Below are positions 1 through 63,415 of a stretch of DNA of 63,415 nucleotides, one piece after another. Both the position numbers and the translations under genes were made by a program. A model generated the notes under the pieces. It had not been told where the DNA came from. It ran no database searches and worked only from the letters and a program-made list of their open reading frames with translations. Positions within the stretch are counted from its first letter, which is position 1, and the number at the start of each line of letters is the position of its first letter. Source of the stretch: Candidatus Woesearchaeota archaeon (GTDB lineage: Archaea; Nanobdellota; Nanobdellia; Woesearchaeales; UBA583); assembly GCA_027858315.1 (NCBI GenBank), contig JAQICV010000041.1, positions 1-63,415 on the forward strand, in the 5' to 3' direction.

Positions 1-71
1 ATCTTATTTAATTCTTGACGAAAAGAATTCTCGTGAGGAATTATTTGTTTTTGTACAAGTTTACGAATCAT
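1..71 (-). CDS. partial CDS (first 23 codons; continues past the left window edge), hypothetical protein
   Basis: Minus-strand ATG at 71-69 with an open frame to position 1 (MIRKLVQKQIIPHENSFRQELNK...). Palindromic TATA-like 'atttataaag' at 94-103 lies 23-32 nt upstream, the usual spacing in this window. Confidence 0.35.
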   Translation of the reverse strand, partial: MIRKLVQKQIIPHENSFRQELNK

Positions 72-191
72 AATAATTAAAGAAATTTGAACTTTATAAA
101 TCTACTTCGGATAAAGCCTGATTACCAATCAAATTGTTCCGAATGAATGTAATCAATGGCTGAACTTATTATTCTTTGATTAAATAATAAA

Positions 192-200
192 ATATATAAA
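192..200 (+). promoter_or_regulatory. TATA box for gatB
   Basis: 'atatataaa' lies 22-30 nt upstream of the ATG at 222. Confidence 0.5.
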
Positions 201-221
201 CCTAAACTAATATTTTTTCTT

Positions 222-1613
222 ATGACTCAAGATATTATGATAGGATTGGAAGTCCACGCATATTTGAAAACAAAAGAAAAATTATTCTGTTCATGTAAAA
301 AATCTTCAAAAGAAGATGAAGTAAATACTAATATTTGTCCAAGATGTACTGGTCAGCCTGGTGCTAAACCTAAATTACCAAATAAAGAGGCATTATACAA
401 AACAATTAAATTAGGTCAAATCTTTGGCTCAAAAATTACTCTTAGAACAAATTTTCAAAGAAAACAATATACTTGGCCTGATATGCCTGTAGGTTATCAA
501 AGAACTGTTTCAGGAAACATAACTCCAACTGGAGTTGGTGGTGAATTTCAAGGTATTGGAATTGAAGAACTACATTTAGAAGAGGACCCAGCAGCATGGG
601 ACCCAGTAACTGGTGAGATTAATTATAATAGAGCTGGTTCTCCTCTGGCAGAAATTGTAACAAAACCTGAATTTACTTCAACAGACCAACTAAGAGAATG
701 GTTAAAAGAATTAATCCTTGTAGCTTCCTACATTGATGCAATAGATCCAAATTTTAATATAAAATCAGATGTTAATGTTTCAATTAAGGAATCTGGTTTC
801 AAAAGAGTTGAAATCAAAAATGTAAATTCATTCACAAACATTGTTGCATCAGCTGAAGCTGAGATTAAAAGACAAAGAGCTTTAGTTGCAAATGGTGAAA
901 GTATTGAAATGCAAACTAGAAGGTACAATGAAACTCTTGATGAAACTCAATTTATGCGTTCAAAAGAAAATGCTCAAGACTATATGTTTATTCCAGAACC
1001 AGACTTACCTAACTTAATTTTAACTCAAAAAGAAATTGATAAAATTAAAAAGGAAATTCCTGAACTTCCTGCTCAAAAGAGGGATAAATATTCAGGATTT
1101 GGTCTAAAACTTGAAGACATAGAAGTATTAGTTTCAAATAGATATTTAACTGAAATATTTGAACATGCTCTTAAAGAAAAACTAAACCCTAAAGAAGTAG
1201 GATTATTTTTAAGAAGGGAGATTATGAGAGTATTGAACTATAATAAAGCAACATTTAAAGATTTAGAAAGAAAAGATATTAAATCAGAAATTTCAAAGCT
1301 TCTAGAACTCTTATCTTCAGAAAAAATTTCATATACAACTGCTCAAAAATTAATTGAAAAATTGTATGCAGAAAAATTCAACATAGAAAAATTTGTTGAA
1401 GAAAATAATTTAATTCAAGTACAAGATGATTCATTAATAGAGGATTTACTAAAAAAAGCCCTAAGTGAAGCGCCAAAAGCGGTAGAAGATTATAAAGCAG
1501 GCAATACTAAATCTTTAAACTTTGTAGTTGGCATCGTAATGCGTGAGACAAAGGGAACTGCATCCCCTCAAAAAGTAAATCAAGTTTTAATGAAATTAGT
1601 AAAGAATTTATAA
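222..1613 (+). CDS. gatB: Asp-tRNA(Asn)/Glu-tRNA(Gln) amidotransferase subunit B
   Basis: 463 aa. N-terminal 'IGLEVHAYL..CSC..CPRCTGQPGAKP' motif and a C-terminal GatB/YqeY-like tail (NFVVGIVMRETKGTASPQKV). Size fits GatB rather than the longer GatE. Confidence 0.85.
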   Translation: MTQDIMIGLEVHAYLKTKEKLFCSCKKSSKEDEVNTNICPRCTGQPGAKPKLPNKEALYKTIKLGQIFGSKITLRTNFQRKQYTWPDMPVGYQRTVSGNITPTGVGGEFQGIGIEELHLEEDPAAWDPVTGEINYNRAGSPLAEIVTKPEFTSTDQLREWLKELILVASYIDAIDPNFNIKSDVNVSIKESGFKRVEIKNVNSFTNIVASAEAEIKRQRALVANGESIEMQTRRYNETLDETQFMRSKENAQDYMFIPEPDLPNLILTQKEIDKIKKEIPELPAQKRDKYSGFGLKLEDIEVLVSNRYLTEIFEHALKEKLNPKEVGLFLRREIMRVLNYNKATFKDLERKDIKSEISKLLELLSSEKISYTTAQKLIEKLYAEKFNIEKFVEENNLIQVQDDSLIEDLLKKALSEAPKAVEDYKAGNTKSLNFVVGIVMRETKGTASPQKVNQVLMKLVKNL

Positions 1614-1640
1614 TTTTGTTGCTAGGCATAACAACTAATA

Positions 1641-1648
1641 TTTATAAA
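1641..1648 (+). promoter_or_regulatory. TATA box for the GGDEF gene
   Basis: 'tttataaa' lies 22-29 nt upstream of the ATG at 1670. Confidence 0.5.
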
Positions 1649-1669
1649 TGAAACTCTCAAATAAATATT

Positions 1670-2614
1670 ATGAGACTAAAAGACCATCTCGCATATAATT
1701 ATTATAAATATTCTTCCAGAGTTTTCAAAAGAAGTACACTTAAGTCTAAAATAAAAAAAGATTTAGTTTGGGGCTTCTTTTTGTCTTCTTTTTTAGGTTT
1801 TTTTGTATTTGTATCTCACAGTTTTATTATTGAGGCGCGTTCTATATGGGAGATTTTTATTGAGTCGTTAATTTATTTTTTTAATTTGATAATTATTTTG
1901 ATAGTTTTTGATTTTTATTTATATAATTCTATTAATAAAAATTTATTTGTTAGGTTTAAGAACATACAAGAAGAGATGAAAGAGATTATGAAAGGAAATT
2001 TATCTAAACGAATATCTAATGAAGGAGAAGATGAACTTGATGAGATGATTTACTTTACAAATGATTTATTAGATAAATTAGAACAACATATTGAAAATGA
2101 GAAAAAGTATTCATTAATTGATCCATTGACTAATTGTTATAATCGAAGAGCTTTAACTATAAATTCTGAATCTGTTTTGAGTTATTCTGATAGAGAGAAA
2201 AAGAACTTCACAATTGCAGTAATGGACTTAGACAATTTTAAAACAGTAAATGATACACATGGACATAAAGTAGGTGATGATGTATTGGTAACATTTAGCA
2301 AAGTTATTAAGGGAATTTTAAGGAAACATGATTCAGTATATAGGATAGGTGGAGAAGAATTCATGATATTACTCTCAGATATAAATGTCGCAGCTTCAAA
2401 AAAGATTTTGGAAAGATTAAGAAAGGATATTCCTTATCAAATTAAAAAACAAGTAGCTGAAATTAGTTGTAATGTTACATTTAGTTGTGGTTTTGTAAAT
2501 TCGAGGAAATATAATTTAAAGAATGAAGAAACAATTAATAAAATGATTGAGGATGCTGATGTTCTATCTTATAAAGCAAAAAAATCTGGAAAAGATAAAA
2601 TTGTATATCGTTAA
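1670..2614 (+). CDS. membrane-bound diguanylate cyclase (2 TM + HAMP-like linker + GGDEF domain)
   Basis: 'DPLTNCYNRRAL', 'VMDLDNFKTVNDTHGHKVGDDVL' and 'RIGGEEF' (GGEEF at nt 2348-2362). An RxxD I-site (RKHD, nt 2321-2332) sits exactly 5 residues upstream. Two N-terminal hydrophobic helices. Confidence 0.9.
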   Translation: MRLKDHLAYNYYKYSSRVFKRSTLKSKIKKDLVWGFFLSSFLGFFVFVSHSFIIEARSIWEIFIESLIYFFNLIIILIVFDFYLYNSINKNLFVRFKNIQEEMKEIMKGNLSKRISNEGEDELDEMIYFTNDLLDKLEQHIENEKKYSLIDPLTNCYNRRALTINSESVLSYSDREKKNFTIAVMDLDNFKTVNDTHGHKVGDDVLVTFSKVIKGILRKHDSVYRIGGEEFMILLSDINVAASKKILERLRKDIPYQIKKQVAEISCNVTFSCGFVNSRKYNLKNEETINKMIEDADVLSYKAKKSGKDKIVYR

Positions 2615-2616
2615 AA

Positions 2617-2832
2617 ATGTATAGTGTGATAAAATGTTTTAATTGTAAAAAATTCCAATTGAGCAGTGCAAATAAAATATTTACTTGTATTTATTGCAAA
2701 AAATCAAAAGAAATTACTCGAATAAGGATATATTATCAATCTCAAACGCCAAAATTAGCTCAAGAGGTTTTAAAAAAAATTAAAGAAGAACTAGCAGGCG
2801 AAGATTCAGGATTCAAATCTGCTTTAGAATAG
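2617..2832 (+). CDS. small zinc-ribbon protein (DUF1922-like)
   Basis: 71 aa with CxxC...CxxC (CFNCKK...CIYCKK). Starts 2 nt after the GGDEF stop, so probably co-transcribed. Confidence 0.5.
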   Translation: MYSVIKCFNCKKFQLSSANKIFTCIYCKKSKEITRIRIYYQSQTPKLAQEVLKKIKEELAGEDSGFKSALE

Positions 2833-2866
2833 TAATATTTATAAAATATTTAATTTATTAATTCTT

Positions 2867-3232
2867 ATGGCTGAAAACAAAAAAAGTAAAAATTTTTACA
2901 AATTCACAACTTATGTATTACTAATTGTAATTGTAGTAGCTATTGCATTTTATTCATTTGGAGTTCATTCAACAACAAAATTTAATGAAGGAGTAATTTA
3001 TGGACAACAATTAACTAGTGATTATGCAGTTCAAACTCTAAATCAAAATGGATATCTTCCTTTAACTCTTGGAAATCAAACTATTGCTTTAGTACCTTCG
3101 CAAATGTTACAAGTTGCAAAAGAAGAAACAATTCTGGAGATTTTAACTTATGTTCAAGAAAATGGATATGTTTCTTTATTTATTAATGAAACTGAAGTGG
3201 TCTTGGTACCATACCAAACACCTCAACAATAA
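2867..3232 (+). CDS. hypothetical membrane-anchored protein
   Basis: 121 aa; a single N-terminal TM (YVLLIVIVVAIAFYSF) followed by a soluble domain. Confidence 0.5.
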   Translation: MAENKKSKNFYKFTTYVLLIVIVVAIAFYSFGVHSTTKFNEGVIYGQQLTSDYAVQTLNQNGYLPLTLGNQTIALVPSQMLQVAKEETILEILTYVQENGYVSLFINETEVVLVPYQTPQQ

Positions 3233-3309
3233 TTAATAATTAATTTTTATTTATTTATTCCTTTGAATTCTCAATGGAATGACTATTATTATTGTTAAAT
3301 ATTAATTAT

Positions 3310-4062
3310 TTATTCTAAAAATAGTAATAAACTCATAATAAAAATTCCCAATATAAATGTAGTTATTTGTAAAATTGAACTTTTCAATTTGGATTCTTTA
3401 TGTAATTCAGGGATTAAATCTGAACCTGCTATATATATGAAATTTCCTGCAGCAACAGAGATTAAAAATTCTAGCGAACCATTTATTTTTGTTCCAATAA
3501 TTAATGCAATTATTAGCCCTAAAAATGCACTAAGTGAAGTAATAAAATTCATAGCAAGTGCTTTTTTTTGAGAAAATCCTCCATGAATCAAAACACCATA
3601 ATTTGCGATTTCTTGAGGAATCTCATGAAATATTACTGCAACTGTTGTAGCAATTCCTACAGGAATACTAACTAAATAACTAACCCCTATAATAATTCCA
3701 TCAATGAAGTTATGCATTGTATCACCAACTAAACTCATAATACTTAAAGGATGTACATGTTCTTTAGTAATTGGCATATGGCAATGTCTCCAATGAATTA
3801 TTTTTTCAAGAATTAATGAAATAATAATTCCGACCATTATATAAATTGAAATCTTCAATGTAAAACTTCCTGCTTCTTCTACTAATTCTGGCAGTAGATG
3901 TAAAAACACATCTCCAAATAAAGCTCCTGCAGAGAAACTTATCATATATATTAATGTCTTTTTTAATGTTTGAGTATTCATACCAAAAGTTAAAATTCCA
4001 ATTAATGAAAGAAAACTTACAATAAAAACGCTACCCAATGAATATAAAAATATATCAATCAT
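3310..4062 (-). CDS. ZIP-family divalent metal (zinc) transporter
   Basis: 250 aa, multi-TM. Has the 'HNFIDG' and 'FHEIPQEIANYGVL' signatures typical of ZupT/ZIP proteins. Confidence 0.85.
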   Translation of the reverse strand: MIDIFLYSLGSVFIVSFLSLIGILTFGMNTQTLKKTLIYMISFSAGALFGDVFLHLLPELVEEAGSFTLKISIYIMVGIIISLILEKIIHWRHCHMPITKEHVHPLSIMSLVGDTMHNFIDGIIIGVSYLVSIPVGIATTVAVIFHEIPQEIANYGVLIHGGFSQKKALAMNFITSLSAFLGLIIALIIGTKINGSLEFLISVAAGNFIYIAGSDLIPELHKESKLKSSILQITTFILGIFIMSLLLFLE

Positions 4063-4085
4063 AATTAATATGAGTTAATTTGTTT

Positions 4086-4667
4086 TTAAATAGTTATTCT
4101 TTTAGCATTAAATACTATATGAAATATTAAATTTATGACTATTGCAATCAAAATAATAAATATAAAACTATTAATAAAAAATTCGTAGGGAAACAAATAA
4201 TATGATAAATCATTAGGATTTAAAATCCATAACTCATTACTAAATAATAATGGGTGAAATATTTTGTCCCAGAAAAATATAAAAAAAGGAACAATTAAAA
4301 AACTAAGAATAAAGATTAGTGAATTAATAATTGGGTATTTCCCAATTTTTTTTCTATTAAACTTTATTATGAATATTATTAGGCTAACGATACTAAGTAG
4401 AAATAAAATGTCATAGATATTTCTAACTTCGCTAAAATGAACTTTTTCTTTATCATTCCAGTTTTCATTTAAGTCTTCTTTATGATAAAAATAATTAATT
4501 AAGTTTTTAGTTGAGTTCATTACAATTTCCTCACTAGTATAATTATATATTCTTTGTTTATCATAATTCAATTCATAAGAAGAACTAGAATATATTGTAT
4601 ATGTTAGTGGAACATATAAAGATAAATAAAAAAAGGATACAAACAATAGAAAGTTTTTTAATTTCAT
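4086..4667 (-). CDS. integral membrane protein (possibly TIGR01906/DUF1461-like)
   Basis: 193 aa: N-terminal TM, Tyr/Asn-rich loop, then three C-terminal TM helices. The family assignment is tentative. Confidence 0.4.
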   Translation of the reverse strand: MKLKNFLLFVSFFYLSLYVPLTYTIYSSSSYELNYDKQRIYNYTSEEIVMNSTKNLINYFYHKEDLNENWNDKEKVHFSEVRNIYDILFLLSIVSLIIFIIKFNRKKIGKYPIINSLIFILSFLIVPFFIFFWDKIFHPLLFSNELWILNPNDLSYYLFPYEFFINSFIFIILIAIVINLIFHIVFNAKRITI

Positions 4668-4715
4668 TAAAATTTATAGTTCTTATGTCTTTATAATTCT
4701 TCCCGAAATGGAAAG

Positions 4716-4724
4716 TTTTATAAA
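4716..4724 (+). promoter_or_regulatory. TATA box for the 5S rRNA
   Basis: 'ttttataaa' lies about 23-30 nt upstream of the predicted 5S 5' end. Confidence 0.5.
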
Positions 4725-4746
4725 CCGATTGACATTAATATTAGTA

Positions 4747-4858
4747 GAAGGTTCATATAGCCTAGGGTCACACCTGTTCCCATCTCGAACACAGAAGTTA
4801 AGCCTGGTTAGCCTTGGTGAGTACTGTTATATAACGGAAAAACTTTGGTGGCCTTCAC
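4747..4858 (+). rRNA. rrn5: 5S ribosomal RNA (stand-alone, not linked to 16S/23S)
   Basis: Conserved 5S core 'CCCATCTCGAACACAGAAGTTAAGCC' and 'GAGTACTG'. Terminal helix GAAGG(4747-4751)/CCTTC(4852-4856). Higher G+C than its flanks, and a T6 run follows. Confidence 0.9.
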
Positions 4859-4864
4859 TTTTTT
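4859..4864 (+). terminator. oligo-T terminator after the 5S rRNA
   Basis: 'tttttt' immediately 3' of the 5S terminal helix. Confidence 0.5.
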
Positions 4865-4991
4865 AATTAGTCTTATTCTCTAACTTTGAAAATTTAAATT
4901 GTAGTTTTTACTATTATATTCTGTATCGTTCTAAATAGTATTTTAAAAGCGTGTTACAAAGATTTATAAAATATTTATTTGTAAAATTATT

Positions 4992-5834
4992 ATGTTTAGA
5001 AGTAAAAAAGGAATTACTGCCGTTGTAAGTATAGTTTTTTTAATGTTGTTATCAATTACTGCATATATTTACCTTCAAAATTGGTATTTCAATATTGATT
5101 CAAATATTCAAAATGATGTATATACTAAAGAGGTTTCACAAAATTTAGAAGTAAGAAAAATTGAAGGTTCTCTTCTTACAATAAAAAATGATTTTGGTGA
5201 TGATTTTAAAATTAATTCAATTAAAATTGATGGGGTTGAATGTAACACTCAAGATTATATTATTGATGAGGGTATTGCAACTATAGATATTGGATCTTGT
5301 ACAAAAGGTTTAAATGAAGTAATTCCTTATTCAGTATCATTATTTACTAATTATGGTATGATTAATTCTTATGAAACTGTTAGAAGTCCACTAATATCTG
5401 ATTTGATAGTATTATTTCAATTTGGTGCTTGTGATTTTATAAATGGTTATACAAGGTTGTATGGATTAACTGATTTAGAGAGTGCTCATGTAGATGTTGA
5501 TGGTTCTAGTACTTATAATGTATGCGTAAAACATGTCGATTATAATCTTACCGATTCTGGTTATGTAAATAATGTAAATTTATTTTATTTATATCCTGAT
5601 TCTAATTCTGCAATTTGGACTCAAACAGGTTCAAGATATAGTGGAGAACCACCATTTTGGTATAATGTGTCTTTATCTTCTGATAAAACTATAAGTTATA
5701 TAATTAATAGTTCAAGTATGGCTGCTCAAAATTATAGTTGTATTGGGAAAATAGACGAAGATAATATTTATGGATCTCACATGGGCGATTGTTCATCATC
5801 GCATCCAGATACTTTGTGGGTTAAATTAATTTAA
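4992..5834 (+). CDS. archaeal type IV pilin-like protein (class III signal peptide)
   Basis: The N-terminus 'MFRSKKG|ITAVVSIVFLMLLSITAY' fits a prepilin-peptidase site ([KR]G followed by a hydrophobic helix). The rest is a Cys-containing extracellular domain with N-x-S/T sequons. Confidence 0.6.
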   Translation: MFRSKKGITAVVSIVFLMLLSITAYIYLQNWYFNIDSNIQNDVYTKEVSQNLEVRKIEGSLLTIKNDFGDDFKINSIKIDGVECNTQDYIIDEGIATIDIGSCTKGLNEVIPYSVSLFTNYGMINSYETVRSPLISDLIVLFQFGACDFINGYTRLYGLTDLESAHVDVDGSSTYNVCVKHVDYNLTDSGYVNNVNLFYLYPDSNSAIWTQTGSRYSGEPPFWYNVSLSSDKTISYIINSSSMAAQNYSCIGKIDEDNIYGSHMGDCSSSHPDTLWVKLI

Positions 5835-5914
5835 TTTTATAATATTTAGTATTTTTTTTGAAGAGTTATTTCTCCACTAGAAACCTGTGCATTTCCTTTG
5901 CCAGTTTTACAAAC

Positions 5915-5923
5915 CTTTATATA
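5915..5923 (+). promoter_or_regulatory. TATA box for orc1/cdc6
   Basis: 'ctttatata' lies 25-33 nt upstream of the internal ATG at 5948. This supports 5948 rather than 5858 as the start. Confidence 0.5.
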
Positions 5924-5947
5924 CCTTATGCACTCCTTGTATTTCTA

Positions 5948-7234
5948 ATGGAGAATCTACTAGAAACTAATCCTATTTCTGAAAATACTAAAGATGATAT
6001 TGATAACTTCTTTGACGAATTTATGTCATCAAAACCTATTTTTAAAGATAAATCTGTATTACAGTCAAGTTACAAGCCAGATCTAATTCCTCATAGGGAA
6101 GAATACATAAAAGATATTGCGAAAATTTTAGCACCAGCATTAAGAAAGGAAAAACCTTCAAATCTTTTCATATATGGTAAAACTGGAACTGGAAAATCTT
6201 TATGTATAAATCATGTTCTAAATAAAATGAGTAATGTGGCTTCATCAAGAGATATTCCTCTTCTGATAGTTACTATAAATTGTAAACTAAAGAAAGTAGC
6301 AGATACTGAATACAGAATTCTTCTTGAAATTATTAAACAATTAGGAAAGGAAATGCCATCTACAGGAATTTCTACAAATGATTTATACAAAGAACTATAC
6401 ATTTTATTAGACTCACAAAGAAGAACTGTTTTATTAGTCTTAGATGAGATAGACACTCTAATTCATAAAGTAGGTGATGAAATATTATACAACCTAACAA
6501 GAATTAATCCTGAACTTAAAAATTCTGAAATTTCAATACTTGGAATTACAAATGATCTAACAGTAATGGACACAGTAGATGCAAGAGTTAAAAGTTCTCT
6601 AAATGAAGAAGAATTAGTATTTTTACCATACAATGCTGTTCAGATTCAAGATATATTAAATGATAGGTCATTAATGGCATTTCAAGCAGGAGTTTTACAC
6701 GAAGAAGTTATTCCTAGATGCGCTGCATATGCTGCAAGAGAACATGGTGATGCAAGAAGAGCTCTCGAACTTTTAAGATTTGCAGCAGAAATTGCAGAAA
6801 GAGAAGGCTCTGAAAAAGTATTACCTGAACATATTGACAATGCAGATAAGCGTTCTGAGAGAAATAGAGTAATTGATGTAATCAAATCTCAACCAAAACA
6901 ATTTCAATTGGTAAACTATGCAATAATTAAAACATCTATGAAAGAAAAGCACAATCTTGTAACAAATAAAAAATCTATGTTTTTTGAACCATCAACAACT
7001 GGAGCAGTATATGATTATTATAATAAAATAGCAAAAGAATTAAGTGTGCCATCTTTAAGTTTAAGAAGGATTTCAGACATTATTGTTGAACTTGAAGTAC
7101 TAGGTTTGATTAATTTTAAAATCGTCTCAAAAGGAAGATATGGAAGAACAAGATTTATCTCTGTAGATTTACCTAAGAGTTTATATGATGATGTTTTAAC
7201 CATATTAAAAGAAGATTTAAACATTACAATTTAA
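5948..7234 (+). CDS. cdc6: Orc1/Cdc6 replication initiator
   Basis: Walker A 'GKTGTGKS', Walker B 'LVLDEID', sensor region 'HGDARRALELLR' and a C-terminal winged helix. Start moved to M31 of the track ORF on TATA spacing. Confidence 0.9.
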   Translation: MENLLETNPISENTKDDIDNFFDEFMSSKPIFKDKSVLQSSYKPDLIPHREEYIKDIAKILAPALRKEKPSNLFIYGKTGTGKSLCINHVLNKMSNVASSRDIPLLIVTINCKLKKVADTEYRILLEIIKQLGKEMPSTGISTNDLYKELYILLDSQRRTVLLVLDEIDTLIHKVGDEILYNLTRINPELKNSEISILGITNDLTVMDTVDARVKSSLNEEELVFLPYNAVQIQDILNDRSLMAFQAGVLHEEVIPRCAAYAAREHGDARRALELLRFAAEIAEREGSEKVLPEHIDNADKRSERNRVIDVIKSQPKQFQLVNYAIIKTSMKEKHNLVTNKKSMFFEPSTTGAVYDYYNKIAKELSVPSLSLRRISDIIVELEVLGLINFKIVSKGRYGRTRFISVDLPKSLYDDVLTILKEDLNITI

Positions 7235-7310
7235 ACTATATTAAAAAATCTTTAAGATAAAGTTTTTAAAGCAAACAAGATTATTTTATATATATATTAA
7301 GTGATTTAAA

Positions 7311-7598
7311 ATGAAAAGAATTGGTGGAAGTAGAAGAAAATCAAGATATAAGATGAGTAAGTCTGTATCAGAAAAAGGAAAATTACACATTAAGAGATTT
7401 ATGCAAAAATATGAATCTGGTGATAAAGTCTTACTAAAAGCATACCCTTCATATCAAAAAGGTCTATTTTGTTTAAGATTTTATGGTAAAATTGGGGAAA
7501 TTTCAGGAGAACAAGGTGAATGTTATAAAGTAAACATTAAAGATGGTAACAAAGTAAAAATGTGTATTATTCACCCAGTTCATTTATTAAGAGCTTAA
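7311..7598 (+). CDS. rpl21e: 50S ribosomal protein L21e (eL21)
   Basis: 95 aa, basic N-terminus 'GGSRRKSRYKMSK'. Sits in the conserved archaeal L21e-RpoF-DUF655 gene order. Confidence 0.85.
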   Translation: MKRIGGSRRKSRYKMSKSVSEKGKLHIKRFMQKYESGDKVLLKAYPSYQKGLFCLRFYGKIGEISGEQGECYKVNIKDGNKVKMCIIHPVHLLRA

Positions 7599-7600
7599 AA

Positions 7601-7948
7601 ATGTCAAATAATTATGATTTAATTACAATTGAAGCAATCTCTCAAGCAGATTCTGCAAAAATTATTGCAGACAAAGAGAAAAATCAAGAGCTAACTTATA
7701 GGGAAGAAAAAGTTAGAGAATATTTAAAGAAATTTCAAAAATTAGACCATGCTGAAACTAAAAAAGCTCAAGCTGAGTTATTAGCACTTGAAATTCCTAG
7801 ATTAGGTGAAGAGCATATTGTAAAAATTTTAGAATTAATGCCTGCTAATGGAACTGAATTAAGAGCAATAGTCTCTCATTCAGGAACTGTTTTAGTTGAT
7901 GAAAATATGACTAAAATAATTGAAGTTCTAAATAACTATAGAAAATAA
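7601..7948 (+). CDS. rpoF: DNA-directed RNA polymerase subunit Rpo4/F
   Basis: About 115 aa, helical, Rpb4-like (ELLALEIPRLGEEHIVKILELMPANGTELRAI). Conserved position after rpl21e. Start at the ATG at 7601, just after the L21e stop. Confidence 0.7.
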   Translation: MSNNYDLITIEAISQADSAKIIADKEKNQELTYREEKVREYLKKFQKLDHAETKKAQAELLALEIPRLGEEHIVKILELMPANGTELRAIVSHSGTVLVDENMTKIIEVLNNYRK

Positions 7949-8031
7949 ATTTATAATTATTTCTTTAAAATAGTATAAACAAAGTTTATAAATTAACAAT
8001 AGTATAATTTTAATTAGGTTAAATAAGAAAA

Positions 8032-8601
8032 ATGGACAATAGATATAGAAGAGAGGAAAAAAAACCCCCAATCAAAGAAGAAAATGCAATTATTCTTGAT
8101 GTTATTGTAAATAGTTCTTCATTTAAAGATAATAATTTAGCTCAAGCAATAGGAGTTAATACTTACAACTTATTTGAATTAGTGCCAAAACAAGGAGTAG
8201 AATTAAGGGCTGGTCAAAAAGTATATGTTGGTGATGGTAAAAGAGATGAAATTCAATACATAAAAAGGGTACTATATTTTGATAAATTATCAGGTACTGC
8301 AAGCTCTGAGTTATTTTTCACAATTCAAGATATTGTTGATGAAAAAGAGGAAGAATTTGTAAATTTTTTCAATATGGCTGGTCCAATTTCTATTAGAAGA
8401 CATTCTTTAGAATTAATTCCTGGAATAGGTAAGAAACACCTTAAAGTTTTAATTGATGAAAGGTACATAAAACCATTTGAAAGTTTTAAAGACCTAACAG
8501 AAAGATGTCCTTTTTTAGCAGAACCTTCAAAATCAATTTCTCAAAGAATTTTAGAAGAAATAAAAGATGAAACTGATCACAAATTTTTCATGAAAAAATA
8601 A
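8032..8601 (+). CDS. DUF655 family protein (OB + helix-hairpin-helix)
   Basis: 'FVNFFNMAGPISIRRHSLELIPGIGKKHLKVLIDER..PFESFKDL' is the hallmark DUF655 motif, and the gene sits in its conserved position. Confidence 0.9.
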   Translation: MDNRYRREEKKPPIKEENAIILDVIVNSSSFKDNNLAQAIGVNTYNLFELVPKQGVELRAGQKVYVGDGKRDEIQYIKRVLYFDKLSGTASSELFFTIQDIVDEKEEEFVNFFNMAGPISIRRHSLELIPGIGKKHLKVLIDERYIKPFESFKDLTERCPFLAEPSKSISQRILEEIKDETDHKFFMKK

Positions 8602-8699
8602 TTGGGCTTGCTCAAGTATTTTGCCATAAAAATTTAATTTTTATACTAAAGTAATTTCTTCAATAAATACTTTTATTAATTCTAAAATCTATTAATACT

Positions 8700-8966
8700 A
8701 TGCACTCAAAATTATTTGGTTATAATCATGAAAGTATAGTCTTTAAAGAAAGAGAGATAAATTTCAAAATTACTTATTTTTCGAGAAAAGAGCACTCATT
8801 CATATTAATAGACTATAAATTAAATGGTTGGAAGAATTCTACTTATTTAGGTGCTGAAAACTATGATGAATCAATTTTAAAAACTTTTTTTGGAGATTTC
8901 AAAGAATCAGAAAAAAAAGGAATAATAAAACTAGAAGAATTATTAATAAAATATTCACTCAATTAG
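8700..8966 (+). CDS. hypothetical protein
   Basis: 88-aa ORF with no recognisable motif. Confidence 0.35.
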   Translation: MHSKLFGYNHESIVFKEREINFKITYFSRKEHSFILIDYKLNGWKNSTYLGAENYDESILKTFFGDFKESEKKGIIKLEELLIKYSLN

Positions 8967-10366
8967 TTCTTTTTCTCTTTAGAATTTTTACTTTTAACAA
9001 ATAAATAAATGTAATGTAGAGGATTTTTAACATTTACTCTCGGAAATTTATCTTTATCTTCTTTGATAATTTCTTCATCAATACCAATTCCTCTGTAATA
9101 ATTTTGATTATTATAATTTGGTGGAGAAATAGTTTTCTCTTGATTCTCAAACCATGTAATTTGTGCATTTATATAATTCTTTTTTAATGGAGAACTTTGT
9201 TTAGAATTCCATTCATCAATTGTTGCTCTAATATGGTCTTTATCCCATTTAACTGCATGTAAAAATGTAAGTAATAAAAATAAAGCTCTTTTTTTCCCAT
9301 CTTCAAAATCATTCTCAAGTGCAAATACAATAGTTGCAGGAAAATCCTTTAACTCTACTTTTTCATCAATTTCAAATGCAGCAATTTCAAACTCACCTTC
9401 AAAAATTATACCTCTTTCATGTCCTTTTTTATCTTTTTTTATCTTATTTACAATTTTTTCAAATTCGTCATCATTTCCATCTTCATAAGTCCTCATAAGT
9501 AAAATGTCTCCATCTTTTCCATATTTAGGATCATATCTTAAAAATTCAAAATGTTTATTGAACTCAGGTTTCACATTTCCAACCTTTGCCCAATTCTTTT
9601 CAAATTTCATAATGTTCTCATTCTTTAAAGGCACACTAGCAAGACCTGATTTCTCATTCAAAGAATAAGGCATTCTAAAAAGATGTCTTGATGAAATCAA
9701 AATAGTATCAATTTCAATTACTTTCATAAATTCAAAATTATATGAATCAATATCATCATTAATCAAATCATTAACATCTAAATCATACTTCTTAGCAATT
9801 TTTTCAACACTTCCATCATGTTCAAGTATAGCTTTAGATATTCTTCCCTTTAATTCAACCATTAAATATGCGGCAATTTTTCTAGCAACTACTGGGAAAA
9901 GTTTTCTAGTTTCTCCAATTCCAATAATATTCTTAGAAAATGCTTCAAAAGGAATTCCAATATGAAAACCCTTATTCCCACTAAATTTAGTAGAAGCATT
10001 ATGAACTCCTATCTCATTTAAAAATTCAATAATAATTTTACCAACTATTTGTGCATAAAAAAAATCTACACCATCTAAATCAAGAATTAAATCCCATCCT
10101 ATTCTATTCTTAACTTTTTCTTCTTCAGAATATTTCTCATTACCTAAAAGGAGAGGATTAGCCCATCTCTCCTCGCTACAATGAAAAGAACTAGCTTCTT
10201 TTTGTACAAAACTCTTAACATCACTGATATATTCAATAGTATCTGGTCTCTTTCCAAAATAAGAACTCTTGAATTGAACTGCAATTTCCCTATCTTTAGC
10301 AAAATCTAATATTGCCTTTTGGATTTCAGGCCTAGAATAATATTTATCTGCTAAAGTTTGATTCAT
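8963..10366 (-). CDS. priS: DNA primase catalytic subunit PriS (AEP) with a C-terminal helical extension
   Basis: AEP motifs 'DLILDLDG' (DxD), 'FSGNKGFHIGIPF' (sGxGxH) and 'RMPYSLNEKSG'. At 467 aa it is about 120-140 aa longer than a typical PriS. Confidence 0.85.
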   Translation of the reverse strand: MNQTLADKYYSRPEIQKAILDFAKDREIAVQFKSSYFGKRPDTIEYISDVKSFVQKEASSFHCSEERWANPLLLGNEKYSEEEKVKNRIGWDLILDLDGVDFFYAQIVGKIIIEFLNEIGVHNASTKFSGNKGFHIGIPFEAFSKNIIGIGETRKLFPVVARKIAAYLMVELKGRISKAILEHDGSVEKIAKKYDLDVNDLINDDIDSYNFEFMKVIEIDTILISSRHLFRMPYSLNEKSGLASVPLKNENIMKFEKNWAKVGNVKPEFNKHFEFLRYDPKYGKDGDILLMRTYEDGNDDEFEKIVNKIKKDKKGHERGIIFEGEFEIAAFEIDEKVELKDFPATIVFALENDFEDGKKRALFLLLTFLHAVKWDKDHIRATIDEWNSKQSSPLKKNYINAQITWFENQEKTISPPNYNNQNYYRGIGIDEEIIKEDKDKFPRVNVKNPLHYIYLFVKSKNSKEKKN

Positions 10367-10440
10367 AATATATTTGAGAATAAATCATTTATATAATTTT
10401 AGTAAGAAATCTTATAAACTTTAAACTTTGAGAATATATT

Positions 10441-11010
10441 ATGGGTGAAAAAGTAATTATTGGAATTACGGGAACTCTTGGTGCTGGAAAAGGTACAATT
10501 GTTGATTATTTGCAAAAGAGATATAATTTTAATCATTTCTCTGCAAGTGAATTCATAACTGAAGAAATTTTAAGGCGTAATTTAGAAGTAAATCGAGATT
10601 CGATGCGAGAAGTTGCAAATGATTTGAGGGAAAAAAATTCTCCAAGTTATGTAGCTGAAGAATTATATTTAAGAGCAGGAAAGACTAAAAACAATGCAAT
10701 TATTGAGAGTTTGAGAACTCTGGGTGAAATAAATTCTCTAAAAGAAAAAGGAAATTTTTATTTATTTGCTGTAGATGCAGACTCCAAAATTAGATATGAA
10801 AGAATTTTATTAAGAAAATCATCAAAAGATAATGTATCTTTTGAGAAATTCATTCAAAATGAAAAAGCTGAGAGTCTAAATGAAGAGCCACACAAACAGA
10901 ATTTACCTAAATGTATTAATCAAGCAGATTTTAAATTCAACAATGATTGTAATTTTGAAAATTTATACAAACAAATAGATGAAGTAATGAGGAAAATAGT
11001 AAATGGATAA
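10441..11010 (+). CDS. P-loop nucleotide/nucleoside kinase (CoaE/adenylate-kinase-like)
   Basis: 'IIGITGTLGAGKGT' Walker A at the N-terminus. 189 aa. Overlaps the downstream dCMP deaminase by 8 nt. Confidence 0.55.
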   Translation: MGEKVIIGITGTLGAGKGTIVDYLQKRYNFNHFSASEFITEEILRRNLEVNRDSMREVANDLREKNSPSYVAEELYLRAGKTKNNAIIESLRTLGEINSLKEKGNFYLFAVDADSKIRYERILLRKSSKDNVSFEKFIQNEKAESLNEEPHKQNLPKCINQADFKFNNDCNFENLYKQIDEVMRKIVNG

Positions 11011-11512
11011 TCAAAAATCAACTTTAAAAGAAAAATATCAAAGACCTTCCTGGGATGATTATTTTATGGAAGTAATGGAAGCTGTTGCAAAAAGAGCAAC
11101 TTGTGATAGGGGAAGATCTGGTTGCGTTATTGCAAAAGATAAACAACTCTTAGTAACTGGTTATGTTGGTTCTCCAATTGGACTTGATCATTGTGATGAA
11201 GTTGGACACCAAATGAAAATTATGGTACATGAAGACGGTAAAGCTACAAATCATTGTGTAAGAACAGTTCATGCTGAGCAAAATGCTATATGTCAAGCTG
11301 CCAAACTTGGTGTAGCATTAGAAGGTTCGACTCTTTATTGTCGTATGACTCCTTGTAGAGTCTGTGCTATGTTAATAATAAATTCAGGAATAAAGCGAGT
11401 AGTATGTCAAAAAAGATACCATCAAGGAGCTGAAGGTGAAGAAATGTTTAAAAAAGCTGGAGTTCAAGTTACTATATTAAATCCTGAAATTGAAAACTAT
11501 GCAAATCAATAA
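11003..11512 (+). CDS. dCMP deaminase (ComEB/CDA family)
   Basis: Zinc motifs 'HAEQNAI' and 'PCRVCA'; 169 aa. Confidence 0.9.
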   Translation: MDNQKSTLKEKYQRPSWDDYFMEVMEAVAKRATCDRGRSGCVIAKDKQLLVTGYVGSPIGLDHCDEVGHQMKIMVHEDGKATNHCVRTVHAEQNAICQAAKLGVALEGSTLYCRMTPCRVCAMLIINSGIKRVVCQKRYHQGAEGEEMFKKAGVQVTILNPEIENYANQ

Positions 11513-11527
11513 TTAAAAAATATTTTT

Positions 11528-11794
11528 TTAGAAAATTTTATTCTCGCTACCATCTTCTTTAAACTCAATGATATGGATACAATTAACTGGACAACTCTCA
11601 GCACCTTCTTTATTTAAATCAAAATCTGTTCCATCATCAAATTTTCTAATTTCTTCATTTCCATTTCCGGATTTTTCAGAACCTGCTAAATCTGATTTAC
11701 CATCACTATTCATACTCCAATAACTAGGAGCAACACTAGCGCAAGCTGCGCAACCAATACATGCATCTCTATCGTGAACAATTTTATATGTCAT
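11528..11794 (-). CDS. single-cluster ferredoxin
   Basis: 'CIGCAACASVAP' plus a distal 'CPVNCI'; 88 aa. Confidence 0.8.
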   Translation of the reverse strand: MTYKIVHDRDACIGCAACASVAPSYWSMNSDGKSDLAGSEKSGNGNEEIRKFDDGTDFDLNKEGAESCPVNCIHIIEFKEDGSENKIF

Positions 11795-11907
11795 ATCAAA
11801 TTTAAAGAAAACTAGTTTATAAATTTAATTACTTTAATATAAATAAATCTCCTATGTCTAGACCAAGAGTAGTAACACTTTTAAATCTAAAGTAATTACT
11901 TATAAAT

Positions 11908-13143
11908 ATGCGAACTGATTATGCTGAATCAATTGATAGAAATTTGTCAAATAAAAGTAAATTTATTTTACCAAAACTAGCCTTATCTTCAATCTTACTA
12001 TTAGGTACTGCATTATTTAGTTATAATTCTGGGGTTAATTTTAGTAAAACTTCAATAGAAAATAAACAAAATAAAATTATCGAAAATTTTGTTGAAAATA
12101 CTGATAAAAATAATTTTAGTGGATTTAGTAATAGGATTAAAATTGATAATCTCGAAAGAAAATTGGAAGTTAAATCTACTAATGAGGAACTCAATGAGAA
12201 ATTAGATAGACTGCTAAAAGGAAAATATATAACTAAATTTGCTTATGACGATTTTTTTAAAAATGGTGATTCTAAAGCTTACGATTTATACAAAAATAAA
12301 AAAATTTCAGAATTTGCTTTAATTACATATTTGAGGGCAAATCCTGTTATTGATATATTAAATGAAAGTGAGGCAATCTTTCAAACTCCTGAATTTAAAG
12401 CAATAGTTGGTGCTGAATCTGATTTTTCACCTAACGCAAAATCCAATGCTGGTGCTATAGGGATGGCTCAAATGACTAAAGGTAAAAATGGTGGAATTGA
12501 AGGTTTACTCCATACTCGAAAAAGGGATAATGAAATTGTAAATAATATGTTAAATAAAGACAAAGTTAGTAAATTATCACTTGAAAATTATTTTGAGGAT
12601 TCAACTAAAATTAATTTAAATGATTTGGGATTAAATAAAGAAACACTTAAATCTTATGGTATAAGTGAAATAGAATTAAGTGAAGTAATAATTCCTAGGT
12701 ATTTGGCAATGAATGAAATAAACTTTGATAAATATACTTCAGAGAGTATAAAAAATAATATCAGATACAATATTTTGGCAGGAAATGCTCATTACTTCTC
12801 AGGAAAATTAGAATTAAGTATTCTGTCAACAGTAAAAAAAGAAAATCCTACTCGAGTTTTTTTTGAAGATGTTTCAAGATCTGAATTAGAAAAAAATTTA
12901 AACAATAGTGCTTTTCTTTGGAATTTAGATGAATTTTCTCAAGGTGCATACAATGCTGGAGTCAATGCCTTTAGGAATAAATATTTAAAACTTGCAAAAA
13001 AAGATTTATACGATACATTTAGGCTTGCATCTAATGAAACTAAAATTCACAGAACTAGAATAAATAAATATAAAGAAGCATTTAATGAACTTGAATCACA
13101 TAATGTATTTGATAGTGAAAATCTGTATGTTACTAAAAATTAA
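11908..13143 (+). CDS. membrane-anchored lytic transglycosylase (SLT domain) protein
   Basis: N-terminal TM. All three SLT family-1 motifs are present: 'AESDFS' (catalytic E-S), 'AIGMAQMT' (GLMQ-like) and 'AYNAGVNAF'. Confidence 0.8.
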   Translation: MRTDYAESIDRNLSNKSKFILPKLALSSILLLGTALFSYNSGVNFSKTSIENKQNKIIENFVENTDKNNFSGFSNRIKIDNLERKLEVKSTNEELNEKLDRLLKGKYITKFAYDDFFKNGDSKAYDLYKNKKISEFALITYLRANPVIDILNESEAIFQTPEFKAIVGAESDFSPNAKSNAGAIGMAQMTKGKNGGIEGLLHTRKRDNEIVNNMLNKDKVSKLSLENYFEDSTKINLNDLGLNKETLKSYGISEIELSEVIIPRYLAMNEINFDKYTSESIKNNIRYNILAGNAHYFSGKLELSILSTVKKENPTRVFFEDVSRSELEKNLNNSAFLWNLDEFSQGAYNAGVNAFRNKYLKLAKKDLYDTFRLASNETKIHRTRINKYKEAFNELESHNVFDSENLYVTKN

Positions 13144-13177
13144 TTTTATTTTGAAAATTAGATATAAGTAAAAATTT

Positions 13178-13488
13178 ATTGGGGTATTATAAGCCACATT
13201 CTGTATTTCGTATTAGCAAAGACCTATAATGTCTTCAATCGAAATTTCAAGATTTGTCTAAGCGAGCATTCTGCTCTTGCACCAAGCTTTTTATCTCAAC
13301 TCTGCATTTACTCGAAGCTCATCTAACAATAAAAATGTAGAACATTTTTAAGCATGGTTAATAAATCAACCATAAATCATAGCTCATAAAACAAAGGGGG
13401 TTTCTGTAGTAGGCGATTTTCTCTCCTAAGCCATTTTAGTGGTGTGTGGACTTTCCTCTCCTTAAAGAGTCACTTGAAATATCCCAAT
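13178..13488 (-). ncRNA. rnpB: RNase P RNA
   Basis: On the minus strand: CR-I 'GAGGAAAGUCC' (rc of 13448-13458), an 'ACAGAAA' element, and CR-V 'ACAGAAUGUGGCUUAUAA' (rc of 13187-13204). P1 pairing AUUGGG(13488-13483)/CCCAAU(13183-13178). G+C is above the intergenic background. TATA at 13511-13519. Confidence 0.85.
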
Positions 13489-13510
13489 AGAATTGAATAA
13501 GTGTAAGTTG

Positions 13511-13519
13511 TTTATAAAA
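13511..13519 (-). promoter_or_regulatory. TATA box for RNase P RNA
   Basis: Minus-strand 'ttttataaa' lies about 23-31 nt upstream of the predicted 5' end at 13488. Confidence 0.5.
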
Positions 13520-13524
13520 TTAAG

Positions 13525-14100
13525 TTATTGCTTTTTATAAAGGTATAAACTAACTCCACCAAGTTCTTTACTTTTAAAATATTTTATTTCATCCATATAT
13601 GCATGCATAAATGATGTTCCAGTACCATTATTTATATCTGGTTTTATTTCTTCTGAAAAATTATACCAATTTAAAAAAGAGTTAGTTGAGTTTTTTTGTC
13701 TTTGTTCTAGTATAAATCTTGAAAATTTTGGATGTATTTTTTCACCTTGATCTGAGATTATGAATTCCAATTCTTTAGGTTTTATACTTGTACTAAGGAT
13801 AATTTTCTTATTTTCATCATACTTATTTCCATGTTGGAATGCATTTAGCAATCCTTCATATAATGTTGTAAAAATATTTGCACTATATCCTAGTTTTTCT
13901 ACATGTTCTGATATTGGTGTTATAATACTTCTAATTTGTCCAGGATATGTCTCTTTCTTAAGCGAAATTGGAGTTTTTTTAAAATATCGAGGTATTTGTA
14001 TTTCAGTTAATCTACTATCTTTCAAATTAATTTCTCTATCAATTAGACATTTCAAATATTCTGATCCAGTTAAAGAAAACATATCTTCCGTTTTGTTCAT
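13525..14100 (-). CDS. HATPase_c-type serine kinase-like protein (RsbW/SpoIIAB-like)
   Basis: N-box 'LYEGLLNAFQHGN', G1 'ISDQGEKI' and G2 'NGTGTSFM'. No histidine-kinase dimerisation (HisKA) domain. Confidence 0.65.
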   Translation of the reverse strand: MNKTEDMFSLTGSEYLKCLIDREINLKDSRLTEIQIPRYFKKTPISLKKETYPGQIRSIITPISEHVEKLGYSANIFTTLYEGLLNAFQHGNKYDENKKIILSTSIKPKELEFIISDQGEKIHPKFSRFILEQRQKNSTNSFLNWYNFSEEIKPDINNGTGTSFMHAYMDEIKYFKSKELGGVSLYLYKKQ

Positions 14101-14230
14101 ACTTCCTATACTTCTTATGTATTTATAAATATATCGTTTGTAACTACTTCATAGTTAAAAGTTTAAATCTTGGACATTCTTATTAAATTTTAGGAATTAT
14201 ATGTAAAAATTTATATAACTAATTAATATT

Positions 14231-15208
14231 TTACTTTCTAAAGCAACATACAAAAAATCCTTGTGTCTTGGATAAATAAGGCATAATTCTTATTGAATTC
14301 TCAACTCCTTGGTCTAACTTCTTTCCTTTAAATATAGTTAAAGGTTTAGTATCAAATCCGAATTTCAAAATAGGTTTAAATGATTTCAATTTTGAATTCT
14401 TTAAAATCCAGTCTACATTTAATTCATTTTCTTCAACTTCAAGGGAACATGTTGAGTAAATCATAATTCCTTCCTTTTTAGTTAATTTTTCTGCATTTTT
14501 AAGTAATTTTTTTTGTAAATCTGAATTATTCAAAATTCCATTCATATCTCTTTTTTTAAGCCAATCTCTATCTCCTACTAAATTCCCACTACAAGGCGCA
14601 TCAAGTAGAACTATGTCAAACAATTCTTTATCTTCATAATCCTCTCCCAAAGTATTTACTATAGTAATATTTTCAAATCCTTGTTTCTGAATATTATTAA
14701 TTAATCTTGTAAGTCTTTTATTTTCAGGCTCTAGAGCTACAATCTCATAGTCAATTTCATGTAATGAAAATAAATCAGCAATTTGGGTAGTTTTGGAACC
14801 CGGGGATGCAGCCATATCCAATATTCTTATTTTTTTATTTTTATATTTACTAAAATCAATACAATTAACTGGAATTTGAGATGCTAAATCTTGCAAATAT
14901 ACTTTTCCTGAAATAGACTCAATAGAGGAAGAGATATTAAAAAAACTTCTCTCAATTTTAAGAGCATTAGAAATAAATGTATTAGAATATTTCACTCTAT
15001 TTTTCTTCAAAAACTTATCACCTTCTTCGATACTAATCTTTGAAAGGTTAATTCTGATAAATTGATTTTTAGTATATTTCTCTTTTGCATCAAGTAATTT
15101 ATGAAAAGTACCTCCTCCAAAAAAATCATCATATCTTTGACTAAATGTATTATTTTTCGGTTTAAAATTAGATTTATTCTTAGAAAAACTCTTCTTTTTG
15201 TATGTCAT
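14231..15208 (-). CDS. NOL1/NOP2/Sun-family RNA m5C methyltransferase
   Basis: SAM motif 'DMAASPGSKTT' and catalytic Cys motifs 'DAPCSG' and 'YSTCS'. Confidence 0.85.
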   Translation of the reverse strand: MTYKKKSFSKNKSNFKPKNNTFSQRYDDFFGGGTFHKLLDAKEKYTKNQFIRINLSKISIEEGDKFLKKNRVKYSNTFISNALKIERSFFNISSSIESISGKVYLQDLASQIPVNCIDFSKYKNKKIRILDMAASPGSKTTQIADLFSLHEIDYEIVALEPENKRLTRLINNIQKQGFENITIVNTLGEDYEDKELFDIVLLDAPCSGNLVGDRDWLKKRDMNGILNNSDLQKKLLKNAEKLTKKEGIMIYSTCSLEVEENELNVDWILKNSKLKSFKPILKFGFDTKPLTIFKGKKLDQGVENSIRIMPYLSKTQGFFVCCFRK

Positions 15209-15258
15209 TATATATTAAGTGTAAAAACATTTTTAAAAGCTTTTGCAGAAAAAAGTAT

Positions 15259-16155
15259 ATGGTTTTATGGATTGCGTATGCACTTATTTCTGCTTTAACT
15301 ATAAGTATAAAAGATATTTTAGTAAAAAAAGTATTCAAAAATAAGAATACTTCTCCTTATCAAATAATATTTGAGGAATATTTTTTACTACTACTTATAG
15401 TGTTAATTTTATTTTCTCCAAAAGTAGATTTTAGTTCATACATACTTCATTGGCACTATTATTTGATAAAATCAGTAACTTTAGTTTTAGCAACTATTAT
15501 TTATTTTAAGCTTCTTCAAAAATATGAGGTTTCTTCAATTGTTCCTCTAATGAATCTAAGTCCTATGTTTTTACTTATACTATCAATTATCTTCTTGGGG
15601 GAGTTGATAAATCTTGTTCAATTTTTTGGAGTTATATTAATTATAATTTCAACTTATATTCTTGAAATAAATTTTCACAATCACAAAAAAAAAGATCCTA
15701 ATAAACATCACTTCGATTTTTTGAAGAAATTAAATTTGAAAGTAATATCTTCAGTTCTTATAATGTTAATTGTAATAAGTATGACTGCAATTGCTGATAA
15801 AAAAATTTTAAATGAAGTCAATGTTTACACAAACATGTATTTTACGGGCTTATTGATATTTGTAATGCTTTCTATTTATTATCTATCTCAAGGTCATTTA
15901 AAATTAGCATTTAAAGATATATTAACAGAGCCTTCAACATTAGTAATTTCTATATTTGCAATAATTTCTACATTTTTCATACTTTTAGCTATAGGTACTC
16001 CGGGTGCATTGGTTAGTTTAATAATTCCTCTTAAAAGAACTTCTACACTTTTCGCCTCAATTGGAGGAGGGATACTATTTCATGAAAAACATATGAAACG
16101 AAAATTATTTGCAACAATTGGCATGCTTTGTGGAGTTTTATTAATTGTATTTTAA
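15259..16155 (+). CDS. EamA/DMT-family transporter
   Basis: About 10 TM helices in two EamA-like halves. Start moved to the ATG at 15259 (MVLWIAYALISA), which removes the overlap with the divergent methyltransferase gene. Confidence 0.6.
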   Translation: MVLWIAYALISALTISIKDILVKKVFKNKNTSPYQIIFEEYFLLLLIVLILFSPKVDFSSYILHWHYYLIKSVTLVLATIIYFKLLQKYEVSSIVPLMNLSPMFLLILSIIFLGELINLVQFFGVILIIISTYILEINFHNHKKKDPNKHHFDFLKKLNLKVISSVLIMLIVISMTAIADKKILNEVNVYTNMYFTGLLIFVMLSIYYLSQGHLKLAFKDILTEPSTLVISIFAIISTFFILLAIGTPGALVSLIIPLKRTSTLFASIGGGILFHEKHMKRKLFATIGMLCGVLLIVF

Positions 16156-16214
16156 TGTTTCTATCTCTAGGAGGTAACTTATCTTTATAGTCTTTTTTAT
16201 TTGTATTTTAAAGA

Positions 16215-17420
16215 ATGGAGCAGATGATGTTAATTTTCTTGATACTTAGTGTATCTTTCTTATTCTCTAGATTTTTTATTTATTTTAATCTGCCAAAAGT
16301 TTTATCGCCTATATTTTTTGGAATATTTATAGGTTATTATAGAGATTATTTGGGTTTAATTAATCTTGATTCATTGGAATTTTTATCTGAATTAGGAATA
16401 ATCATGCTTTTGTTTTATATTGGTCTTGAATTGAACTTGAATAATGTTAAAAAGCAAGGAAACCAAACTATCTTTGTAGCAGTCTTTGGTTTTATTTTCA
16501 CATTTATTTTGGGTTTTATATTTTCACATATGATTATGTCTTATTCAATTAAGGTAAGTTTTGTTATTGCATCAGTTTTAAGTGTCACCGCAGAGAGTAT
16601 AGTAATTGTAATTCTAGAGCAAGCCAAATTACTTAAAAGTAAAATAGGTGAAGTCATTATTGGTGCAGGATTACTTGATGATATATTTGGCCTTTTTTTT
16701 CTTGCGATTATATCTATAATGGTAGCTGATAATTATAGTTTAATTTCTATGTTGCCTTTATTTCTAGGTGTATTGGTTGTTTTTATTGGATACTTTTTTA
16801 TAAAGAAAATTTCATATTTTATTGATAAAGTGTTTATGCAAGATAGTTTAAAATTATATGATATATTTACAATATCTATAATTTTTCTTTTATTTTTTGC
16901 TTTATTTTCATCTCTTATTGGTTTGGATTTTTCATTAGGTGCAATTTTATCAGGAATTTTATTAAATTTTTCATTAAGTAGGGAAGGTAAGAAAGGAGTT
17001 TTAGAAGAACATCAAATAAATTTATTTATCAAAAATATGACTTTTGGTTTCTTGTCATATTTCTTATTTTTTTGGATAGGATTTAATATTGATTTAACTC
17101 AATTCTTACAAAATCCAGTTTTAGGTTTTATTTTTGCAATAATTGCTTTTAATGGTAAATTCTTTGCAGGACTTTTTTCATCATATATTACTAAAAATAA
17201 TTTTTTCACAGGTTCATTAATAGGTGTAGGGATGACAACAAAAGGTGGAGTTGAATTAATTATACTTGAGATTGCAAGAAAGTCTGGTTTAATTAATGTA
17301 CAAATATTTTCTGCATTAGTTCTTATGAGCTTAATCTTGACTATTTTTTCGCCTATTATATTTAATATAATTGTGAAGAAATATAATAAAGGATTACTAT
17401 TAAAGACAGGAAATATTTAA
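16215..17420 (+). CDS. cation:proton antiporter (CPA2/Kef-like membrane domain)
   Basis: 401 aa, 11-12 TM helices, with 'GLELN' and 'GAGLLDDIFG' motifs typical of Na+/H+ exchanger-family proteins. Confidence 0.7.
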   Translation: MEQMMLIFLILSVSFLFSRFFIYFNLPKVLSPIFFGIFIGYYRDYLGLINLDSLEFLSELGIIMLLFYIGLELNLNNVKKQGNQTIFVAVFGFIFTFILGFIFSHMIMSYSIKVSFVIASVLSVTAESIVIVILEQAKLLKSKIGEVIIGAGLLDDIFGLFFLAIISIMVADNYSLISMLPLFLGVLVVFIGYFFIKKISYFIDKVFMQDSLKLYDIFTISIIFLLFFALFSSLIGLDFSLGAILSGILLNFSLSREGKKGVLEEHQINLFIKNMTFGFLSYFLFFWIGFNIDLTQFLQNPVLGFIFAIIAFNGKFFAGLFSSYITKNNFFTGSLIGVGMTTKGGVELIILEIARKSGLINVQIFSALVLMSLILTIFSPIIFNIIVKKYNKGLLLKTGNI

Positions 17421-17445
17421 AAACAATCATTTCTTGAAATATATT

Positions 17446-17913
17446 ATGACGCAGCAAGAACTCTCAAAGGAAGAGATTCAAAAGAGAATGGAATTGATGA
17501 AGGAAAATTGTATTTTCTGTAAAATTCAAAAAAAAGAAATTCCTTCAAAAATTATTTTTGAAGATGATATTTGTCTTGCAATTCTCGACATAAATCCTGC
17601 TACAATGGGACATTTACTTCTAATGCCTAAAGAGCACTATATGTTAATGCCAATGGTTCCAGATGAGATTTTAGGGCATTTATCTATCATCTCTAAATAT
17701 CTAGCAGACTTATTAAAAGAGACATTTAATCCAAATGATATTTCAATTTTTATTTCTAATGGTGCAGCTGCAGGCCAACAATCTCAACATTTCATGATGC
17801 ATGTAATTCCAAGGTATGAAAATGATGGACTTAATTTTGACTTATCAGGAAGTAGTCTTTCTTCAGAAGAATTAGAAAATCTTGCAATAAAATTAAGATC
17901 AAAATTGAATTAA
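17446..17913 (+). CDS. HIT-family protein with a degenerate histidine triad
   Basis: Hint-like 'CIFCKI' and 'NGAAAGQQSQHFMMHVIPR'. The triad reads H-F-M-M-H, i.e. the central His is Met. ATG at 17446 preferred over the TTG at 17434. Confidence 0.75.
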   Translation: MTQQELSKEEIQKRMELMKENCIFCKIQKKEIPSKIIFEDDICLAILDINPATMGHLLLMPKEHYMLMPMVPDEILGHLSIISKYLADLLKETFNPNDISIFISNGAAAGQQSQHFMMHVIPRYENDGLNFDLSGSSLSSEELENLAIKLRSKLN

Positions 17914-17991
17914 TTCTTATCGTGTCTAGTCAGAGTAGTAACTAACTATTATAAACGAGTTATTCAATAAATATCTTATATAATTATAAAA

Positions 17992-19830
17992 ATGGCTATG
18001 GTTAAAAAGGTTTTAATATTACTGATTGGGATTTTTGCACTGCTTAGCGTATCATACGCAACACAGGAGCAAATTCTAATTGAGTTAAATGAATTCGTAG
18101 ATCAGGAAGTTATCTACAATCCATTAAAGTTTGGCGGAACAGGCGTTGGTACTTGGTCTGATGCTAATGAGAATCAATCTTCATATTCTATTACTGGATA
18201 TGTTGTAGTATCAAATACAAATCCTAATGGAAAAACACTCTCGGATATATACATTTCATTAGATAATACTAATAATATGACTCTTCCGGTTTTACATCAA
18301 GGAAGAAATGGTACTTTTATTAGTAATAATCCTGCAAGTAATTTATTAGTTTTACATATTCCTGAGTTAATGACAGGAGAGAATAGTACTTGGGTTTATT
18401 CTGTAAACACTACAAGTATTAGACCTCCTTTAAATTTTACTTCAACATATTCAGATAGTAAAGTTTTAGCTGGTGATAATGTAACAATATATGATAGAGT
18501 TGAAAATGTATATGATAATGAAACTTATCAATTAAACACTTGTATTTATGGGATTAATGTATCTCAAACAACTGTGCCTGTTAATTTTTCAGGACTTATG
18601 CAAGATTATTTCTTTTTCCCTATTTCAACAGCAGGTTCTGATGCAACTAATGTAACTTATCCTGCAGCTTACGCAGATAAAACTCAACATTGGTCAGTTT
18701 TAGGTGGAGGCAATTCATGTTTGGATAAAGGTGCAAGTACTGATATTGAATACATAGTTTCAACTCCTTTAAATATTCCAAAGACAACAGATTATACAAT
18801 GCTTAATACAACACTAAAATATAATTTAAATAGTACAATATCTCATACTAGAGTTATAGATATTGTTGCTTTAAGTGAGGCATATTTGGATTTTGAGAAA
18901 AAAATTCTAAAACCTTCTCATCCAACACTTTATGGAAGTAATGTGACTTGGAATGTAACTGGCTATTTTGCAACTGATATTAATATATCTTATGTTTTAG
19001 AAGAAGTAACTTTATGGGTATCACAAAGAAATGTGAATGGTATTTATACTGACCCAAATACTGTAGATAATGATACTATTGCAACAACTGTTCCTTTAAC
19101 TGTAGAAACAAATCCTTTCGTTGTAGTAAATACGACATCCCCTTGGTCAAGTTCAAATTGGTTATTCAATTATTCCGATATTCCTTCTCCTATTGTTTGG
19201 ATGGATATTAATTTTTCAATTGATAATGATGGAACTCAACTAATTAATAGAAGTATTACTAAAAATGGTAGAGATATTTATATTAAAGAAATCTATTTAA
19301 TTATTGGTTATTGGTTAGAAATTAACAAAAATATTACTGCAATTTCAGATGATGAATATCATGTAAGAATCGATGTTCACAACAAAGGAAATCAAGTAAC
19401 TCCTGCAGATACAATTGTAACAATTTACGATTTCATTCCTGGAAATTATAATTTGACTGGTCCTTTTGTTTTTAGTAATTCGCCATGGTATACTACAGCA
19501 AATACTAGTAATAATATTTCTGGAATTTATAATGGTACACTTCATCAATGGGGTCTAGTTCCAACTGGAGTTGGAGGTTTAAATACTTCTTTTGCACAAG
19601 GTCCAGGAATTAGTGTTAATACTTCATGGAGTGCAGATTATAATGTTACAGGTATTGGAGATTACACTTTACTGGACATATTTATTACAGGTTTAGATCC
19701 TCAAAAAGTAGATGGTGCAGGTTCAACAAATACTGTAATTGTTACAGAAGTTATGGATAGACTAAAAAGTACTGAAGGAATATTTGCAGCAGTTGCAAGT
19801 GTTTTATTACTATTAGGTTTATTATTATAA
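17992..19830 (+). CDS. secreted, C-terminally anchored surface glycoprotein candidate (S-layer-like)
   Basis: Signal peptide 'LILLIGIFALLSVSYA', about 29 N-x-S/T sequons counted by eye, and a C-terminal hydrophobic anchor 'IFAAVASVLLLLGLLL'. Confidence 0.6.
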   Translation: MAMVKKVLILLIGIFALLSVSYATQEQILIELNEFVDQEVIYNPLKFGGTGVGTWSDANENQSSYSITGYVVVSNTNPNGKTLSDIYISLDNTNNMTLPVLHQGRNGTFISNNPASNLLVLHIPELMTGENSTWVYSVNTTSIRPPLNFTSTYSDSKVLAGDNVTIYDRVENVYDNETYQLNTCIYGINVSQTTVPVNFSGLMQDYFFFPISTAGSDATNVTYPAAYADKTQHWSVLGGGNSCLDKGASTDIEYIVSTPLNIPKTTDYTMLNTTLKYNLNSTISHTRVIDIVALSEAYLDFEKKILKPSHPTLYGSNVTWNVTGYFATDINISYVLEEVTLWVSQRNVNGIYTDPNTVDNDTIATTVPLTVETNPFVVVNTTSPWSSSNWLFNYSDIPSPIVWMDINFSIDNDGTQLINRSITKNGRDIYIKEIYLIIGYWLEINKNITAISDDEYHVRIDVHNKGNQVTPADTIVTIYDFIPGNYNLTGPFVFSNSPWYTTANTSNNISGIYNGTLHQWGLVPTGVGGLNTSFAQGPGISVNTSWSADYNVTGIGDYTLLDIFITGLDPQKVDGAGSTNTVIVTEVMDRLKSTEGIFAAVASVLLLLGLLL

Positions 19831-19861
19831 TTAAATACTTAAAATTATTTTTATATATAAG

Positions 19862-20611
19862 ATGCATTCGAAGAATAGATATTTAAAGTTTTTTTTAGCA
19901 TTCATAGTATTAGTTTTTTTATCTAATCTTGTTTATTCTAATGTTGAAGTTTTTTCAAATTACGATACTGTTGTAACAATTAATAGTGATAATTATATTG
20001 ATGTAAATAAAACTCTAACTCTAAAAAATGTTTATAGTGTAGGAATAGTTCCTGGACAAATTGAATTTAAAGTTGCAAAAGGAATTGATGGTAGTTTATC
20101 AAACATTGAAATTCAAAATGTTTCAGCAGTAGATCAATATGGGAAAGAAATTAAGACAAGAGTTAGAAATACTGACAAATACTCAGTGATTATAGTTGAT
20201 GTTTATTATCCTTTACTTCCTGGATTTGAATACAAATTTAACTTAAATTATCAATTAGGATATGATCCTGGTGGAATTTTTTTTAAGAGTTTACAAATAC
20301 CTTTAAGAGAAAGTACGATTCCTATTGAAAAAGGAGAATTTAAAGTAGTTCTTCCTGAGAATTATCATTTTACATATGTTGAAGAGAATACTGATACTAA
20401 AACTAGTATTGAGGGAAATAATGCTGTTTGGGAAATTAAAGATAATCTGCCTAATTCAATAGTATTTGAATATTCGTATCTTCCTATTTCAATAGGTTCA
20501 TTTAAAGGTTCATATATTTTTTGGATTACAATAAATATAATTTTACTGACTATATTATTTGTCGAAGTTAAAAGAGAAATTAAGAAGGTGAAAGGACAAA
20601 ATGATGTTTAG
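19862..20611 (+). CDS. secreted, C-terminally anchored protein
   Basis: Signal peptide 'FLAFIVLVFLSNLVYS' and a C-terminal TM 'IFWITINIILLTILFV' with a basic tail. Overlaps the next gene by 11 nt. Confidence 0.55.
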   Translation: MHSKNRYLKFFLAFIVLVFLSNLVYSNVEVFSNYDTVVTINSDNYIDVNKTLTLKNVYSVGIVPGQIEFKVAKGIDGSLSNIEIQNVSAVDQYGKEIKTRVRNTDKYSVIIVDVYYPLLPGFEYKFNLNYQLGYDPGGIFFKSLQIPLRESTIPIEKGEFKVVLPENYHFTYVEENTDTKTSIEGNNAVWEIKDNLPNSIVFEYSYLPISIGSFKGSYIFWITINIILLTILFVEVKREIKKVKGQNDV

Positions 20612-22301
20612 ATCATTTATTAAAAGTTTTATTTTAATTATTTTTTCAATTATTTTTTTGAGTAGTATAGTATACTCTATAAAAGTTGAAATTTCAATTA
20701 CAGAAGATAGTGCTGTAACTAAATTATTAAATGATAAATACTCTCTTGATGCAAGTGGAATTTTAACAATTAAAAATCCTTCAAATGTAAGTAAAGTATA
20801 TGAGTTTGTTCTTCCTCTAGACTTAGATTCATTAATTGGGATAAACAAAATAAATTTGCCAAATTCTTCGACATTTAATAATATTACAAATATAACAACT
20901 TCAATTTCACCAAATTCTGAAAAATTTGAATTTAGTTTTGATAAAATTAAAGGTTATATGATTGAACCAAATCAATCAATTAGTGTAGGATATCATATCT
21001 TTGGACTTTCCGAGTATAATATTTACAATAATTTAAATGATACCCAAAGTGTTTTAGATTATTATGTGAAATCTTATGATCTAGTTTCAAATGTTATTTT
21101 AAATTTGCAAAAACCACAAAGGGAAGATTTCGAATATAATATAGATGGAACTTTAAATAAAACTCCATCATCAAATTCTTCAAGACTGGTTTCAGCACAA
21201 ATTAGAAATCCTACTGATTATGATTATTTCATCGATGAATTAAAATTATATAAAACTTCAGTTTCAGACCCATTTTTTAATAATGGTGGAGTTTTAAATT
21301 CATATTTTAATCTCTCGATTAATCCTTTTGGTTATAGGGAAGTAGATTTTTACGATATAAATAGTGATGAAACTTCAGTATACTGGGTATCTTCTAGTGT
21401 TTTCATATTAACTGATATAAATTCAACATTAAGTAAAGTATACAAGCTTGAAAATAAAGGTGGTGGAAGTTCTGATAATGATGCTAATACTGGTGGTGGC
21501 GGTGGAGTATATATTAGTGATACTATAAAAGATTCAATCATTTTCAAAAAAGATGTTGATAAAACTATCATTTCTAAAGGTGATGAATTCAATGTAATAT
21601 TGACTCTTGCAAATGTAAAAGATAGAACTATTCTAGATTTAGAATTAAGTGATGAAGTGCCTGAAGGATATGAAATCAAAAATGTATCAACAAGCGTTAA
21701 AATTTCAAATAGGGATTTAACTTTTGATATTTCTAAAATTGAAGGATATGAAACAAAAAATATAATATATACTTTGGTTTCGAAAAAAGAATATAAAGGA
21801 ATTACATACTTAAAACCTGCAAAATTATCTCATAATGATGAGACATTATACTCTGAAGGTGTTCTTTTAATTAATGATATGCTCCCTGATCAAAAAATTT
21901 TCATTCAAAAAGAAGTAAAATATATGGATGATGATTATGCAAAAGTAATAATTACTGTGAAAAATTTAGGAAATTTTCATCTTGAAGATTTATTAATTTC
22001 AGATGAAATTCCTGATGATTCGATAATAAAGCAAATTTCGAAAGTATTTTTAGAGAGAGGAGTTTGGTCAATTAAATCTTTAAAGCCTGGAGAAGAATGG
22101 GAAGTCTCATATTTAATTTCAAGGGATGGTTCAAATTTTGATACCCTACCAAATATTTTTGGTGTAGAAAAATCAGATGTGTATGGAACGATGATATTTT
22201 CTGAAGAAATTGTCACAATCTTTAATGAAGAACCAAGAACTATAGAAAAAGTGGGGATGACTCTTGCAGTAGGCTTTTTGATAGTATATTTATTATTCTA
22301 A
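20601..22301 (+). CDS. secreted, C-terminally anchored protein with DUF11/CARDB-like repeat domains
   Basis: Signal peptide, Gly-rich linker (GGGSSDNDANTGGGGG), two '...V.I.V.N.G......L.I.DE.P.' modules and a C-terminal anchor 'MTLAVGFLIVYLLF'. Confidence 0.55.
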   Translation: MMFRSFIKSFILIIFSIIFLSSIVYSIKVEISITEDSAVTKLLNDKYSLDASGILTIKNPSNVSKVYEFVLPLDLDSLIGINKINLPNSSTFNNITNITTSISPNSEKFEFSFDKIKGYMIEPNQSISVGYHIFGLSEYNIYNNLNDTQSVLDYYVKSYDLVSNVILNLQKPQREDFEYNIDGTLNKTPSSNSSRLVSAQIRNPTDYDYFIDELKLYKTSVSDPFFNNGGVLNSYFNLSINPFGYREVDFYDINSDETSVYWVSSSVFILTDINSTLSKVYKLENKGGGSSDNDANTGGGGGVYISDTIKDSIIFKKDVDKTIISKGDEFNVILTLANVKDRTILDLELSDEVPEGYEIKNVSTSVKISNRDLTFDISKIEGYETKNIIYTLVSKKEYKGITYLKPAKLSHNDETLYSEGVLLINDMLPDQKIFIQKEVKYMDDDYAKVIITVKNLGNFHLEDLLISDEIPDDSIIKQISKVFLERGVWSIKSLKPGEEWEVSYLISRDGSNFDTLPNIFGVEKSDVYGTMIFSEEIVTIFNEEPRTIEKVGMTLAVGFLIVYLLF

Positions 22302-22425
22302 AAATTATGATATGCAAAGCAAATCTATTCTTTTGGTCCATACTTTCGCAAGAAATTAAAAATTTCTGTGCACTAAAAATTTATTCAAAATTTTTCTATG
22401 TCTTAATGAGTCAATTTTTTGACGA

Positions 22426-22494
22426 ATGTTAAAGAAAAGGTGGGTAGGGATGACTCTTGCTGTAGGTTTCTTAATAGTATATTTATTATTCTAA
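22426..22494 (+). pseudogene. orphan copy of the C-terminal anchor of the 20601..22301 gene (22-codon mini-ORF or gene remnant)
   Basis: Nt 22450-22494 match 22257-22301 at 41/45 positions. All 4 differences are synonymous, and both encode MTLAVGFLIVYLLF*. Confidence 0.5.
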
Positions 22495-22547
22495 TTATTA
22501 CTAATATTATATTGAATTTTCATTCATTTTTTTCTCAGATAAGTAAC

Positions 22548-22556
22548 TTTTATAAA
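22548..22556 (+). promoter_or_regulatory. TATA box for thioredoxin
   Basis: 'ttttataaa' lies 22-30 nt upstream of the ATG at 22578. Confidence 0.5.
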
Positions 22557-22577
22557 TTAATAGTATGTTTAAATTAT

Positions 22578-22901
22578 ATGACAGTAAAACATATAACAAC
22601 TATGGCAGAATTTCAAAAAGAAGTTCTTGATTCTGACAAACCAACAATCGTTGATTTTTGGGCAGAGTGGTGTGGTCCTTGTAGAATGCTTGGTCCTATT
22701 TTTGAAGCAGTTGCAACTGAGAGAGATGATATAGTCTTTGTAAAAGTTGATGTGGATGAAGCGCAAGAAATTGCAGGAAAATATGGTATCATGAGTATTC
22801 CTTCCATATTAATAATTAAAGAAGGTGAAGTAGTTGATCAACAAATGGGAGCTGTTCCTAAAGATGTTCTGAATTCTTTCATTGATAAAAACATTAAATA
22901 A
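22578..22901 (+). CDS. trxA: thioredoxin
   Basis: 'VDFWAEWCGPCRMLGP' active site; 107 aa from the internal ATG. The 53-codon N-terminal extension in the ORF track has no thioredoxin-like sequence and runs through the anchor remnant. Confidence 0.9.
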   Translation: MTVKHITTMAEFQKEVLDSDKPTIVDFWAEWCGPCRMLGPIFEAVATERDDIVFVKVDVDEAQEIAGKYGIMSIPSILIIKEGEVVDQQMGAVPKDVLNSFIDKNIK

Positions 22902-23051
22902 ATTTTTATTTTTTTAAATAGTTCTATAAATAATATTTTTTATTTTATGTACTTAAAAATCTTTGATATTTTTTAGAGACATTTGTAATAACTAAAATAA
23001 GATATAAAATTCTAAAGATAGATTTTTAAACAGAATTAACTTAAGTAAATT

Positions 23052-23729
23052 ATGTATAAAGTAATTGGAATTGATGAAGCTGGAAAAGGGCCAGTTTTAG
23101 GTTCTATGTTTATTGGTTTTTCTATAATTAATTTAGCTAATGGTCTAAAAGATTTAAATGAGTATCAAGATAATTTGAAAAGTATTGGAGTAAAAGACTC
23201 GAAACTTCTAACATCAAAAAAAAGGAATGAACTTTATCAAATTTTAAAAGACACTATGGATTTAAAATATGCTCAAATAACTCCTGCTTTAATTGATTCA
23301 AATAATGCTCAAGGAGGTAAATTAAATGAACTTGAAGTTGATGCTATTGTAAAAATATTGGAATCAGAAAAACCTGACCTAGTAATGATTGATGCACTAA
23401 CAGCAAATCCTGAAAAATTTGGACAAGATATTCTTAAAAAATTATCTTTTGAACCAAAAATGATTTCTGAAAATAAAGCAGATGTAAAATACACAATAGT
23501 TGGAGCAGCATCAATTGCAGCTAAAGAATTACGAGAACAAGAACTTGAAGAAATTAGAAAAAATATTGGAATTGATTGTGGAAGTGGTTATCCTGCTGAC
23601 CCAAAAACTAAAGCTTTTCTAAAAGAACACTACGAATCAAAAGAATTTGACTTCATATTTAGAAAGTCTTGGCAAACCTATAAAAATTTGGTTGGTGATA
23701 AGACAAACAAATCTTTGTTAGATTTTTAA
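23052..23729 (+). CDS. rnhB: ribonuclease HII
   Basis: 'IGIDEAGKGPVLGSMF' catalytic DE motif, 'DSKLLT' and 'ADVKY..VGAASI.AK'. Confidence 0.9.
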   Translation: MYKVIGIDEAGKGPVLGSMFIGFSIINLANGLKDLNEYQDNLKSIGVKDSKLLTSKKRNELYQILKDTMDLKYAQITPALIDSNNAQGGKLNELEVDAIVKILESEKPDLVMIDALTANPEKFGQDILKKLSFEPKMISENKADVKYTIVGAASIAAKELREQELEEIRKNIGIDCGSGYPADPKTKAFLKEHYESKEFDFIFRKSWQTYKNLVGDKTNKSLLDF

Positions 23730-24316
23730 TCTAGATGTTCAACATTACCAATATCATGATTCTTCAATTCTCTTTTTTCATCAATATCAATAATTGAAAT
23801 TGAAGCATTAGGTTTTTTAATTTCATAAACTCCAACTTCCCAAGGGATTTTTTTAAGAATTGAAAGAAGCATTTTTAAAGTTCCTCCATGTGAAACAACT
23901 AATATGGTTTTACCAAAATGTTCTTTATGAATTTCATCTAAAAACTTTTCAACTCTTTCTCTAAAAATTGTTGGGCGTTCAACACTAAATTTTTCATAAG
24001 TATCATCTTTCTTAACTTTCGGATAATCTACATTATCATAGCTCTCTCCCTCAAAATCTCCGAAATCTCTCTCAGTAATTTCATCCAAAGTTTTAATTTC
24101 TTTATTATGAAATTCATTAATAATTTGAGCAGTTTTCATTGCTCTCTTAAGTGGGGAAGATATAATTAAGTCAAAATCAAAATCTTTAAGGAACTCCGCA
24201 GTTTTCTTAACTTGGCCAATACCAACTTCATTTAATTCCTTATCAGTTCTCTTTCCTTGATAAACTCTTTTAGTATTTAAATCAGTCTGTCCATGTCTTA
24301 CTAGAATTAATTTCAT
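23726..24316 (-). CDS. histidine phosphatase (phosphoglycerate mutase-like) family protein
   Basis: 'LILVRHGQTDLN' RHG motif and 'VVSHGGT'. Start placed at MKLILVRHG. Confidence 0.85.
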   Translation of the reverse strand: MKLILVRHGQTDLNTKRVYQGKRTDKELNEVGIGQVKKTAEFLKDFDFDLIISSPLKRAMKTAQIINEFHNKEIKTLDEITERDFGDFEGESYDNVDYPKVKKDDTYEKFSVERPTIFRERVEKFLDEIHKEHFGKTILVVSHGGTLKMLLSILKKIPWEVGVYEIKKPNASISIIDIDEKRELKNHDIGNVEHLD

Positions 24317-24368
24317 TTTTTGTTCTCCGAGCAAAAAGATGCCCAAAAATTATTTTCAATTTTTAAGA

Positions 24369-26102
24369 TCATTTCTCCGTATAAAAATTTAATATTTGTG
24401 GTTTTCTAGTTCTAGTATTAACTAGGATAACTTTTCCAATATCTGGATACATTCCCATTTTTTCTTGATAATCACTCATCTCTACCCAACATCCACAACT
24501 AATTATCGAACATCCTTTATAATTGGCAAGACTCATTTTATGTGTATGTCCTGTAATGAAAAAATCAGGCATTTTTTTAATAACTAAAGGATCATTTTGC
24601 GAATCAGGAACATAAAGTGTAGATCCATGTGATGGTGCTAGGTGTCTCTTTTCAAGAAGGTACTTTACAACCTCTTCAGGAGACTTAACTCCACCTTTTT
24701 CCCTTAAGTGTTGTATCTTGTCTGCATAATAAAAAAAACTACCTCCATGATACAAATAAAAATCTAATCCTCCACTAGGATCCTTTGAAAAAAGACAAAC
24801 AGTTGAAGGATTCGAAACCATAATAACATTTTCCATATTATACAAAGCGTATGTTTTTTCATAAGATAATTTAAGTTGTGGTTCTGATAAACGAGAAGTA
24901 TCGTGATTTCCTGGAATTATAATAATGCATTTATCTTTTGGAATTTGAGAAAGCCATCTTGCAGCATCATGGTATTGTAATTCTGTTGAAAAAATTCTAA
25001 CATCCTCTCCTTGTCCTGGATAAACTCCTATACCTTCAATTATATCTCCTGCAATGACTATATATTTAACTTTTTTAGCAAGCTCATTAAGTTCATCTGA
25101 ACTAGTATTTCCATTAATCCAATCAATAAATTTTTGAAATGCCTCATCAACAAAAACTTTTGAACCAAAATGTATATCCGAAAGACATGCAACATAACCA
25201 CCATTCTCAGTTTTTTTAAGTTCAGAGTTATTAGGTGGAGAAGGGATAATTATTTCATCAGTCCAGATAATATTCTTTCCAACTTTGCCTAAAATTCCAA
25301 TACCCTCGTCCAAACAAAGTCCTGCAACTATCTTTAAGAGTTCTTTTTTATCTTTGTTAATAAAACATTTAATCTCTCCACCTTTATCTTCAATAGTAAG
25401 CATAATATGTCCATTTTTTGTTTCAATAATCTCTGAAACAAGTCCAATAACTGTAACTACTGTATTTGTTTCAAAAAGATCTTTAAGCTTAGAAATTCTC
25501 ATAACATTATCTGCATTAACTCTACCCTCTAGGAGGTTAGTAAAATATTCCAGTCTTTTTGTGAAATACAAAACAAAATCATTAACTGTAGTTTTTTTAC
25601 CTCTCGTAGTATAGTCAAAAGTTATATCTACTCCAAACTCTTTAGCTTTTCTTAAAGTATCTTCTTCAATGTCAAAATTATCTTCTTTTTCAAATATCTT
25701 AGGGTCAATCCTATAACCACTTTCATCTATTTTTCCATCAATTAATGACTTGTCATGTAATGGTTTTTCAGGAACATGAAGTCCAATTTCACTTTTAATA
25801 AAAAGAATAAAATTTTCATAGATTCTCTTTTTTCTTTTATTATTTTTTGCACTAAGAATTATTTCTGTGAAATCTTCCCAATTAATTTTTTGAAGTTTTT
25901 TAATATTATCTTCATTAAGATCAAAATCATTAATAATTTCTTTCAAATCATTATTTATAACTTTTAATTTAATATCTTTTCTAGCAATACTCTCAAGTTT
26001 ATTTAAAAAATCAAGTTTTTGATTTTCACTTTCAAATTCTAATTTTTCTATAAGTTCTATATCAAATTTTTCTAGAATTAATTCTATATCACTATTATTC
26101 AT
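24369..26102 (-). CDS. DNA polymerase II (PolD) small subunit DP1
   Basis: OB-fold region followed by a calcineurin-like phosphoesterase domain ('GDIIEG', 'IPGNHD', 'GHTH'); 577 aa. Confidence 0.85.
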   Translation of the reverse strand: MNNSDIELILEKFDIELIEKLEFESENQKLDFLNKLESIARKDIKLKVINNDLKEIINDFDLNEDNIKKLQKINWEDFTEIILSAKNNKRKKRIYENFILFIKSEIGLHVPEKPLHDKSLIDGKIDESGYRIDPKIFEKEDNFDIEEDTLRKAKEFGVDITFDYTTRGKKTTVNDFVLYFTKRLEYFTNLLEGRVNADNVMRISKLKDLFETNTVVTVIGLVSEIIETKNGHIMLTIEDKGGEIKCFINKDKKELLKIVAGLCLDEGIGILGKVGKNIIWTDEIIIPSPPNNSELKKTENGGYVACLSDIHFGSKVFVDEAFQKFIDWINGNTSSDELNELAKKVKYIVIAGDIIEGIGVYPGQGEDVRIFSTELQYHDAARWLSQIPKDKCIIIIPGNHDTSRLSEPQLKLSYEKTYALYNMENVIMVSNPSTVCLFSKDPSGGLDFYLYHGGSFFYYADKIQHLREKGGVKSPEEVVKYLLEKRHLAPSHGSTLYVPDSQNDPLVIKKMPDFFITGHTHKMSLANYKGCSIISCGCWVEMSDYQEKMGMYPDIGKVILVNTRTRKPQILNFYTEK

Positions 26103-26203
26103 ATATATTTGAAGATACTTTTATTTATATATTTTTACTTATGAATTTTCAAATAGATTTAAAAAACAAATAAACTTAAATACTTCCTAAATTAGATTAA
26201 CAT

Positions 26204-26554
26204 ATGGTTGAAACGGAAAGTGAATTATTATCTTTAATTTATTCGAATTTAAAAGAATTATTAGATCAAATTGAAGATAAGAAAATATTTGTTGAGTTAA
26301 TGAGGAAAAATTCAAATTTAGAAAGTCGACTTCATACTACAAACTTCAAACTTAAAATTTCAATTAATGGAATTAAAGATGAGGATTTAAGTGAATTAAC
26401 ATATAAAATGAATACTTACAAAAATAATCTCTCTTCGGCTCATTCAAATTTTTTGGGAAAATCTGACGAGAATTATAATAAAATAAAAAATATTGCAATA
26501 TTACAATTAAAAGATCTCTTCATTTGTGCATATGATTTAGGAATCCATTTATAA
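26204..26554 (+). CDS. hypothetical protein
   Basis: 116-aa ORF, helical and charged, with no motif recognised. Confidence 0.35.
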   Translation: MVETESELLSLIYSNLKELLDQIEDKKIFVELMRKNSNLESRLHTTNFKLKISINGIKDEDLSELTYKMNTYKNNLSSAHSNFLGKSDENYNKIKNIAILQLKDLFICAYDLGIHL

Positions 26555-26556
26555 AT
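26548..26556 (+). promoter_or_regulatory. TATA box for the RIO kinase
   Basis: 'tttataaat' lies 24-32 nt upstream of the GTG at 26580. Confidence 0.45.
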
Positions 26557-26579
26557 ACATATTTCTTACTAATATATAA

Positions 26580-27284
26580 GTGGCTAAAATTACTAGGGAA
26601 AAATTTAAAGTATATTCAGGAGTATTTGATGAATTTACTTTAAATACATTAGAATTTCTGAAAAGAAAGAATTACTATGACAAATTTGGAAAACCTATTA
26701 AAACTGGAAAAGAAGGTGATGTCTATTCAGCAGTAAAAGGGGAAGAAATAAGAGCAATTAAAATTTACAGATTAACTAATGCTAATTTCAAAAAAATTTC
26801 TGAATACATCAATCGTGATTTCAGATTTAGAAACATTAAAGGTAATTTAAGAAAATCAATTTTAGTTTGGGTACAAAAAGAATATCGTAACCTTTCAATA
26901 TGTCATAAGGCTAACATGAATGTTCCTTATCCTTACAAACAATCGAATAATATAATTATTATGGAGTACATTGAAGGAGGAATGTTAAAAGATATTCCTC
27001 TTTCAAATCCTGAAGAATTTTTTGATTTATTAATTGAACAAATGTATATTATGAAACATGAAGCAAAACTAATTCATGGAGACCTTTCAGAATTTAATAT
27101 AATGGTGAAAGATGATTTGCCAGTAATTATTGATATGGGTCAAGCAATGACAATAAAAAATAATGATGATTTCAAAGAATTTTACGATTTATATGAAAGA
27201 GATGTTAAAAATGTTGTAAGATATTTTAACAAAAGATATTCTCTTAATGTATCTGAAGAAGAAACTTTTCAAAAACTTTTATGA
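26580..27284 (+). CDS. RIO-type serine protein kinase
   Basis: 'GKEGDVYSA' P-loop-like motif, 'IHGDLSEFNIM' catalytic loop and 'IIDMGQA'. GTG start is forced by an in-frame TAA immediately upstream. Confidence 0.85.
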   Translation: MAKITREKFKVYSGVFDEFTLNTLEFLKRKNYYDKFGKPIKTGKEGDVYSAVKGEEIRAIKIYRLTNANFKKISEYINRDFRFRNIKGNLRKSILVWVQKEYRNLSICHKANMNVPYPYKQSNNIIIMEYIEGGMLKDIPLSNPEEFFDLLIEQMYIMKHEAKLIHGDLSEFNIMVKDDLPVIIDMGQAMTIKNNDDFKEFYDLYERDVKNVVRYFNKRYSLNVSEEETFQKLL

Positions 27285-27312
27285 AATAAAATTCAATAAA
27301 AATTTAAATTTT

Positions 27313-29139
27313 TTATTTTAAAAATGCTAGGAGAACAAGCAAAGCTCCTAAAAATACTAAAGACTCATTATTTCCACTAAATAATTCAACAATAATTGTA
27401 TTAAAATATGATTTTCTTGTAACTTCCTTTTCTAAATAAATATTCAAATCAGTATATGAAAGTGCATAATTTGAATAAAGCATACTAGAAGATAAATCGT
27501 CTTGTTCAAACAAATCTTTGGAATATTCAAAATATATGTAAGGTATTAATGGGAAATCTCCATTAGTATTATGATTCAATCTAGAGTTTGTAATTTCAAG
27601 TAATTCTTTAGTATAATTTTTCTGATCTTCATCATTAATTCCCATAGAGTTTAATAAAGTATTAATTTTCCCATTAAGTTCTAATCCCTTGTATATACAT
27701 AGATATTTATTTGAGAAAGGTTCTCCCAATCCAATTTGTTCTCCAATTTCTTCATTTAAAAATCCGAATCCATAATTATTTAACAATTGGGACTTAATTG
27801 ATATTTCTCTATTTATTTTAACGCATGCATCACTAATTGTTTTATCATTAAATTTAACTCTATCTCCATTATTAATTATTAATTCTTCCCAAAGTTCAAC
27901 TGTGTAAAACCTCTCTGAAGCATAAGAATAAAGTCTTGTTTTTTGTGAATTAATCTCTTCTTTAGTTAGGATGTCAATTTCTGCTAAATCGGAGATATTA
28001 ATATTTGAATTAGTAGAGATGAGATTATTCTCTTCAATATCTTCAGCAATTTTTAAAAATTCTCTACTCTCTTCAATTCTATCTATTAGCAGAAGATAAA
28101 CATAAAAATCATTTATTGTTTTAATCTTACTTAAATATCCATCAGAACTTATTTCTACATACTTCAAGTTTACTTTACTTTTAAGTGCATTAAGTTCAGT
28201 ATTTCTATCATCAAGTGTTAAGTTTTTTTGTGTTTCCAAAAGAGCTTTATAGTTCAAATTCGCATTAAAGCAAAAACTTCCTTGTGAGTAATAATTTTCA
28301 TTAATTTTTGCAGTTTTAGACGAATTATAACTATTATCTGCAATTTCTTTTGAGCTATCTTCAGAACTATTATCTTTAATTATTCCAAAGTCGATATCAT
28401 TAATTAGATTTAAACTTCTATCACACATTTTTTGTCCAAGATTTTCCATAACTCTTTTATAGTTGCTATTATTAATTGTTTGAGTTTTCAAATCATAATG
28501 AGTTTGATTATTAAAATTATTATAAGCCTCAATCACATCAATTACTTTTACTATTTCTATAAAATAAGTTACATTTTCATCATAACTAGAAAAAACAGGA
28601 ATTAAAACTTTTCTAAATCCTAATTCTTGGGCAATACTAATCTTTTCATCAACGCCTCCAACATTACCTATAATTCCTCCAGAATTCAAAGCTCCAGTAA
28701 TCACAACTTCATCAATAATTGGTTGTTTTTTAACAGTCTTAGCAGTAAGAATTGCAATTGCTGAACTTGCAGAAGGTCCCTTTAAAACAAGTGCAGAGCC
28801 TTCAAAATTATAAAAAAAATCATATTCATTACAATCAAGAGCAAATAAATCACATGCAATTTTTTGTGAATTAATAATTGAGATTTGTGTATCTACTTCT
28901 TCAATAGTATTCAAATTAGTATAAATTTGTCCATTACCTGGCTTTATTCTAAGATTCAAATTAATAATTGAACCACCTACTGCATTACCATTTGAATCTT
29001 CAGTTACTGCAAGAAGTGAAATATCATTTTCAAATGAATTATTTGTATAATAAAATCCGAAAACAAAAAATCCAACAATTAAAATTTTAATAAGAATTAT
29101 TGTAATTGAAAATTTTAAGCTCTTTTTTTTCTTAATCAT
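27313..29139 (-). CDS. membrane protein with a Lon-type S16 protease domain and no AAA+ module
   Basis: N- and C-terminal TM helices. 'LKGPSASSAIAIL' (Ser) and 'GGVDEKISIAQ' (Lys) resemble the Lon Ser-Lys dyad. No Walker motifs. About 330 aa of unassigned C-terminal sequence. Confidence 0.6.
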   Translation of the reverse strand: MIKKKKSLKFSITIILIKILIVGFFVFGFYYTNNSFENDISLLAVTEDSNGNAVGGSIINLNLRIKPGNGQIYTNLNTIEEVDTQISIINSQKIACDLFALDCNEYDFFYNFEGSALVLKGPSASSAIAILTAKTVKKQPIIDEVVITGALNSGGIIGNVGGVDEKISIAQELGFRKVLIPVFSSYDENVTYFIEIVKVIDVIEAYNNFNNQTHYDLKTQTINNSNYKRVMENLGQKMCDRSLNLINDIDFGIIKDNSSEDSSKEIADNSYNSSKTAKINENYYSQGSFCFNANLNYKALLETQKNLTLDDRNTELNALKSKVNLKYVEISSDGYLSKIKTINDFYVYLLLIDRIEESREFLKIAEDIEENNLISTNSNINISDLAEIDILTKEEINSQKTRLYSYASERFYTVELWEELIINNGDRVKFNDKTISDACVKINREISIKSQLLNNYGFGFLNEEIGEQIGLGEPFSNKYLCIYKGLELNGKINTLLNSMGINDEDQKNYTKELLEITNSRLNHNTNGDFPLIPYIYFEYSKDLFEQDDLSSSMLYSNYALSYTDLNIYLEKEVTRKSYFNTIIVELFSGNNESLVFLGALLVLLAFLK

Positions 29140-29313
29140 AACAATAACTATTTTTTTCGATTAATAAGTGTTTTTATTTACTCATAGTTTAATACTAATA
29201 TTTATTGTCTAGATTTTTTTTTAAAATTAGAAGTTAGATTTAGTATTTTATTCCTTAGAATACTAAATATTTTAAGTATGGGATAAAATAAATATTTGAT
29301 AATGAGGTAAATT

Positions 29314-29565
29314 TTATAACTTTTCAAGAGTTTCTAAAATTTTATTAAGTTCATCTTTTGGAATTTTACTTTTATAATTCTTTTTATTAACATTTAGTTG
29401 ATTAATTTTATGATTCAAAATTGCAAGTGCAACCCAAATTTGAGCTTTAGATTTATCTTTTGCCTTTTTTACAGCATAATCATATTCCTTAGTTTCTTTA
29501 ATCAATTCACTTAAATTTTGTTCAACAACTATTTCAAGGTCTACTCTCCAATCATTATCATTCAT
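29314..29565 (-). CDS. hypothetical protein
   Basis: 83-aa ORF, helical, with no motif recognised. Confidence 0.35.
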   Translation of the reverse strand: MNDNDWRVDLEIVVEQNLSELIKETKEYDYAVKKAKDKSKAQIWVALAILNHKINQLNVNKKNYKSKIPKDELNKILETLEKL

Positions 29566-29662
29566 ATATTTAAATATTTTCAGTAATTTATAAAAGTTGT
29601 CTTTTCTTAGTAGTCACGATAGAAACATTTATAAGTACTCTTTTCTTTATATAATTATCAAA

Positions 29663-30040
29663 ATGACATACGAAAAAAAAATTGCATCATTAACAGTAAT
29701 CTTAGCTGTGATTTTAGCTTTATTAGCATATTTATTCGCAGGTCAATATGTTGTGGTTGACAATTCACTTAGCTTTTCAGATGTAAAAAGTCAAGATGGT
29801 TCAATTGTAAAAGCAAATATTGTATATGTTGAATTAACAAAAGAAGTATCTGTAAAAGATACAAGAAATCTTGTAACTGATAGATTTTCTCAAGAAATAG
29901 AAACTGATGGTCAACTAATTGTTTTAGGAAAAGACGGTTCAATCAAATCTATAACTAGTGGAGTTGTTCTAGTAGATAATAACATCATAAGTGTTAATGA
30001 AGAAGAAAGCGTAATTATTGCTCTTGAAAAAAGAGATTAA
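29663..30040 (+). CDS. hypothetical membrane-anchored protein
   Basis: Start moved to the ATG at 29663 (MTYEKKIASLTVILAVILALLAY), with TATA 'tttataag' at 29628-29635. One N-terminal TM. Confidence 0.45.
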   Translation: MTYEKKIASLTVILAVILALLAYLFAGQYVVVDNSLSFSDVKSQDGSIVKANIVYVELTKEVSVKDTRNLVTDRFSQEIETDGQLIVLGKDGSIKSITSGVVLVDNNIISVNEEESVIIALEKRD

Positions 30041-30058
30041 ATTTTTCAAATAATAATA

Positions 30059-30508
30059 TTAATTATCATAATTTTTATACATCTCAATTAAATTTCCAAT
30101 AATAGGTTCAGAATTTATTTTTGCTTGATTTATTATTTCTAGCTTTTCTTTTAGATGTTCGATTTCATCGCTACTTGTTTCAGTACTAATTTGTGATTGA
30201 GTATGTTTAATCTTAGTATCTACAATTCTATTAAAATATTCTAGAATAGTTTGAGAAAAAATTTGAATTGAAATATTTTGATTCATTAATTCTTCAAAGA
30301 AGTTTTTTTCAAACAATCTTTGTAAAACAAAAATGATTATATCTTTTTCATGTGAATTTTCATAAGGACATATTTGATTTAGAATTTGTTCTCTTTCATT
30401 TTCATTTTGGAGTACATATAATCCATACTTTCCAATTAAGTGTCCAAAATTTTGAACTTCAAGTTTCATATTATATTTACAAAAGTAGTCTTTAATAAAT
30501 CTTTTCAT
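30059..30508 (-). CDS. hypothetical protein
   Basis: 149-aa ORF with no motif recognised. Confidence 0.35.
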   Translation of the reverse strand: MKRFIKDYFCKYNMKLEVQNFGHLIGKYGLYVLQNENEREQILNQICPYENSHEKDIIIFVLQRLFEKNFFEELMNQNISIQIFSQTILEYFNRIVDTKIKHTQSQISTETSSDEIEHLKEKLEIINQAKINSEPIIGNLIEMYKNYDN

Positions 30509-30596
30509 TTATTAAAAGGTTCTCATAAATTTGATAATAAAATTTATTTTGAATCTTTCTAATTAAGAATAAAAATTAAAATTTTTTAAGCATTGA

Positions 30597-30971
30597 TTAT
30601 TTAATCAATACACCAAATAATGAACCTGATTGACCTGGTCTTGAAGTAATTTTAACATTACCTTTCTCAGTTTTAACAATAGCACCTTTAGTAATAAGGT
30701 TCCTTCTTGTAAAGTTAATATTTGCAGGGTTATTTTCTACATCTAAAATTTTAAGTGTTTGAGTTTTACCTAAATCACTAACACAAACTTTATCAGTTGA
30801 TAATAATGATTTCTTTTGGTTTCCACCAGCAACTCTTTTAAGTTTTAATCTAAGTCTATCAATACTAGTTAAAGCAGGAATTCCTACCATATCTTGGGCT
30901 CTTTTTTTCCTAACTGGAATATATCTCTTACCTGATACTTGTTTTTTTGATCTAAATTGTGAACTTGCCAT
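30597..30971 (-). CDS. rps8e: 30S ribosomal protein S8e (eS8)
   Basis: 124 aa, basic N-terminus 'SKKQVSGKRYIPVRKKR', typical eS8 length. Confidence 0.85.
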   Translation of the reverse strand: MASSQFRSKKQVSGKRYIPVRKKRAQDMVGIPALTSIDRLRLKLKRVAGGNQKKSLLSTDKVCVSDLGKTQTLKILDVENNPANINFTRRNLITKGAIVKTEKGNVKITSRPGQSGSLFGVLIK

Positions 30972-30972
30972 T

Positions 30973-31551
30973 TTATCTTAATCTTCCTCCATTAGCATTT
31001 AGGCTAGGTCTTACTTTTTCAGCACCCATTCCTTTATTTCTTAAACCTCTAGACTTTTTAGCACCTGAAGTAAGTCCTCTAAATACTCTCTTTGTATGTT
31101 TATTTGAAACAATCCAACCAATTTTCTTATCTGATGCAATTTGTGGATGATATATATCAACTAAAATAATTTCATACCAATAATGAATTTCATCTTGACC
31201 TACCCAATATGAGTTTAAAACTTCTAAATTAGGGAATTTCTTTTGCACTCTCTCTTCTGCTATCCATAGATAGTTTTTAGCTTGTACAATTTTTGATGAA
31301 GTATTTCCACCATCTCTTCCTTTTTTAATTGAAGGATTTTTCTTTCCTCCTCTTTTAACTCTAGATCTTACAATAACAAAACCTTGCTTTGCTCTATAAC
31401 CTAAAGATCTTGCTCTATCAATTCTAGTAGGGTATTCAACTCTCTCGATTGAATTCTCTCTTCTCCATTGAACTAGCATACCTTTGTAACTCTCACCTAA
31501 ATTTTCTTTAGGTTTTTTCCATGCTTCTTTAATATATTTTAAATATCCCAT
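30973..31551 (-). CDS. rpl15e: 50S ribosomal protein L15e (eL15)
   Basis: '[15 protein letters not shown]' N-terminus, 'RVRRGG'-like 'RVKRGGKK' and '[16 protein letters not shown]'. Confidence 0.9.
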
Positions 31552-31884
31552 CTTTTAAATCTTTGATTTCTTTTGTCCCATTTTTATGAGTCATTACGAA
31601 TAATAATGAAGGCTTAAAAATCTCTTACGAAATTTTTATTTTCCCATTCATTCGAATTAATTTGTTTAATTTATCGCTTATGCGACTAATAGATTCGTTA
31701 GAACCTTAGAATACTAGACTACACATCCGCTCAACATATACTCAATTAAATTGTCGTATCATCGCCAACATGACTAATATTTAATAATAAAGAATAAAAA
31801 AGCCTTTAAAAAGTTTACCTTGTAAGAGTTGTTCCTGTTAGTTAAAAACAAAGTCTATAAACGATTTAACTAATTTATATATAT

Positions 31885-34800
31885 ATGTATATTAAATATA
31901 ATAAGTTTTTAGCCTTTTTTTTCCTTTTTGTTATAATGTTTTCATCCTCATCTTCAATTTTTGCTAAAGAAAAATCTATGAACGAATTTAACGGTATAGA
32001 ACTAAAGACTAAATTTAAAATTAATGAAGGGCAGTTGAAGAGTTTTTCAACAGATAGTGAAAATAAAAATGAGTATTATCTTATTCAATTTAATTCTAAG
32101 TTAAATGAAAAAACAAAATTAGAATTAGAAAAAGATGGGGTAATATTTTATGACTATATTCCTGATAATTCTTATCTTGTGAAATTTGATTCTCAAAAGA
32201 AATCAAAAATTCTATCTTCTAAAGATATTAATTGGTATGGTAAGTACTTATCTGAATATAAAATTGATAAAAAAATAAACCTTTCAAATAATGAGTTAAT
32301 TGAAGTGCTAGTTAATCCTCATAAAGATATTGATTTAGTTTTATTAAAATCAACTTTAAAAAATAATGATGCAGTCTTAGAAATATTAGGTGATACGAAA
32401 TTTCTTATTTTAATAAATGTTTCCAATATTCAAGACATTGCAAATTTGAATGAAGTAAAATATATTGAAAAATATTCTAAGCCCGAACTCTTTAATATCA
32501 ATGCAAGAGTAACTACTAATGTAAATTTTATTTGGGATAATCTAGGACTATATGGAGAAGGTCAAAAAATTGCAATTGCAGATTCAGGATTAGATACTGG
32601 AGTAAATGATGCCTCTATGCATGATGATTTTGAGGGAAGAATAATTGGAATTACTGACTTGTGGGGAGCTGGTCCTGACGATGATTCATCTCATGGGACT
32701 CATGTTGCTGGAACAGTTTTAGGAGATGGTAATCTTAGTGGAAGTAATCCTAGTTTAGATGATTATAAAACTTCAAATGCTGGAGTAGCACCAAAAGCAA
32801 AAGTTTATTCTCAAGCATTTGAAGATACAGGACTTGCTTTGGAAGGAGTACCTGCCGATTTATTTGACTTATTCAATCCAATGAATTCTATTGACATTAA
32901 AACTCATACTAATAGTTGGGGAAATACTGCTTGTAATGGTATTTATAATATAAATTCAGTTTCATCAGATCAATTTATGTGGGACAATCAAGATTTTACA
33001 ATTTTATTTGCTGCAGGAAATGATGGTCCTACTCCTTCAACAATGGCATGTCCTGCAACTGCTAAAAATGTTATAACTATAGGTGCATCGAATACAAGTG
33101 GCGCATTTGCAATTGCTGAGTTTAGTTCTAGAGGACCAACTAATGATTCAAGAATTAAGCCTGACCTTGTAGCACCAGGAGCAATGGTATTTTCAACATT
33201 ATCCCAAATAGTATATCCTGGAATTTATTATGGTGGTTTTGGTGGAACTTCAATGGCAACGCCTCATGTTGCAGGAGTAGTTCTTCTTATGAGAGAACAT
33301 TTAAATTCAACTAAAGGGATATCTAATCCTTCATCATCTCTAATTAAAGCATTATTAATTAACGGTGCAGATGACATTACTGGAACAAGGCCAGATAACG
33401 ACCAGGGGTGGGGGCAAGTCAATTTAAAGAATTCAATTAGTCCAAGTCAACCTGGAAAAATATTTTTTTATGACAATACAACAGGATTTTTAATTGAATC
33501 AAATTATACTTATGACTTTGAAATAAAAGATGACTCTCTTCCTCTAAGAATTACTCTTGTGTGGACAGATTATCCTAGTACTGAAATTGCAACAGAAAAT
33601 TTAGTAAATGATATAGACTTAATTCTTAATACTCCTGATGGAACAATATATTTTGGGAACGATTTTTCAGCACCATTTAACAATGAAAAAGACGACATTA
33701 ATAATGTTGAAGGAATAGAGATATTAATTCCTCAAATTGGAAATTATTCCTTAAATGTATCTGCATTTAATATTATAACTGGACCTCAAACATATTCTTT
33801 AGTAATGTCTTATGCACAAAGTAGTCCTAAGATTTTAAAAATTGATTCACCAGAAAATATTATTTACAATACTTCTAGAATAAACTTCAATATAACTTTG
33901 GATGATATTGGTTTAGTTGAATTTTCATTAGATGATGGGATAACAAATATAACTATGCAAACTTTAGATGATATTGAGTTCAACTACACTTTATCAAACA
34001 TTCCTGATGGAAATTATAATGTAACTTTTTATGCAAAAAATCTCTCAAATGTTTTATCTGATACTCGAAAACAAGCATTTATAGTTGACACAATTAAACC
34101 AACAATTACTGTAAATTCTCCAAATAGTTTTAAATATTCATCATTATATATAATATTTAATATAACTTCCAATGAGTTTTCTCAAATGTGGTTTAGTGTA
34201 GACAATGGAACTACAAATACAAGCATGCAAACTATTGATAATTTATCTTTTACATATAATTTCTCAATTCAAAATAACAACAATTATTCAATAATTTTCT
34301 ATGCTCAAGATGTGGTTGGAAACTTAAATCAAACTCAAAAAATTAATTTTTCAGTAGATTCTAAATCACCAAAAATATCAATTAATTCTCCACAAAATAT
34401 TAACTATTCAAATATAAATTCAACAATATTAAATATAACTTTGGACGAGATAGGTTTAGCATGGTTTAGTACTAATAATGGAATTACTAATACTAGTATG
34501 CAAAATCTGGATAGTTTAACTTTCACATATAATTTAACAGGTTTAATTGATGGAATTTATAATTTAATTTTCTATGCAAATGACACTATAGGGAACTTAA
34601 ATTCAACTTCAATTCAATTCAGAATTGATAATGGAATTTTGAATATGTCTATTGACTCTTTTTCAAACAATTCACAAATTAATACTTCAAAACTTTCAAT
34701 TTATTTTAATGCCACAACAAATAAAGAATTATCAAAAATAACTTACACAATAAATTCATTTACTTATGATATCTTTGACAAATATTCTTTAAACTATATT

Positions 34801-36765
34801 GAAACAGACTTAGACTTAATTGAATACGGAAATCAAAACATTAGCTTCTATATTGAGGATTTATTTGGAAATTCAAAAACTTTAATATATAATTTAAACA
34901 TTATTTCAGATCTCTCAGGAGTAATAAATGATACTGATGGAGATGGAGTTAATAATTCAATTGATAATATATTAGGTAATGAAACAAACATTCAAACTAA
35001 TTTAAATGATTTAACTCTAGAAGTTAATAATTCTATTAATTTAACTAAGATTTTTAACACAACATATAATGTATCTATAAAGGAAAATAATAGTATTGTA
35101 GTAGAATTCCTAAATAATTTTTCGAGTAATAAATTAGATTTCTCCAATGTAACAATAAAAAAAGATAACTCATCCAACTTATCTAAATTACTTTTAAGGG
35201 GAATTAATTTAGAATCAACAAAAACAAAAACTCTTTATTTAGACTTGATTGGAAATACAACAAAAGATAATAGTTTATGCTTAAAAGATGAAGTAGTATA
35301 TGATTTTTCACAGATAACTTCAACTTGTTCAGGTTCATCCGAAACATATATCTATGAAATTCCATATTCTGAAAATGGATATATTGTAACTTATACAAAT
35401 TCAACTAATAGGACTGTAAAAATTCAAGGTTTATCTCATTCAGCTATAACTCAGTCGTGTACTGAAGATTGGTCAGATGTTGATTGGGAAACCACTTGTA
35501 CTAGTGATTCTCAAACTGGAACTACTATTGATAATAATAATTGTGGCACAACTTTCACTAAACCTGTAACTACACAAAGTTGCACATCTCCTGTTGATAA
35601 TGAAGAGGAAGAAGAATCAAATACTGCAAGTTCTAGTACAGATGATGGCGACGATGAGTATATTATAACTACTGATGATGACGATGAAGATGAGGAAGAA
35701 ATAATTAACAATACTATTGAAGGTTTAAGAAGTACAATTAAAAATTCTTATAGTTTTAGTGTAGGTAGAACTGGTGGAATTAATGATGGATTTAAAGGTG
35801 TTGAAAAAATCAAAATAAAGGATAAAATTTGGTTAAGAACTTTAATTGAATTTGAACATGATTTTTCAGACTCAGAATTAGATTTAAGTAAATTTGATTT
35901 TGAATACTCTCAAACAAATAAAAGTTATATAATTGTTAAAGGATTAGACCTTGGAACTAAAACTAAAAAAGTTAGAATTAAAGCTTTAGATAATACTAAT
36001 AAAATTTGTATTAAAGATGAAGAAGTAAATTCGATTGAAGAAATTAGTTTAACTTGTGATTCTGTAAATGAGTATTTAGTTAATTGTGATAGTATTCAAA
36101 CAAATGAAGGATACACCTGTATTATTGATGAAGAATATTATTATGTGTTAGGTCTAAAACATTCAGCAGTTTTAGAATATGTTGAACCTGAAAAGTCTAT
36201 CTCTGAAGTTGTGACTATTGATGAAACTTCAAATAATTTAGATTCTTCTAATATAGTTTTATCTGATTCATTAAGTTCAAATTCAAAGATTAGTATCTTA
36301 AAGATTTCATTATATGCTTTTATTGGAATTTTTTTATCAATTATTGGTATTTTGATAATTCTTAGAATCTCGAAAAATGGTGAGGATGAATCTGATGATG
36401 AATCTAAAATGACTGAATCTAGAGTTCTTAATCATGTTGATCCAAATAATCCTAAAGCTAAAAAAGCATTTTTTAAAAATGAAAGTAAAGATAATCTCAA
36501 AGGAGAAAAAATCTTAATTAGTAATTACAAACAAGCAAAAATGGATATTGATAAGATAACTACAAAAACTAAAAAAAAGTTTGTAGATAATGATAGTTTT
36601 TCTGATATTCATGGTTATAAATCTGCAAAAGAATATGTAAAATCTCATAAGGAAAGTCATGATAAAAAAGTACTTTATGAATCTTTAATTTCTTCTAAAT
36701 ATTCAAAAGATATAATTGATCAAGTTTTCAAAGAAGAGTTTGTTGATGATGATAATCAAAAATAA
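31885..36765 (+). CDS. giant membrane-anchored subtilisin-like (S8) serine protease with repeat modules
   Basis: Signal peptide. D/H/S triad 'IAIADSGLDTG', 'HGTHVAGT' and 'GGTSMATPHVAG'. Four tandem ~90-aa modules, two ~140-aa Cys modules, acidic linkers, a TM (LYAFIGIFLSIIGILIIL) and a ~130-aa cytoplasmic tail. Confidence 0.85.
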   Translation: MYIKYNKFLAFFFLFVIMFSSSSSIFAKEKSMNEFNGIELKTKFKINEGQLKSFSTDSENKNEYYLIQFNSKLNEKTKLELEKDGVIFYDYIPDNSYLVKFDSQKKSKILSSKDINWYGKYLSEYKIDKKINLSNNELIEVLVNPHKDIDLVLLKSTLKNNDAVLEILGDTKFLILINVSNIQDIANLNEVKYIEKYSKPELFNINARVTTNVNFIWDNLGLYGEGQKIAIADSGLDTGVNDASMHDDFEGRIIGITDLWGAGPDDDSSHGTHVAGTVLGDGNLSGSNPSLDDYKTSNAGVAPKAKVYSQAFEDTGLALEGVPADLFDLFNPMNSIDIKTHTNSWGNTACNGIYNINSVSSDQFMWDNQDFTILFAAGNDGPTPSTMACPATAKNVITIGASNTSGAFAIAEFSSRGPTNDSRIKPDLVAPGAMVFSTLSQIVYPGIYYGGFGGTSMATPHVAGVVLLMREHLNSTKGISNPSSSLIKALLINGADDITGTRPDNDQGWGQVNLKNSISPSQPGKIFFYDNTTGFLIESNYTYDFEIKDDSLPLRITLVWTDYPSTEIATENLVNDIDLILNTPDGTIYFGNDFSAPFNNEKDDINNVEGIEILIPQIGNYSLNVSAFNIITGPQTYSLVMSYAQSSPKILKIDSPENIIYNTSRINFNITLDDIGLVEFSLDDGITNITMQTLDDIEFNYTLSNIPDGNYNVTFYAKNLSNVLSDTRKQAFIVDTIKPTITVNSPNSFKYSSLYIIFNITSNEFSQMWFSVDNGTTNTSMQTIDNLSFTYNFSIQNNNNYSIIFYAQDVVGNLNQTQKINFSVDSKSPKISINSPQNINYSNINSTILNITLDEIGLAWFSTNNGITNTSMQNLDSLTFTYNLTGLIDGIYNLIFYANDTIGNLNSTSIQFRIDNGILNMSIDSFSNNSQINTSKLSIYFNATTNKELSKITYTINSFTYDIFDKYSLNYIETDLDLIEYGNQNISFYIEDLFGNSKTLIYNLNIISDLSGVINDTDGDGVNNSIDNILGNETNIQTNLNDLTLEVNNSINLTKIFNTTYNVSIKENNSIVVEFLNNFSSNKLDFSNVTIKKDNSSNLSKLLLRGINLESTKTKTLYLDLIGNTTKDNSLCLKDEVVYDFSQITSTCSGSSETYIYEIPYSENGYIVTYTNSTNRTVKIQGLSHSAITQSCTEDWSDVDWETTCTSDSQTGTTIDNNNCGTTFTKPVTTQSCTSPVDNEEEEESNTASSSTDDGDDEYIITTDDDDEDEEEIINNTIEGLRSTIKNSYSFSVGRTGGINDGFKGVEKIKIKDKIWLRTLIEFEHDFSDSELDLSKFDFEYSQTNKSYIIVKGLDLGTKTKKVRIKALDNTNKICIKDEEVNSIEEISLTCDSVNEYLVNCDSIQTNEGYTCIIDEEYYYVLGLKHSAVLEYVEPEKSISEVVTIDETSNNLDSSNIVLSDSLSSNSKISILKISLYAFIGIFLSIIGILIILRISKNGEDESDDESKMTESRVLNHVDPNNPKAKKAFFKNESKDNLKGEKILISNYKQAKMDIDKITTKTKKKFVDNDSFSDIHGYKSAKEYVKSHKESHDKKVLYESLISSKYSKDIIDQVFKEEFVDDDNQK
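33826..34908 (+). repeat. four tandem ~270-nt (about 90-aa) coding repeats inside the S8 protease gene
   Basis: Units start in frame at 33826, 34099 and 34369, with a fourth more degenerate unit at about 34639. Shared pattern: 'P.I.INSP.N..Y.....NIT.DE.G...FS..NG.TNTSMQ..D...F.YN.......Y...FYA.D..GNLN'. Confidence 0.8.
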
Positions 36766-36813
36766 TTTCAAATCTCTTTCCAAATAATCTCACTTATATA
36801 TATCTAACGAAGG

Positions 36814-36822
36814 CTTTATAAA
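36814..36822 (+). promoter_or_regulatory. TATA box for the uL3 ribosomal operon
   Basis: 'ctttataaa' lies about 147-155 nt upstream of the uL3 ATG at 36969, implying a 5' UTR of about 120 nt. That is unusual in this window. Confidence 0.4.
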
Positions 36823-36968
36823 CCGATATTTGTTCTTTTTTTGTATTACTATGCAGAATTAAAGCATGCATTTCATATTAATTTTATGAAAGCTCTGCAA
36901 AGCAATCCTGAAATAGGCAATGTAAAACTGGCATCCTATCAGGCAATTACAGTTATAGAGTAATAAAA

Positions 36969-37967
36969 ATGGCAGCTCCAAGCACAAGAAAAAGAGGTAG
37001 TAAGCAGTTCTGGCCAAGAGTCAGAGCAAATAAGCCTACTGCCGTTGTAAACAGTTGGGATTCTAAAATTTTACCTAAAGAGAGCAATTTCTTAGGTTTT
37101 CCCGGCTATAAGGTAGGTATGACAAATATCGGTATTATAGACAATTTTTCTCACACTTTAACTAAAGGAACAGAGATTAATACTGCGGTGACAGTATTAG
37201 AATGTCCTCCAATTAAAGTTTTATCAGTTAGATTGAGTGGACTTGACGAGTATGGAAACATGCAAGTTTTAAAAGAAGTTCAAGCTCAAGTTAAGGATAA
37301 ATATTTAAACAGAAAAATTGATGTTCAGAAGAAATCTTCTGTAATTCCAAGTGTTGATGAATTAATTAAATTTGCACAAGAGTATGAAGTGTATGATGTT
37401 AAAGCGAAAGTTATGACAACTCCTTCTGCTACAACTATTGGAAAAAAGAAACCAGAGATATTAGAACTTGGTGTTTCAGGTTCTATTGAAGAGAAAATCA
37501 CTTTTGTGATGTCTAAATTAGGACAAGAAATAAAAGTTGGTGATGTGTATACTGGTGGAGAACTAGTAGATTCACATGGAATTACAATAGGTTACGGTCA
37601 TCAAGGTGCTGTGAAAAGATTCGGTGTAAAACTGACTTCGCATAAATCCGAAAAAAAGAGAAGGCACGCAGGAAATGTTGGTGCATGGACTCCTTCAAGA
37701 GTTTTGACAACAATTCCTATGCCTGGTCAACATGGTTACCATGAGAGAACAGAATGGAATAAATGGATAATTAAAGTTTCTTCAGACTCAAGCGTGATTA
37801 ATCCTGATTCAGGTTTTACTGGATATGGTTTAGTTAAGAGCGATTACTTACTAATTAAAGGAAGTATTCAAGGACCTAGAAGAAGATTAATAACATTTGT
37901 TAGAGCTACAAGGCCAAATGCGAGATATCCAAAGATTGCTCCGCAAATCACATATATTAGCAGGTAA
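36969..37967 (+). CDS. rpl3: 50S ribosomal protein L3 (uL3)
   Basis: 332 aa; 'FPGYKVGMT' and 'GYGHQGAVKRFGV'. First gene of the conserved operon. Confidence 0.9.
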   Translation: MAAPSTRKRGSKQFWPRVRANKPTAVVNSWDSKILPKESNFLGFPGYKVGMTNIGIIDNFSHTLTKGTEINTAVTVLECPPIKVLSVRLSGLDEYGNMQVLKEVQAQVKDKYLNRKIDVQKKSSVIPSVDELIKFAQEYEVYDVKAKVMTTPSATTIGKKKPEILELGVSGSIEEKITFVMSKLGQEIKVGDVYTGGELVDSHGITIGYGHQGAVKRFGVKLTSHKSEKKRRHAGNVGAWTPSRVLTTIPMPGQHGYHERTEWNKWIIKVSSDSSVINPDSGFTGYGLVKSDYLLIKGSIQGPRRRLITFVRATRPNARYPKIAPQITYISR

Positions 37968-38770
37968 TGAAAATGAAAGTAAGCGTATTTGATAAAATAG
38001 GAAAAGAAGTTGAAACATTTGAGTTTAAATTATCTGAAGATATAAGAGAAGATATTTTTAAAAAGGCAATTATTGCTGAGAACTCATTGTTTAGACAATC
38101 TTACGGTGCAACACCTCTTGCAGGTAAAAAAGCATCAATTAATGTATCTAAGAGAAGACAAACATTTAGATCAACATATGGGAAAAGTATCTCAAGAACA
38201 CCTAGAAAAACTATGTGGAGAAGAGGTATGCAATTAAGATTTGTAGGTGCATTTGCTGCTAACACAGTTGGTGGTAGAAGAGCGCATCCTCCAAAGGGTA
38301 ATAAAAGTTTCTTAAAAGATATTAACAATAAAGAGTGGTTAAAAGCACTTAAAATTGGAATGACTGCATCAATGAACAATAAACTTGTTGCAGAAAATGG
38401 TCAAAAAGTACCTAGTACTTATCCGTTCATATTAGATAATAGTTTAGAAAATGTAACAAAAACTAGTGAATTTAGAGAAATCTTAGTTAAATTAGGTTTT
38501 GATGATGAATTAGAAAGAACAGCTATTAGAAAAGTTAGAGCAGGAAAAGGTACAATGAGAAATCGAACTTACAAAGTTAAAAGAGGGCCATTAGTAGTAG
38601 TTTCATCAACTGAAGTACCATTAATGAAAGCTGCAAGAAACTTTAGAGGTTTTGAAGTAATTACTCCTGATTTATTAATGGTGAGTGATTTTGGTATGAG
38701 TTACAAACCTGGTCGGGCAGTAATTTTTACTAAATTAGCATTAGAAGGATTCAAGGAGGTTTTAGAATAA
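37967..38770 (+). CDS. rpl4: 50S ribosomal protein L4 (uL4)
   Basis: TAATG overlap with rpl3; 'RRGMQLRFVGAFAANTVGGRRAHPPK' and 'RAGKGTMRNR'. Confidence 0.9.
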   Translation: MKMKVSVFDKIGKEVETFEFKLSEDIREDIFKKAIIAENSLFRQSYGATPLAGKKASINVSKRRQTFRSTYGKSISRTPRKTMWRRGMQLRFVGAFAANTVGGRRAHPPKGNKSFLKDINNKEWLKALKIGMTASMNNKLVAENGQKVPSTYPFILDNSLENVTKTSEFREILVKLGFDDELERTAIRKVRAGKGTMRNRTYKVKRGPLVVVSSTEVPLMKAARNFRGFEVITPDLLMVSDFGMSYKPGRAVIFTKLALEGFKEVLE

Positions 38771-38771
38771 A

Positions 38772-39071
38772 ATGGCAAATGTTGAAGATACATTCAAGAC
38801 AGAGCTTAGTAAACAGTTTTACGATATTGTGAAAAAAGTAATTGTTTCAGAGAAATCAACAAGACTCTCAGAATTTGAAAACAAATTAGTTTTTGAAGTA
38901 GACAGAGCTGCAACTAAACCTATGATTAAATTATTAATCGAGAATGAGTTTGGAAAAACAGTAAAATCAGTAAATACTGTTAATGCAATTAGCGGTAAAA
39001 AACAAGCAGTTGTAACTTTCAAAGATGAAGGTGTTGCATCTGATTTGTCATCTGAATTGGGGTTAATCTAA
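38772..39071 (+). CDS. rpl23: 50S ribosomal protein L23 (uL23)
   Basis: 99 aa; operon position and a 'SEKSTRLSEFENKLVFEVDRAATK' uL23-like fold motif. Confidence 0.85.
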   Translation: MANVEDTFKTELSKQFYDIVKKVIVSEKSTRLSEFENKLVFEVDRAATKPMIKLLIENEFGKTVKSVNTVNAISGKKQAVVTFKDEGVASDLSSELGLI

Positions 39072-39072
39072 G

Positions 39073-39804
39073 ATGGGAAAGAGAATTATACAACAAAGAA
39101 GAGGAAGAGGAACTGCAACTTATAGGGCTAACAGTTTCAGATTTGCAGGTAAATTATCTTATAATGCTTACAGCAAAGATGGACAAATCAATGGTACAAT
39201 TATCGACATTGTCCACTCTAGAGGACACAGTGCACCACTTCTAAAAGTAAAATATGAAAATGATAAAGAAGCTTTAATTCCTGCATACGAAGGAGCTTTT
39301 GTTGGTCAAACAATGATTATTGATCAAAGAGAAAAAGTAACTAAAGATGAAATTAAAGTTGGTAATGCTTATATGATTAAAAATATTCCTGAAGGAACAA
39401 GTATTTATAATATTGAATTAAAACCTGGTGATTCAGGTAAACTTGTAAAAGCAGGTGGAAGTTTTGCAACTGTAATATCTCACCTTAAAGGCTTAACAAA
39501 AATTGTACTCCCTTCTAAAAAAGAGAAGTTAGTACACAGTAATTGTAGAGCTTTTGTAGGAGAAATAGGTGGTTCAGGAAGACATGAAAAACCATTCATG
39601 AAAGCTGGAACTAAAGCTATGGATAAAGCAAAGAAAAATAAGTTATACCCTATGGTATCCGGAGTTGCAATGAGTGCATATGATCACCCTCACGGTGGTA
39701 CAAGGTCCTTGAGAAAAGGTAGACCAACAATTGCTCCAAAGAACGCACCACCAGGTAGAAAGGTTGGAATGCTGAGACCTAGACATACAGGAAGGAATAA
39801 ATAA
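39073..39804 (+). CDS. rpl2: 50S ribosomal protein L2 (uL2)
   Basis: 'MGKRIIQQRRGRG' and 'AYDHPHGGTRS'. Confidence 0.95.
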   Translation: MGKRIIQQRRGRGTATYRANSFRFAGKLSYNAYSKDGQINGTIIDIVHSRGHSAPLLKVKYENDKEALIPAYEGAFVGQTMIIDQREKVTKDEIKVGNAYMIKNIPEGTSIYNIELKPGDSGKLVKAGGSFATVISHLKGLTKIVLPSKKEKLVHSNCRAFVGEIGGSGRHEKPFMKAGTKAMDKAKKNKLYPMVSGVAMSAYDHPHGGTRSLRKGRPTIAPKNAPPGRKVGMLRPRHTGRNK

Positions 39805-39806
39805 AG

Positions 39807-40178
39807 ATGGCAGAAGATAAACAATTTACATATAGAGGAAAGACATTAGATGAGTTAAAAGCTATGTCTACAGAACAATTCTCTGAGCTTTTGCCTTCCG
39901 AATTAAGAAGAAAAGTAAAGAGGGGTTTTGGTGAACAAGAACTAAAACTTATCGAAAAGGTTAAATTAGGAGAGAAAAAAATCAAAACACATTGTAGAGA
40001 TTATTTTGTTACACCTGATATGGTCGGTCTAAAGTTATTAATTTACAACGGAAAAGAATTTACAGAAGTAACTATTGTTGTAGAGATGATTGCTTTAAGA
40101 TTAGGAGAACTAGCACCAACTAGGAAAATTGCAACACATACAACTATGGGTGCAAAGAAAACTGTTACGAGGAAGTAA
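39807..40178 (+). CDS. rps19: 30S ribosomal protein S19 (uS19)
   Basis: 123 aa; 'IYNGKEFTEV' and operon position. Confidence 0.9.
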   Translation: MAEDKQFTYRGKTLDELKAMSTEQFSELLPSELRRKVKRGFGEQELKLIEKVKLGEKKIKTHCRDYFVTPDMVGLKLLIYNGKEFTEVTIVVEMIALRLGELAPTRKIATHTTMGAKKTVTRK

Positions 40179-40180
40179 GG

Positions 40181-40660
40181 ATGGCATATAAATATTCATT
40201 TCAAAACTTTAACAAGGAAACTATGGCAAGAGCACATTCAACAAATGTTTCAATTTCATTGAAAAATTCCGTTGAAACAACTAATGCTATAAGAAATAAA
40301 AAACTTGGAGTAGCAATTTCATATTTGGAAAGAGTTGCAAAAAAAGAATCAGTAGTTCCATATAAAAGATATAATACTGATATGCCTCATCGTAAAGGTG
40401 CAGGTATTGCTGCAGGTGGTTATCCTGTAAATGTTGCTAATGAGTTAGTTAGGTTATTAAAAGCTGCTCAAAAGAATGCTTCCGAGCAAGAAATTGCAGG
40501 AGAAATATATGTTCTTGCAACATCAGTTAGAAAAGGAGCTCAAAGATATCACATGGGTAGATACAGTGGTAGAAAAATGAAATCAACACATGTAGAAGTA
40601 ATTGTTGGTTTAAGAGAAAAAAAAGTAGCATCAAAAGCTAAAGAGGTAAAGAAAGAATGA
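40181..40660 (+). CDS. rpl22: 50S ribosomal protein L22 (uL22)
   Basis: 159 aa; 'PYKRYNTDMPHRKG.GIAAGGYP' archaeal uL22 motif. Confidence 0.9.
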   Translation: MAYKYSFQNFNKETMARAHSTNVSISLKNSVETTNAIRNKKLGVAISYLERVAKKESVVPYKRYNTDMPHRKGAGIAAGGYPVNVANELVRLLKAAQKNASEQEIAGEIYVLATSVRKGAQRYHMGRYSGRKMKSTHVEVIVGLREKKVASKAKEVKKE

Positions 40661-41412
40661 TTGAGAGAAAAATTGTTAAAAGTAACTTTTTAGAGTTTTC
40701 AGTTTCAGACTTCATTAGAAAAAATATATCTGATGTTCCTATTAAGGATATCTTAGTTGAGAAAAGTCCACTTGGAGAGAGAATTACAATTTATACTTCA
40801 ACTCCTGGTTTAGTTATTGGTAGAGAAGGTTCAAACATTAAAAAATTGACTAAAACTCTAAAAGAGAAATTCAAGTTTGAAAACCCTCAAATTAAAATTG
40901 GGGAAGTAACTGAGATGTTTCTATCTGCGAGTATTGTTTCAAAAAGAATTGCTAATGATTTAGCAAATTTTGGACCTCGAAAATTCAAATTGACTGCATT
41001 TAGAGCACTTGGAAATATTATGAATTCTGGTGCAATGGGAGTTGAAATTAAAATTTCAGGTAAAGTTCCTTCATCAAGATCAAAAACATGGAGATTCTTT
41101 AAAGGTTATTTGAAAAAAACTGGTTATGTAAGTGATTTTTTAGTAGATCATGCAGTTGAAAGTGTAACTCTAAAAAGTGGAGTTGTAGGTATTAAAGTAA
41201 GCATAATGCTGCCTAACACGCCTCTGCCAGATAAGATTGAATACTTAGCTGCTGTAATTCCTGAAGAAGTAATTGCAAAAATTGAAGAAGAAAAAGTTGA
41301 ATCCTCTCAAGGTGATGTTGAACAAACAAAACCAAAAGAGTTAAAAAAAACAAAAGATACTAAAGAAGTAGAAGTGGTTAAAGAATCTAAAGAGGAGACT
41401 AAGAAAGAATGA
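40657..41412 (+). CDS. rps3: 30S ribosomal protein S3 (uS3)
   Basis: KH domain 'GLVIGREGSNIKKL' and a Lys/Glu-rich C-terminal tail; 4-nt overlap with rpl22. Confidence 0.9.
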   Translation: MIERKIVKSNFLEFSVSDFIRKNISDVPIKDILVEKSPLGERITIYTSTPGLVIGREGSNIKKLTKTLKEKFKFENPQIKIGEVTEMFLSASIVSKRIANDLANFGPRKFKLTAFRALGNIMNSGAMGVEIKISGKVPSSRSKTWRFFKGYLKKTGYVSDFLVDHAVESVTLKSGVVGIKVSIMLPNTPLPDKIEYLAAVIPEEVIAKIEEEKVESSQGDVEQTKPKELKKTKDTKEVEVVKESKEETKKE

Positions 41413-41597
41413 AAAAATTAGACTTACTTAAAAAGAAACCTGAAGAATTAGAATCTACTTTAATCTCTTTAAAAAAAGAGTTATTTAATCTAAACTCTGC
41501 ATCTCTTGCTGGTGAAGATAGTCTTAAAAAAAAGGCTAAAATCAAAGTAGTGAAAAGAGACATTGCAAGAATTAAGACTAAATTAAATAATAGCTAA
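41409..41597 (+). CDS. rpl29: 50S ribosomal protein L29 (uL29)
   Basis: 62 aa, helical hairpin; operon position. Confidence 0.85.
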   Translation: MKKLDLLKKKPEELESTLISLKKELFNLNSASLAGEDSLKKKAKIKVVKRDIARIKTKLNNS

Positions 41598-41927
41598 ATG
41601 TTAGAAGATACTTGTTCAGTTTGCGGATTACCACAAGAATTATGTGTTTGTGGTGACATTGAGAAGACGGGCTCAGTTATTGAAGTAAAATCTGAGAGAA
41701 GAAAATATGGAAAAATTTGGGTAGTGGTTACTGGTATTCAAGCCGACACTACTGAATTAAAAGACATATTAAAAAAAATTAAAAATAAACTTGCTTGCGC
41801 AGGTACTATCAAAGGAAGATCTATTGAGATTCTTTATGGTAGGAAAGAAAGAACTAAAGAATTAATTGAAATCTTATCTGAATTAGGCTTTAATAAAGAC
41901 TCAATTCATGTAACTGAGATGAAATAA
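41598..41927 (+). CDS. translation initiation factor aSUI1 (eIF1 homolog)
   Basis: 109 aa; N-terminal Cys cluster 'CSVCGLPQELCVC' and SUI1 fold motif 'LKKIKNKLACAGTIKGRSIEI'. Confidence 0.85.
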   Translation: MLEDTCSVCGLPQELCVCGDIEKTGSVIEVKSERRKYGKIWVVVTGIQADTTELKDILKKIKNKLACAGTIKGRSIEILYGRKERTKELIEILSELGFNKDSIHVTEMK

Positions 41928-42042
41928 AATTCTACTTTTTTATTTTAAAGCTAAATATTTATTCTGAAATTTTATTATGTTCTTCATTTAAAAATTATTT
42001 AAGAGTTAGATTTATATATTTGATGCAATTTATAACTATATA

Positions 42043-42531
42043 ATGACAAAAAGAGATGAAAAAATAGCTTTTTATAATGAAGAGCTATCTAAATACACTA
42101 AAAAAGCAGATGAAGAACTACTAGAAGCAATTGTTGTATATCTAGGCCCAAGTATTTACAAGAATGACGCAGAATTGGTCTCAACTAATGATGTAAAAGA
42201 AGTTCAAACAGTGAAAGATAGTTTTCTTAAAAAAAAACTAAGTCTAGATGGTATGAATGAAGAGGTTTTGGACAAAGCAATATTAGAAGTTAAAGATATT
42301 CTGGGAAGTTCCAATAAGAGAAAATATAGGGCAATATTCTATTATTTTCTTGTGAAAAAGTTCGAACTTGAATCAGTTTTTATAACAAAAATAGATGAAG
42401 TTGAAATAAAATTAGAAGAATTAACACAAATAAGAACTAAATATTCAAGAGACAATATATTACCTTTGTTATATTTAGCATTATTTATTGATTTTTTAGT
42501 TATTGTAATCCTAGCATATATTTTATTCTAA
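42043..42531 (+). CDS. DUF2853 domain protein with a C-terminal TM extension
   Basis: 'YLGPSIYKNDAELVS' and 'YRAIFYYFLVKKF'. Paralog of 56948..57301, but with an extra C-terminal hydrophobic helix. Confidence 0.6.
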   Translation: MTKRDEKIAFYNEELSKYTKKADEELLEAIVVYLGPSIYKNDAELVSTNDVKEVQTVKDSFLKKKLSLDGMNEEVLDKAILEVKDILGSSNKRKYRAIFYYFLVKKFELESVFITKIDEVEIKLEELTQIRTKYSRDNILPLLYLALFIDFLVIVILAYILF

Positions 42532-42616
42532 AAATAAATTTAGATATTATATTTTTTTAGTCAAATTCTAAGTAGTAACTATTCTTTTTAAATTTAAATA
42601 TTCTAAAATATTCTAT

Positions 42617-43723
42617 ATGGATAAAAAAATAATGATTTTAGCTGCCTTTTTTATCTTATTCTTAGGTTTTACTTTTGCAGATACAGACGGTGTTTGGCAT
42701 TATGCTAAAGATATAAGGGGAGGAATATTTGGTGCTGATGAGCAAGATACAACTCAAGATTTCACATTTATTAATGATGTAAATTTAAATTCAACAACAT
42801 ATTATTATGGGGTTGAATTGAATGCTTCTTTTGTGAATACAAATGAAGATAATTCAATAACCTCTAATATGATAGTTGATGGTTCAATTACATCTGCAGA
42901 CATTGCTCCAGGAACTATAAATTTAGATGATATTGATACAAGTGAAATTCAAACAAAAATTGTTGGAACTTGTGACTCTGGTGAGTTTATGGTTGGAGTA
43001 GATAGTCTAGGTCATCCAATTTGTGAAGAAGGAGGAAGTGCAAGTGCTCCCTCTCCAGAGTATGAATTAGGAGAATATTTAATTGGTGCACAACACACTA
43101 TAGGTTTATGTTTAGCAGAAGGCGGAGAAGTCTTTGATACAGGGGGAGAGAATTATATTTGTAAATTCAGTGCATTAACACTTCCTAAATCTGCTTATGA
43201 ATGTTATGATTCCCAGTATGTGACTGCAAGTTATACAAAAATTTATTCTACTGCTATAAATATAGCTAATGTAGTTGAAGAAGGTGTAAAATCTGTTAAG
43301 ATTAGTGCAGGTTGTATTTTATTAAAAGAGGGAGAGAGTAGATTTAATGCAGATGGAACTTTAAATGGACATGTTACAATTTATGATTATACTTGGACTA
43401 CTGATCCTAGATATCCTTATGTTAGTTATAATGTTGGTTATATTGATGCACATTGTCCATCAGGTTGGAGTCAACATGAAAATTATATGGAACAAATTTC
43501 ATTTACAAAGAAAGCTCTTGCTATTCAATGTGATTCTTTATCAGATAGGATGGGTAGTTGTTCAGTAACAGGTCATAGTTTTAGTAATCAAGTTTCTACT
43601 TGTAGTTTGAATTTTGGAGCAGCAGAATTTTGGTTTTTGTATAAGTGTGTGAATGGCGTTACTAATGGCGGTAGTTATACAATAAATAGTTATGTACCAA
43701 AAACTGTAGTGGGGTGTAAATAA
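42617..43723 (+). CDS. secreted Cys-rich protein
   Basis: Signal peptide 'ILAAFFILFLGFTFA'. Has an 'I.DGSITSADIAPGTINLDDID..EIQ..I.G.C..G' motif. About 17 Cys by eye. Confidence 0.55.
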   Translation: MDKKIMILAAFFILFLGFTFADTDGVWHYAKDIRGGIFGADEQDTTQDFTFINDVNLNSTTYYYGVELNASFVNTNEDNSITSNMIVDGSITSADIAPGTINLDDIDTSEIQTKIVGTCDSGEFMVGVDSLGHPICEEGGSASAPSPEYELGEYLIGAQHTIGLCLAEGGEVFDTGGENYICKFSALTLPKSAYECYDSQYVTASYTKIYSTAINIANVVEEGVKSVKISAGCILLKEGESRFNADGTLNGHVTIYDYTWTTDPRYPYVSYNVGYIDAHCPSGWSQHENYMEQISFTKKALAIQCDSLSDRMGSCSVTGHSFSNQVSTCSLNFGAAEFWFLYKCVNGVTNGGSYTINSYVPKTVVGCK

Positions 43724-43724
43724 A

Positions 43725-44171
43725 ATGAAACTGAATAATATTAAATTTATTTTTTTATTAACTTTATTACTTTTTGGTAATATTTCAGTTTTTGCTTTAG
43801 ATAATGAAGAGGAAGTGACAAATGATGATATTATTCAATTAGTTAAAAATTATGGAATTGATATGACCTATGAAGAAATTGTTGAAAATGTTCAAAGTTA
43901 TTATAAGGTACAAGATTTATCTAATGTTGAAATAAAATGGATGATTCAAAATATATTTTTAACAAATAATGAATTTGGAGTTGAAAATAATAATTTATTA
44001 AATGTTCAATCACAGTTGTCAATTCAATCTCAATCTGTTCCTCAAACAGTTGAAAAAACTATTTATGTTGAGAAAGATTCATATACTTTGGAATTATTGA
44101 TTTTCATAACATTAGCTTTAACAGTAATTAACTCTATTGCTTTAGTATATGTTCTAAAAAATAAAAAATAA
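43725..44171 (+). CDS. secreted, C-terminally anchored small protein
   Basis: Signal peptide and a C-terminal TM 'LLIFITLALTVINSIALVYVL'. Starts 1 nt after the upstream stop. Confidence 0.5.
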   Translation: MKLNNIKFIFLLTLLLFGNISVFALDNEEEVTNDDIIQLVKNYGIDMTYEEIVENVQSYYKVQDLSNVEIKWMIQNIFLTNNEFGVENNNLLNVQSQLSIQSQSVPQTVEKTIYVEKDSYTLELLIFITLALTVINSIALVYVLKNKK

Positions 44172-44280
44172 TTTTTTAAACAATAATATTTGTCTAAAAT
44201 CAAAAATTTTGGAGCAAACTTAATTCTTCATGAATAAAGTTTATAAACAAATTTTCTTTTAATTTTATTAGATACTTAAA

Positions 44281-46047
44281 ATGAATATACCTAAATTAAT
44301 TAAAAAACAAATTATTGAAGAAGCATCTTCTAATCCTGAAAAATATTTTCCAGTAAAAACTCTTGAGGAATTTGGATTAAAAAGACAAAAATGTTCAACT
44401 TGTTCTTGTATGTTTTGGTCTTCTGTTAAAAGAGAAGTATGTGGAGATTCAAATTGTGTTGGTACATATACTTTTATTGGCGAGACTCCTGCGACAAGAA
44501 AAATGGAATTTGCAGAGACTTATCAATTATTTAGAGAATTTTTAGAAAAAAGAGGTTATATGCATGTAGAAAGATTTCCTATTGTTGCTCGGTGGAGAGA
44601 TGATTTAGATTTCAATATTGCTTCAATCATAGGTTTTCAACCATATGTTACAAAAGGTATTGTAGCACCTCCAGCAGAATTAGTTACAATTCCTCAAAAT
44701 TGTTTAAGATTTGGTGATATTGATAATGTTGGTTATACAGGAAGACATGGAACAAATTTTGTAATGATTGGACAATGCGCTTTTAAGAAACCTGAAGAAT
44801 ACGACCAAGCAAAATATATGAAAGATTTATATGATTGGTTTACAGTAGTTATGGGAATTCCAAAAGAAGAACTACAAATTCATGAAGATGCATGGGTAGG
44901 TGGAGGAGATTGTGGTCCTTCAATGGAATTCTTTTCAAGAGGACTAGAATTAGGAAATCAAGTTTACATGTGGTTTGATATGAGTAATGCAAATGACATC
45001 TCAGAGATAAAACCTTTAAAATTAAAAGTATTAGATATGGGAATGGGACTTGAAAGATGTTGTTGGTTTTCAAAAGGAAGTATTAATCAATATGAAGCAT
45101 CAATGCCAGTAGTATCCAAATACCTATTTGAGAAAACAGGTTTAAAACCAAATTGGGAAGTATATAACAAATTCTTACCATATTCAGGTATTTTAAATCT
45201 TGATGAAACTGATGATATTGATAAAGCATGGATTAATATTGCTAAAAAAATTGGCCTTAGTGTTGATGTACTAAAAGAAGAAGTAGAACCTGTTGCAGGT
45301 ATATATTCAATTGCAGATCACACAAAAACACTACTTTATGCTTTAGCAGACGGCGCTCTACCTTCAAATGTCAAAGGTGGGTACAATTTAAGGCTAGTTC
45401 TAAGAAGGGCTCTTGATTTTATCTATAAATTTAATTGGGACATAAACTTATTCGATGTAATTGTTCTACAAGCAGAAGAAGTAAAAGATTTATATCCTGA
45501 ATTTGTTAAAGAGCTTGATGGAATTAAAAAGATAATTGATTTAGAAGTTAAAAAGTACATTCATCATAAAGAAAAAGTTGAAAATAAAATTAAAACTCTA
45601 ATCAAAAAAGATAAAAATTTATCAACAGAAGAATTTATCAAATACTATATTTCAGATGGAATAACTCCAGATGAATTCAAAGAGAGCTTTGAAAAACAAG
45701 GAAAAATAATTGAAATTCCTGCAAACTTCTTCACACTAGTTGCAGAATTTTTTGAGAGTAGAAAAGCCTCAGAGCAAAAAGTAATGAAAAATAAACTAAC
45801 AGAATTTGTAGAAGGAATTCCTGAAACAAAACTTTTATTTTATGCTGATGTAAATAAAGAGGAGGAAGATGCAGAAATACTAAAAGAATTTGAATTTGAC
45901 AAATCAAAATACATCATCTTAGATAAAACTCTATTCTATCCAACAATGGGTGGTCAAGCATCGGATGTAGGATATATTGGTGAGAAAAAAGTAATTGAAG
46001 CAATTAAAGTTGGTTCAGTTGTTGTACATAAACTTTATTCTAAATGA
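44281..46047 (+). CDS. alaS: alanyl-tRNA synthetase, catalytic N-terminal part only (editing and C-Ala domains absent)
   Basis: Archaeal AlaRS N-terminus ('RFPIVARWRDDLDFNIASI..FQPYVT', 'NVGYTGRHGTNF', 'WVGGGDCGPSMEF'). Ends at 588 aa just after 'FYPTMGGQASDVGYI', before any HxxxH/CxxxH editing motifs. Confidence 0.85.
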   Translation: MNIPKLIKKQIIEEASSNPEKYFPVKTLEEFGLKRQKCSTCSCMFWSSVKREVCGDSNCVGTYTFIGETPATRKMEFAETYQLFREFLEKRGYMHVERFPIVARWRDDLDFNIASIIGFQPYVTKGIVAPPAELVTIPQNCLRFGDIDNVGYTGRHGTNFVMIGQCAFKKPEEYDQAKYMKDLYDWFTVVMGIPKEELQIHEDAWVGGGDCGPSMEFFSRGLELGNQVYMWFDMSNANDISEIKPLKLKVLDMGMGLERCCWFSKGSINQYEASMPVVSKYLFEKTGLKPNWEVYNKFLPYSGILNLDETDDIDKAWINIAKKIGLSVDVLKEEVEPVAGIYSIADHTKTLLYALADGALPSNVKGGYNLRLVLRRALDFIYKFNWDINLFDVIVLQAEEVKDLYPEFVKELDGIKKIIDLEVKKYIHHKEKVENKIKTLIKKDKNLSTEEFIKYYISDGITPDEFKESFEKQGKIIEIPANFFTLVAEFFESRKASEQKVMKNKLTEFVEGIPETKLLFYADVNKEEEDAEILKEFEFDKSKYIILDKTLFYPTMGGQASDVGYIGEKKVIEAIKVGSVVVHKLYSK

Positions 46048-46058
46048 ATAAAGTTTGC

Positions 46059-46086
46059 TCGATAATTTAAGTTATTAAATTATCGA
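46059..46086. terminator. perfect 12-bp hairpin between convergent genes
   Basis: 'tcgataatttaa' (46059-46070), loop 'gtta', 'ttaaattatcga' (46075-46086). Confidence 0.5.
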
Positions 46087-46111
46087 CAAGTAAAATAAAT
46101 TTTTTTAAATC

Positions 46112-46603
46112 TTAATATCTTTTTCTAAAAAATTCAATAAATACTTCATAGATATTTTTCTTATCACTCATAATTTCTTCTATTGTTTCTTTCTGGTGCT
46201 TAGTATAAATTGCAATTAAATGTGCAGTTAAAAGATTCAAATCTTGGTAATATAAATCAATAATTTTTTGCGAAAAAAACACTGCAATAATAAATACTGT
46301 GGTTCCAAAAACACTAATAACTCTACTAATTAAAACCCCAAGCTCAGTAAATAATAAAAAATCAGGTAGAAAATAAGAAAAAAATGAGAAGTAGATTGCA
46401 AAATAAAGGATAATATTAATTCTATAGTAAACTTTTACTTTTTTAATAAGATTTGTAGCAAGATCTTTAATATCTGTAACATTTTTTTTATCTCTAGCAC
46501 TAGAAATCTCTACATTTTGTTCTAAAAGCTCCATGTAATTTCTAATTCTATTATATTTTGTAGGTGAAGTTGTCTTAAGTTGTTCTCTTACCTTATCTAA
46601 CAT
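46112..46603 (-). CDS. hypothetical membrane protein
   Basis: 163 aa; a charged N-terminal half, then 3 TM helices. Confidence 0.45.
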   Translation of the reverse strand: MLDKVREQLKTTSPTKYNRIRNYMELLEQNVEISSARDKKNVTDIKDLATNLIKKVKVYYRINIILYFAIYFSFFSYFLPDFLLFTELGVLISRVISVFGTTVFIIAVFFSQKIIDLYYQDLNLLTAHLIAIYTKHQKETIEEIMSDKKNIYEVFIEFFRKRY

Positions 46604-46721
46604 AAATATTTTATGGTCTTATTGTTTATAAACTTTATTAACTAAAAATATCTGTAATTTTTATTTTCTCTAGAATGCAAATGTTTATATTATTTGAAGT
46701 TTAGAATTATTAAGAATTAAA

Positions 46722-47321
46722 ATGAATGCAAGAACTTTTTTTGAGGAAATAATTGAAGAGCCAAACATTAAGAAGTATCTTGATTTTTTAAAATATCACC
46801 ATAATGAAACATATGAACACTCATTAAGAGTTGGAATGTATTCTACAATTATTGCATTCAACAAATTATTAGAGATTAATCAAGTAAGACTTGCAACAAT
46901 ATCTGGACTTTTTCATGATATAGGTAAATTAGGAATTCCAAAAGAAATATTATCTAAAACTACTAGTCTTAATGACAAAGAAAGGGAGATTATGAAAAAT
47001 CATTCAAAACTTGGGTTTGATTTTTTATTAAGTTTTCCTGTTGATATAAGAAAAATAATAATTGCCCATCATGAATATGATGAATTCCAATCTTATCCAA
47101 GAAAACATCATGTTGAAGAAGGAACACTTAAATTAAGAGAAAATAATTCAATAATTGACACAATTGCACAAATTGTTGCAATTTGTGATGTATATGATGC
47201 ATTATTAAATGAAAGGTCGTATAAAGATGCATATCCTAAAGAAAAAGTAATTGAAATGTTAAAAAATCCCAAATATTTATGGGACCAAAATATAATACTA
47301 ATTCTCGAAGAAAATATTTAA
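46722..47321 (+). CDS. stand-alone HD-GYP-like (HD superfamily) phosphohydrolase
   Basis: 'EHSLRV', 'LFHDIGKLGIP' (HD at 46914-46919), 'NHSKLG', 'HHEYDEFQSYP' (47067-47096) and 'CDVYDALLNERSYK'. The GYP motif is degenerate (SYP). Confidence 0.7.
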   Translation: MNARTFFEEIIEEPNIKKYLDFLKYHHNETYEHSLRVGMYSTIIAFNKLLEINQVRLATISGLFHDIGKLGIPKEILSKTTSLNDKEREIMKNHSKLGFDFLLSFPVDIRKIIIAHHEYDEFQSYPRKHHVEEGTLKLRENNSIIDTIAQIVAICDVYDALLNERSYKDAYPKEKVIEMLKNPKYLWDQNIILILEENI

Positions 47322-47374
47322 TTTAATTATTCGAGAAACTCAACAATGATAATTTAAAATTCTCAAGCAGATTT

Positions 47375-48307
47375 TTATTCTAAAAATTCGACATCATCAA
47401 CAATTCCATCTGAATCTAAATCTATACCTTCAACTACTTTACTTTCGATTTTTGAGTCAAATATGTTCCCACCTTTAATATTAGAAAAATATTTTAAAAA
47501 AGATAGAATTGCAGACTTTGTACCTGCATTCCTAAGTCCTGCAACTATGAGTATTTTTTTATCTTTATTATAAGGATTAGATATTTTATTAATAATTCCA
47601 ATTTCATCATTAAAATATGTTTTTTTAGTTATATTAGAATAAATTCCTTTTTTTTCTTCATCAAAAAATATTGGCATTTGGTCATTAATCTCCAAAGTTA
47701 CCTTATTAACAATTGGGCCTCCTATAACAATTAAATTATTATCCTCAATTTGTTTTTGAGAAATTTCAGTATCAAGCATTACTTTACTATTAGGAACATA
47801 ATTTAGAAAACTACCTAAAAAAAGTGCAAGGTCCATACCAAAATATCCGTCTCTTGAACGAGCTTTTTGAGGTCCATGAGGATCAGGAGAACCAACAACT
47901 ATAATTGAATTTAATTCACCTTTCTCAATAAATGGATTAAGATAATTTGATTCTTTTTCATGAATACTCGTAGTTTCTCTAAAATCTTTAAATCTAAAAA
48001 AAAATGAATCTGAAGAAGTAGTATAAAAATTCGCATTTGTTCCATTAATATTTTCTTTTCTTTCTATTTCAATTATTTTAGTTTTTTCTAGCTTTTTAAT
48101 ATAATAATAAATATTTTGTTCATGAACATTTAAGGCCTTTGCAATTTGTTTTGGGTACATAGGTTCTTCAGAAATTAATTTTAGGATTTCACGAATAACT
48201 TTATTATTTAAATTTTCAATATTCTCAATGTCAATTTCACAAGTATCTAAAGCATAATTTTTATTTTTCTCTTCTTTTAATATTTTCATAGTTAGTATTA
48301 GTTTCAA
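47375..48307 (-). CDS. winged-helix (ArsR-like) transcriptional regulator with a large C-terminal domain
   Basis: wHTH 'YPKQIAKALNVHEQNIYYYIKKLEKTKIIE' followed by about 200 aa of unassigned alpha/beta-like sequence. Confidence 0.6.
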   Translation of the reverse strand: MKLILTMKILKEEKNKNYALDTCEIDIENIENLNNKVIREILKLISEEPMYPKQIAKALNVHEQNIYYYIKKLEKTKIIEIERKENINGTNANFYTTSSDSFFFRFKDFRETTSIHEKESNYLNPFIEKGELNSIIVVGSPDPHGPQKARSRDGYFGMDLALFLGSFLNYVPNSKVMLDTEISQKQIEDNNLIVIGGPIVNKVTLEINDQMPIFFDEEKKGIYSNITKKTYFNDEIGIINKISNPYNKDKKILIVAGLRNAGTKSAILSFLKYFSNIKGGNIFDSKIESKVVEGIDLDSDGIVDDVEFLE

Positions 48308-48559
48308 TCTTTTATAAATTTATTCATAATAGTATTATGATTTTTTTAAAACCCTTTATAAGCTAAAAATCTTTAGTAATAAGTATTATGAAATTAGTAA
48401 AAAATTATAAAGTTAATATATTAAGCTTAAATTTAGCAAAAGAGTTTATAAGTAGTAAATTTTTTAGATTAAATATGCAAGATTTACATTCTAAAAAAGG
48501 TTTAAATAATATTTCTCAATTAGAATTTAATAGAAAAAATTTAAGAGGTTTATTTTAGA

Positions 48560-50317
48560 ATGTGTGGAATAATAGGTAGGTTATCTATAAATAATCTAGA
48601 TCCAAGAAAAACACTTGAAGGAATCAAAGAATTAGAGTACAGAGGTTATGATTCATATGGTATTTTAATGTATAATTGTTTAACTGAAGAAAGTATCTAT
48701 GAAAAAAATATAGGTGAACTTGATTTCATGGATTTTCATAAATTTTCAGACATAAAAAGCAATATTGAATTAGGACATACAAGGTGGGCCACCCATGGTG
48801 GAATTTCAATAAATAATGCCCACCCTCAATTTGATTCATCAGAAAATTTTTTTGTAGTTATGAATGGAATAGTTGAAAACTTTTCAGAGGTTAGAGAAAG
48901 ACTCAAAAATTTTGGTCATAAATTTATCTCCGATACAGACACAGAAGTAATTCCAATGCTATACTCTTATTTTTTTGAAGATTTTGGTGATATACGAAAA
49001 AGTTTAATTGAAGCCTCAAAAAAAGTAATTCAAGAATTACAAGGGGAATTTTCATTTCTATTAAAATATAAAAATTATGTACTTGGATATAAAAATATTA
49101 ATCCTTTAATTTTTGGTATAGGTAATGACGAATTATTTATTTCAAGTGATTCAAACTTAGTTCAAAAAAATTCTGAGCTACATTTCATATTAGATGATGA
49201 TGAGTTTTTTTTGGCATCAGTTATAGATAATAATTTATCTTTTGAATTTTATAACCTAGCATTTAAAAGAATCTCAAAGCAGAGTTATAAATCAGAACAT
49301 ATTTTCGACTCTACTGAAAAATTGACGACTTATTATATGGAAAAAGAGATTTTAGAGCAACGAGATTTAAAAAATTTCATAACTCCTTCAAATCTTAAAA
49401 GTATAAGTTATTTACTAGATAGGATAAAAAAGAAAAAAAGAATAATATTAACTGGTGCAGGTACTTCATATCATGCAGCTATTTTTTTACACTATAGATT
49501 ACTTAGTCTTGGAATATTATCTCAACTAGTTATAGCATCAGAACTTAAAAATTATGCAAATGTAATAAAAAATTCATTGGTAGTAGTATTTTCACAATCA
49601 GGAGAAACTGCAGATTTAATTTATCCTCTAAAAGAATTAAAAAAAAAAAATGAGATTTTCACAGTAACAAATAGTATAAATTCGACTCTTGATAGGTTTG
49701 CAACAAATAGTGTATATCTAAATTGTGAAAAAGAAATATCTGTAGCATCAACAAAAGCTTTCACTTCTCAAATATTTTTCTCAAAAGTAATTGAGAATCT
49801 ATACATAGAAGAAGATTTAGGAGTATTTATTGAGCGTTATGAGAGAGATTTCGAAGAAGTTATATCTAACAATCAAGGAGTTCTAGATAATATCTGTTTC
49901 GACTTTAGAGACCAAAAAAGTTTCTTTTTTATTGGAAGAAATTCTTACTATCCTCTAGCACTTGAAGGAGCTCTAAAATTAAAAGAAATTTCATATATTC
50001 ATGCTGAAGGTTTTGCAGGAGGAGAACTTAAGCATGGAAGTTTAGCTTTAATTGAAAGTGGAGTTCCTGTAGTTGTAATTGGAGATGATTCTGAAATTTT
50101 ATCAAATGCACTTGAAATTAAAACTCGTTGTGGGATTATAATTGGAATAGGTAGTAAAAATCATGAAATATACGATTATTACCTTGAAGTTCCTGAAAAT
50201 TTTAAAGCGATATTTACAGTAATTTTAATGCAGATTTTATCATTAAAAATGACTTTAGTATTAGGATTTAACCCAGACAAGCCTAGAAATTTGGCGAAAA
50301 GTGTAACAGTTAAGTAA
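48560..50317 (+). CDS. glmS: glutamine--fructose-6-phosphate aminotransferase (isomerising)
   Basis: 'MCGIIG' Ntn nucleophile, 'GHTRWATHG', and two SIS domains ('GAGTSYHA', 'SQSGETAD'). Confidence 0.9.
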   Translation: MCGIIGRLSINNLDPRKTLEGIKELEYRGYDSYGILMYNCLTEESIYEKNIGELDFMDFHKFSDIKSNIELGHTRWATHGGISINNAHPQFDSSENFFVVMNGIVENFSEVRERLKNFGHKFISDTDTEVIPMLYSYFFEDFGDIRKSLIEASKKVIQELQGEFSFLLKYKNYVLGYKNINPLIFGIGNDELFISSDSNLVQKNSELHFILDDDEFFLASVIDNNLSFEFYNLAFKRISKQSYKSEHIFDSTEKLTTYYMEKEILEQRDLKNFITPSNLKSISYLLDRIKKKKRIILTGAGTSYHAAIFLHYRLLSLGILSQLVIASELKNYANVIKNSLVVVFSQSGETADLIYPLKELKKKNEIFTVTNSINSTLDRFATNSVYLNCEKEISVASTKAFTSQIFFSKVIENLYIEEDLGVFIERYERDFEEVISNNQGVLDNICFDFRDQKSFFFIGRNSYYPLALEGALKLKEISYIHAEGFAGGELKHGSLALIESGVPVVVIGDDSEILSNALEIKTRCGIIIGIGSKNHEIYDYYLEVPENFKAIFTVILMQILSLKMTLVLGFNPDKPRNLAKSVTVK

Positions 50318-50360
50318 AATGAATGAATTAATTCATTAGTTACTTTGTTTATGAACAAAG

Positions 50361-50368
50361 TTTATAAA
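50361..50368 (+). promoter_or_regulatory. TATA box for rpl18e
   Basis: 'tttataaa' lies 25-32 nt upstream of the ATG at 50393. Confidence 0.5.
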
Positions 50369-50392
50369 TCCAATTTCATTTTCTTTTGTATC

Positions 50393-50761
50393 ATGGCGCA
50401 AGTTCCAAAAACAAAAACAACAAACAAGGTTCTATTTGATACCGTTCAAGATTTAAGAAAATTATCTAATAAGACTGGTGTTAAGGTGTGGAAAGCAGTG
50501 GCAGTAAAATTAGCTGGTCCTGCGAGTCAAAGGTCACAAGTAAATGTTGGTAAAATTGACAAGTTAGTAAAAGATTCAGAAACAATTATTGTTTGTGGAA
50601 AAATTTTAGGTGACGGTTTATTATCTAAAAAAGTAACTGTAGTTGCACTTAGTGCATCAGATAGCGCAGTTGCAAAAATCGAGAAAGCAGGTGGTAAATT
50701 TGTAAAAATTAAAGATCACATTGCAAAAACTCCAGATAACAAACTAAGAATTATTGCATAG
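50393..50761 (+). CDS. rpl18e: 50S ribosomal protein L18e (eL18)
   Basis: 122 aa from the internal ATG (MAQVPKTKTTNK...). 'VNVGKIDKL' and 'VVALSASDSAVAKIEKAGG' are eL18-like. Confidence 0.8.
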   Translation: MAQVPKTKTTNKVLFDTVQDLRKLSNKTGVKVWKAVAVKLAGPASQRSQVNVGKIDKLVKDSETIIVCGKILGDGLLSKKVTVVALSASDSAVAKIEKAGGKFVKIKDHIAKTPDNKLRIIA

Positions 50762-50785
50762 TCGATGAATGAATCGACCACCGAA

Positions 50786-50801
50786 AAAGACTTAGTCTTT
50801 T
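50786..50801 (+). terminator. short hairpin plus T-run after rpl18e
   Basis: 'aaagac tta gtctttt'; preceded by a 5-bp hairpin gtcga/tcgac at 50761-50778. Confidence 0.35.
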
Positions 50802-50830
50802 GACCGTGATTAATTCAAATTATTTTTTAT

Positions 50831-50905
50831 AGCGAAGTGGAGCAGTTAGGAGTGCTCGCAGGGCTCATAACCCTGAGGTCAGTGGTTCAAATCCACTCTT
50901 CGCTA
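50831..50905 (+). tRNA. tRNA-Met (anticodon CAT), initiator-like
   Basis: Full cloverleaf: acceptor AGCGAAG/CTTCGCT, D stem GAGC/GCTC, anticodon stem CAGGG/CCCTG with loop CTCATAA, T stem AGTGG/CCACT with loop TTCAAAT, discriminator A. The A1:U72 pair and three G:C pairs next to the anticodon loop are archaeal initiator hallmarks. No encoded CCA and no intron. Confidence 0.9.
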
Positions 50906-51017
50906 CTCAAGGAAGATCCGTTTATTGGGTCAGACCTATATTTCTAAAATAACTAAAATTTAAATACAAATTTCACTATTTTTATTAAATTTTCAAAAAA
51001 ATTAAACAATAAATATT

Positions 51018-51377
51018 TTAGAATTTTAAATATTTATCTGCATAAGAACCAACAATAGGTATCTCATCATTTTTCCCATTAATTGAATTAACAAGTCCAA
51101 TTATCCATAATACAAATATTGTGATACTAACAATTACTTCTATAAATATAATTATAGGTATCAATACTATAGTAAAAGCCAAAATGCTGCCTAAAATTGC
51201 AAAGGCAATGTTAAATACTAATGATATAATTAGTAAATTTAAAGCTTGTTTAGTATGGAATTTCACATAAGAACTTTTTTTCATTTTCTCATCAGCAAAA
51301 TACCATATAATTCCAACTAGGAAATAGGCTAAAATTGAGACTAGCTTTTCATTTTATATATTTTCTGTTTTTGCCAT
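51018..51377 (-). pseudogene. DUF4870-like membrane protein interrupted by an in-frame TAA at codon 8
   Basis: The ATG at 51377-51375 lies 21-30 nt from the TATA at 51398-51407. Reading MAKTENI-TAA(51356-51354)-NEKLVSILAYFLVGIIWYFADEK runs in frame into the track ORF (MKKSSYVKFHTKQALNL...). The first TM of the family lies upstream of the track start. Confidence 0.5.
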
Positions 51378-51427
51378 TCTATAATATAAACTTAGCAATT
51401 TATAAAGTTGAGCACTATTAAAATATT

Positions 51428-52027
51428 TTACAACTTCAAATTTCTTCTATATCTAATTATTTTAAGTGCTTTAAGCATTGGATGACTATTATTATTATTT
51501 TTAATACATTCTTCTTTAAATTTAAAATAGTATAAATCTAATTTATCATTAGTTAATTTACTCAAATATTCAAACTTTGAATCTAATTCCTCATTTACTA
51601 TTGAATCACTTTTAATGTTATTAATAGAAAATACTTCAGATGAATCTTTAGATTCTCCAAAATCAAATAAATTCTTTTTTTTTTTAGTCTTTTTCAATTT
51701 AGACTCATATTGATTCATAATTGTAAAAAGGTCTTTAATTCCTCTCGTAATCTGCCTTATATCTTCCTGAATTGCTTGAGCAATAGCTCCAAGGTTCTTT
51801 TCAGCATTTTTTTGGCTTTTACATCTAAAAATAAATTCTTTACCATTAATAACCCATAATACTTGTGCAAAATCATCATCATACTCAATTTCAATATAAT
51901 CTTTCAAAACTCCAATTTTGCTCAAAGCAGAAATAATTTGATTTTCATAATATTCAACAGATTTTAGTCCTTCAAACTCATGTGGTTTAAATATTAATGT
52001 TTTTCCATTGATATTATACTCTTTCAT
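51428..52027 (-). CDS. hypothetical protein
   Basis: 199-aa ORF with no motif recognised. Confidence 0.4.
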   Translation of the reverse strand: MKEYNINGKTLIFKPHEFEGLKSVEYYENQIISALSKIGVLKDYIEIEYDDDFAQVLWVINGKEFIFRCKSQKNAEKNLGAIAQAIQEDIRQITRGIKDLFTIMNQYESKLKKTKKKKNLFDFGESKDSSEVFSINNIKSDSIVNEELDSKFEYLSKLTNDKLDLYYFKFKEECIKNNNNSHPMLKALKIIRYRRNLKL

Positions 52028-52070
52028 ATAAATAAAAATTATGTTTAAGATTTATAAAATTTGAGTTTCC

Positions 52071-52619
52071 TCAAAATCCACTATTCTCAGCCAAATATTT
52101 AATCTCTTCAATAGTCGACTCTCTACCTAAAATTTCATTTCTATATGGAAATCTTCCAAATTCTTTAATAATTTCTTTATGTAGATTAGCATATTTCGTA
52201 CTCTCTTTCAAATCTAATCCTTTCTCTTTAGCCATTTCTTCAAAAAATTCAACACACTTTTCTTGTTCATTCAAGCTCTCAGAGTGCATAAATGGCATAT
52301 AAAAAAAATTTCTTCCTCTTTTAACTTTTTTATTAAAACCTTTTTCAATTGCTCTTTTAGCAACATTTAGAGCTAAATTATCACTTGCAAAGCTTTTAGT
52401 AGTTCCTCTATACATATTCCTAGGAAATTGATCAAGTAGAATAATCAAAGCAAGAGTAGACTCTGGATCCTCTTCCCAAGATGTAAGTCCCAGATTTATA
52501 GCTTTATAGTACAAATCTTCAAACTTCTCACGAATTTTTTTATCTAATTCAGGATTCTTCTCAAACCATGCTTTAGGCTCTAAATTAAACCAAAACTCTA
52601 TTACATCTTTAGATTCCAT
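52071..52619 (-). CDS. DUF924 family protein
   Basis: 'LALIILLDQFPRNMYRG', 'FFYMPFMHSE' and 'HKEIIKEFGRFPYRNEILGRESTIEE' match the DUF924 signature. Confidence 0.9.
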   Translation of the reverse strand: MESKDVIEFWFNLEPKAWFEKNPELDKKIREKFEDLYYKAINLGLTSWEEDPESTLALIILLDQFPRNMYRGTTKSFASDNLALNVAKRAIEKGFNKKVKRGRNFFYMPFMHSESLNEQEKCVEFFEEMAKEKGLDLKESTKYANLHKEIIKEFGRFPYRNEILGRESTIEEIKYLAENSGF

Positions 52620-52829
52620 TATCGGATATGGTTTTTCAAATTTATAAAATTAAGCAAATAAAACCAATAATATTATAAATAAAACTATTCTCTCTATTCT
52701 TAGCATAGTAAAAATAAAATAATATTAATAATACATAATTTTGAATAAAATTACAAATTTTATATCAATGTTTTATTATACATGCAAAAAGTGGCTATTA
52801 ATAACGGTCAATGAATAGGTATTAAACAA

Positions 52830-52982
52830 ATGATTTGTAAAAGTTGTAATAGTAATAAAATAATAACACGAAAAAATTATTCTCATGGTAAAGCATCTGG
52901 GGGAAAGAAAGTTCTGTCCTGTAAAGAATGTGGTTCAAGTGATATTGAATTACCAAGAAGTAATAATTTTAGGAGAAGATAA
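52830..52982 (+). CDS. candidate 50-aa zinc-ribbon protein (below the ORF-track size cut-off)
   Basis: MICKSCNSNK...LSCKECGSSD...: two CxxC pairs 24 residues apart. The stop lies 2 nt before the csp ATG. Confidence 0.45.
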   Translation: MICKSCNSNKIITRKNYSHGKASGGKKVLSCKECGSSDIELPRSNNFRRR

Positions 52983-52984
52983 AA

Positions 52985-53200
52985 ATGAAAGGAACAGTTA
53001 AATTTTTTAACCAATTAAAAGGCTTTGGATTCATCAAAGCTGAAGACGAGAAAGAGTACTTCGTTCACATCTCAGGTATTGAGGGTGGAGTAGAATTAAA
53101 TGAGGGAGATAATGTAGATTTCGAAACTCAAAAAGATGACAGAGGATTAAAAGCAGTTAATGTAAAAATTGGTGCTGAATCTTCAGATTCTGAAGAATAA
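52985..53200 (+). CDS. csp: cold-shock domain protein (CspA family) with an acidic tail
   Basis: 'GTVKFFNQLKGFGFI' (RNP1-like) and 'YFVHIS' (RNP2-like); 71 aa. Confidence 0.9.
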   Translation: MKGTVKFFNQLKGFGFIKAEDEKEYFVHISGIEGGVELNEGDNVDFETQKDDRGLKAVNVKIGAESSDSEE

Positions 53201-53271
53201 ATATTTTATTCTTTTTAAACAAACAAAAATTCTAAATAAAATATAAATTACTTGTAATTTTACTATTAAAT

Positions 53272-53910
53272 TCAAACCAAACTATCTCTACCACTAAAAG
53301 GCACAAATCTCACAGATATAGATTTCATTACAAGTTTAAGTTCATCAGCACTTTTAACATACTTTGTAAGCCTTTGAGAATGCAAGTCTCCTTCAGGTAA
53401 GACTATCACTCCTCCTTCTTTCAAAGATTTGATAATACTTATTGGCACTTTATCTATTGCTGTAGTAATTATTGCTTTATCGAAATAATTTTCTTCTTGA
53501 ACATCAGAACCATCTATACATTTAATAACAACATTATCTATTTTAGATTGTTTCAAGTTATTTTTTGCAAAATTACAAAGCTCTGGAATAATCTCGTAAC
53601 TAATTACCTTACTAACAATTTTGCTTAAAATCGCTGATTGGTATCCACTACCAGTTCCAATTTCTAAAACTAAATCATATTCATCTAAATTTAGCATCTG
53701 AGTCATATACGCAACAACAAAAGGTTGAGAAATGCTCTGTAATGCGCAAATAGGTAATGCAGAATCTAAATAAGCGTAATCTTTATTTTCTTTTAAAACA
53801 AAATTTTCTCTTGGAACTTCAAGCAATGCATTTAATACATTCTTATCAACAATTCCTTGAGATTTTAGATAAAATGTTAAAATCTCCCTTTCTTGTTTCC
53901 TAGTTTTCAT
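53272..53910 (-). CDS. pcm: protein-L-isoaspartate O-methyltransferase
   Basis: 'SISQPFVVAYM', 'VLEIGTGSGYQSAIL' and 'FDKAIITTA'. Confidence 0.85.
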   Translation of the reverse strand: MKTRKQEREILTFYLKSQGIVDKNVLNALLEVPRENFVLKENKDYAYLDSALPICALQSISQPFVVAYMTQMLNLDEYDLVLEIGTGSGYQSAILSKIVSKVISYEIIPELCNFAKNNLKQSKIDNVVIKCIDGSDVQEENYFDKAIITTAIDKVPISIIKSLKEGGVIVLPEGDLHSQRLTKYVKSADELKLVMKSISVRFVPFSGRDSLV

Positions 53911-54488
53911 TTGATTAATTTATTTTTATCATCTTTAAATATTCTAAGCGCAATCCATACAATAAGTATAAATTCAACAAGTAATATTGCAGGTCTTGCA
54001 TATCTTCCCATATCAGAAAAATACTGTGCAGTACCAAAAAAAACGGTACTTATTCCACCAATTAAAAGACCTGATATAATCCAATCTGTAGCATTTTTCT
54101 TAGATGTTGTATACATTCCAACAATAATTGCAATAAGTCCCATAACACTCGTTACAATAAATCCTAAAAGTCTAAAATCTTTTGATGCTTTATTATATTC
54201 TGCTTGACAAGTATTACATTCATAACTTATAGGACAATTTACGCTATCATATGTATATTCTATAAAACCTTCACTCTGACTACAAATCAATTGTTCTTCT
54301 TTAGAAGGATTTTCAAATAGAGGACAAGAATCATTGCCTTGCTTGTCAATAAAAGGTCTTGAATCCTGAGCGCAATAATCATTGTAATTAGGTTGTGGTT
54401 TAATCAGCTCAACAACACTAAAACTAAAAAGAGTAAAAATTATCACGATAATAATTATAATTCCATATTTCTTAACTTTGTCTATCAT
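53907..54488 (-). CDS. membrane protein with a Cys-rich extracytoplasmic loop
   Basis: N-terminal TM, a loop with 8 Cys, then 3 TM helices. 4-nt overlap with pcm. Confidence 0.5.
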   Translation of the reverse strand: MIDKVKKYGIIIIIVIIFTLFSFSVVELIKPQPNYNDYCAQDSRPFIDKQGNDSCPLFENPSKEEQLICSQSEGFIEYTYDSVNCPISYECNTCQAEYNKASKDFRLLGFIVTSVMGLIAIIVGMYTTSKKNATDWIISGLLIGGISTVFFGTAQYFSDMGRYARPAILLVEFILIVWIALRIFKDDKNKLIK

Positions 54489-54584
54489 ATCAGGAGTATA
54501 TGATTTGTGAATTTATAAAATTAACTTGAAATATTAGTAATTTGAGAAAAGAAGAGATAGATTTAATTATTTTCAATAAAATAA

Positions 54585-55369
54585 TTAACTAAACCAACCT
54601 TTAAACCCTGTCCACATTTTTGAAAACATATTTTTAGATTGAACTTGATTTACTTGTTGTACATTATTTTCATTAATTTGATTAACTCCATTATCTGCAG
54701 CATTAGAATTCTTATTCTGACTACTTACTTGAGTTTGAGCTCCTTGAGAATCATATTGAGTTCCAGTTTCCATATCACCTGATAAAATTAAATTATAATC
54801 TTCTTCAGTAATAAATTGAGGCTCATAAACTCCACCATTTCTTTCAAGCAATCTAATAAATCTTGTAAATCTTTAATATCTAAATCTTCAACTGTTGCTC
54901 CAACACTTAGTGCATCAACTAATGAATTTGAACCTTGTTCTACTAATTGATTATACAAATCTTGTAATTCTTGATTTTCAAATACTCCTCTTTCATCATT
55001 TGTCATTGGGTCTTCAATATCATACTTATCTAAAAGAGATTTAACTGCAGTAGTATGTGTTTGTTCACTACTTGCAATATTTGTGAAAATTTGTTGAGAC
55101 CAAATATCATAAAGTTCTAAATAAACATCTCTTGCTAACTTTTCTTCTTCTTTCATAAGCAATAAACCATTCATCTCTTCCTGGCTTAATTCTTCAATTG
55201 GATATGCATCAATTTGAGTTTGATGATCTACTTGAGTATCATCATAAATTAAGTAAACCTGTCCACCTTGATTCTTTCCAAAACCTTTGCCTTGTTGTCC
55301 ATTACCATTAAATGCAAATGTGCTACTGCTCATTAAAATAACTAAAAACAGATCAATTATTATTTTCAT
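54585..55369 (-). pseudogene. DUF2202 (ferritin-like) secreted protein, frameshifted and internally deleted
   Basis: ORF 54788..55369 carries the signal peptide and first half ('EEEKLARDVYLELYD...SSEQTHTTAV'). ORF 54585..54851, in another frame, carries the family C-terminus ('LERNGGVYEPQFITEEDY'). The expected second 'S.NHLRAF' helix is missing. The junction is at about 54845-54862. Confidence 0.5.
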
Positions 55370-55445
55370 TGTATTTTATCAATTTGTTATATTTTTCTAT
55401 GTTTGAAACAAGATATATATATTATTGAAACCTATATACTTAAAT

Positions 55446-56042
55446 CTACGCATAATCAACTTTAATCAGGAAATAGATTTTTCTTGTCACAAAAAATCCT
55501 ATCAGAAGTAGAAATATTAATAATGAGAAATCAGAAATCAGAGTAAGCAATTCTCCCCATGTTTCTTTAAAGAAAAACCCTAATGAAGCAAATATAGTTG
55601 CATATAGAATCTCCCCAAATATTATAAATATTATAAACTTTTTAAAATCAAACTTATTCAATCCGGCTATATAATTCATAGCAGGTCCAAGTCCAGTAAT
55701 TAAAAATCTAGTAAAAAATATACTAGAACTTCCATATTTACTCATTGCTTTCTCACTTTTGTTATAATTTTTTGAAATAAACTTCTTATGTTTATATTTT
55801 TCTAATAATTTGCTTCCATATTTCTCACCTATTTTATATGCAAAAATATCTCCAGTAATTGTAAAAATAATAATAATTAATATTATCAAGAAAAGATATG
55901 AAATACTATAAGTAGAAGAACCTGCAAACATAATCAAAAAAATTGCTCCAAGTGGAACTCCAATTTGAGAGAAAAAAGTAAAGAATGAAAGAGCAAAAAT
56001 AATATTCTCTTCAAAATAATCAAATATAAAATCTAAACTCAT
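55446..56042 (-). CDS. DedA/SNARE-associated family membrane protein
   Basis: 198 aa, 5-6 TM helices; 'GDIFAYKIGEKYG' and 'FFTRFLITGLGPAMNYIAGL' resemble DedA motifs. Confidence 0.65.
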   Translation of the reverse strand: MSLDFIFDYFEENIIFALSFFTFFSQIGVPLGAIFLIMFAGSSTYSISYLFLIILIIIIFTITGDIFAYKIGEKYGSKLLEKYKHKKFISKNYNKSEKAMSKYGSSSIFFTRFLITGLGPAMNYIAGLNKFDFKKFIIFIIFGEILYATIFASLGFFFKETWGELLTLISDFSLLIFLLLIGFFVTRKIYFLIKVDYA

Positions 56043-56398
56043 TTTTTATTATCACCTGAAGAATTATCATTTAGGTTATATTTCTTATTTAAATCTCTAA
56101 TAATATTTTTACAATCTAGATTTTCTTCAATACAAATAGTTGAAAGAGGTTTCCTTTTATCATAAAAACTCAAATCTATATTTAATTCATTTTTGAAATC
56201 AACCTCAAATCTACTCTCAATAGATTTAATATTCATCCAATCTTCTATCTTTTGTGTAGATTCATCTTGATTAAAATAATCTTTATGCAAATCCCACATT
56301 TGATACTTATTATAAGTTTTAAAAGAAAATAGTGAAATCAAACCTAAAATAATAATTAATAAAACTATCAAAAATATTAATTTTTTCTTTTTATTCAT
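56039..56398 (-). CDS. hypothetical membrane-anchored protein
   Basis: 119 aa with an N-terminal TM; 4-nt overlap with DedA. Confidence 0.45.
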   Translation of the reverse strand: MNKKKKLIFLIVLLIIILGLISLFSFKTYNKYQMWDLHKDYFNQDESTQKIEDWMNIKSIESRFEVDFKNELNIDLSFYDKRKPLSTICIEENLDCKNIIRDLNKKYNLNDNSSGDNKK

Positions 56399-56450
56399 AA
56401 TTAATTATTTCATTAAATCTTTATAAATTATTTTAATTATATTTATATAT

Positions 56451-56843
56451 TTACAAAACATCGCTAATTCTTTTCTTTTTTATTAAAACTGATTGTCCTA
56501 TATAATCATTAATAATATCTTCATCAATTTCTTCTGCATGTTTAAATTTGACATATTTTATCTTATCTTCACTTTTTTTATCAAATATTTTATATCTATC
56601 AACTATTAAGTCTCCATGTCCAAATGAAAGCTTAACATAATCTTTTATAGGAAAAATTCCAATAATATATCCCGATATTGGATGATGGTAGAGTATGCTT
56701 TTCAATTCAAAATTGACCTTTTCTTCAATATCTTCATACTTTTTATAAATTATTTTCCTTAAAGTTTTAATAATATCAATAACTTCAAAGTTATAATCTG
56801 CTAAAAAATCCACTAAATCTGGGTTCTCACTAATTTTTTTCAT
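56451..56843 (-). CDS. hypothetical protein (possibly DUF1801/YdhG-like)
   Basis: 130 aa; the family assignment rests on overall pattern only. Confidence 0.35.
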   Translation of the reverse strand: MKKISENPDLVDFLADYNFEVIDIIKTLRKIIYKKYEDIEEKVNFELKSILYHHPISGYIIGIFPIKDYVKLSFGHGDLIVDRYKIFDKKSEDKIKYVKFKHAEEIDEDIINDYIGQSVLIKKKRISDVL

Positions 56844-56947
56844 TAGATGATATGGATTTTGTAAATTATATACTTATCGTTTTATTCTTTCAAATATCTC
56901 AAATTTTAAGGAATAACTAAAAATATTTCAATTAATTTCAAATTACC

Positions 56948-57301
56948 TTACTCAAATATTGATTCCTTCCTAAATTTTTTAGTCAGTAGATAGTAAAATA
57001 CTGCTCTATTCTTTCTTCCATGATTCTTAAGTTTATCACGGACTTCCATAATTGCTTTATCAAGTTTATCTTCAGAAAGTTCTTCTAAACCTAACTTTAT
57101 TTTTAAAAAATTATGTTTCACTGTTTCTAGTTCCTTTTCATCACCACATGAAACTAACTCAGCATCTGCATTATATATACTTGGCCCAAGATATGTTGTA
57201 ATTTTAAACAACAAGTTTTGGTCAATATCTTCTCCTAAATCTTTAAGTTGAGTATTATATTTTTCTATTTTTTTTGTTTTTTCCATCTTTTCATCACTCA
57301 T
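56948..57301 (-). CDS. DUF2853 family protein
   Basis: 'YLGPSIYNADAELVS' and 'NRAVFYYLLTKKF'; paralog of 42043..42531. Confidence 0.65.
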   Translation of the reverse strand: MSDEKMEKTKKIEKYNTQLKDLGEDIDQNLLFKITTYLGPSIYNADAELVSCGDEKELETVKHNFLKIKLGLEELSEDKLDKAIMEVRDKLKNHGRKNRAVFYYLLTKKFRKESIFE

Positions 57302-57365
57302 GTTATATGAATTTAGAATTTATAAAACTAACTTTTATAAACCTCGTTCTCCTGAAACTACTATC

Positions 57366-57716
57366 ATGGCATTAACAGAAGTTACACTAACGATTTTAAT
57401 AGTTTTTCTATTAATTGTAATATCTTCATTACCTCTATACCTTGCAGCAAAAACTTTTGGAGGAAAAACTACTATTTTAAAAACATTTTTTGTAATGATA
57501 CTAGTCAGTATTCTTACAATTTTTGCTCAAGCAATTTTTAGAATATATGGAACAATTATAGCATTCATCCTAGTGTTAATTGTATTTAAAGAATTATTTC
57601 ATCTAAGTTTAGGAAAAGCATTTTTAGTATGGATATTTTGGTTAATTTTTGTAATATTATTCACATTTATTTTTTCAATACTAGGTTTAAGCTTCTTTGC
57701 AATAACATTATTTTGA
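57366..57716 (+). CDS. hypothetical membrane protein (4 TM)
   Basis: Start moved to the ATG at 57366 (MALTEVTLTIL...), with the TATA at 57334-57342. Confidence 0.5.
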   Translation: MALTEVTLTILIVFLLIVISSLPLYLAAKTFGGKTTILKTFFVMILVSILTIFAQAIFRIYGTIIAFILVLIVFKELFHLSLGKAFLVWIFWLIFVILFTFIFSILGLSFFAITLF

Positions 57717-59099
57717 TTCAATTTTATCTTTTATTTTTTTATACATATTAAAACATCTCTCCGAATTCTCAATATCTCCCTTTTCTCTATAAATCTTGTA
57801 TAGTTGTAAATATATCTTGAAATTTTCTTTATCAATATCTAGAGCATTATTATAATTTTTAATTGCAAGTTCAATGTTTTTCCTCCTCTCAGCAATTAAA
57901 CCTTTGTAATAATAACATTCAGAATTATTAGGATTTAATCTCAAACAATTATTAAATTCTATTTCTGATTCTTCAAACTTATTCTCTAAAAGAAATATTT
58001 CTGCTTTTTCAAAATAGGCATCCTCAAATTTAGGGTTAATTTCAATTACTTTATTGTAACTTTTAATTGCAAGTGAATAATCTTTTTTTATTTTATACAC
58101 ATTCCCAATTCCTTGATATGCTAAAAACAAATTTTTATCTCTATCTAGAGATTTTTCATAATTAGATATAGCTTTTTCATAATTTAGCAGTTTTTCATAA
58201 ATAAGTCCTAAAAAATAAAATATTTGTGGATTATCATTTCCTAGTTCAAGTGATTTATTCAAATCCGAAATAGCATTTTCATAATTTCGAATATAATCTT
58301 TTTTATCCTCATCATCATTATATTTTGAAAACTCAATTTTAATATCTTCTTTTTTCTCCTTAATTTCATCATCACTATCTAATCTAATCTTTTTTATTGA
58401 AGTAATATCTTCTTTTCTTTGATTATCTTTTAGTTCTTTTGAGAAATTAACTTTGACAATTTCATCATCTTCTTTAAATTTTTTATTATCTTCAATAATT
58501 TTCACAAATTTATCATGAAATTTTTTATAATCATCTTCATCAAGGTTTTTTTTATTTGAAAGTTCTTTCTTAAATTTAATTTTCTCACTCCAATCATATT
58601 TTTGTTCTAATTCTTTTTTATCTTCTTTCTCTTTTAGTGTTCTCTTAATTTCCATATCTTTTTTATAATAATCTTCTTCTTCTTTCTCAATTTCTACTCT
58701 CGTAGTTTTTTTATTATTTTCAAATGTTTTATTATCTTCACTAATATCATTGTTATTATTATCTTCTAGATTTTTAAGAATTGTTTTAATATGTTTAAGT
58801 TCTTTTTCTAGTTCTTTTTTTCTCTTAGAATTCTTATTCTCTTCTTTGAAAAGTTTCTCTAAGACTATAAAATCCTTTTTTGCATTTTTTAAGTCTCCTA
58901 AATCCTTATATAAAATTCCTCTTTTGTAATAAGCTTCAGTAAATGTTGGGTCAAGTTCAATAACTTTATTAAAATTTTCAATTGCCCTTTCTCTAAATCC
59001 TAAATATGTATTTGCAAGCCCTCTCTCAAAGTAATTTTCAACAAGTTCCTTAGTATTATCTAAAGTAAATATATTTTTGAACTTATTGAAAAAATCCAT
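57708..59099 (-). CDS. TPR-repeat protein with a central Lys/Glu/Asp-rich region
   Basis: N-terminal and C-terminal TPR units ('A..N...A.ELDP.F.EAYY.RG', 'A...Y.K.IEINPKFEDAYF') flank about 170 aa of charged low-complexity sequence. Confidence 0.8.
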   Translation of the reverse strand: MDFFNKFKNIFTLDNTKELVENYFERGLANTYLGFRERAIENFNKVIELDPTFTEAYYKRGILYKDLGDLKNAKKDFIVLEKLFKEENKNSKRKKELEKELKHIKTILKNLEDNNNNDISEDNKTFENNKKTTRVEIEKEEEDYYKKDMEIKRTLKEKEDKKELEQKYDWSEKIKFKKELSNKKNLDEDDYKKFHDKFVKIIEDNKKFKEDDEIVKVNFSKELKDNQRKEDITSIKKIRLDSDDEIKEKKEDIKIEFSKYNDDEDKKDYIRNYENAISDLNKSLELGNDNPQIFYFLGLIYEKLLNYEKAISNYEKSLDRDKNLFLAYQGIGNVYKIKKDYSLAIKSYNKVIEINPKFEDAYFEKAEIFLLENKFEESEIEFNNCLRLNPNNSECYYYKGLIAERRKNIELAIKNYNNALDIDKENFKIYLQLYKIYREKGDIENSERCFNMYKKIKDKIESK

Positions 59100-59210
59100 A
59101 TTATTTTATTATAAACTCATTTTATATTCTTTCTTCCAATTTTTTAGGAGTGACTTTTACTATTAAGATTATTTAGGAACAATTATAAATAATTATCATA
59201 AGTAAAGTGT

Positions 59211-59447
59211 ATGGTCGATTATTTAGCATTAAAAATATTATTCATTATGCTCGTCGTATTTCTTGTAATCTGGGATATGACTTGGAAAGCTATAGGAATG
59301 TGGAAAGCAGGTAGAAACAATCAATTGGTTTGGTTTGTTTTCATATTCATTCTAAATACAGCAGGAATTTTACCAATAGTTTATATCTTCTTTTTTCAAA
59401 GAAATATGAATAAAAAAATAAAAACTAAAATCAAAACCAAAAAGTAA
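59211..59447 (+). CDS. small membrane protein (DUF5652-like)
   Basis: 'WKAIGMWKAGRNNQLVWFVFIFILNTAGILPIVYIFFF'; 2 TM helices and a basic tail. Confidence 0.5.
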   Translation: MVDYLALKILFIMLVVFLVIWDMTWKAIGMWKAGRNNQLVWFVFIFILNTAGILPIVYIFFFQRNMNKKIKTKIKTKK

Positions 59448-59548
59448 AGATTTTTCATTAAAATACTCCATTTTTTAATATGAGTATAAAATAAATACTC
59501 CAATAGATATTCTAAAAATAACCAAAAATTAACCTAATAATTTTAGAT

Positions 59549-60862
59549 TTATTTTTTAATCACAGGATAAAGTGTTTTATTAAAAAATCCTTTAACTAAG
59601 TTCTTCTCAGCAAGGAAAATAAAAATTGAAGTAAAGATAATACTAATAACTACAACGCTTAAAACAACATTAACAAAATTAGCAGCTGCTCCATTTAGAA
59701 CCTCCGATTGAACACTTAATTGAGCTAGAACTGCTGCAGCTAATCCTTTAGGGATAAGACTCTCTAAAAATAATCTATCTTTTTCTAAATCCTTATCTTT
59801 TAAAAAAACCATCTTAACTGCAAAAGGTCTAATTAAATAAATTCCAAATGTGATAATGAAACCCCAAACAAAAATGAATGGGTCTGAAAATTCAATTAAA
59901 ATTCCTAAATATACAAAGAAAAATATCTTTAAGAAAAATGAAATCTCTGAAAAAATCACTTTAGCATTATTAGATAAAACTCTTTTATTAGCCCTCAAAT
60001 CCAATATTTCGTCCTTTTTATCATGACTCCTAAATCTTGCTGCTCTTTTCTCAATTTGCTCATCTTTATTCTTATTCATAAAACCTAAAATTGATCTAGA
60101 ATTTCCTAAAATCAAACCAAAAGTTAAAGCTCCTATAGCTCCAGATGCACTAACAAAAGGACTCTCTATAAATGCATAAAGTCCAACAACTAATCCTATA
60201 GTTAGAATATGCATATCAATTAACTCTTCAAATTTACTCATTAAAACAATCCAGATCATACCAAAAATTGTAGCAACAATAATTGCCATAGAAAATGAAG
60301 ATAAGACACTCTTAAAAATTCCACTTGCAACAATTTGGCCAGTCTCAAGAATTTGAAGAAGTGTAATAACACTAATAATTCCTAAAACATCTGTAATAGC
60401 GCTCTCTAGTGTCAAAACATTCCCGAATCTTTCTCTAATTGAGATATTTTGGATAAGAGGAATAACAACAGCTGAAGAAGTTCCACCTAAAACCATTCCA
60501 CAAAGTAAAGCAATAGTCCATGATTGAAATAAGCCATATGTAATAAGAGTTACAACAGCTATTGTCAAAAGAAAATGAACAATTGTAAGACTAAGAGTTT
60601 TTGGTAAAACTTTAATTAAACTTCTAAAATCAATACTAAGTGCTCCTTGAAACAATAAAAAAACAAGTGCAAAAGTTGTAAAAATTCCTGCAATACTCAC
60701 AAATGATTCTGGAGTTACAATCTTAAAATAATATCTTAAAGCTATACCTGTTCCAATTAAAAACAAAACATCAGGGATATTAGTCTTTTTGAAAATCCAC
60801 TCACTTAAGTAGCCTAGAAAAATAATTCCCGAAATAATTGCAAAAATATAAATTACATCCAT
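59549..60862 (-). CDS. cation:proton antiporter (Na+/H+ exchanger family)
   Basis: 437 aa, about 11-12 TM helices; 'TLESAITDVLGI' and 'LILGNS' motifs. Confidence 0.7.
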   Translation of the reverse strand: MDVIYIFAIISGIIFLGYLSEWIFKKTNIPDVLFLIGTGIALRYYFKIVTPESFVSIAGIFTTFALVFLLFQGALSIDFRSLIKVLPKTLSLTIVHFLLTIAVVTLITYGLFQSWTIALLCGMVLGGTSSAVVIPLIQNISIRERFGNVLTLESAITDVLGIISVITLLQILETGQIVASGIFKSVLSSFSMAIIVATIFGMIWIVLMSKFEELIDMHILTIGLVVGLYAFIESPFVSASGAIGALTFGLILGNSRSILGFMNKNKDEQIEKRAARFRSHDKKDEILDLRANKRVLSNNAKVIFSEISFFLKIFFFVYLGILIEFSDPFIFVWGFIITFGIYLIRPFAVKMVFLKDKDLEKDRLFLESLIPKGLAAAVLAQLSVQSEVLNGAAANFVNVVLSVVVISIIFTSIFIFLAEKNLVKGFFNKTLYPVIKK

Positions 60863-61029
60863 GGTAAATTAAAATGAAATGAGTTTATAAATTTTTTTGA
60901 CTTCAAAAAAATTCTGCTCAGTCATCTTTGATTACAGACAAACTTTTTTTACTTCAAATAAAGTTCTATTTAGAAATCTTAGATTTCATGTAAATTTGAG
61001 TTGTTATTGAATTAGATATAAAACATTTT

Positions 61030-61875
61030 CTATTTATACATATCAAAGAAACTACTCTTTAATATTTTTCCGTTCTCTAAAATAATTAATATTTCAATAT
61101 TTTTATACTTCTCATCAAATTCTATCTTTTTCAAAACATCTTCAGAATTAAGTTGAATAAAATAAGTTCCAAGAGCATCAAGTTCATAACATTTATCTTT
61201 TTCTGAAATAAGTGTAATAGTATAAATATCACTTTTATTTCCTAAAATATGAGAACCAAATTTATATTTTTGTTTATCATGACCAGAAGTTATAATTGAA
61301 CCTCTCTTCATATCAACATATTCTTGTTCAATAATTTTATTTTCAAAAGGGTTGTTAATATAAATCCTTATTTTCTTAGAAGAATCAAGAACAATATCTC
61401 CTCTTGCATCAATATAAATATTGGACTTATCATATTTTTTTTTAATCAAATTAAGAATTACATCAATAATATACCCTTTAACAAAACCACCTAAATCAAG
61501 TTCAATATCAGAATTAAGTTTTATTTTTCCATTTTCAAAAATAATTATAGAATCAATATCTAAATTTAATCCCTCTTTAACTTTAGAATTAGTTTTCCTA
61601 TCCCTAATATCTTTTCCTAAAAAAATATTAAACAATCCATTTGTCTTTGAATAAAATTCCATTCCCTTTTCAAGAATAAATTTAAATTCAGAATCATTTT
61701 CAATATCCTTATTTAAATTCAATTTTGAGAGCATGCTCTCATCATCAAAAAAATTAAATTTGTTAATCAATTTTTGCATCTCAAAGAAACCATATTCAAT
61801 AACTTTCTTATCATTTTCAGAATTGTTAATTTCAATGCTAACATTTCCACCCATAAGTTTTTTAGTTATAATCAT
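61030..61875 (-). CDS. ApbE-like FAD:protein FMN transferase
   Basis: 'KLMGGNVSIEI' (cf. MGT), 'LDLGGFVKGYIIDV', 'YIDARGDIVL' and 'SIITSGHDKQKY' line up with ApbE motifs. No signal peptide. Confidence 0.55.
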   Translation of the reverse strand: MIITKKLMGGNVSIEINNSENDKKVIEYGFFEMQKLINKFNFFDDESMLSKLNLNKDIENDSEFKFILEKGMEFYSKTNGLFNIFLGKDIRDRKTNSKVKEGLNLDIDSIIIFENGKIKLNSDIELDLGGFVKGYIIDVILNLIKKKYDKSNIYIDARGDIVLDSSKKIRIYINNPFENKIIEQEYVDMKRGSIITSGHDKQKYKFGSHILGNKSDIYTITLISEKDKCYELDALGTYFIQLNSEDVLKKIEFDEKYKNIEILIILENGKILKSSFFDMYK

Positions 61876-61942
61876 TTTATTTTTAAAAATTAAGTATTAA
61901 GAAATTATATTTAAATAGAGATTTAAAATTAGATTAATTTTT

Positions 61943-62941
61943 TTAATCAAAATTAAATTCTTCAGGACTCTTTAATAATTGTGTTGCTTTATAGCATAAA
62001 AGAACCGGATTATTCTCATTTTCTAACATAAGTTCTTTAAGTGAAGGATTACTTTCAACCATTTTAAATTTTTTAAGCTCTACAAGTTTTTTAATATTCC
62101 TAATAAACCATGCGTTTTGATCTAGTGTAGTTTCATTTTTTTCAAAAGCATCCAACTTTCTAATACCAATATATTGAATATTTTTACCATTAATAATCTC
62201 GTGTTTAGATTTTGTATCAATTTTCTCAAAAACATTTTCCCTACCAAAAATATCTTTAATTTTATCAAGAATATACTTTTCATGAATTGGGTGGTCTTCT
62301 TTTATCTCGAAAACATCATCTTCAACATCAGATTGGGATTCTTTTTCTTCTTCTTTTGTAGATGTTTCTTCAATTATTACTTCGTTATTCTCTTTAGAAG
62401 TAGTCTCAATTTCAATTTCATTTAAATTTTCATCAACTTTAGGTTCTTCAACATCATCTTTTGTAGTAGAAAATTCTTCTTCGATTTTATTGACATCATC
62501 TATTTCTTGGATTTCAAAAGGTTCTTCATTAGAGATATCATGTGTATCCTCAACATCTTCAATTTTTTCTTTATCTAAATCGTCATCAGTAATTGGTTCT
62601 TCAATTTCAATTTCTTCAACTTGATTATTAGATTTTTCAACACTAATGTACTCTTCAGGACTATTATCTTCTTCAGAATTTTCATAATGAGTAGACAATG
62701 TTCCTTCTTTTTTGTCAAGTAAAAGTCTTAATTGTTTAATTTCTGAAAAATTTAGTTTTTCAACAATAGATTCTAATTCCAAATTTCCGGATTCTACAAC
62801 TTTAGTAATAGGAGAACTAGGAACTTCTTCTTCTACTTCTTTTTCTTTATCATCACCTTTAAGAATTGTACTAAGTTTAACCTTATCTTCTTCTGAGAGC
62901 TCATGATTCTCTTTTGATAAAAACTTTTTAAAAAAACCCAT
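61943..62941 (-). CDS. highly acidic hypothetical protein with a conserved-looking C-terminal domain
   Basis: 332 aa: a long Glu/Asp-rich segment, then about 110 aa of non-repetitive sequence. Confidence 0.45.
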   Translation of the reverse strand: MGFFKKFLSKENHELSEEDKVKLSTILKGDDKEKEVEEEVPSSPITKVVESGNLELESIVEKLNFSEIKQLRLLLDKKEGTLSTHYENSEEDNSPEEYISVEKSNNQVEEIEIEEPITDDDLDKEKIEDVEDTHDISNEEPFEIQEIDDVNKIEEEFSTTKDDVEEPKVDENLNEIEIETTSKENNEVIIEETSTKEEEKESQSDVEDDVFEIKEDHPIHEKYILDKIKDIFGRENVFEKIDTKSKHEIINGKNIQYIGIRKLDAFEKNETTLDQNAWFIRNIKKLVELKKFKMVESNPSLKELMLENENNPVLLCYKATQLLKSPEEFNFD

Positions 62942-63041
62942 ATATTTTTCACAGTTGATTTCTTTTAAAATATATTGTATTAGTTAAAGGTAGTGTCAAT
63001 CATAAAAATTAAAAATTAAAACATACTTTTCCAATTTCAGA

Positions 63042-63242
63042 TTAGTAAGTATATATTTTTTTTTTCATAATTTCAAGTATTTTTTTCTCTTCTTTTTTGT
63101 TTAAATTATTAAATTTTTCCTTATGTTTAGACCTTGCATGTTTAATCATTTTTTCTACAACTTCTTCATCACTATTACCTGTTGCAATAAAATAATCTTC
63201 TGCACCTAAATCACAACAATTTAAAGCTTTCATTTGTATCAC
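63042..63242 (-). CDS. DUF1059-like small protein
   Basis: 66 aa; 'CCDLGAEDYFIATGNSDEEVVEKMIKHARSKH' resembles the DUF1059 pattern. Confidence 0.45.
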   Translation of the reverse strand: MIQMKALNCCDLGAEDYFIATGNSDEEVVEKMIKHARSKHKEKFNNLNKKEEKKILEIMKKKIYTY

Positions 63243-63415
63243 CTGTAATTTATTTTGGATACATAGTCTGATTTTTATAATTTATAAATTTAACTAAAAT
63301 TTGGCTTCATCCGATTGAGTATAAACAACAACTAATTATCTATTTTTATCTAAAAATTTATTTTTTGAATAAAAAATCTAAATTGAAAATTTAGAATAAA
63401 AGAAATATTCTTATG

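Follow-up and report, generated by a model that had tools for sequence, protein, structure and literature searches.

A probable product-inhibited diguanylate cyclase of bacterial origin, paired with a zinc-ribbon gene, on a DPANN archaeal contig

No archaeon has been found to contain cyclic di-GMP (c-di-GMP), and diguanylate cyclases (DGCs) are almost exclusively bacterial (PMC10249747). The few GGDEF genes present in archaeal assemblies await confirmation of a genuine archaeal origin (PMC10086821, PMC5847659), and Galperin et al. (2018) explicitly warned of bacterial contamination in archaeal contigs (PMC5847659). The archaeal GGDEF proteins described earlier, Methanocella arvoryzae CAJ37382 and the REC-(degenerate GGDEF) proteins of ‘Ca. 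Micrarchaeum acidiphilum’ (PMC5847659), come from archaeal genomes or MAGs, where they are regarded as rare bacterial imports; they are isolated, one of them is inactivated, and their authenticity has been questioned. By placing c-di-GMP signalling essentially in Bacteria, the preliminary description of the locus studied here thus agreed with a literature that treats archaeal GGDEF domains as nearly absent.

Several bacterial and archaeal proteins offer points of comparison. YfiN/DgcN (TpbB) consists of two transmembrane helices, a HAMP-type linker and a GGDEF domain with GGEEF and an RxxD inhibitory (I) site, in this order; a periplasmic PAS-like sensor lies between its helices, and its gene pairs with yfiR/yfiB. 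In the PleD/WspR group the input module is a receiver domain, and DgcB combines a coiled coil with the GGDEF domain. SiaD–SiaC of Pseudomonas aeruginosa is a precedent for the control of a DGC by a small, separately encoded protein of the same gene cluster. The MTH1184/DUF1922 and DUF5817 proteins are ~70-90 aa long and have a 4-Cys ribbon and then a helix; to our knowledge, no link of these families to GGDEF domains or nucleotide signalling has been described.

The window, by which we mean the whole stretch of 63,415 nt that was analysed, contains at 1670-2614 (+) a reading frame of 314 aa with an ATG start and a TAA stop, and both ORF calling and translation bore out this extent. We consider it likely that this is a genuine archaeal gene encoding a product-inhibited DGC that was acquired once from Bacteria, is paired with a zinc-ribbon (Zn-ribbon) gene and has a partner of the HD-GYP type; all support for this reading is MAG and metagenome sequence. 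A TATA-like box, TTTATAAA, lies at 1641-1648 (+), 29 nt 5′ of the cyclase ATG, as a putative archaeal promoter, and given this position the cyclase mRNA may have a short or leaderless 5′ end. Across the window, 20 TATA-like elements fell into the -30 to -26 bin vs 2-5 in each other bin; the cyclase box, starting at -29, lies within this modal bin and so has the same spacing as those of its neighbours, as had been proposed. The gene had also been placed between gatB and a ZIP transporter gene, which is right except that two further genes, the Zn-ribbon ORF and orf121, intervene before the ZIP transporter.

Two transmembrane helices were recognized, in line with the first reading of the sequence, as hydropathy segments at ~aa 31-56 and 58-88 (1760-1933, +) and as helices 24-54 and 59-107 of the AF2 model. 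The N-terminus is basic, with 10 K/R within residues 1-31 (positive-inside), the loop that joins the two helices is a few residues long, and an extracytoplasmic sensor domain is absent according to both hydropathy and the AF2 model; by this predicted topology, the GGDEF domain is cytoplasmic. The following segment (~aa 89-148; 1934-2113, +) is a HAMP-like helix-loop-helix or signalling-helix linker, in which the AF2 model has a helix to residue 107, a 14-residue loop at 108-121 and a helix at 122-148, and which also weakly matches the TM2-HAMP regions of histidine kinases in NCBIfam-type profiles. ‘HAMP-like’ was the right wording for it, since the Pfam HAMP match (PF00672, E=7e-4) reached 20.3 bits and is below the cut-off of 25. 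We propose that the two helices anchor the cyclase in the membrane and that, because they leave almost no external loop, the signal probably comes from inside the membrane or is supplied by a cytoplasmic partner. The HAMP-like/coiled-coil linker of a homodimer would relay this signal and draw the two cytoplasmic GGDEF domains together, each with bound GTP and Mg2+; the two would jointly form c-di-GMP, and c-di-GMP would bind to the RxxD I-site and turn the enzyme off.

The GGDEF catalytic domain (aa 149-309; 2114-2596, +) is complete, as the preliminary description had it. HMM searches returned Pfam PF00990 with E=3.2e-36 and 125 bits (cut-off 23.8) and TIGR00254 with 133.7 bits (cut-off 37.4), and 48 DGCs of the PDB matched the protein, the best being 6zxm (9.8e-23). 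The translation contains the metal and substrate motif DLDNFKTVND (aa 186-195; 2225-2254, +) and the motif HGHKVGD (aa 197-203; 2258-2278, +), both of which had been pointed out before. The I-site RKHD (R218-D221; 2321-2332, +) is followed by the five residues SVYRI and then by the active-site motif GGEEF (G227-F231; 2348-2362, +), so its spacing is canonical as claimed and exactly that of PleD. RIGGEEF is likewise present, and only its position had to be corrected: it occupies 2342-2362, whereas 2348-2362, formerly given for the whole motif, holds GGEEF alone. In the AF2 model (pLDDT 94, pTM 0.74), the GGDEF part superposed on structures of active DGCs with target-normalised TM-scores (TMt) of 0.84-0.91, and the top Foldseek matches were the active enzymes SiaD (7e6g, the best match, E=2.4e-16), DgcB, PleD and WspR. 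PleD was represented by 2wb4/2v0n and WspR by 3i5b, and DgcB 6ttr, a coiled coil plus GGDEF domain with c-di-GMP, reached a TMt of 0.88.

The residues of the active and inhibitory sites are strongly conserved among the archaeal relatives of the cyclase. D186/D188, K191, N194, D195, H199, D203, R218xxD221, R225, GGEEF and K304 were invariant in all nine members of its clade that were aligned, and the same catalytic and I-site columns, D186 through K304, were invariant in 25 of 25 members at an overall identity of only ~36-48%, with the active-site motif reading GG[E/D]EF. D186, N194, D203 and K304 were also invariant in a 54-sequence alignment with bacterial DGCs, and we take them to be the equivalents of PleD D327, N335, D344 and K442 (metal Asp, guanine-specifying Asn and Asp, and phosphate-binding Lys). 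Where PleD has R446, the window protein has Lys, and so do 99 of the 326 bacterial domains compared. A reading of the protein as a Hypr GGDEF enzyme, i.e. a cGAMP synthase, was rejected, the base-specifying position D203 being Asp in 25 of 25 clade members; Hypr enzymes reportedly (Hallberg et al. 2016) carry Ser at this position and canonical DGCs Asp. The cyclase is therefore intact and appears to be catalytically competent, with predicted product inhibition, and its residues give no hint of another use of the GGDEF fold.

The protein shares fold, catalytic and inhibitory residues with PleD, WspR and DgcB, but its input module is membrane-bound and HAMP-like instead of a receiver domain. It has the domain order of YfiN/DgcN, whose NCBIfam model (NF007423) aligned over aa 57-304 with E=6e-36, and the TpbB GGDEF structure 7a7e matched it with a TMt of 0.80; however, its score of 124 bits lies far below the equivalog cut-off of 325 bits. 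Unlike YfiN, the archaeal cyclase has no more than a short loop, a few residues long, between its helices, so control of the YfiR type through a periplasmic sensor is predicted to be absent, and its gene is paired with that of an archaeal Zn-ribbon protein instead of yfiR/yfiB.

The clade to which the cyclase belongs is rare: 1.84 billion representatives contained ~17 full-length clusters of it. Its members scored 273-457 bits, after which scores dropped to ~155 bits, and this gap was taken as the clade boundary because P0253, the first protein below it, sits in a bacterial context (GroEL, Lgt, ExbD, OmpR); P0253 and P0252 (~155 bits each) were rejected as distant members. In a phylogeny with bacterial homologues, a neighbour-joining tree of 351 domains, the clade was monophyletic and nested among bacterial GGDEFs with a bootstrap of 74/100, a moderate support (74%) given by the neighbour-joining tree only. 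When species-representative genomes were scanned with universal GGDEF motifs, all 80 loci among the matches listed were bacterial, at identities of <=38%. The string LTxCYNRRAL was considered as a clade-specific motif and rejected, as it occurred at 120 metagenome loci, 97 of them with a GGDEF-domain match, and the best-scoring of these loci had 40-70% GC and similarity confined to the GGDEF domain. The orthologues lie on many independent assemblies amid archaeal genes, on contigs of 20-31% GC, and their neighbours include Cdc6, eL21, PriS, L37e, S27e, MCM, FEN1, aRF1 and aCPSF1; in five of ten clade members the cyclase gene is in or beside a SUF Fe-S operon.

Of the two explanations put forward at first, horizontal acquisition and a different use of the fold, the former is favoured by the monophyly of the clade, its nesting among bacterial GGDEFs and its invariant key residues. 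The data fit a single, old transfer from Bacteria, after which the gene was passed on vertically under selection, and by these comparisons the gene is old within its lineage and no recent import. In the proposed scenario, the ancestor of a Woesearchaeota/Nanoarchaeota sub-lineage took up the gene once, and it would have been inherited vertically under purifying selection since. The clade is set apart from the earlier archaeal GGDEFs, as these have been described, by its presence on many assemblies, its archaeal synteny and its intact active and inhibitory sites. The locus and its relatives thus confirm, at the sequence level, that genuinely archaeal GGDEF genes exist, as judged from synteny, host-like composition, selection and intact sites.

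The gene directly downstream, at 2617-2832 (+), begins 2 nt past the cyclase stop, exactly as had been noted, and encodes a 71-aa protein with a 4-Cys zinc ribbon and a helix, resembling DUF5817, MRNIP-N and DUF1922 proteins. A Zn-ribbon gene was found directly downstream of the GGDEF gene, always on the same strand, in seven of ten distinct clade members, several of which have a gap of 2 nt or an overlap between the two genes. The four Cys were invariant in the six partners aligned; MRNIP-N was matched by all six and DUF5817 by five (best 3.9e-9), the window protein itself scoring 23.5 bits against DUF5817, under the Pfam threshold of 31. A profile of the six partners matched MTH1184 (1gh9) over its full length, with a weak E of 0.021. 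The AF2 model has three strands and a helix at a pLDDT of only 70, and a Foldseek search with this low-confidence model returned nothing below E=0.33; the weak IscU-like matches, no better than that value, were discounted as evidence. A metagenome scan with a four-member Zn-ribbon alignment matched at least 600 stretches, none of which was confirmed. Further downstream, orf121 (2867-3232, +) encodes a small membrane protein, has its own TATA-like box and gave no Pfam or NCBIfam match; its homologues lie within a few kb of the GGDEF gene at the relatives’ loci L004, L005 and L007. A reading of the locus as a defence module was rejected, no PADLOC model having matched the cyclase, the Zn-ribbon protein or orf121.

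We suggest that the cyclase and the archaeal-type Zn-ribbon protein are usually inherited as a two-gene unit, in which the latter would regulate the cyclase or effect its product, and the Zn-ribbon protein is the best candidate for such a regulator or effector as a conserved partner. The SiaD–SiaC pair offers a functional analogy at most, SiaC being unrelated to DUF5817 and without a zinc ribbon. That the cyclase works while the Zn-ribbon protein is functionally unrelated to it, their pairing being leftover synteny like that of the SUF, orf121 and pilin-like neighbours, is a serious possibility, though one that we hold to be somewhat improbable. It would explain why three of the ten members (L005/6, L007 and L216) do without the downstream Zn-ribbon gene, which speaks against a strict need of the cyclase for it; the protein is a member of a broad archaeal superfamily (DUF5817/DUF1922/MRNIP-N) that, from Pfam membership, would occur without GGDEF genes, it has no recognisable c-di-GMP-binding motif, and shared ancestry suffices for members that all come from one lineage. 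The pair is nevertheless kept, always on the same strand and in several members 2 nt apart or with an overlap, in at least seven surroundings (gatB, SufBD, PPDK/aCPSF1, aRF1/SPOUT, enolase, EamA/MCM and the Cdc6 side) while the rest of the neighbourhood varies, and no second Zn-ribbon copy of this family was seen in ~190 kb, i.e. the window and ~125 kb of clade loci. The locus also illustrates cleanly how a bacterial signalling enzyme and an archaeal small protein have been combined in a reduced-genome symbiont.

A possible degrading partner is encoded 44 kb from the cyclase, at 46722-47321 (+), as a stand-alone protein of 199 aa. It matched Pfam HD_5 (PF13487) with 43.5 bits (cut-off 27.2) and HD with 5.6e-14, and its best PDB match was the c-di-GMP phosphodiesterase PmGH of Persephonella marina (4mcw, 7.5e-20), followed by V-cGAP3 and PA4781. 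The motifs ETxxH, HDIGK, KNH, HHE and DVYDAL..R.YK are retained, so that all metal-ligand motifs and DxxDA..R.YK align with those of PmGH. Unlike HD-GYP enzymes such as PmGH, however, the protein has no receiver or sensor domain and reads HHEYDEFQSYP in place of the signature HHExxDGxGYP, with SYP for GYP and the DG lost, for which reason we call it an HD-GYP-type candidate and not a confirmed member. Its codon usage is native to the contig, PADLOC gave only weak generic Cas3/Cas10 HD-domain matches, and within ~10 kb on either side of the other clade loci no HD-GYP homologue was seen. The substrates of HD-GYP relatives can also include cGAMP or still other molecules. The protein is a candidate for the c-di-GMP-degrading partner of the cyclase, and its presence on the same contig supports at least a putative synthesis-and-degradation pair.

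On the receptor side, the scanned ORFs of the window (63 kb of the genome) yielded no PilZ, EAL, MshEN or degenerate GGDEF/EAL domain, and no c-di-GMP riboswitch (GEMM) was found in the 63-kb window with Rfam even at E<=1; within these 63 kb the set of genes thus stops short of a complete pathway with a recognisable c-di-GMP receptor. A far-reaching reading, which we regard as unlikely, is that a bacterial-derived cyclase and an HD-GYP-type hydrolase form a self-contained c-di-GMP circuit in this DPANN sub-lineage, with the co-transcribed 4-Cys DUF5817/DUF1922-like zinc- or iron-ribbon protein as a new, archaeal-type receptor or regulator through which its output passes. If true, this would be the first archaeal c-di-GMP signalling system, with a previously unknown effector class, and it might couple Fe-S/redox status, in view of the ancestral SUF-operon linkage, or membrane stress to host attachment by type IV pili. 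The cytoplasmic part of the cyclase, the Zn-ribbon protein and the HD-GYP-type candidate are three small expressible proteins, which makes archaeal c-di-GMP use, and its read-out in the absence of a PilZ-type receptor, directly testable.

It is quite improbable, in our estimate, that the archaeal gene is real but serves another purpose, by forming another product (cGAMP, a pGpG-like or other cyclic dinucleotide), by sensing GTP or c-di-GMP, or by making c-di-GMP as an exported signal to bacterial neighbours or hosts instead of an intracellular messenger. The lack of a canonical receptor or riboswitch in the 63 kb and of any c-di-GMP detection in an archaeon would fit such a use, as would the attached life of DPANN archaea on other cells, the bacteria-directed genes of the contig, e.g. 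that for an SLT lytic transglycosylase domain protein, and the cGAMP specificity of the second-best solved relative of the HD-GYP-type candidate (5z7c). The residues for GTP binding, catalysis and c-di-GMP feedback are, however, all invariant across the clade, the specificity position is the Asp of canonical DGCs and not the Ser of Hypr enzymes, and, because the I-site is conserved, the product would be expected to reach inhibitory levels inside the cell, where topology also places the domain. These points favour the reading of the protein as a product-inhibited DGC.

The gene content of the contig identifies it as archaeal, namely as DPANN and Woesearchaeota/Nanoarchaeota-like. The markers named in the preliminary description, Cdc6/Orc1, a PolD small subunit-like protein (DNA_pol_E_B/Metallophos), PriS, eL21 and eL15, were all recovered, together with eS8, Rpb4/RpoF, DUF655, SUI1 and a match to archaeal RNase P RNA, and the uL3 relatives, which share 69-74% identity, bear the names Nanoarchaeota or Woesearchaeota. 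The composition of the cyclase gene is native, with z = -0.66 for codon log-likelihood and z = -0.57 for GC relative to the window genes and a tetranucleotide correlation at the locus of 0.976-0.991 vs a mean of 0.974. A single contig of the independent assembly L004 carries GatB (80% identical), Zip (70%), Lit, orf121 (41%), the Zn-ribbon protein (52%) and GGDEF (48%), as well as Cdc6 (82%), eL21 (85%) and PriS. An assembly or binning artefact, in which a bacterial GGDEF gene had been wrongly joined to an archaeal contig, is suggested by the position of the gene only 1.7 kb from the window’s end and near the contig 5′ end, by the overwhelmingly bacterial distribution of GGDEF (424,240 matches at E<=1e-10) and by the published contamination warning, but is extremely unlikely, since the flanking genes on both sides have orthologues beside GGDEF on the archaeal L004 contig, at least nine further assemblies set clade members among archaeal genes, and codon usage, GC, tetranucleotide signature and promoter spacing are indistinguishable from those of the neighbours. 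No evidence of a bacterial/archaeal chimera at the cyclase locus was found in composition or synteny. Elsewhere on the contig, the bacteria-directed genes mentioned above are of bacterial type, and the RIO kinase gene, which starts with GTG at 26580, is intact.

The gene predicted to encode the diguanylate cyclase is an uninterrupted frame (1670-2614, + strand, ATG to TAA, 314 aa) in a window of 63,415 nt with 26.7% GC and no Ns. The GGDEF domain was matched over its full length at aa 149-309 (Pfam, E=3.2e-36, 125 bits, cut-off 23.8), the generic NCBIfam GGDEF model gave 133.7 bits against a threshold of 37.4, the best partial equivalog alignments were those of PleD, SiaD and DgcN/YfiN, and 48 solved diguanylate cyclase sequences were matched. 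The motifs DLDNFKTVND and HGHKVGD named in the preliminary description were found, as was the RKHD inhibitory site (nt 2321-2332, +), followed by the five residues SVYRI and then GGEEF; the motif RIGGEEF exists as described, but the interval assigned to it (nt 2348-2362, +) spans GGEEF only. Hydropathy analysis assigned aa ~31-56 and ~58-88 to two transmembrane segments with a loop of few residues between them, and because the N-terminal 31 residues carry 10 Lys/Arg, the protein is predicted to have its N and C termini and its catalytic domain in the cytoplasm. In the AlphaFold2 model, which is confident (54-sequence alignment, mean pLDDT 94, pTM 0.74), residues 24-54 and 59-107 are helical, 108-121 form a loop and 122-148 a further helix, after which comes the GGDEF alpha/beta fold. 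The two membrane helices described earlier were thereby recovered by both methods, while the match of the HAMP-like linker (aa 95-126) stayed below the Pfam cut-off (E=7e-4, 20.3 vs 25 bits). By Foldseek, the model superposed on cyclases of experimentally established activity, SiaD, DgcB, PleD, IsPadC, DgcR, WspR, DosC and SadC, with target-normalised TM-scores of 0.84-0.91 for isolated GGDEF domains. By each sequence and structure criterion tested, the protein classifies as a GGDEF diguanylate cyclase family member, most like the YfiN-type TM-HAMP-GGDEF enzymes known from bacteria, from which it differs in lacking the periplasmic sensor and in scoring below the equivalog threshold.

For archaea, Galperin et al. 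(2018) recorded a single GGDEF domain, from Methanocella arvoryzae, and, from Micrarchaeum, a degenerate REC-GGDEF protein, and raised the question of contamination for such genes (PMC5847659); Roemling (2022) held that the presence of GGDEF proteins on archaeal contigs still requires confirmation (PMC10086821). The window carries Cdc6/Orc1 (5948-7234), PriS, a PolD-small-subunit-like protein, eL21, Rpb4/RpoF, DUF655, eS8, eL15, SUI1 and a uL3-uL29 ribosomal protein cluster, and since the relatives of its uL3 (69-74% identical) bear the source names 'Nanoarchaeota archaeon' or 'Candidatus Woesearchaeota archaeon', the host is assigned by sequence to the Nanoarchaeota/Woesearchaeota group of DPANN archaea. 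The cyclase gene is compositionally indistinguishable from its window neighbours (synonymous-codon log-likelihood z = -0.66, GC3 z = +1.1, GC z = -0.57); 3 kb tetranucleotide profiles across 1-5 kb correlated with the whole contig at 0.976-0.991, against a mean of 0.974, and its TATA-like box TTTATAAA begins at -29, within the -30 to -26 bin where those of the window genes concentrate. L004, a contig from an unrelated sequencing run, holds the same gene set on a single contig in rearranged order, and this independent occurrence is strong evidence that the cyclase locus is neither chimeric nor contaminated. Identities between the two were 80% for GatB, 82% for Cdc6, 85% for eL21, 70% for Zip, 62% for PriS, 52% for the Zn-ribbon protein and 48% for GGDEF, so the cyclase evolves faster than the housekeeping genes, yet remains intact. 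The window also contains a full-length archaeal RNase P RNA match (13181-13485, -, 58.8 bits, E=7.9e-14, below the Rfam gathering score of 84), probably a divergent DPANN RNase P RNA, and a solitary 5S rRNA gene (4745-4859, +) between a Lit-like gene and a pilin-like ORF; no 16S or 23S gene lies close to it, and the rRNA genes appear unlinked.

A search of 5.8 billion proteins returned eight close cyclase relatives (36-48% identical, 302-313 aa, 195-312 bits), and the next scores (at most 117 bits) belonged to ordinary bacterial GGDEF proteins. With profile searching the clade grew to some 18 clusters scoring 273-457 bits, below which scores fell to about 155 bits, and when 1.84 billion representatives were searched exhaustively by HMM, about 17 clusters spanned the full clade profile, against 424,240 GGDEF proteins at E<=1e-10; as judged from these searches, the archaeal clade is rare yet diversified. 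The first protein checked below the score gap, P0253, was rejected as bacterial by its neighbours GroEL, Lgt, ExbD and an OmpR-type protein. Genomic context was compared for ten distinct members, whose contigs are all AT-rich (GC 20-31%). Archaeal genes occur on the longer ones: Cdc6, eL21, L37e, LSM, PriS and Rpb4 on L004; S27e, FEN1 and MCM on L088/L089; PriS, a Holliday-junction resolvase and a KH/PNO1-like protein on L001/L002; and aRF1 on L092, while L090 carries aCPSF1, ScpB and FtsZ. Two members were already labelled 'diguanylate cyclase (GGDEF)-like protein' by the JGI pipeline, so the annotation pre-exists.

In a neighbour-joining tree of 351 GGDEF domains, the 25 clade domains clustered together (74/100 bootstraps) within the bacterial sequences, where no sister group was resolved, in keeping with the horizontal acquisition offered earlier as one alternative. 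The simplest history would be a single transfer from a bacterium to the ancestor of an archaeal sub-lineage, followed by vertical descent. Although overall identity among clade proteins is only ~36-48%, D186, D188, K191, N194, D195, H199, D203, R218, D221, R225, GG(E/D)EF and K304 are invariant (nine-member alignment; 25 domains), and these comprise every position through which PleD-type enzymes are known to bind metal, GTP or inhibitory product; on the simplest history, purifying selection would act on catalysis and feedback inhibition alike. Asp occupies the position that sets base specificity, and this favours c-di-GMP made from GTP as the product over the cGAMP of Hypr enzymes. The closest bacterial GGDEF domains found (L157 213-686 and L188 6979-7452; domain identity 44.5%, contig GC 40-46%) carry, like the clade, the N-terminal GGDEF motif in its 'CYNRRAL' variant and could point to the donor lineage. 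Since other bacterial-type genes, for a Lit lipoprotein intramolecular transacylase homologue (4086-4667, -), an SLT lytic transglycosylase domain protein (11908-13143, +), an RsbW-like HATPase_c_2 protein (13525-14100, -), DUF924 (52071-52619, -) and a cold-shock domain protein (52985-53200, +), co-occur, the cyclase seems to be one among many bacterial imports on this contig. Lit adjoins Zip in L004 too.

As noted earlier, a 71-aa Zn-ribbon ORF (2617-2832, +) begins 2 nt past the cyclase stop. In seven of the ten members a homologous small ORF directly follows the cyclase in the same orientation, and the remaining neighbours of these pairs are entirely different between members; when the 63-kb window and ~125 kb of clade loci were searched with a family profile, no other copy was found. 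The ORF thus does not look incidental. In this family the CxxC...CxxC is invariant and the C-terminal helix (consensus 'vLKKIKEE') is conserved, and because the family matches DUF5817 (five of six members, best 3.9e-9), the MRNIP N-terminal ribbon (6/6) and, weakly but over the full length, Methanothermobacter MTH1184/DUF1922, the partner is classed as a small archaeal-type zinc ribbon. Its single-sequence model (2617-2829, pLDDT 70) has three strands and a helix, and Foldseek found no significant structural match to it. Non-significant matches include IscU Fe-S scaffolds (E 0.5-2, ~35 residues, 1.4-1.6 A), curious beside the SUF linkage described below but not evidence. No report of a GGDEF/DUF5817 pairing was found in the literature, and no defence-system model matched the pair.

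In five of the ten members the cyclase lies within or adjoining SUF Fe-S assembly genes (L001 7713-11175; L005 296-3437; L007 3355-7595; L088 6836-10913; L004 7666-10942), in the order SufB-SufD-GGDEF and then SufS or Zn-ribbon, with stop and start codons sometimes overlapping, as in L007; the 63-kb window has no suf genes. This linkage may reflect ancestral synteny or a functional Fe-S/redox link. Homologues of the small membrane-protein ORF orf121 (2867-3232, +) and of orf280 (4992-5834, +) are again found close to the cyclase in L004, L005 and L007. The orf280 product, without a Pfam or NCBIfam match, starts with a signal peptide of archaeal class III (type IV pilin-like), KKG/ITAVVSIVFLMLL (KKG/ITAVV), and its homologues in L005 and L007 (39-43% identical) adjoin SufC and lie near the cyclase. 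On L001, an NCBI MAG contig, a type IV pilus-like cluster (15873-19721, -; two T2SSF genes and a 664-aa T2SSE ATPase, for which no MshEN-type N-terminal domain was recorded) lies ~5 kb downstream of the GGDEF/Zn-ribbon pair.

A stand-alone HD-GYP-type protein (46722-47321, +, 199 aa; Pfam HD_5 43.5 vs 27.2 bits) has the c-di-GMP phosphodiesterase PmGH (4mcw, 7.5e-20) as its best solved relative, followed by V-cGAP3 and PA4781; it keeps all metal-ligand motifs and DxxDA..R.YK, with SYP replacing GYP, and its codon usage is native to the contig. The window ORFs scanned (~63 kb of the genome) contained no PilZ, EAL, MshEN or second GGDEF, and no c-di-GMP riboswitch was found in the window even at E<=1.

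The locus encodes a membrane-anchored, archaeal-native protein with a complete, conserved cytoplasmic GGDEF domain and I-site, usually paired with a Zn-ribbon. By the established behaviour of PleD-, WspR-, DgcB- and YfiN-type enzymes, it would dimerise via its transmembrane, HAMP-like and signalling helices; a signal, sensed at the membrane or received from a cytoplasmic partner, would shift the helix register, bringing two GTP-loaded GGDEF domains together to form c-di-GMP, which would bind RxxD to limit its own synthesis and be broken down by the HD-GYP-type enzyme. The Zn-ribbon might regulate the cyclase, by analogy with SiaC and SiaD, or bind its product. The SUF neighbours hint at Fe-S/redox status as input, and the pilin-like neighbours at surface attachment as output.

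The preliminary reading of the locus was essentially right and the finding is real: to judge by sequence, an enzyme of canonical type in a domain of life where it was not expected, whose family is conserved, specific to its lineage and partnered by an archaeal Zn-ribbon. DPANN archaea commonly acquire bacterial genes. A 2023 review describes archaea as without detected c-di-GMP (PMC10249747), a groundwater study recorded diguanylate cyclase genes in pooled ultra-small MAGs with archaea and bacteria not separated (PMC9938205), and no report of a GGDEF family in Woesearchaeota or Nanoarchaeota was found in the literature. The long-standing negative 'Archaea lack c-di-GMP signalling' becomes a case open to direct test.

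Elsewhere in the window, three consecutive large secreted or surface proteins without annotation, one of them containing DUF11, are encoded together with a subtilase of 1,626 aa (17992-22301, +; 31885-36765, +), all typical of the surface armament that DPANN episymbionts carry. DUF11 is present there as a repeat. Two DUF2853 paralogues lie 14 kb apart (42043-42531, +; 56948-57301, -).
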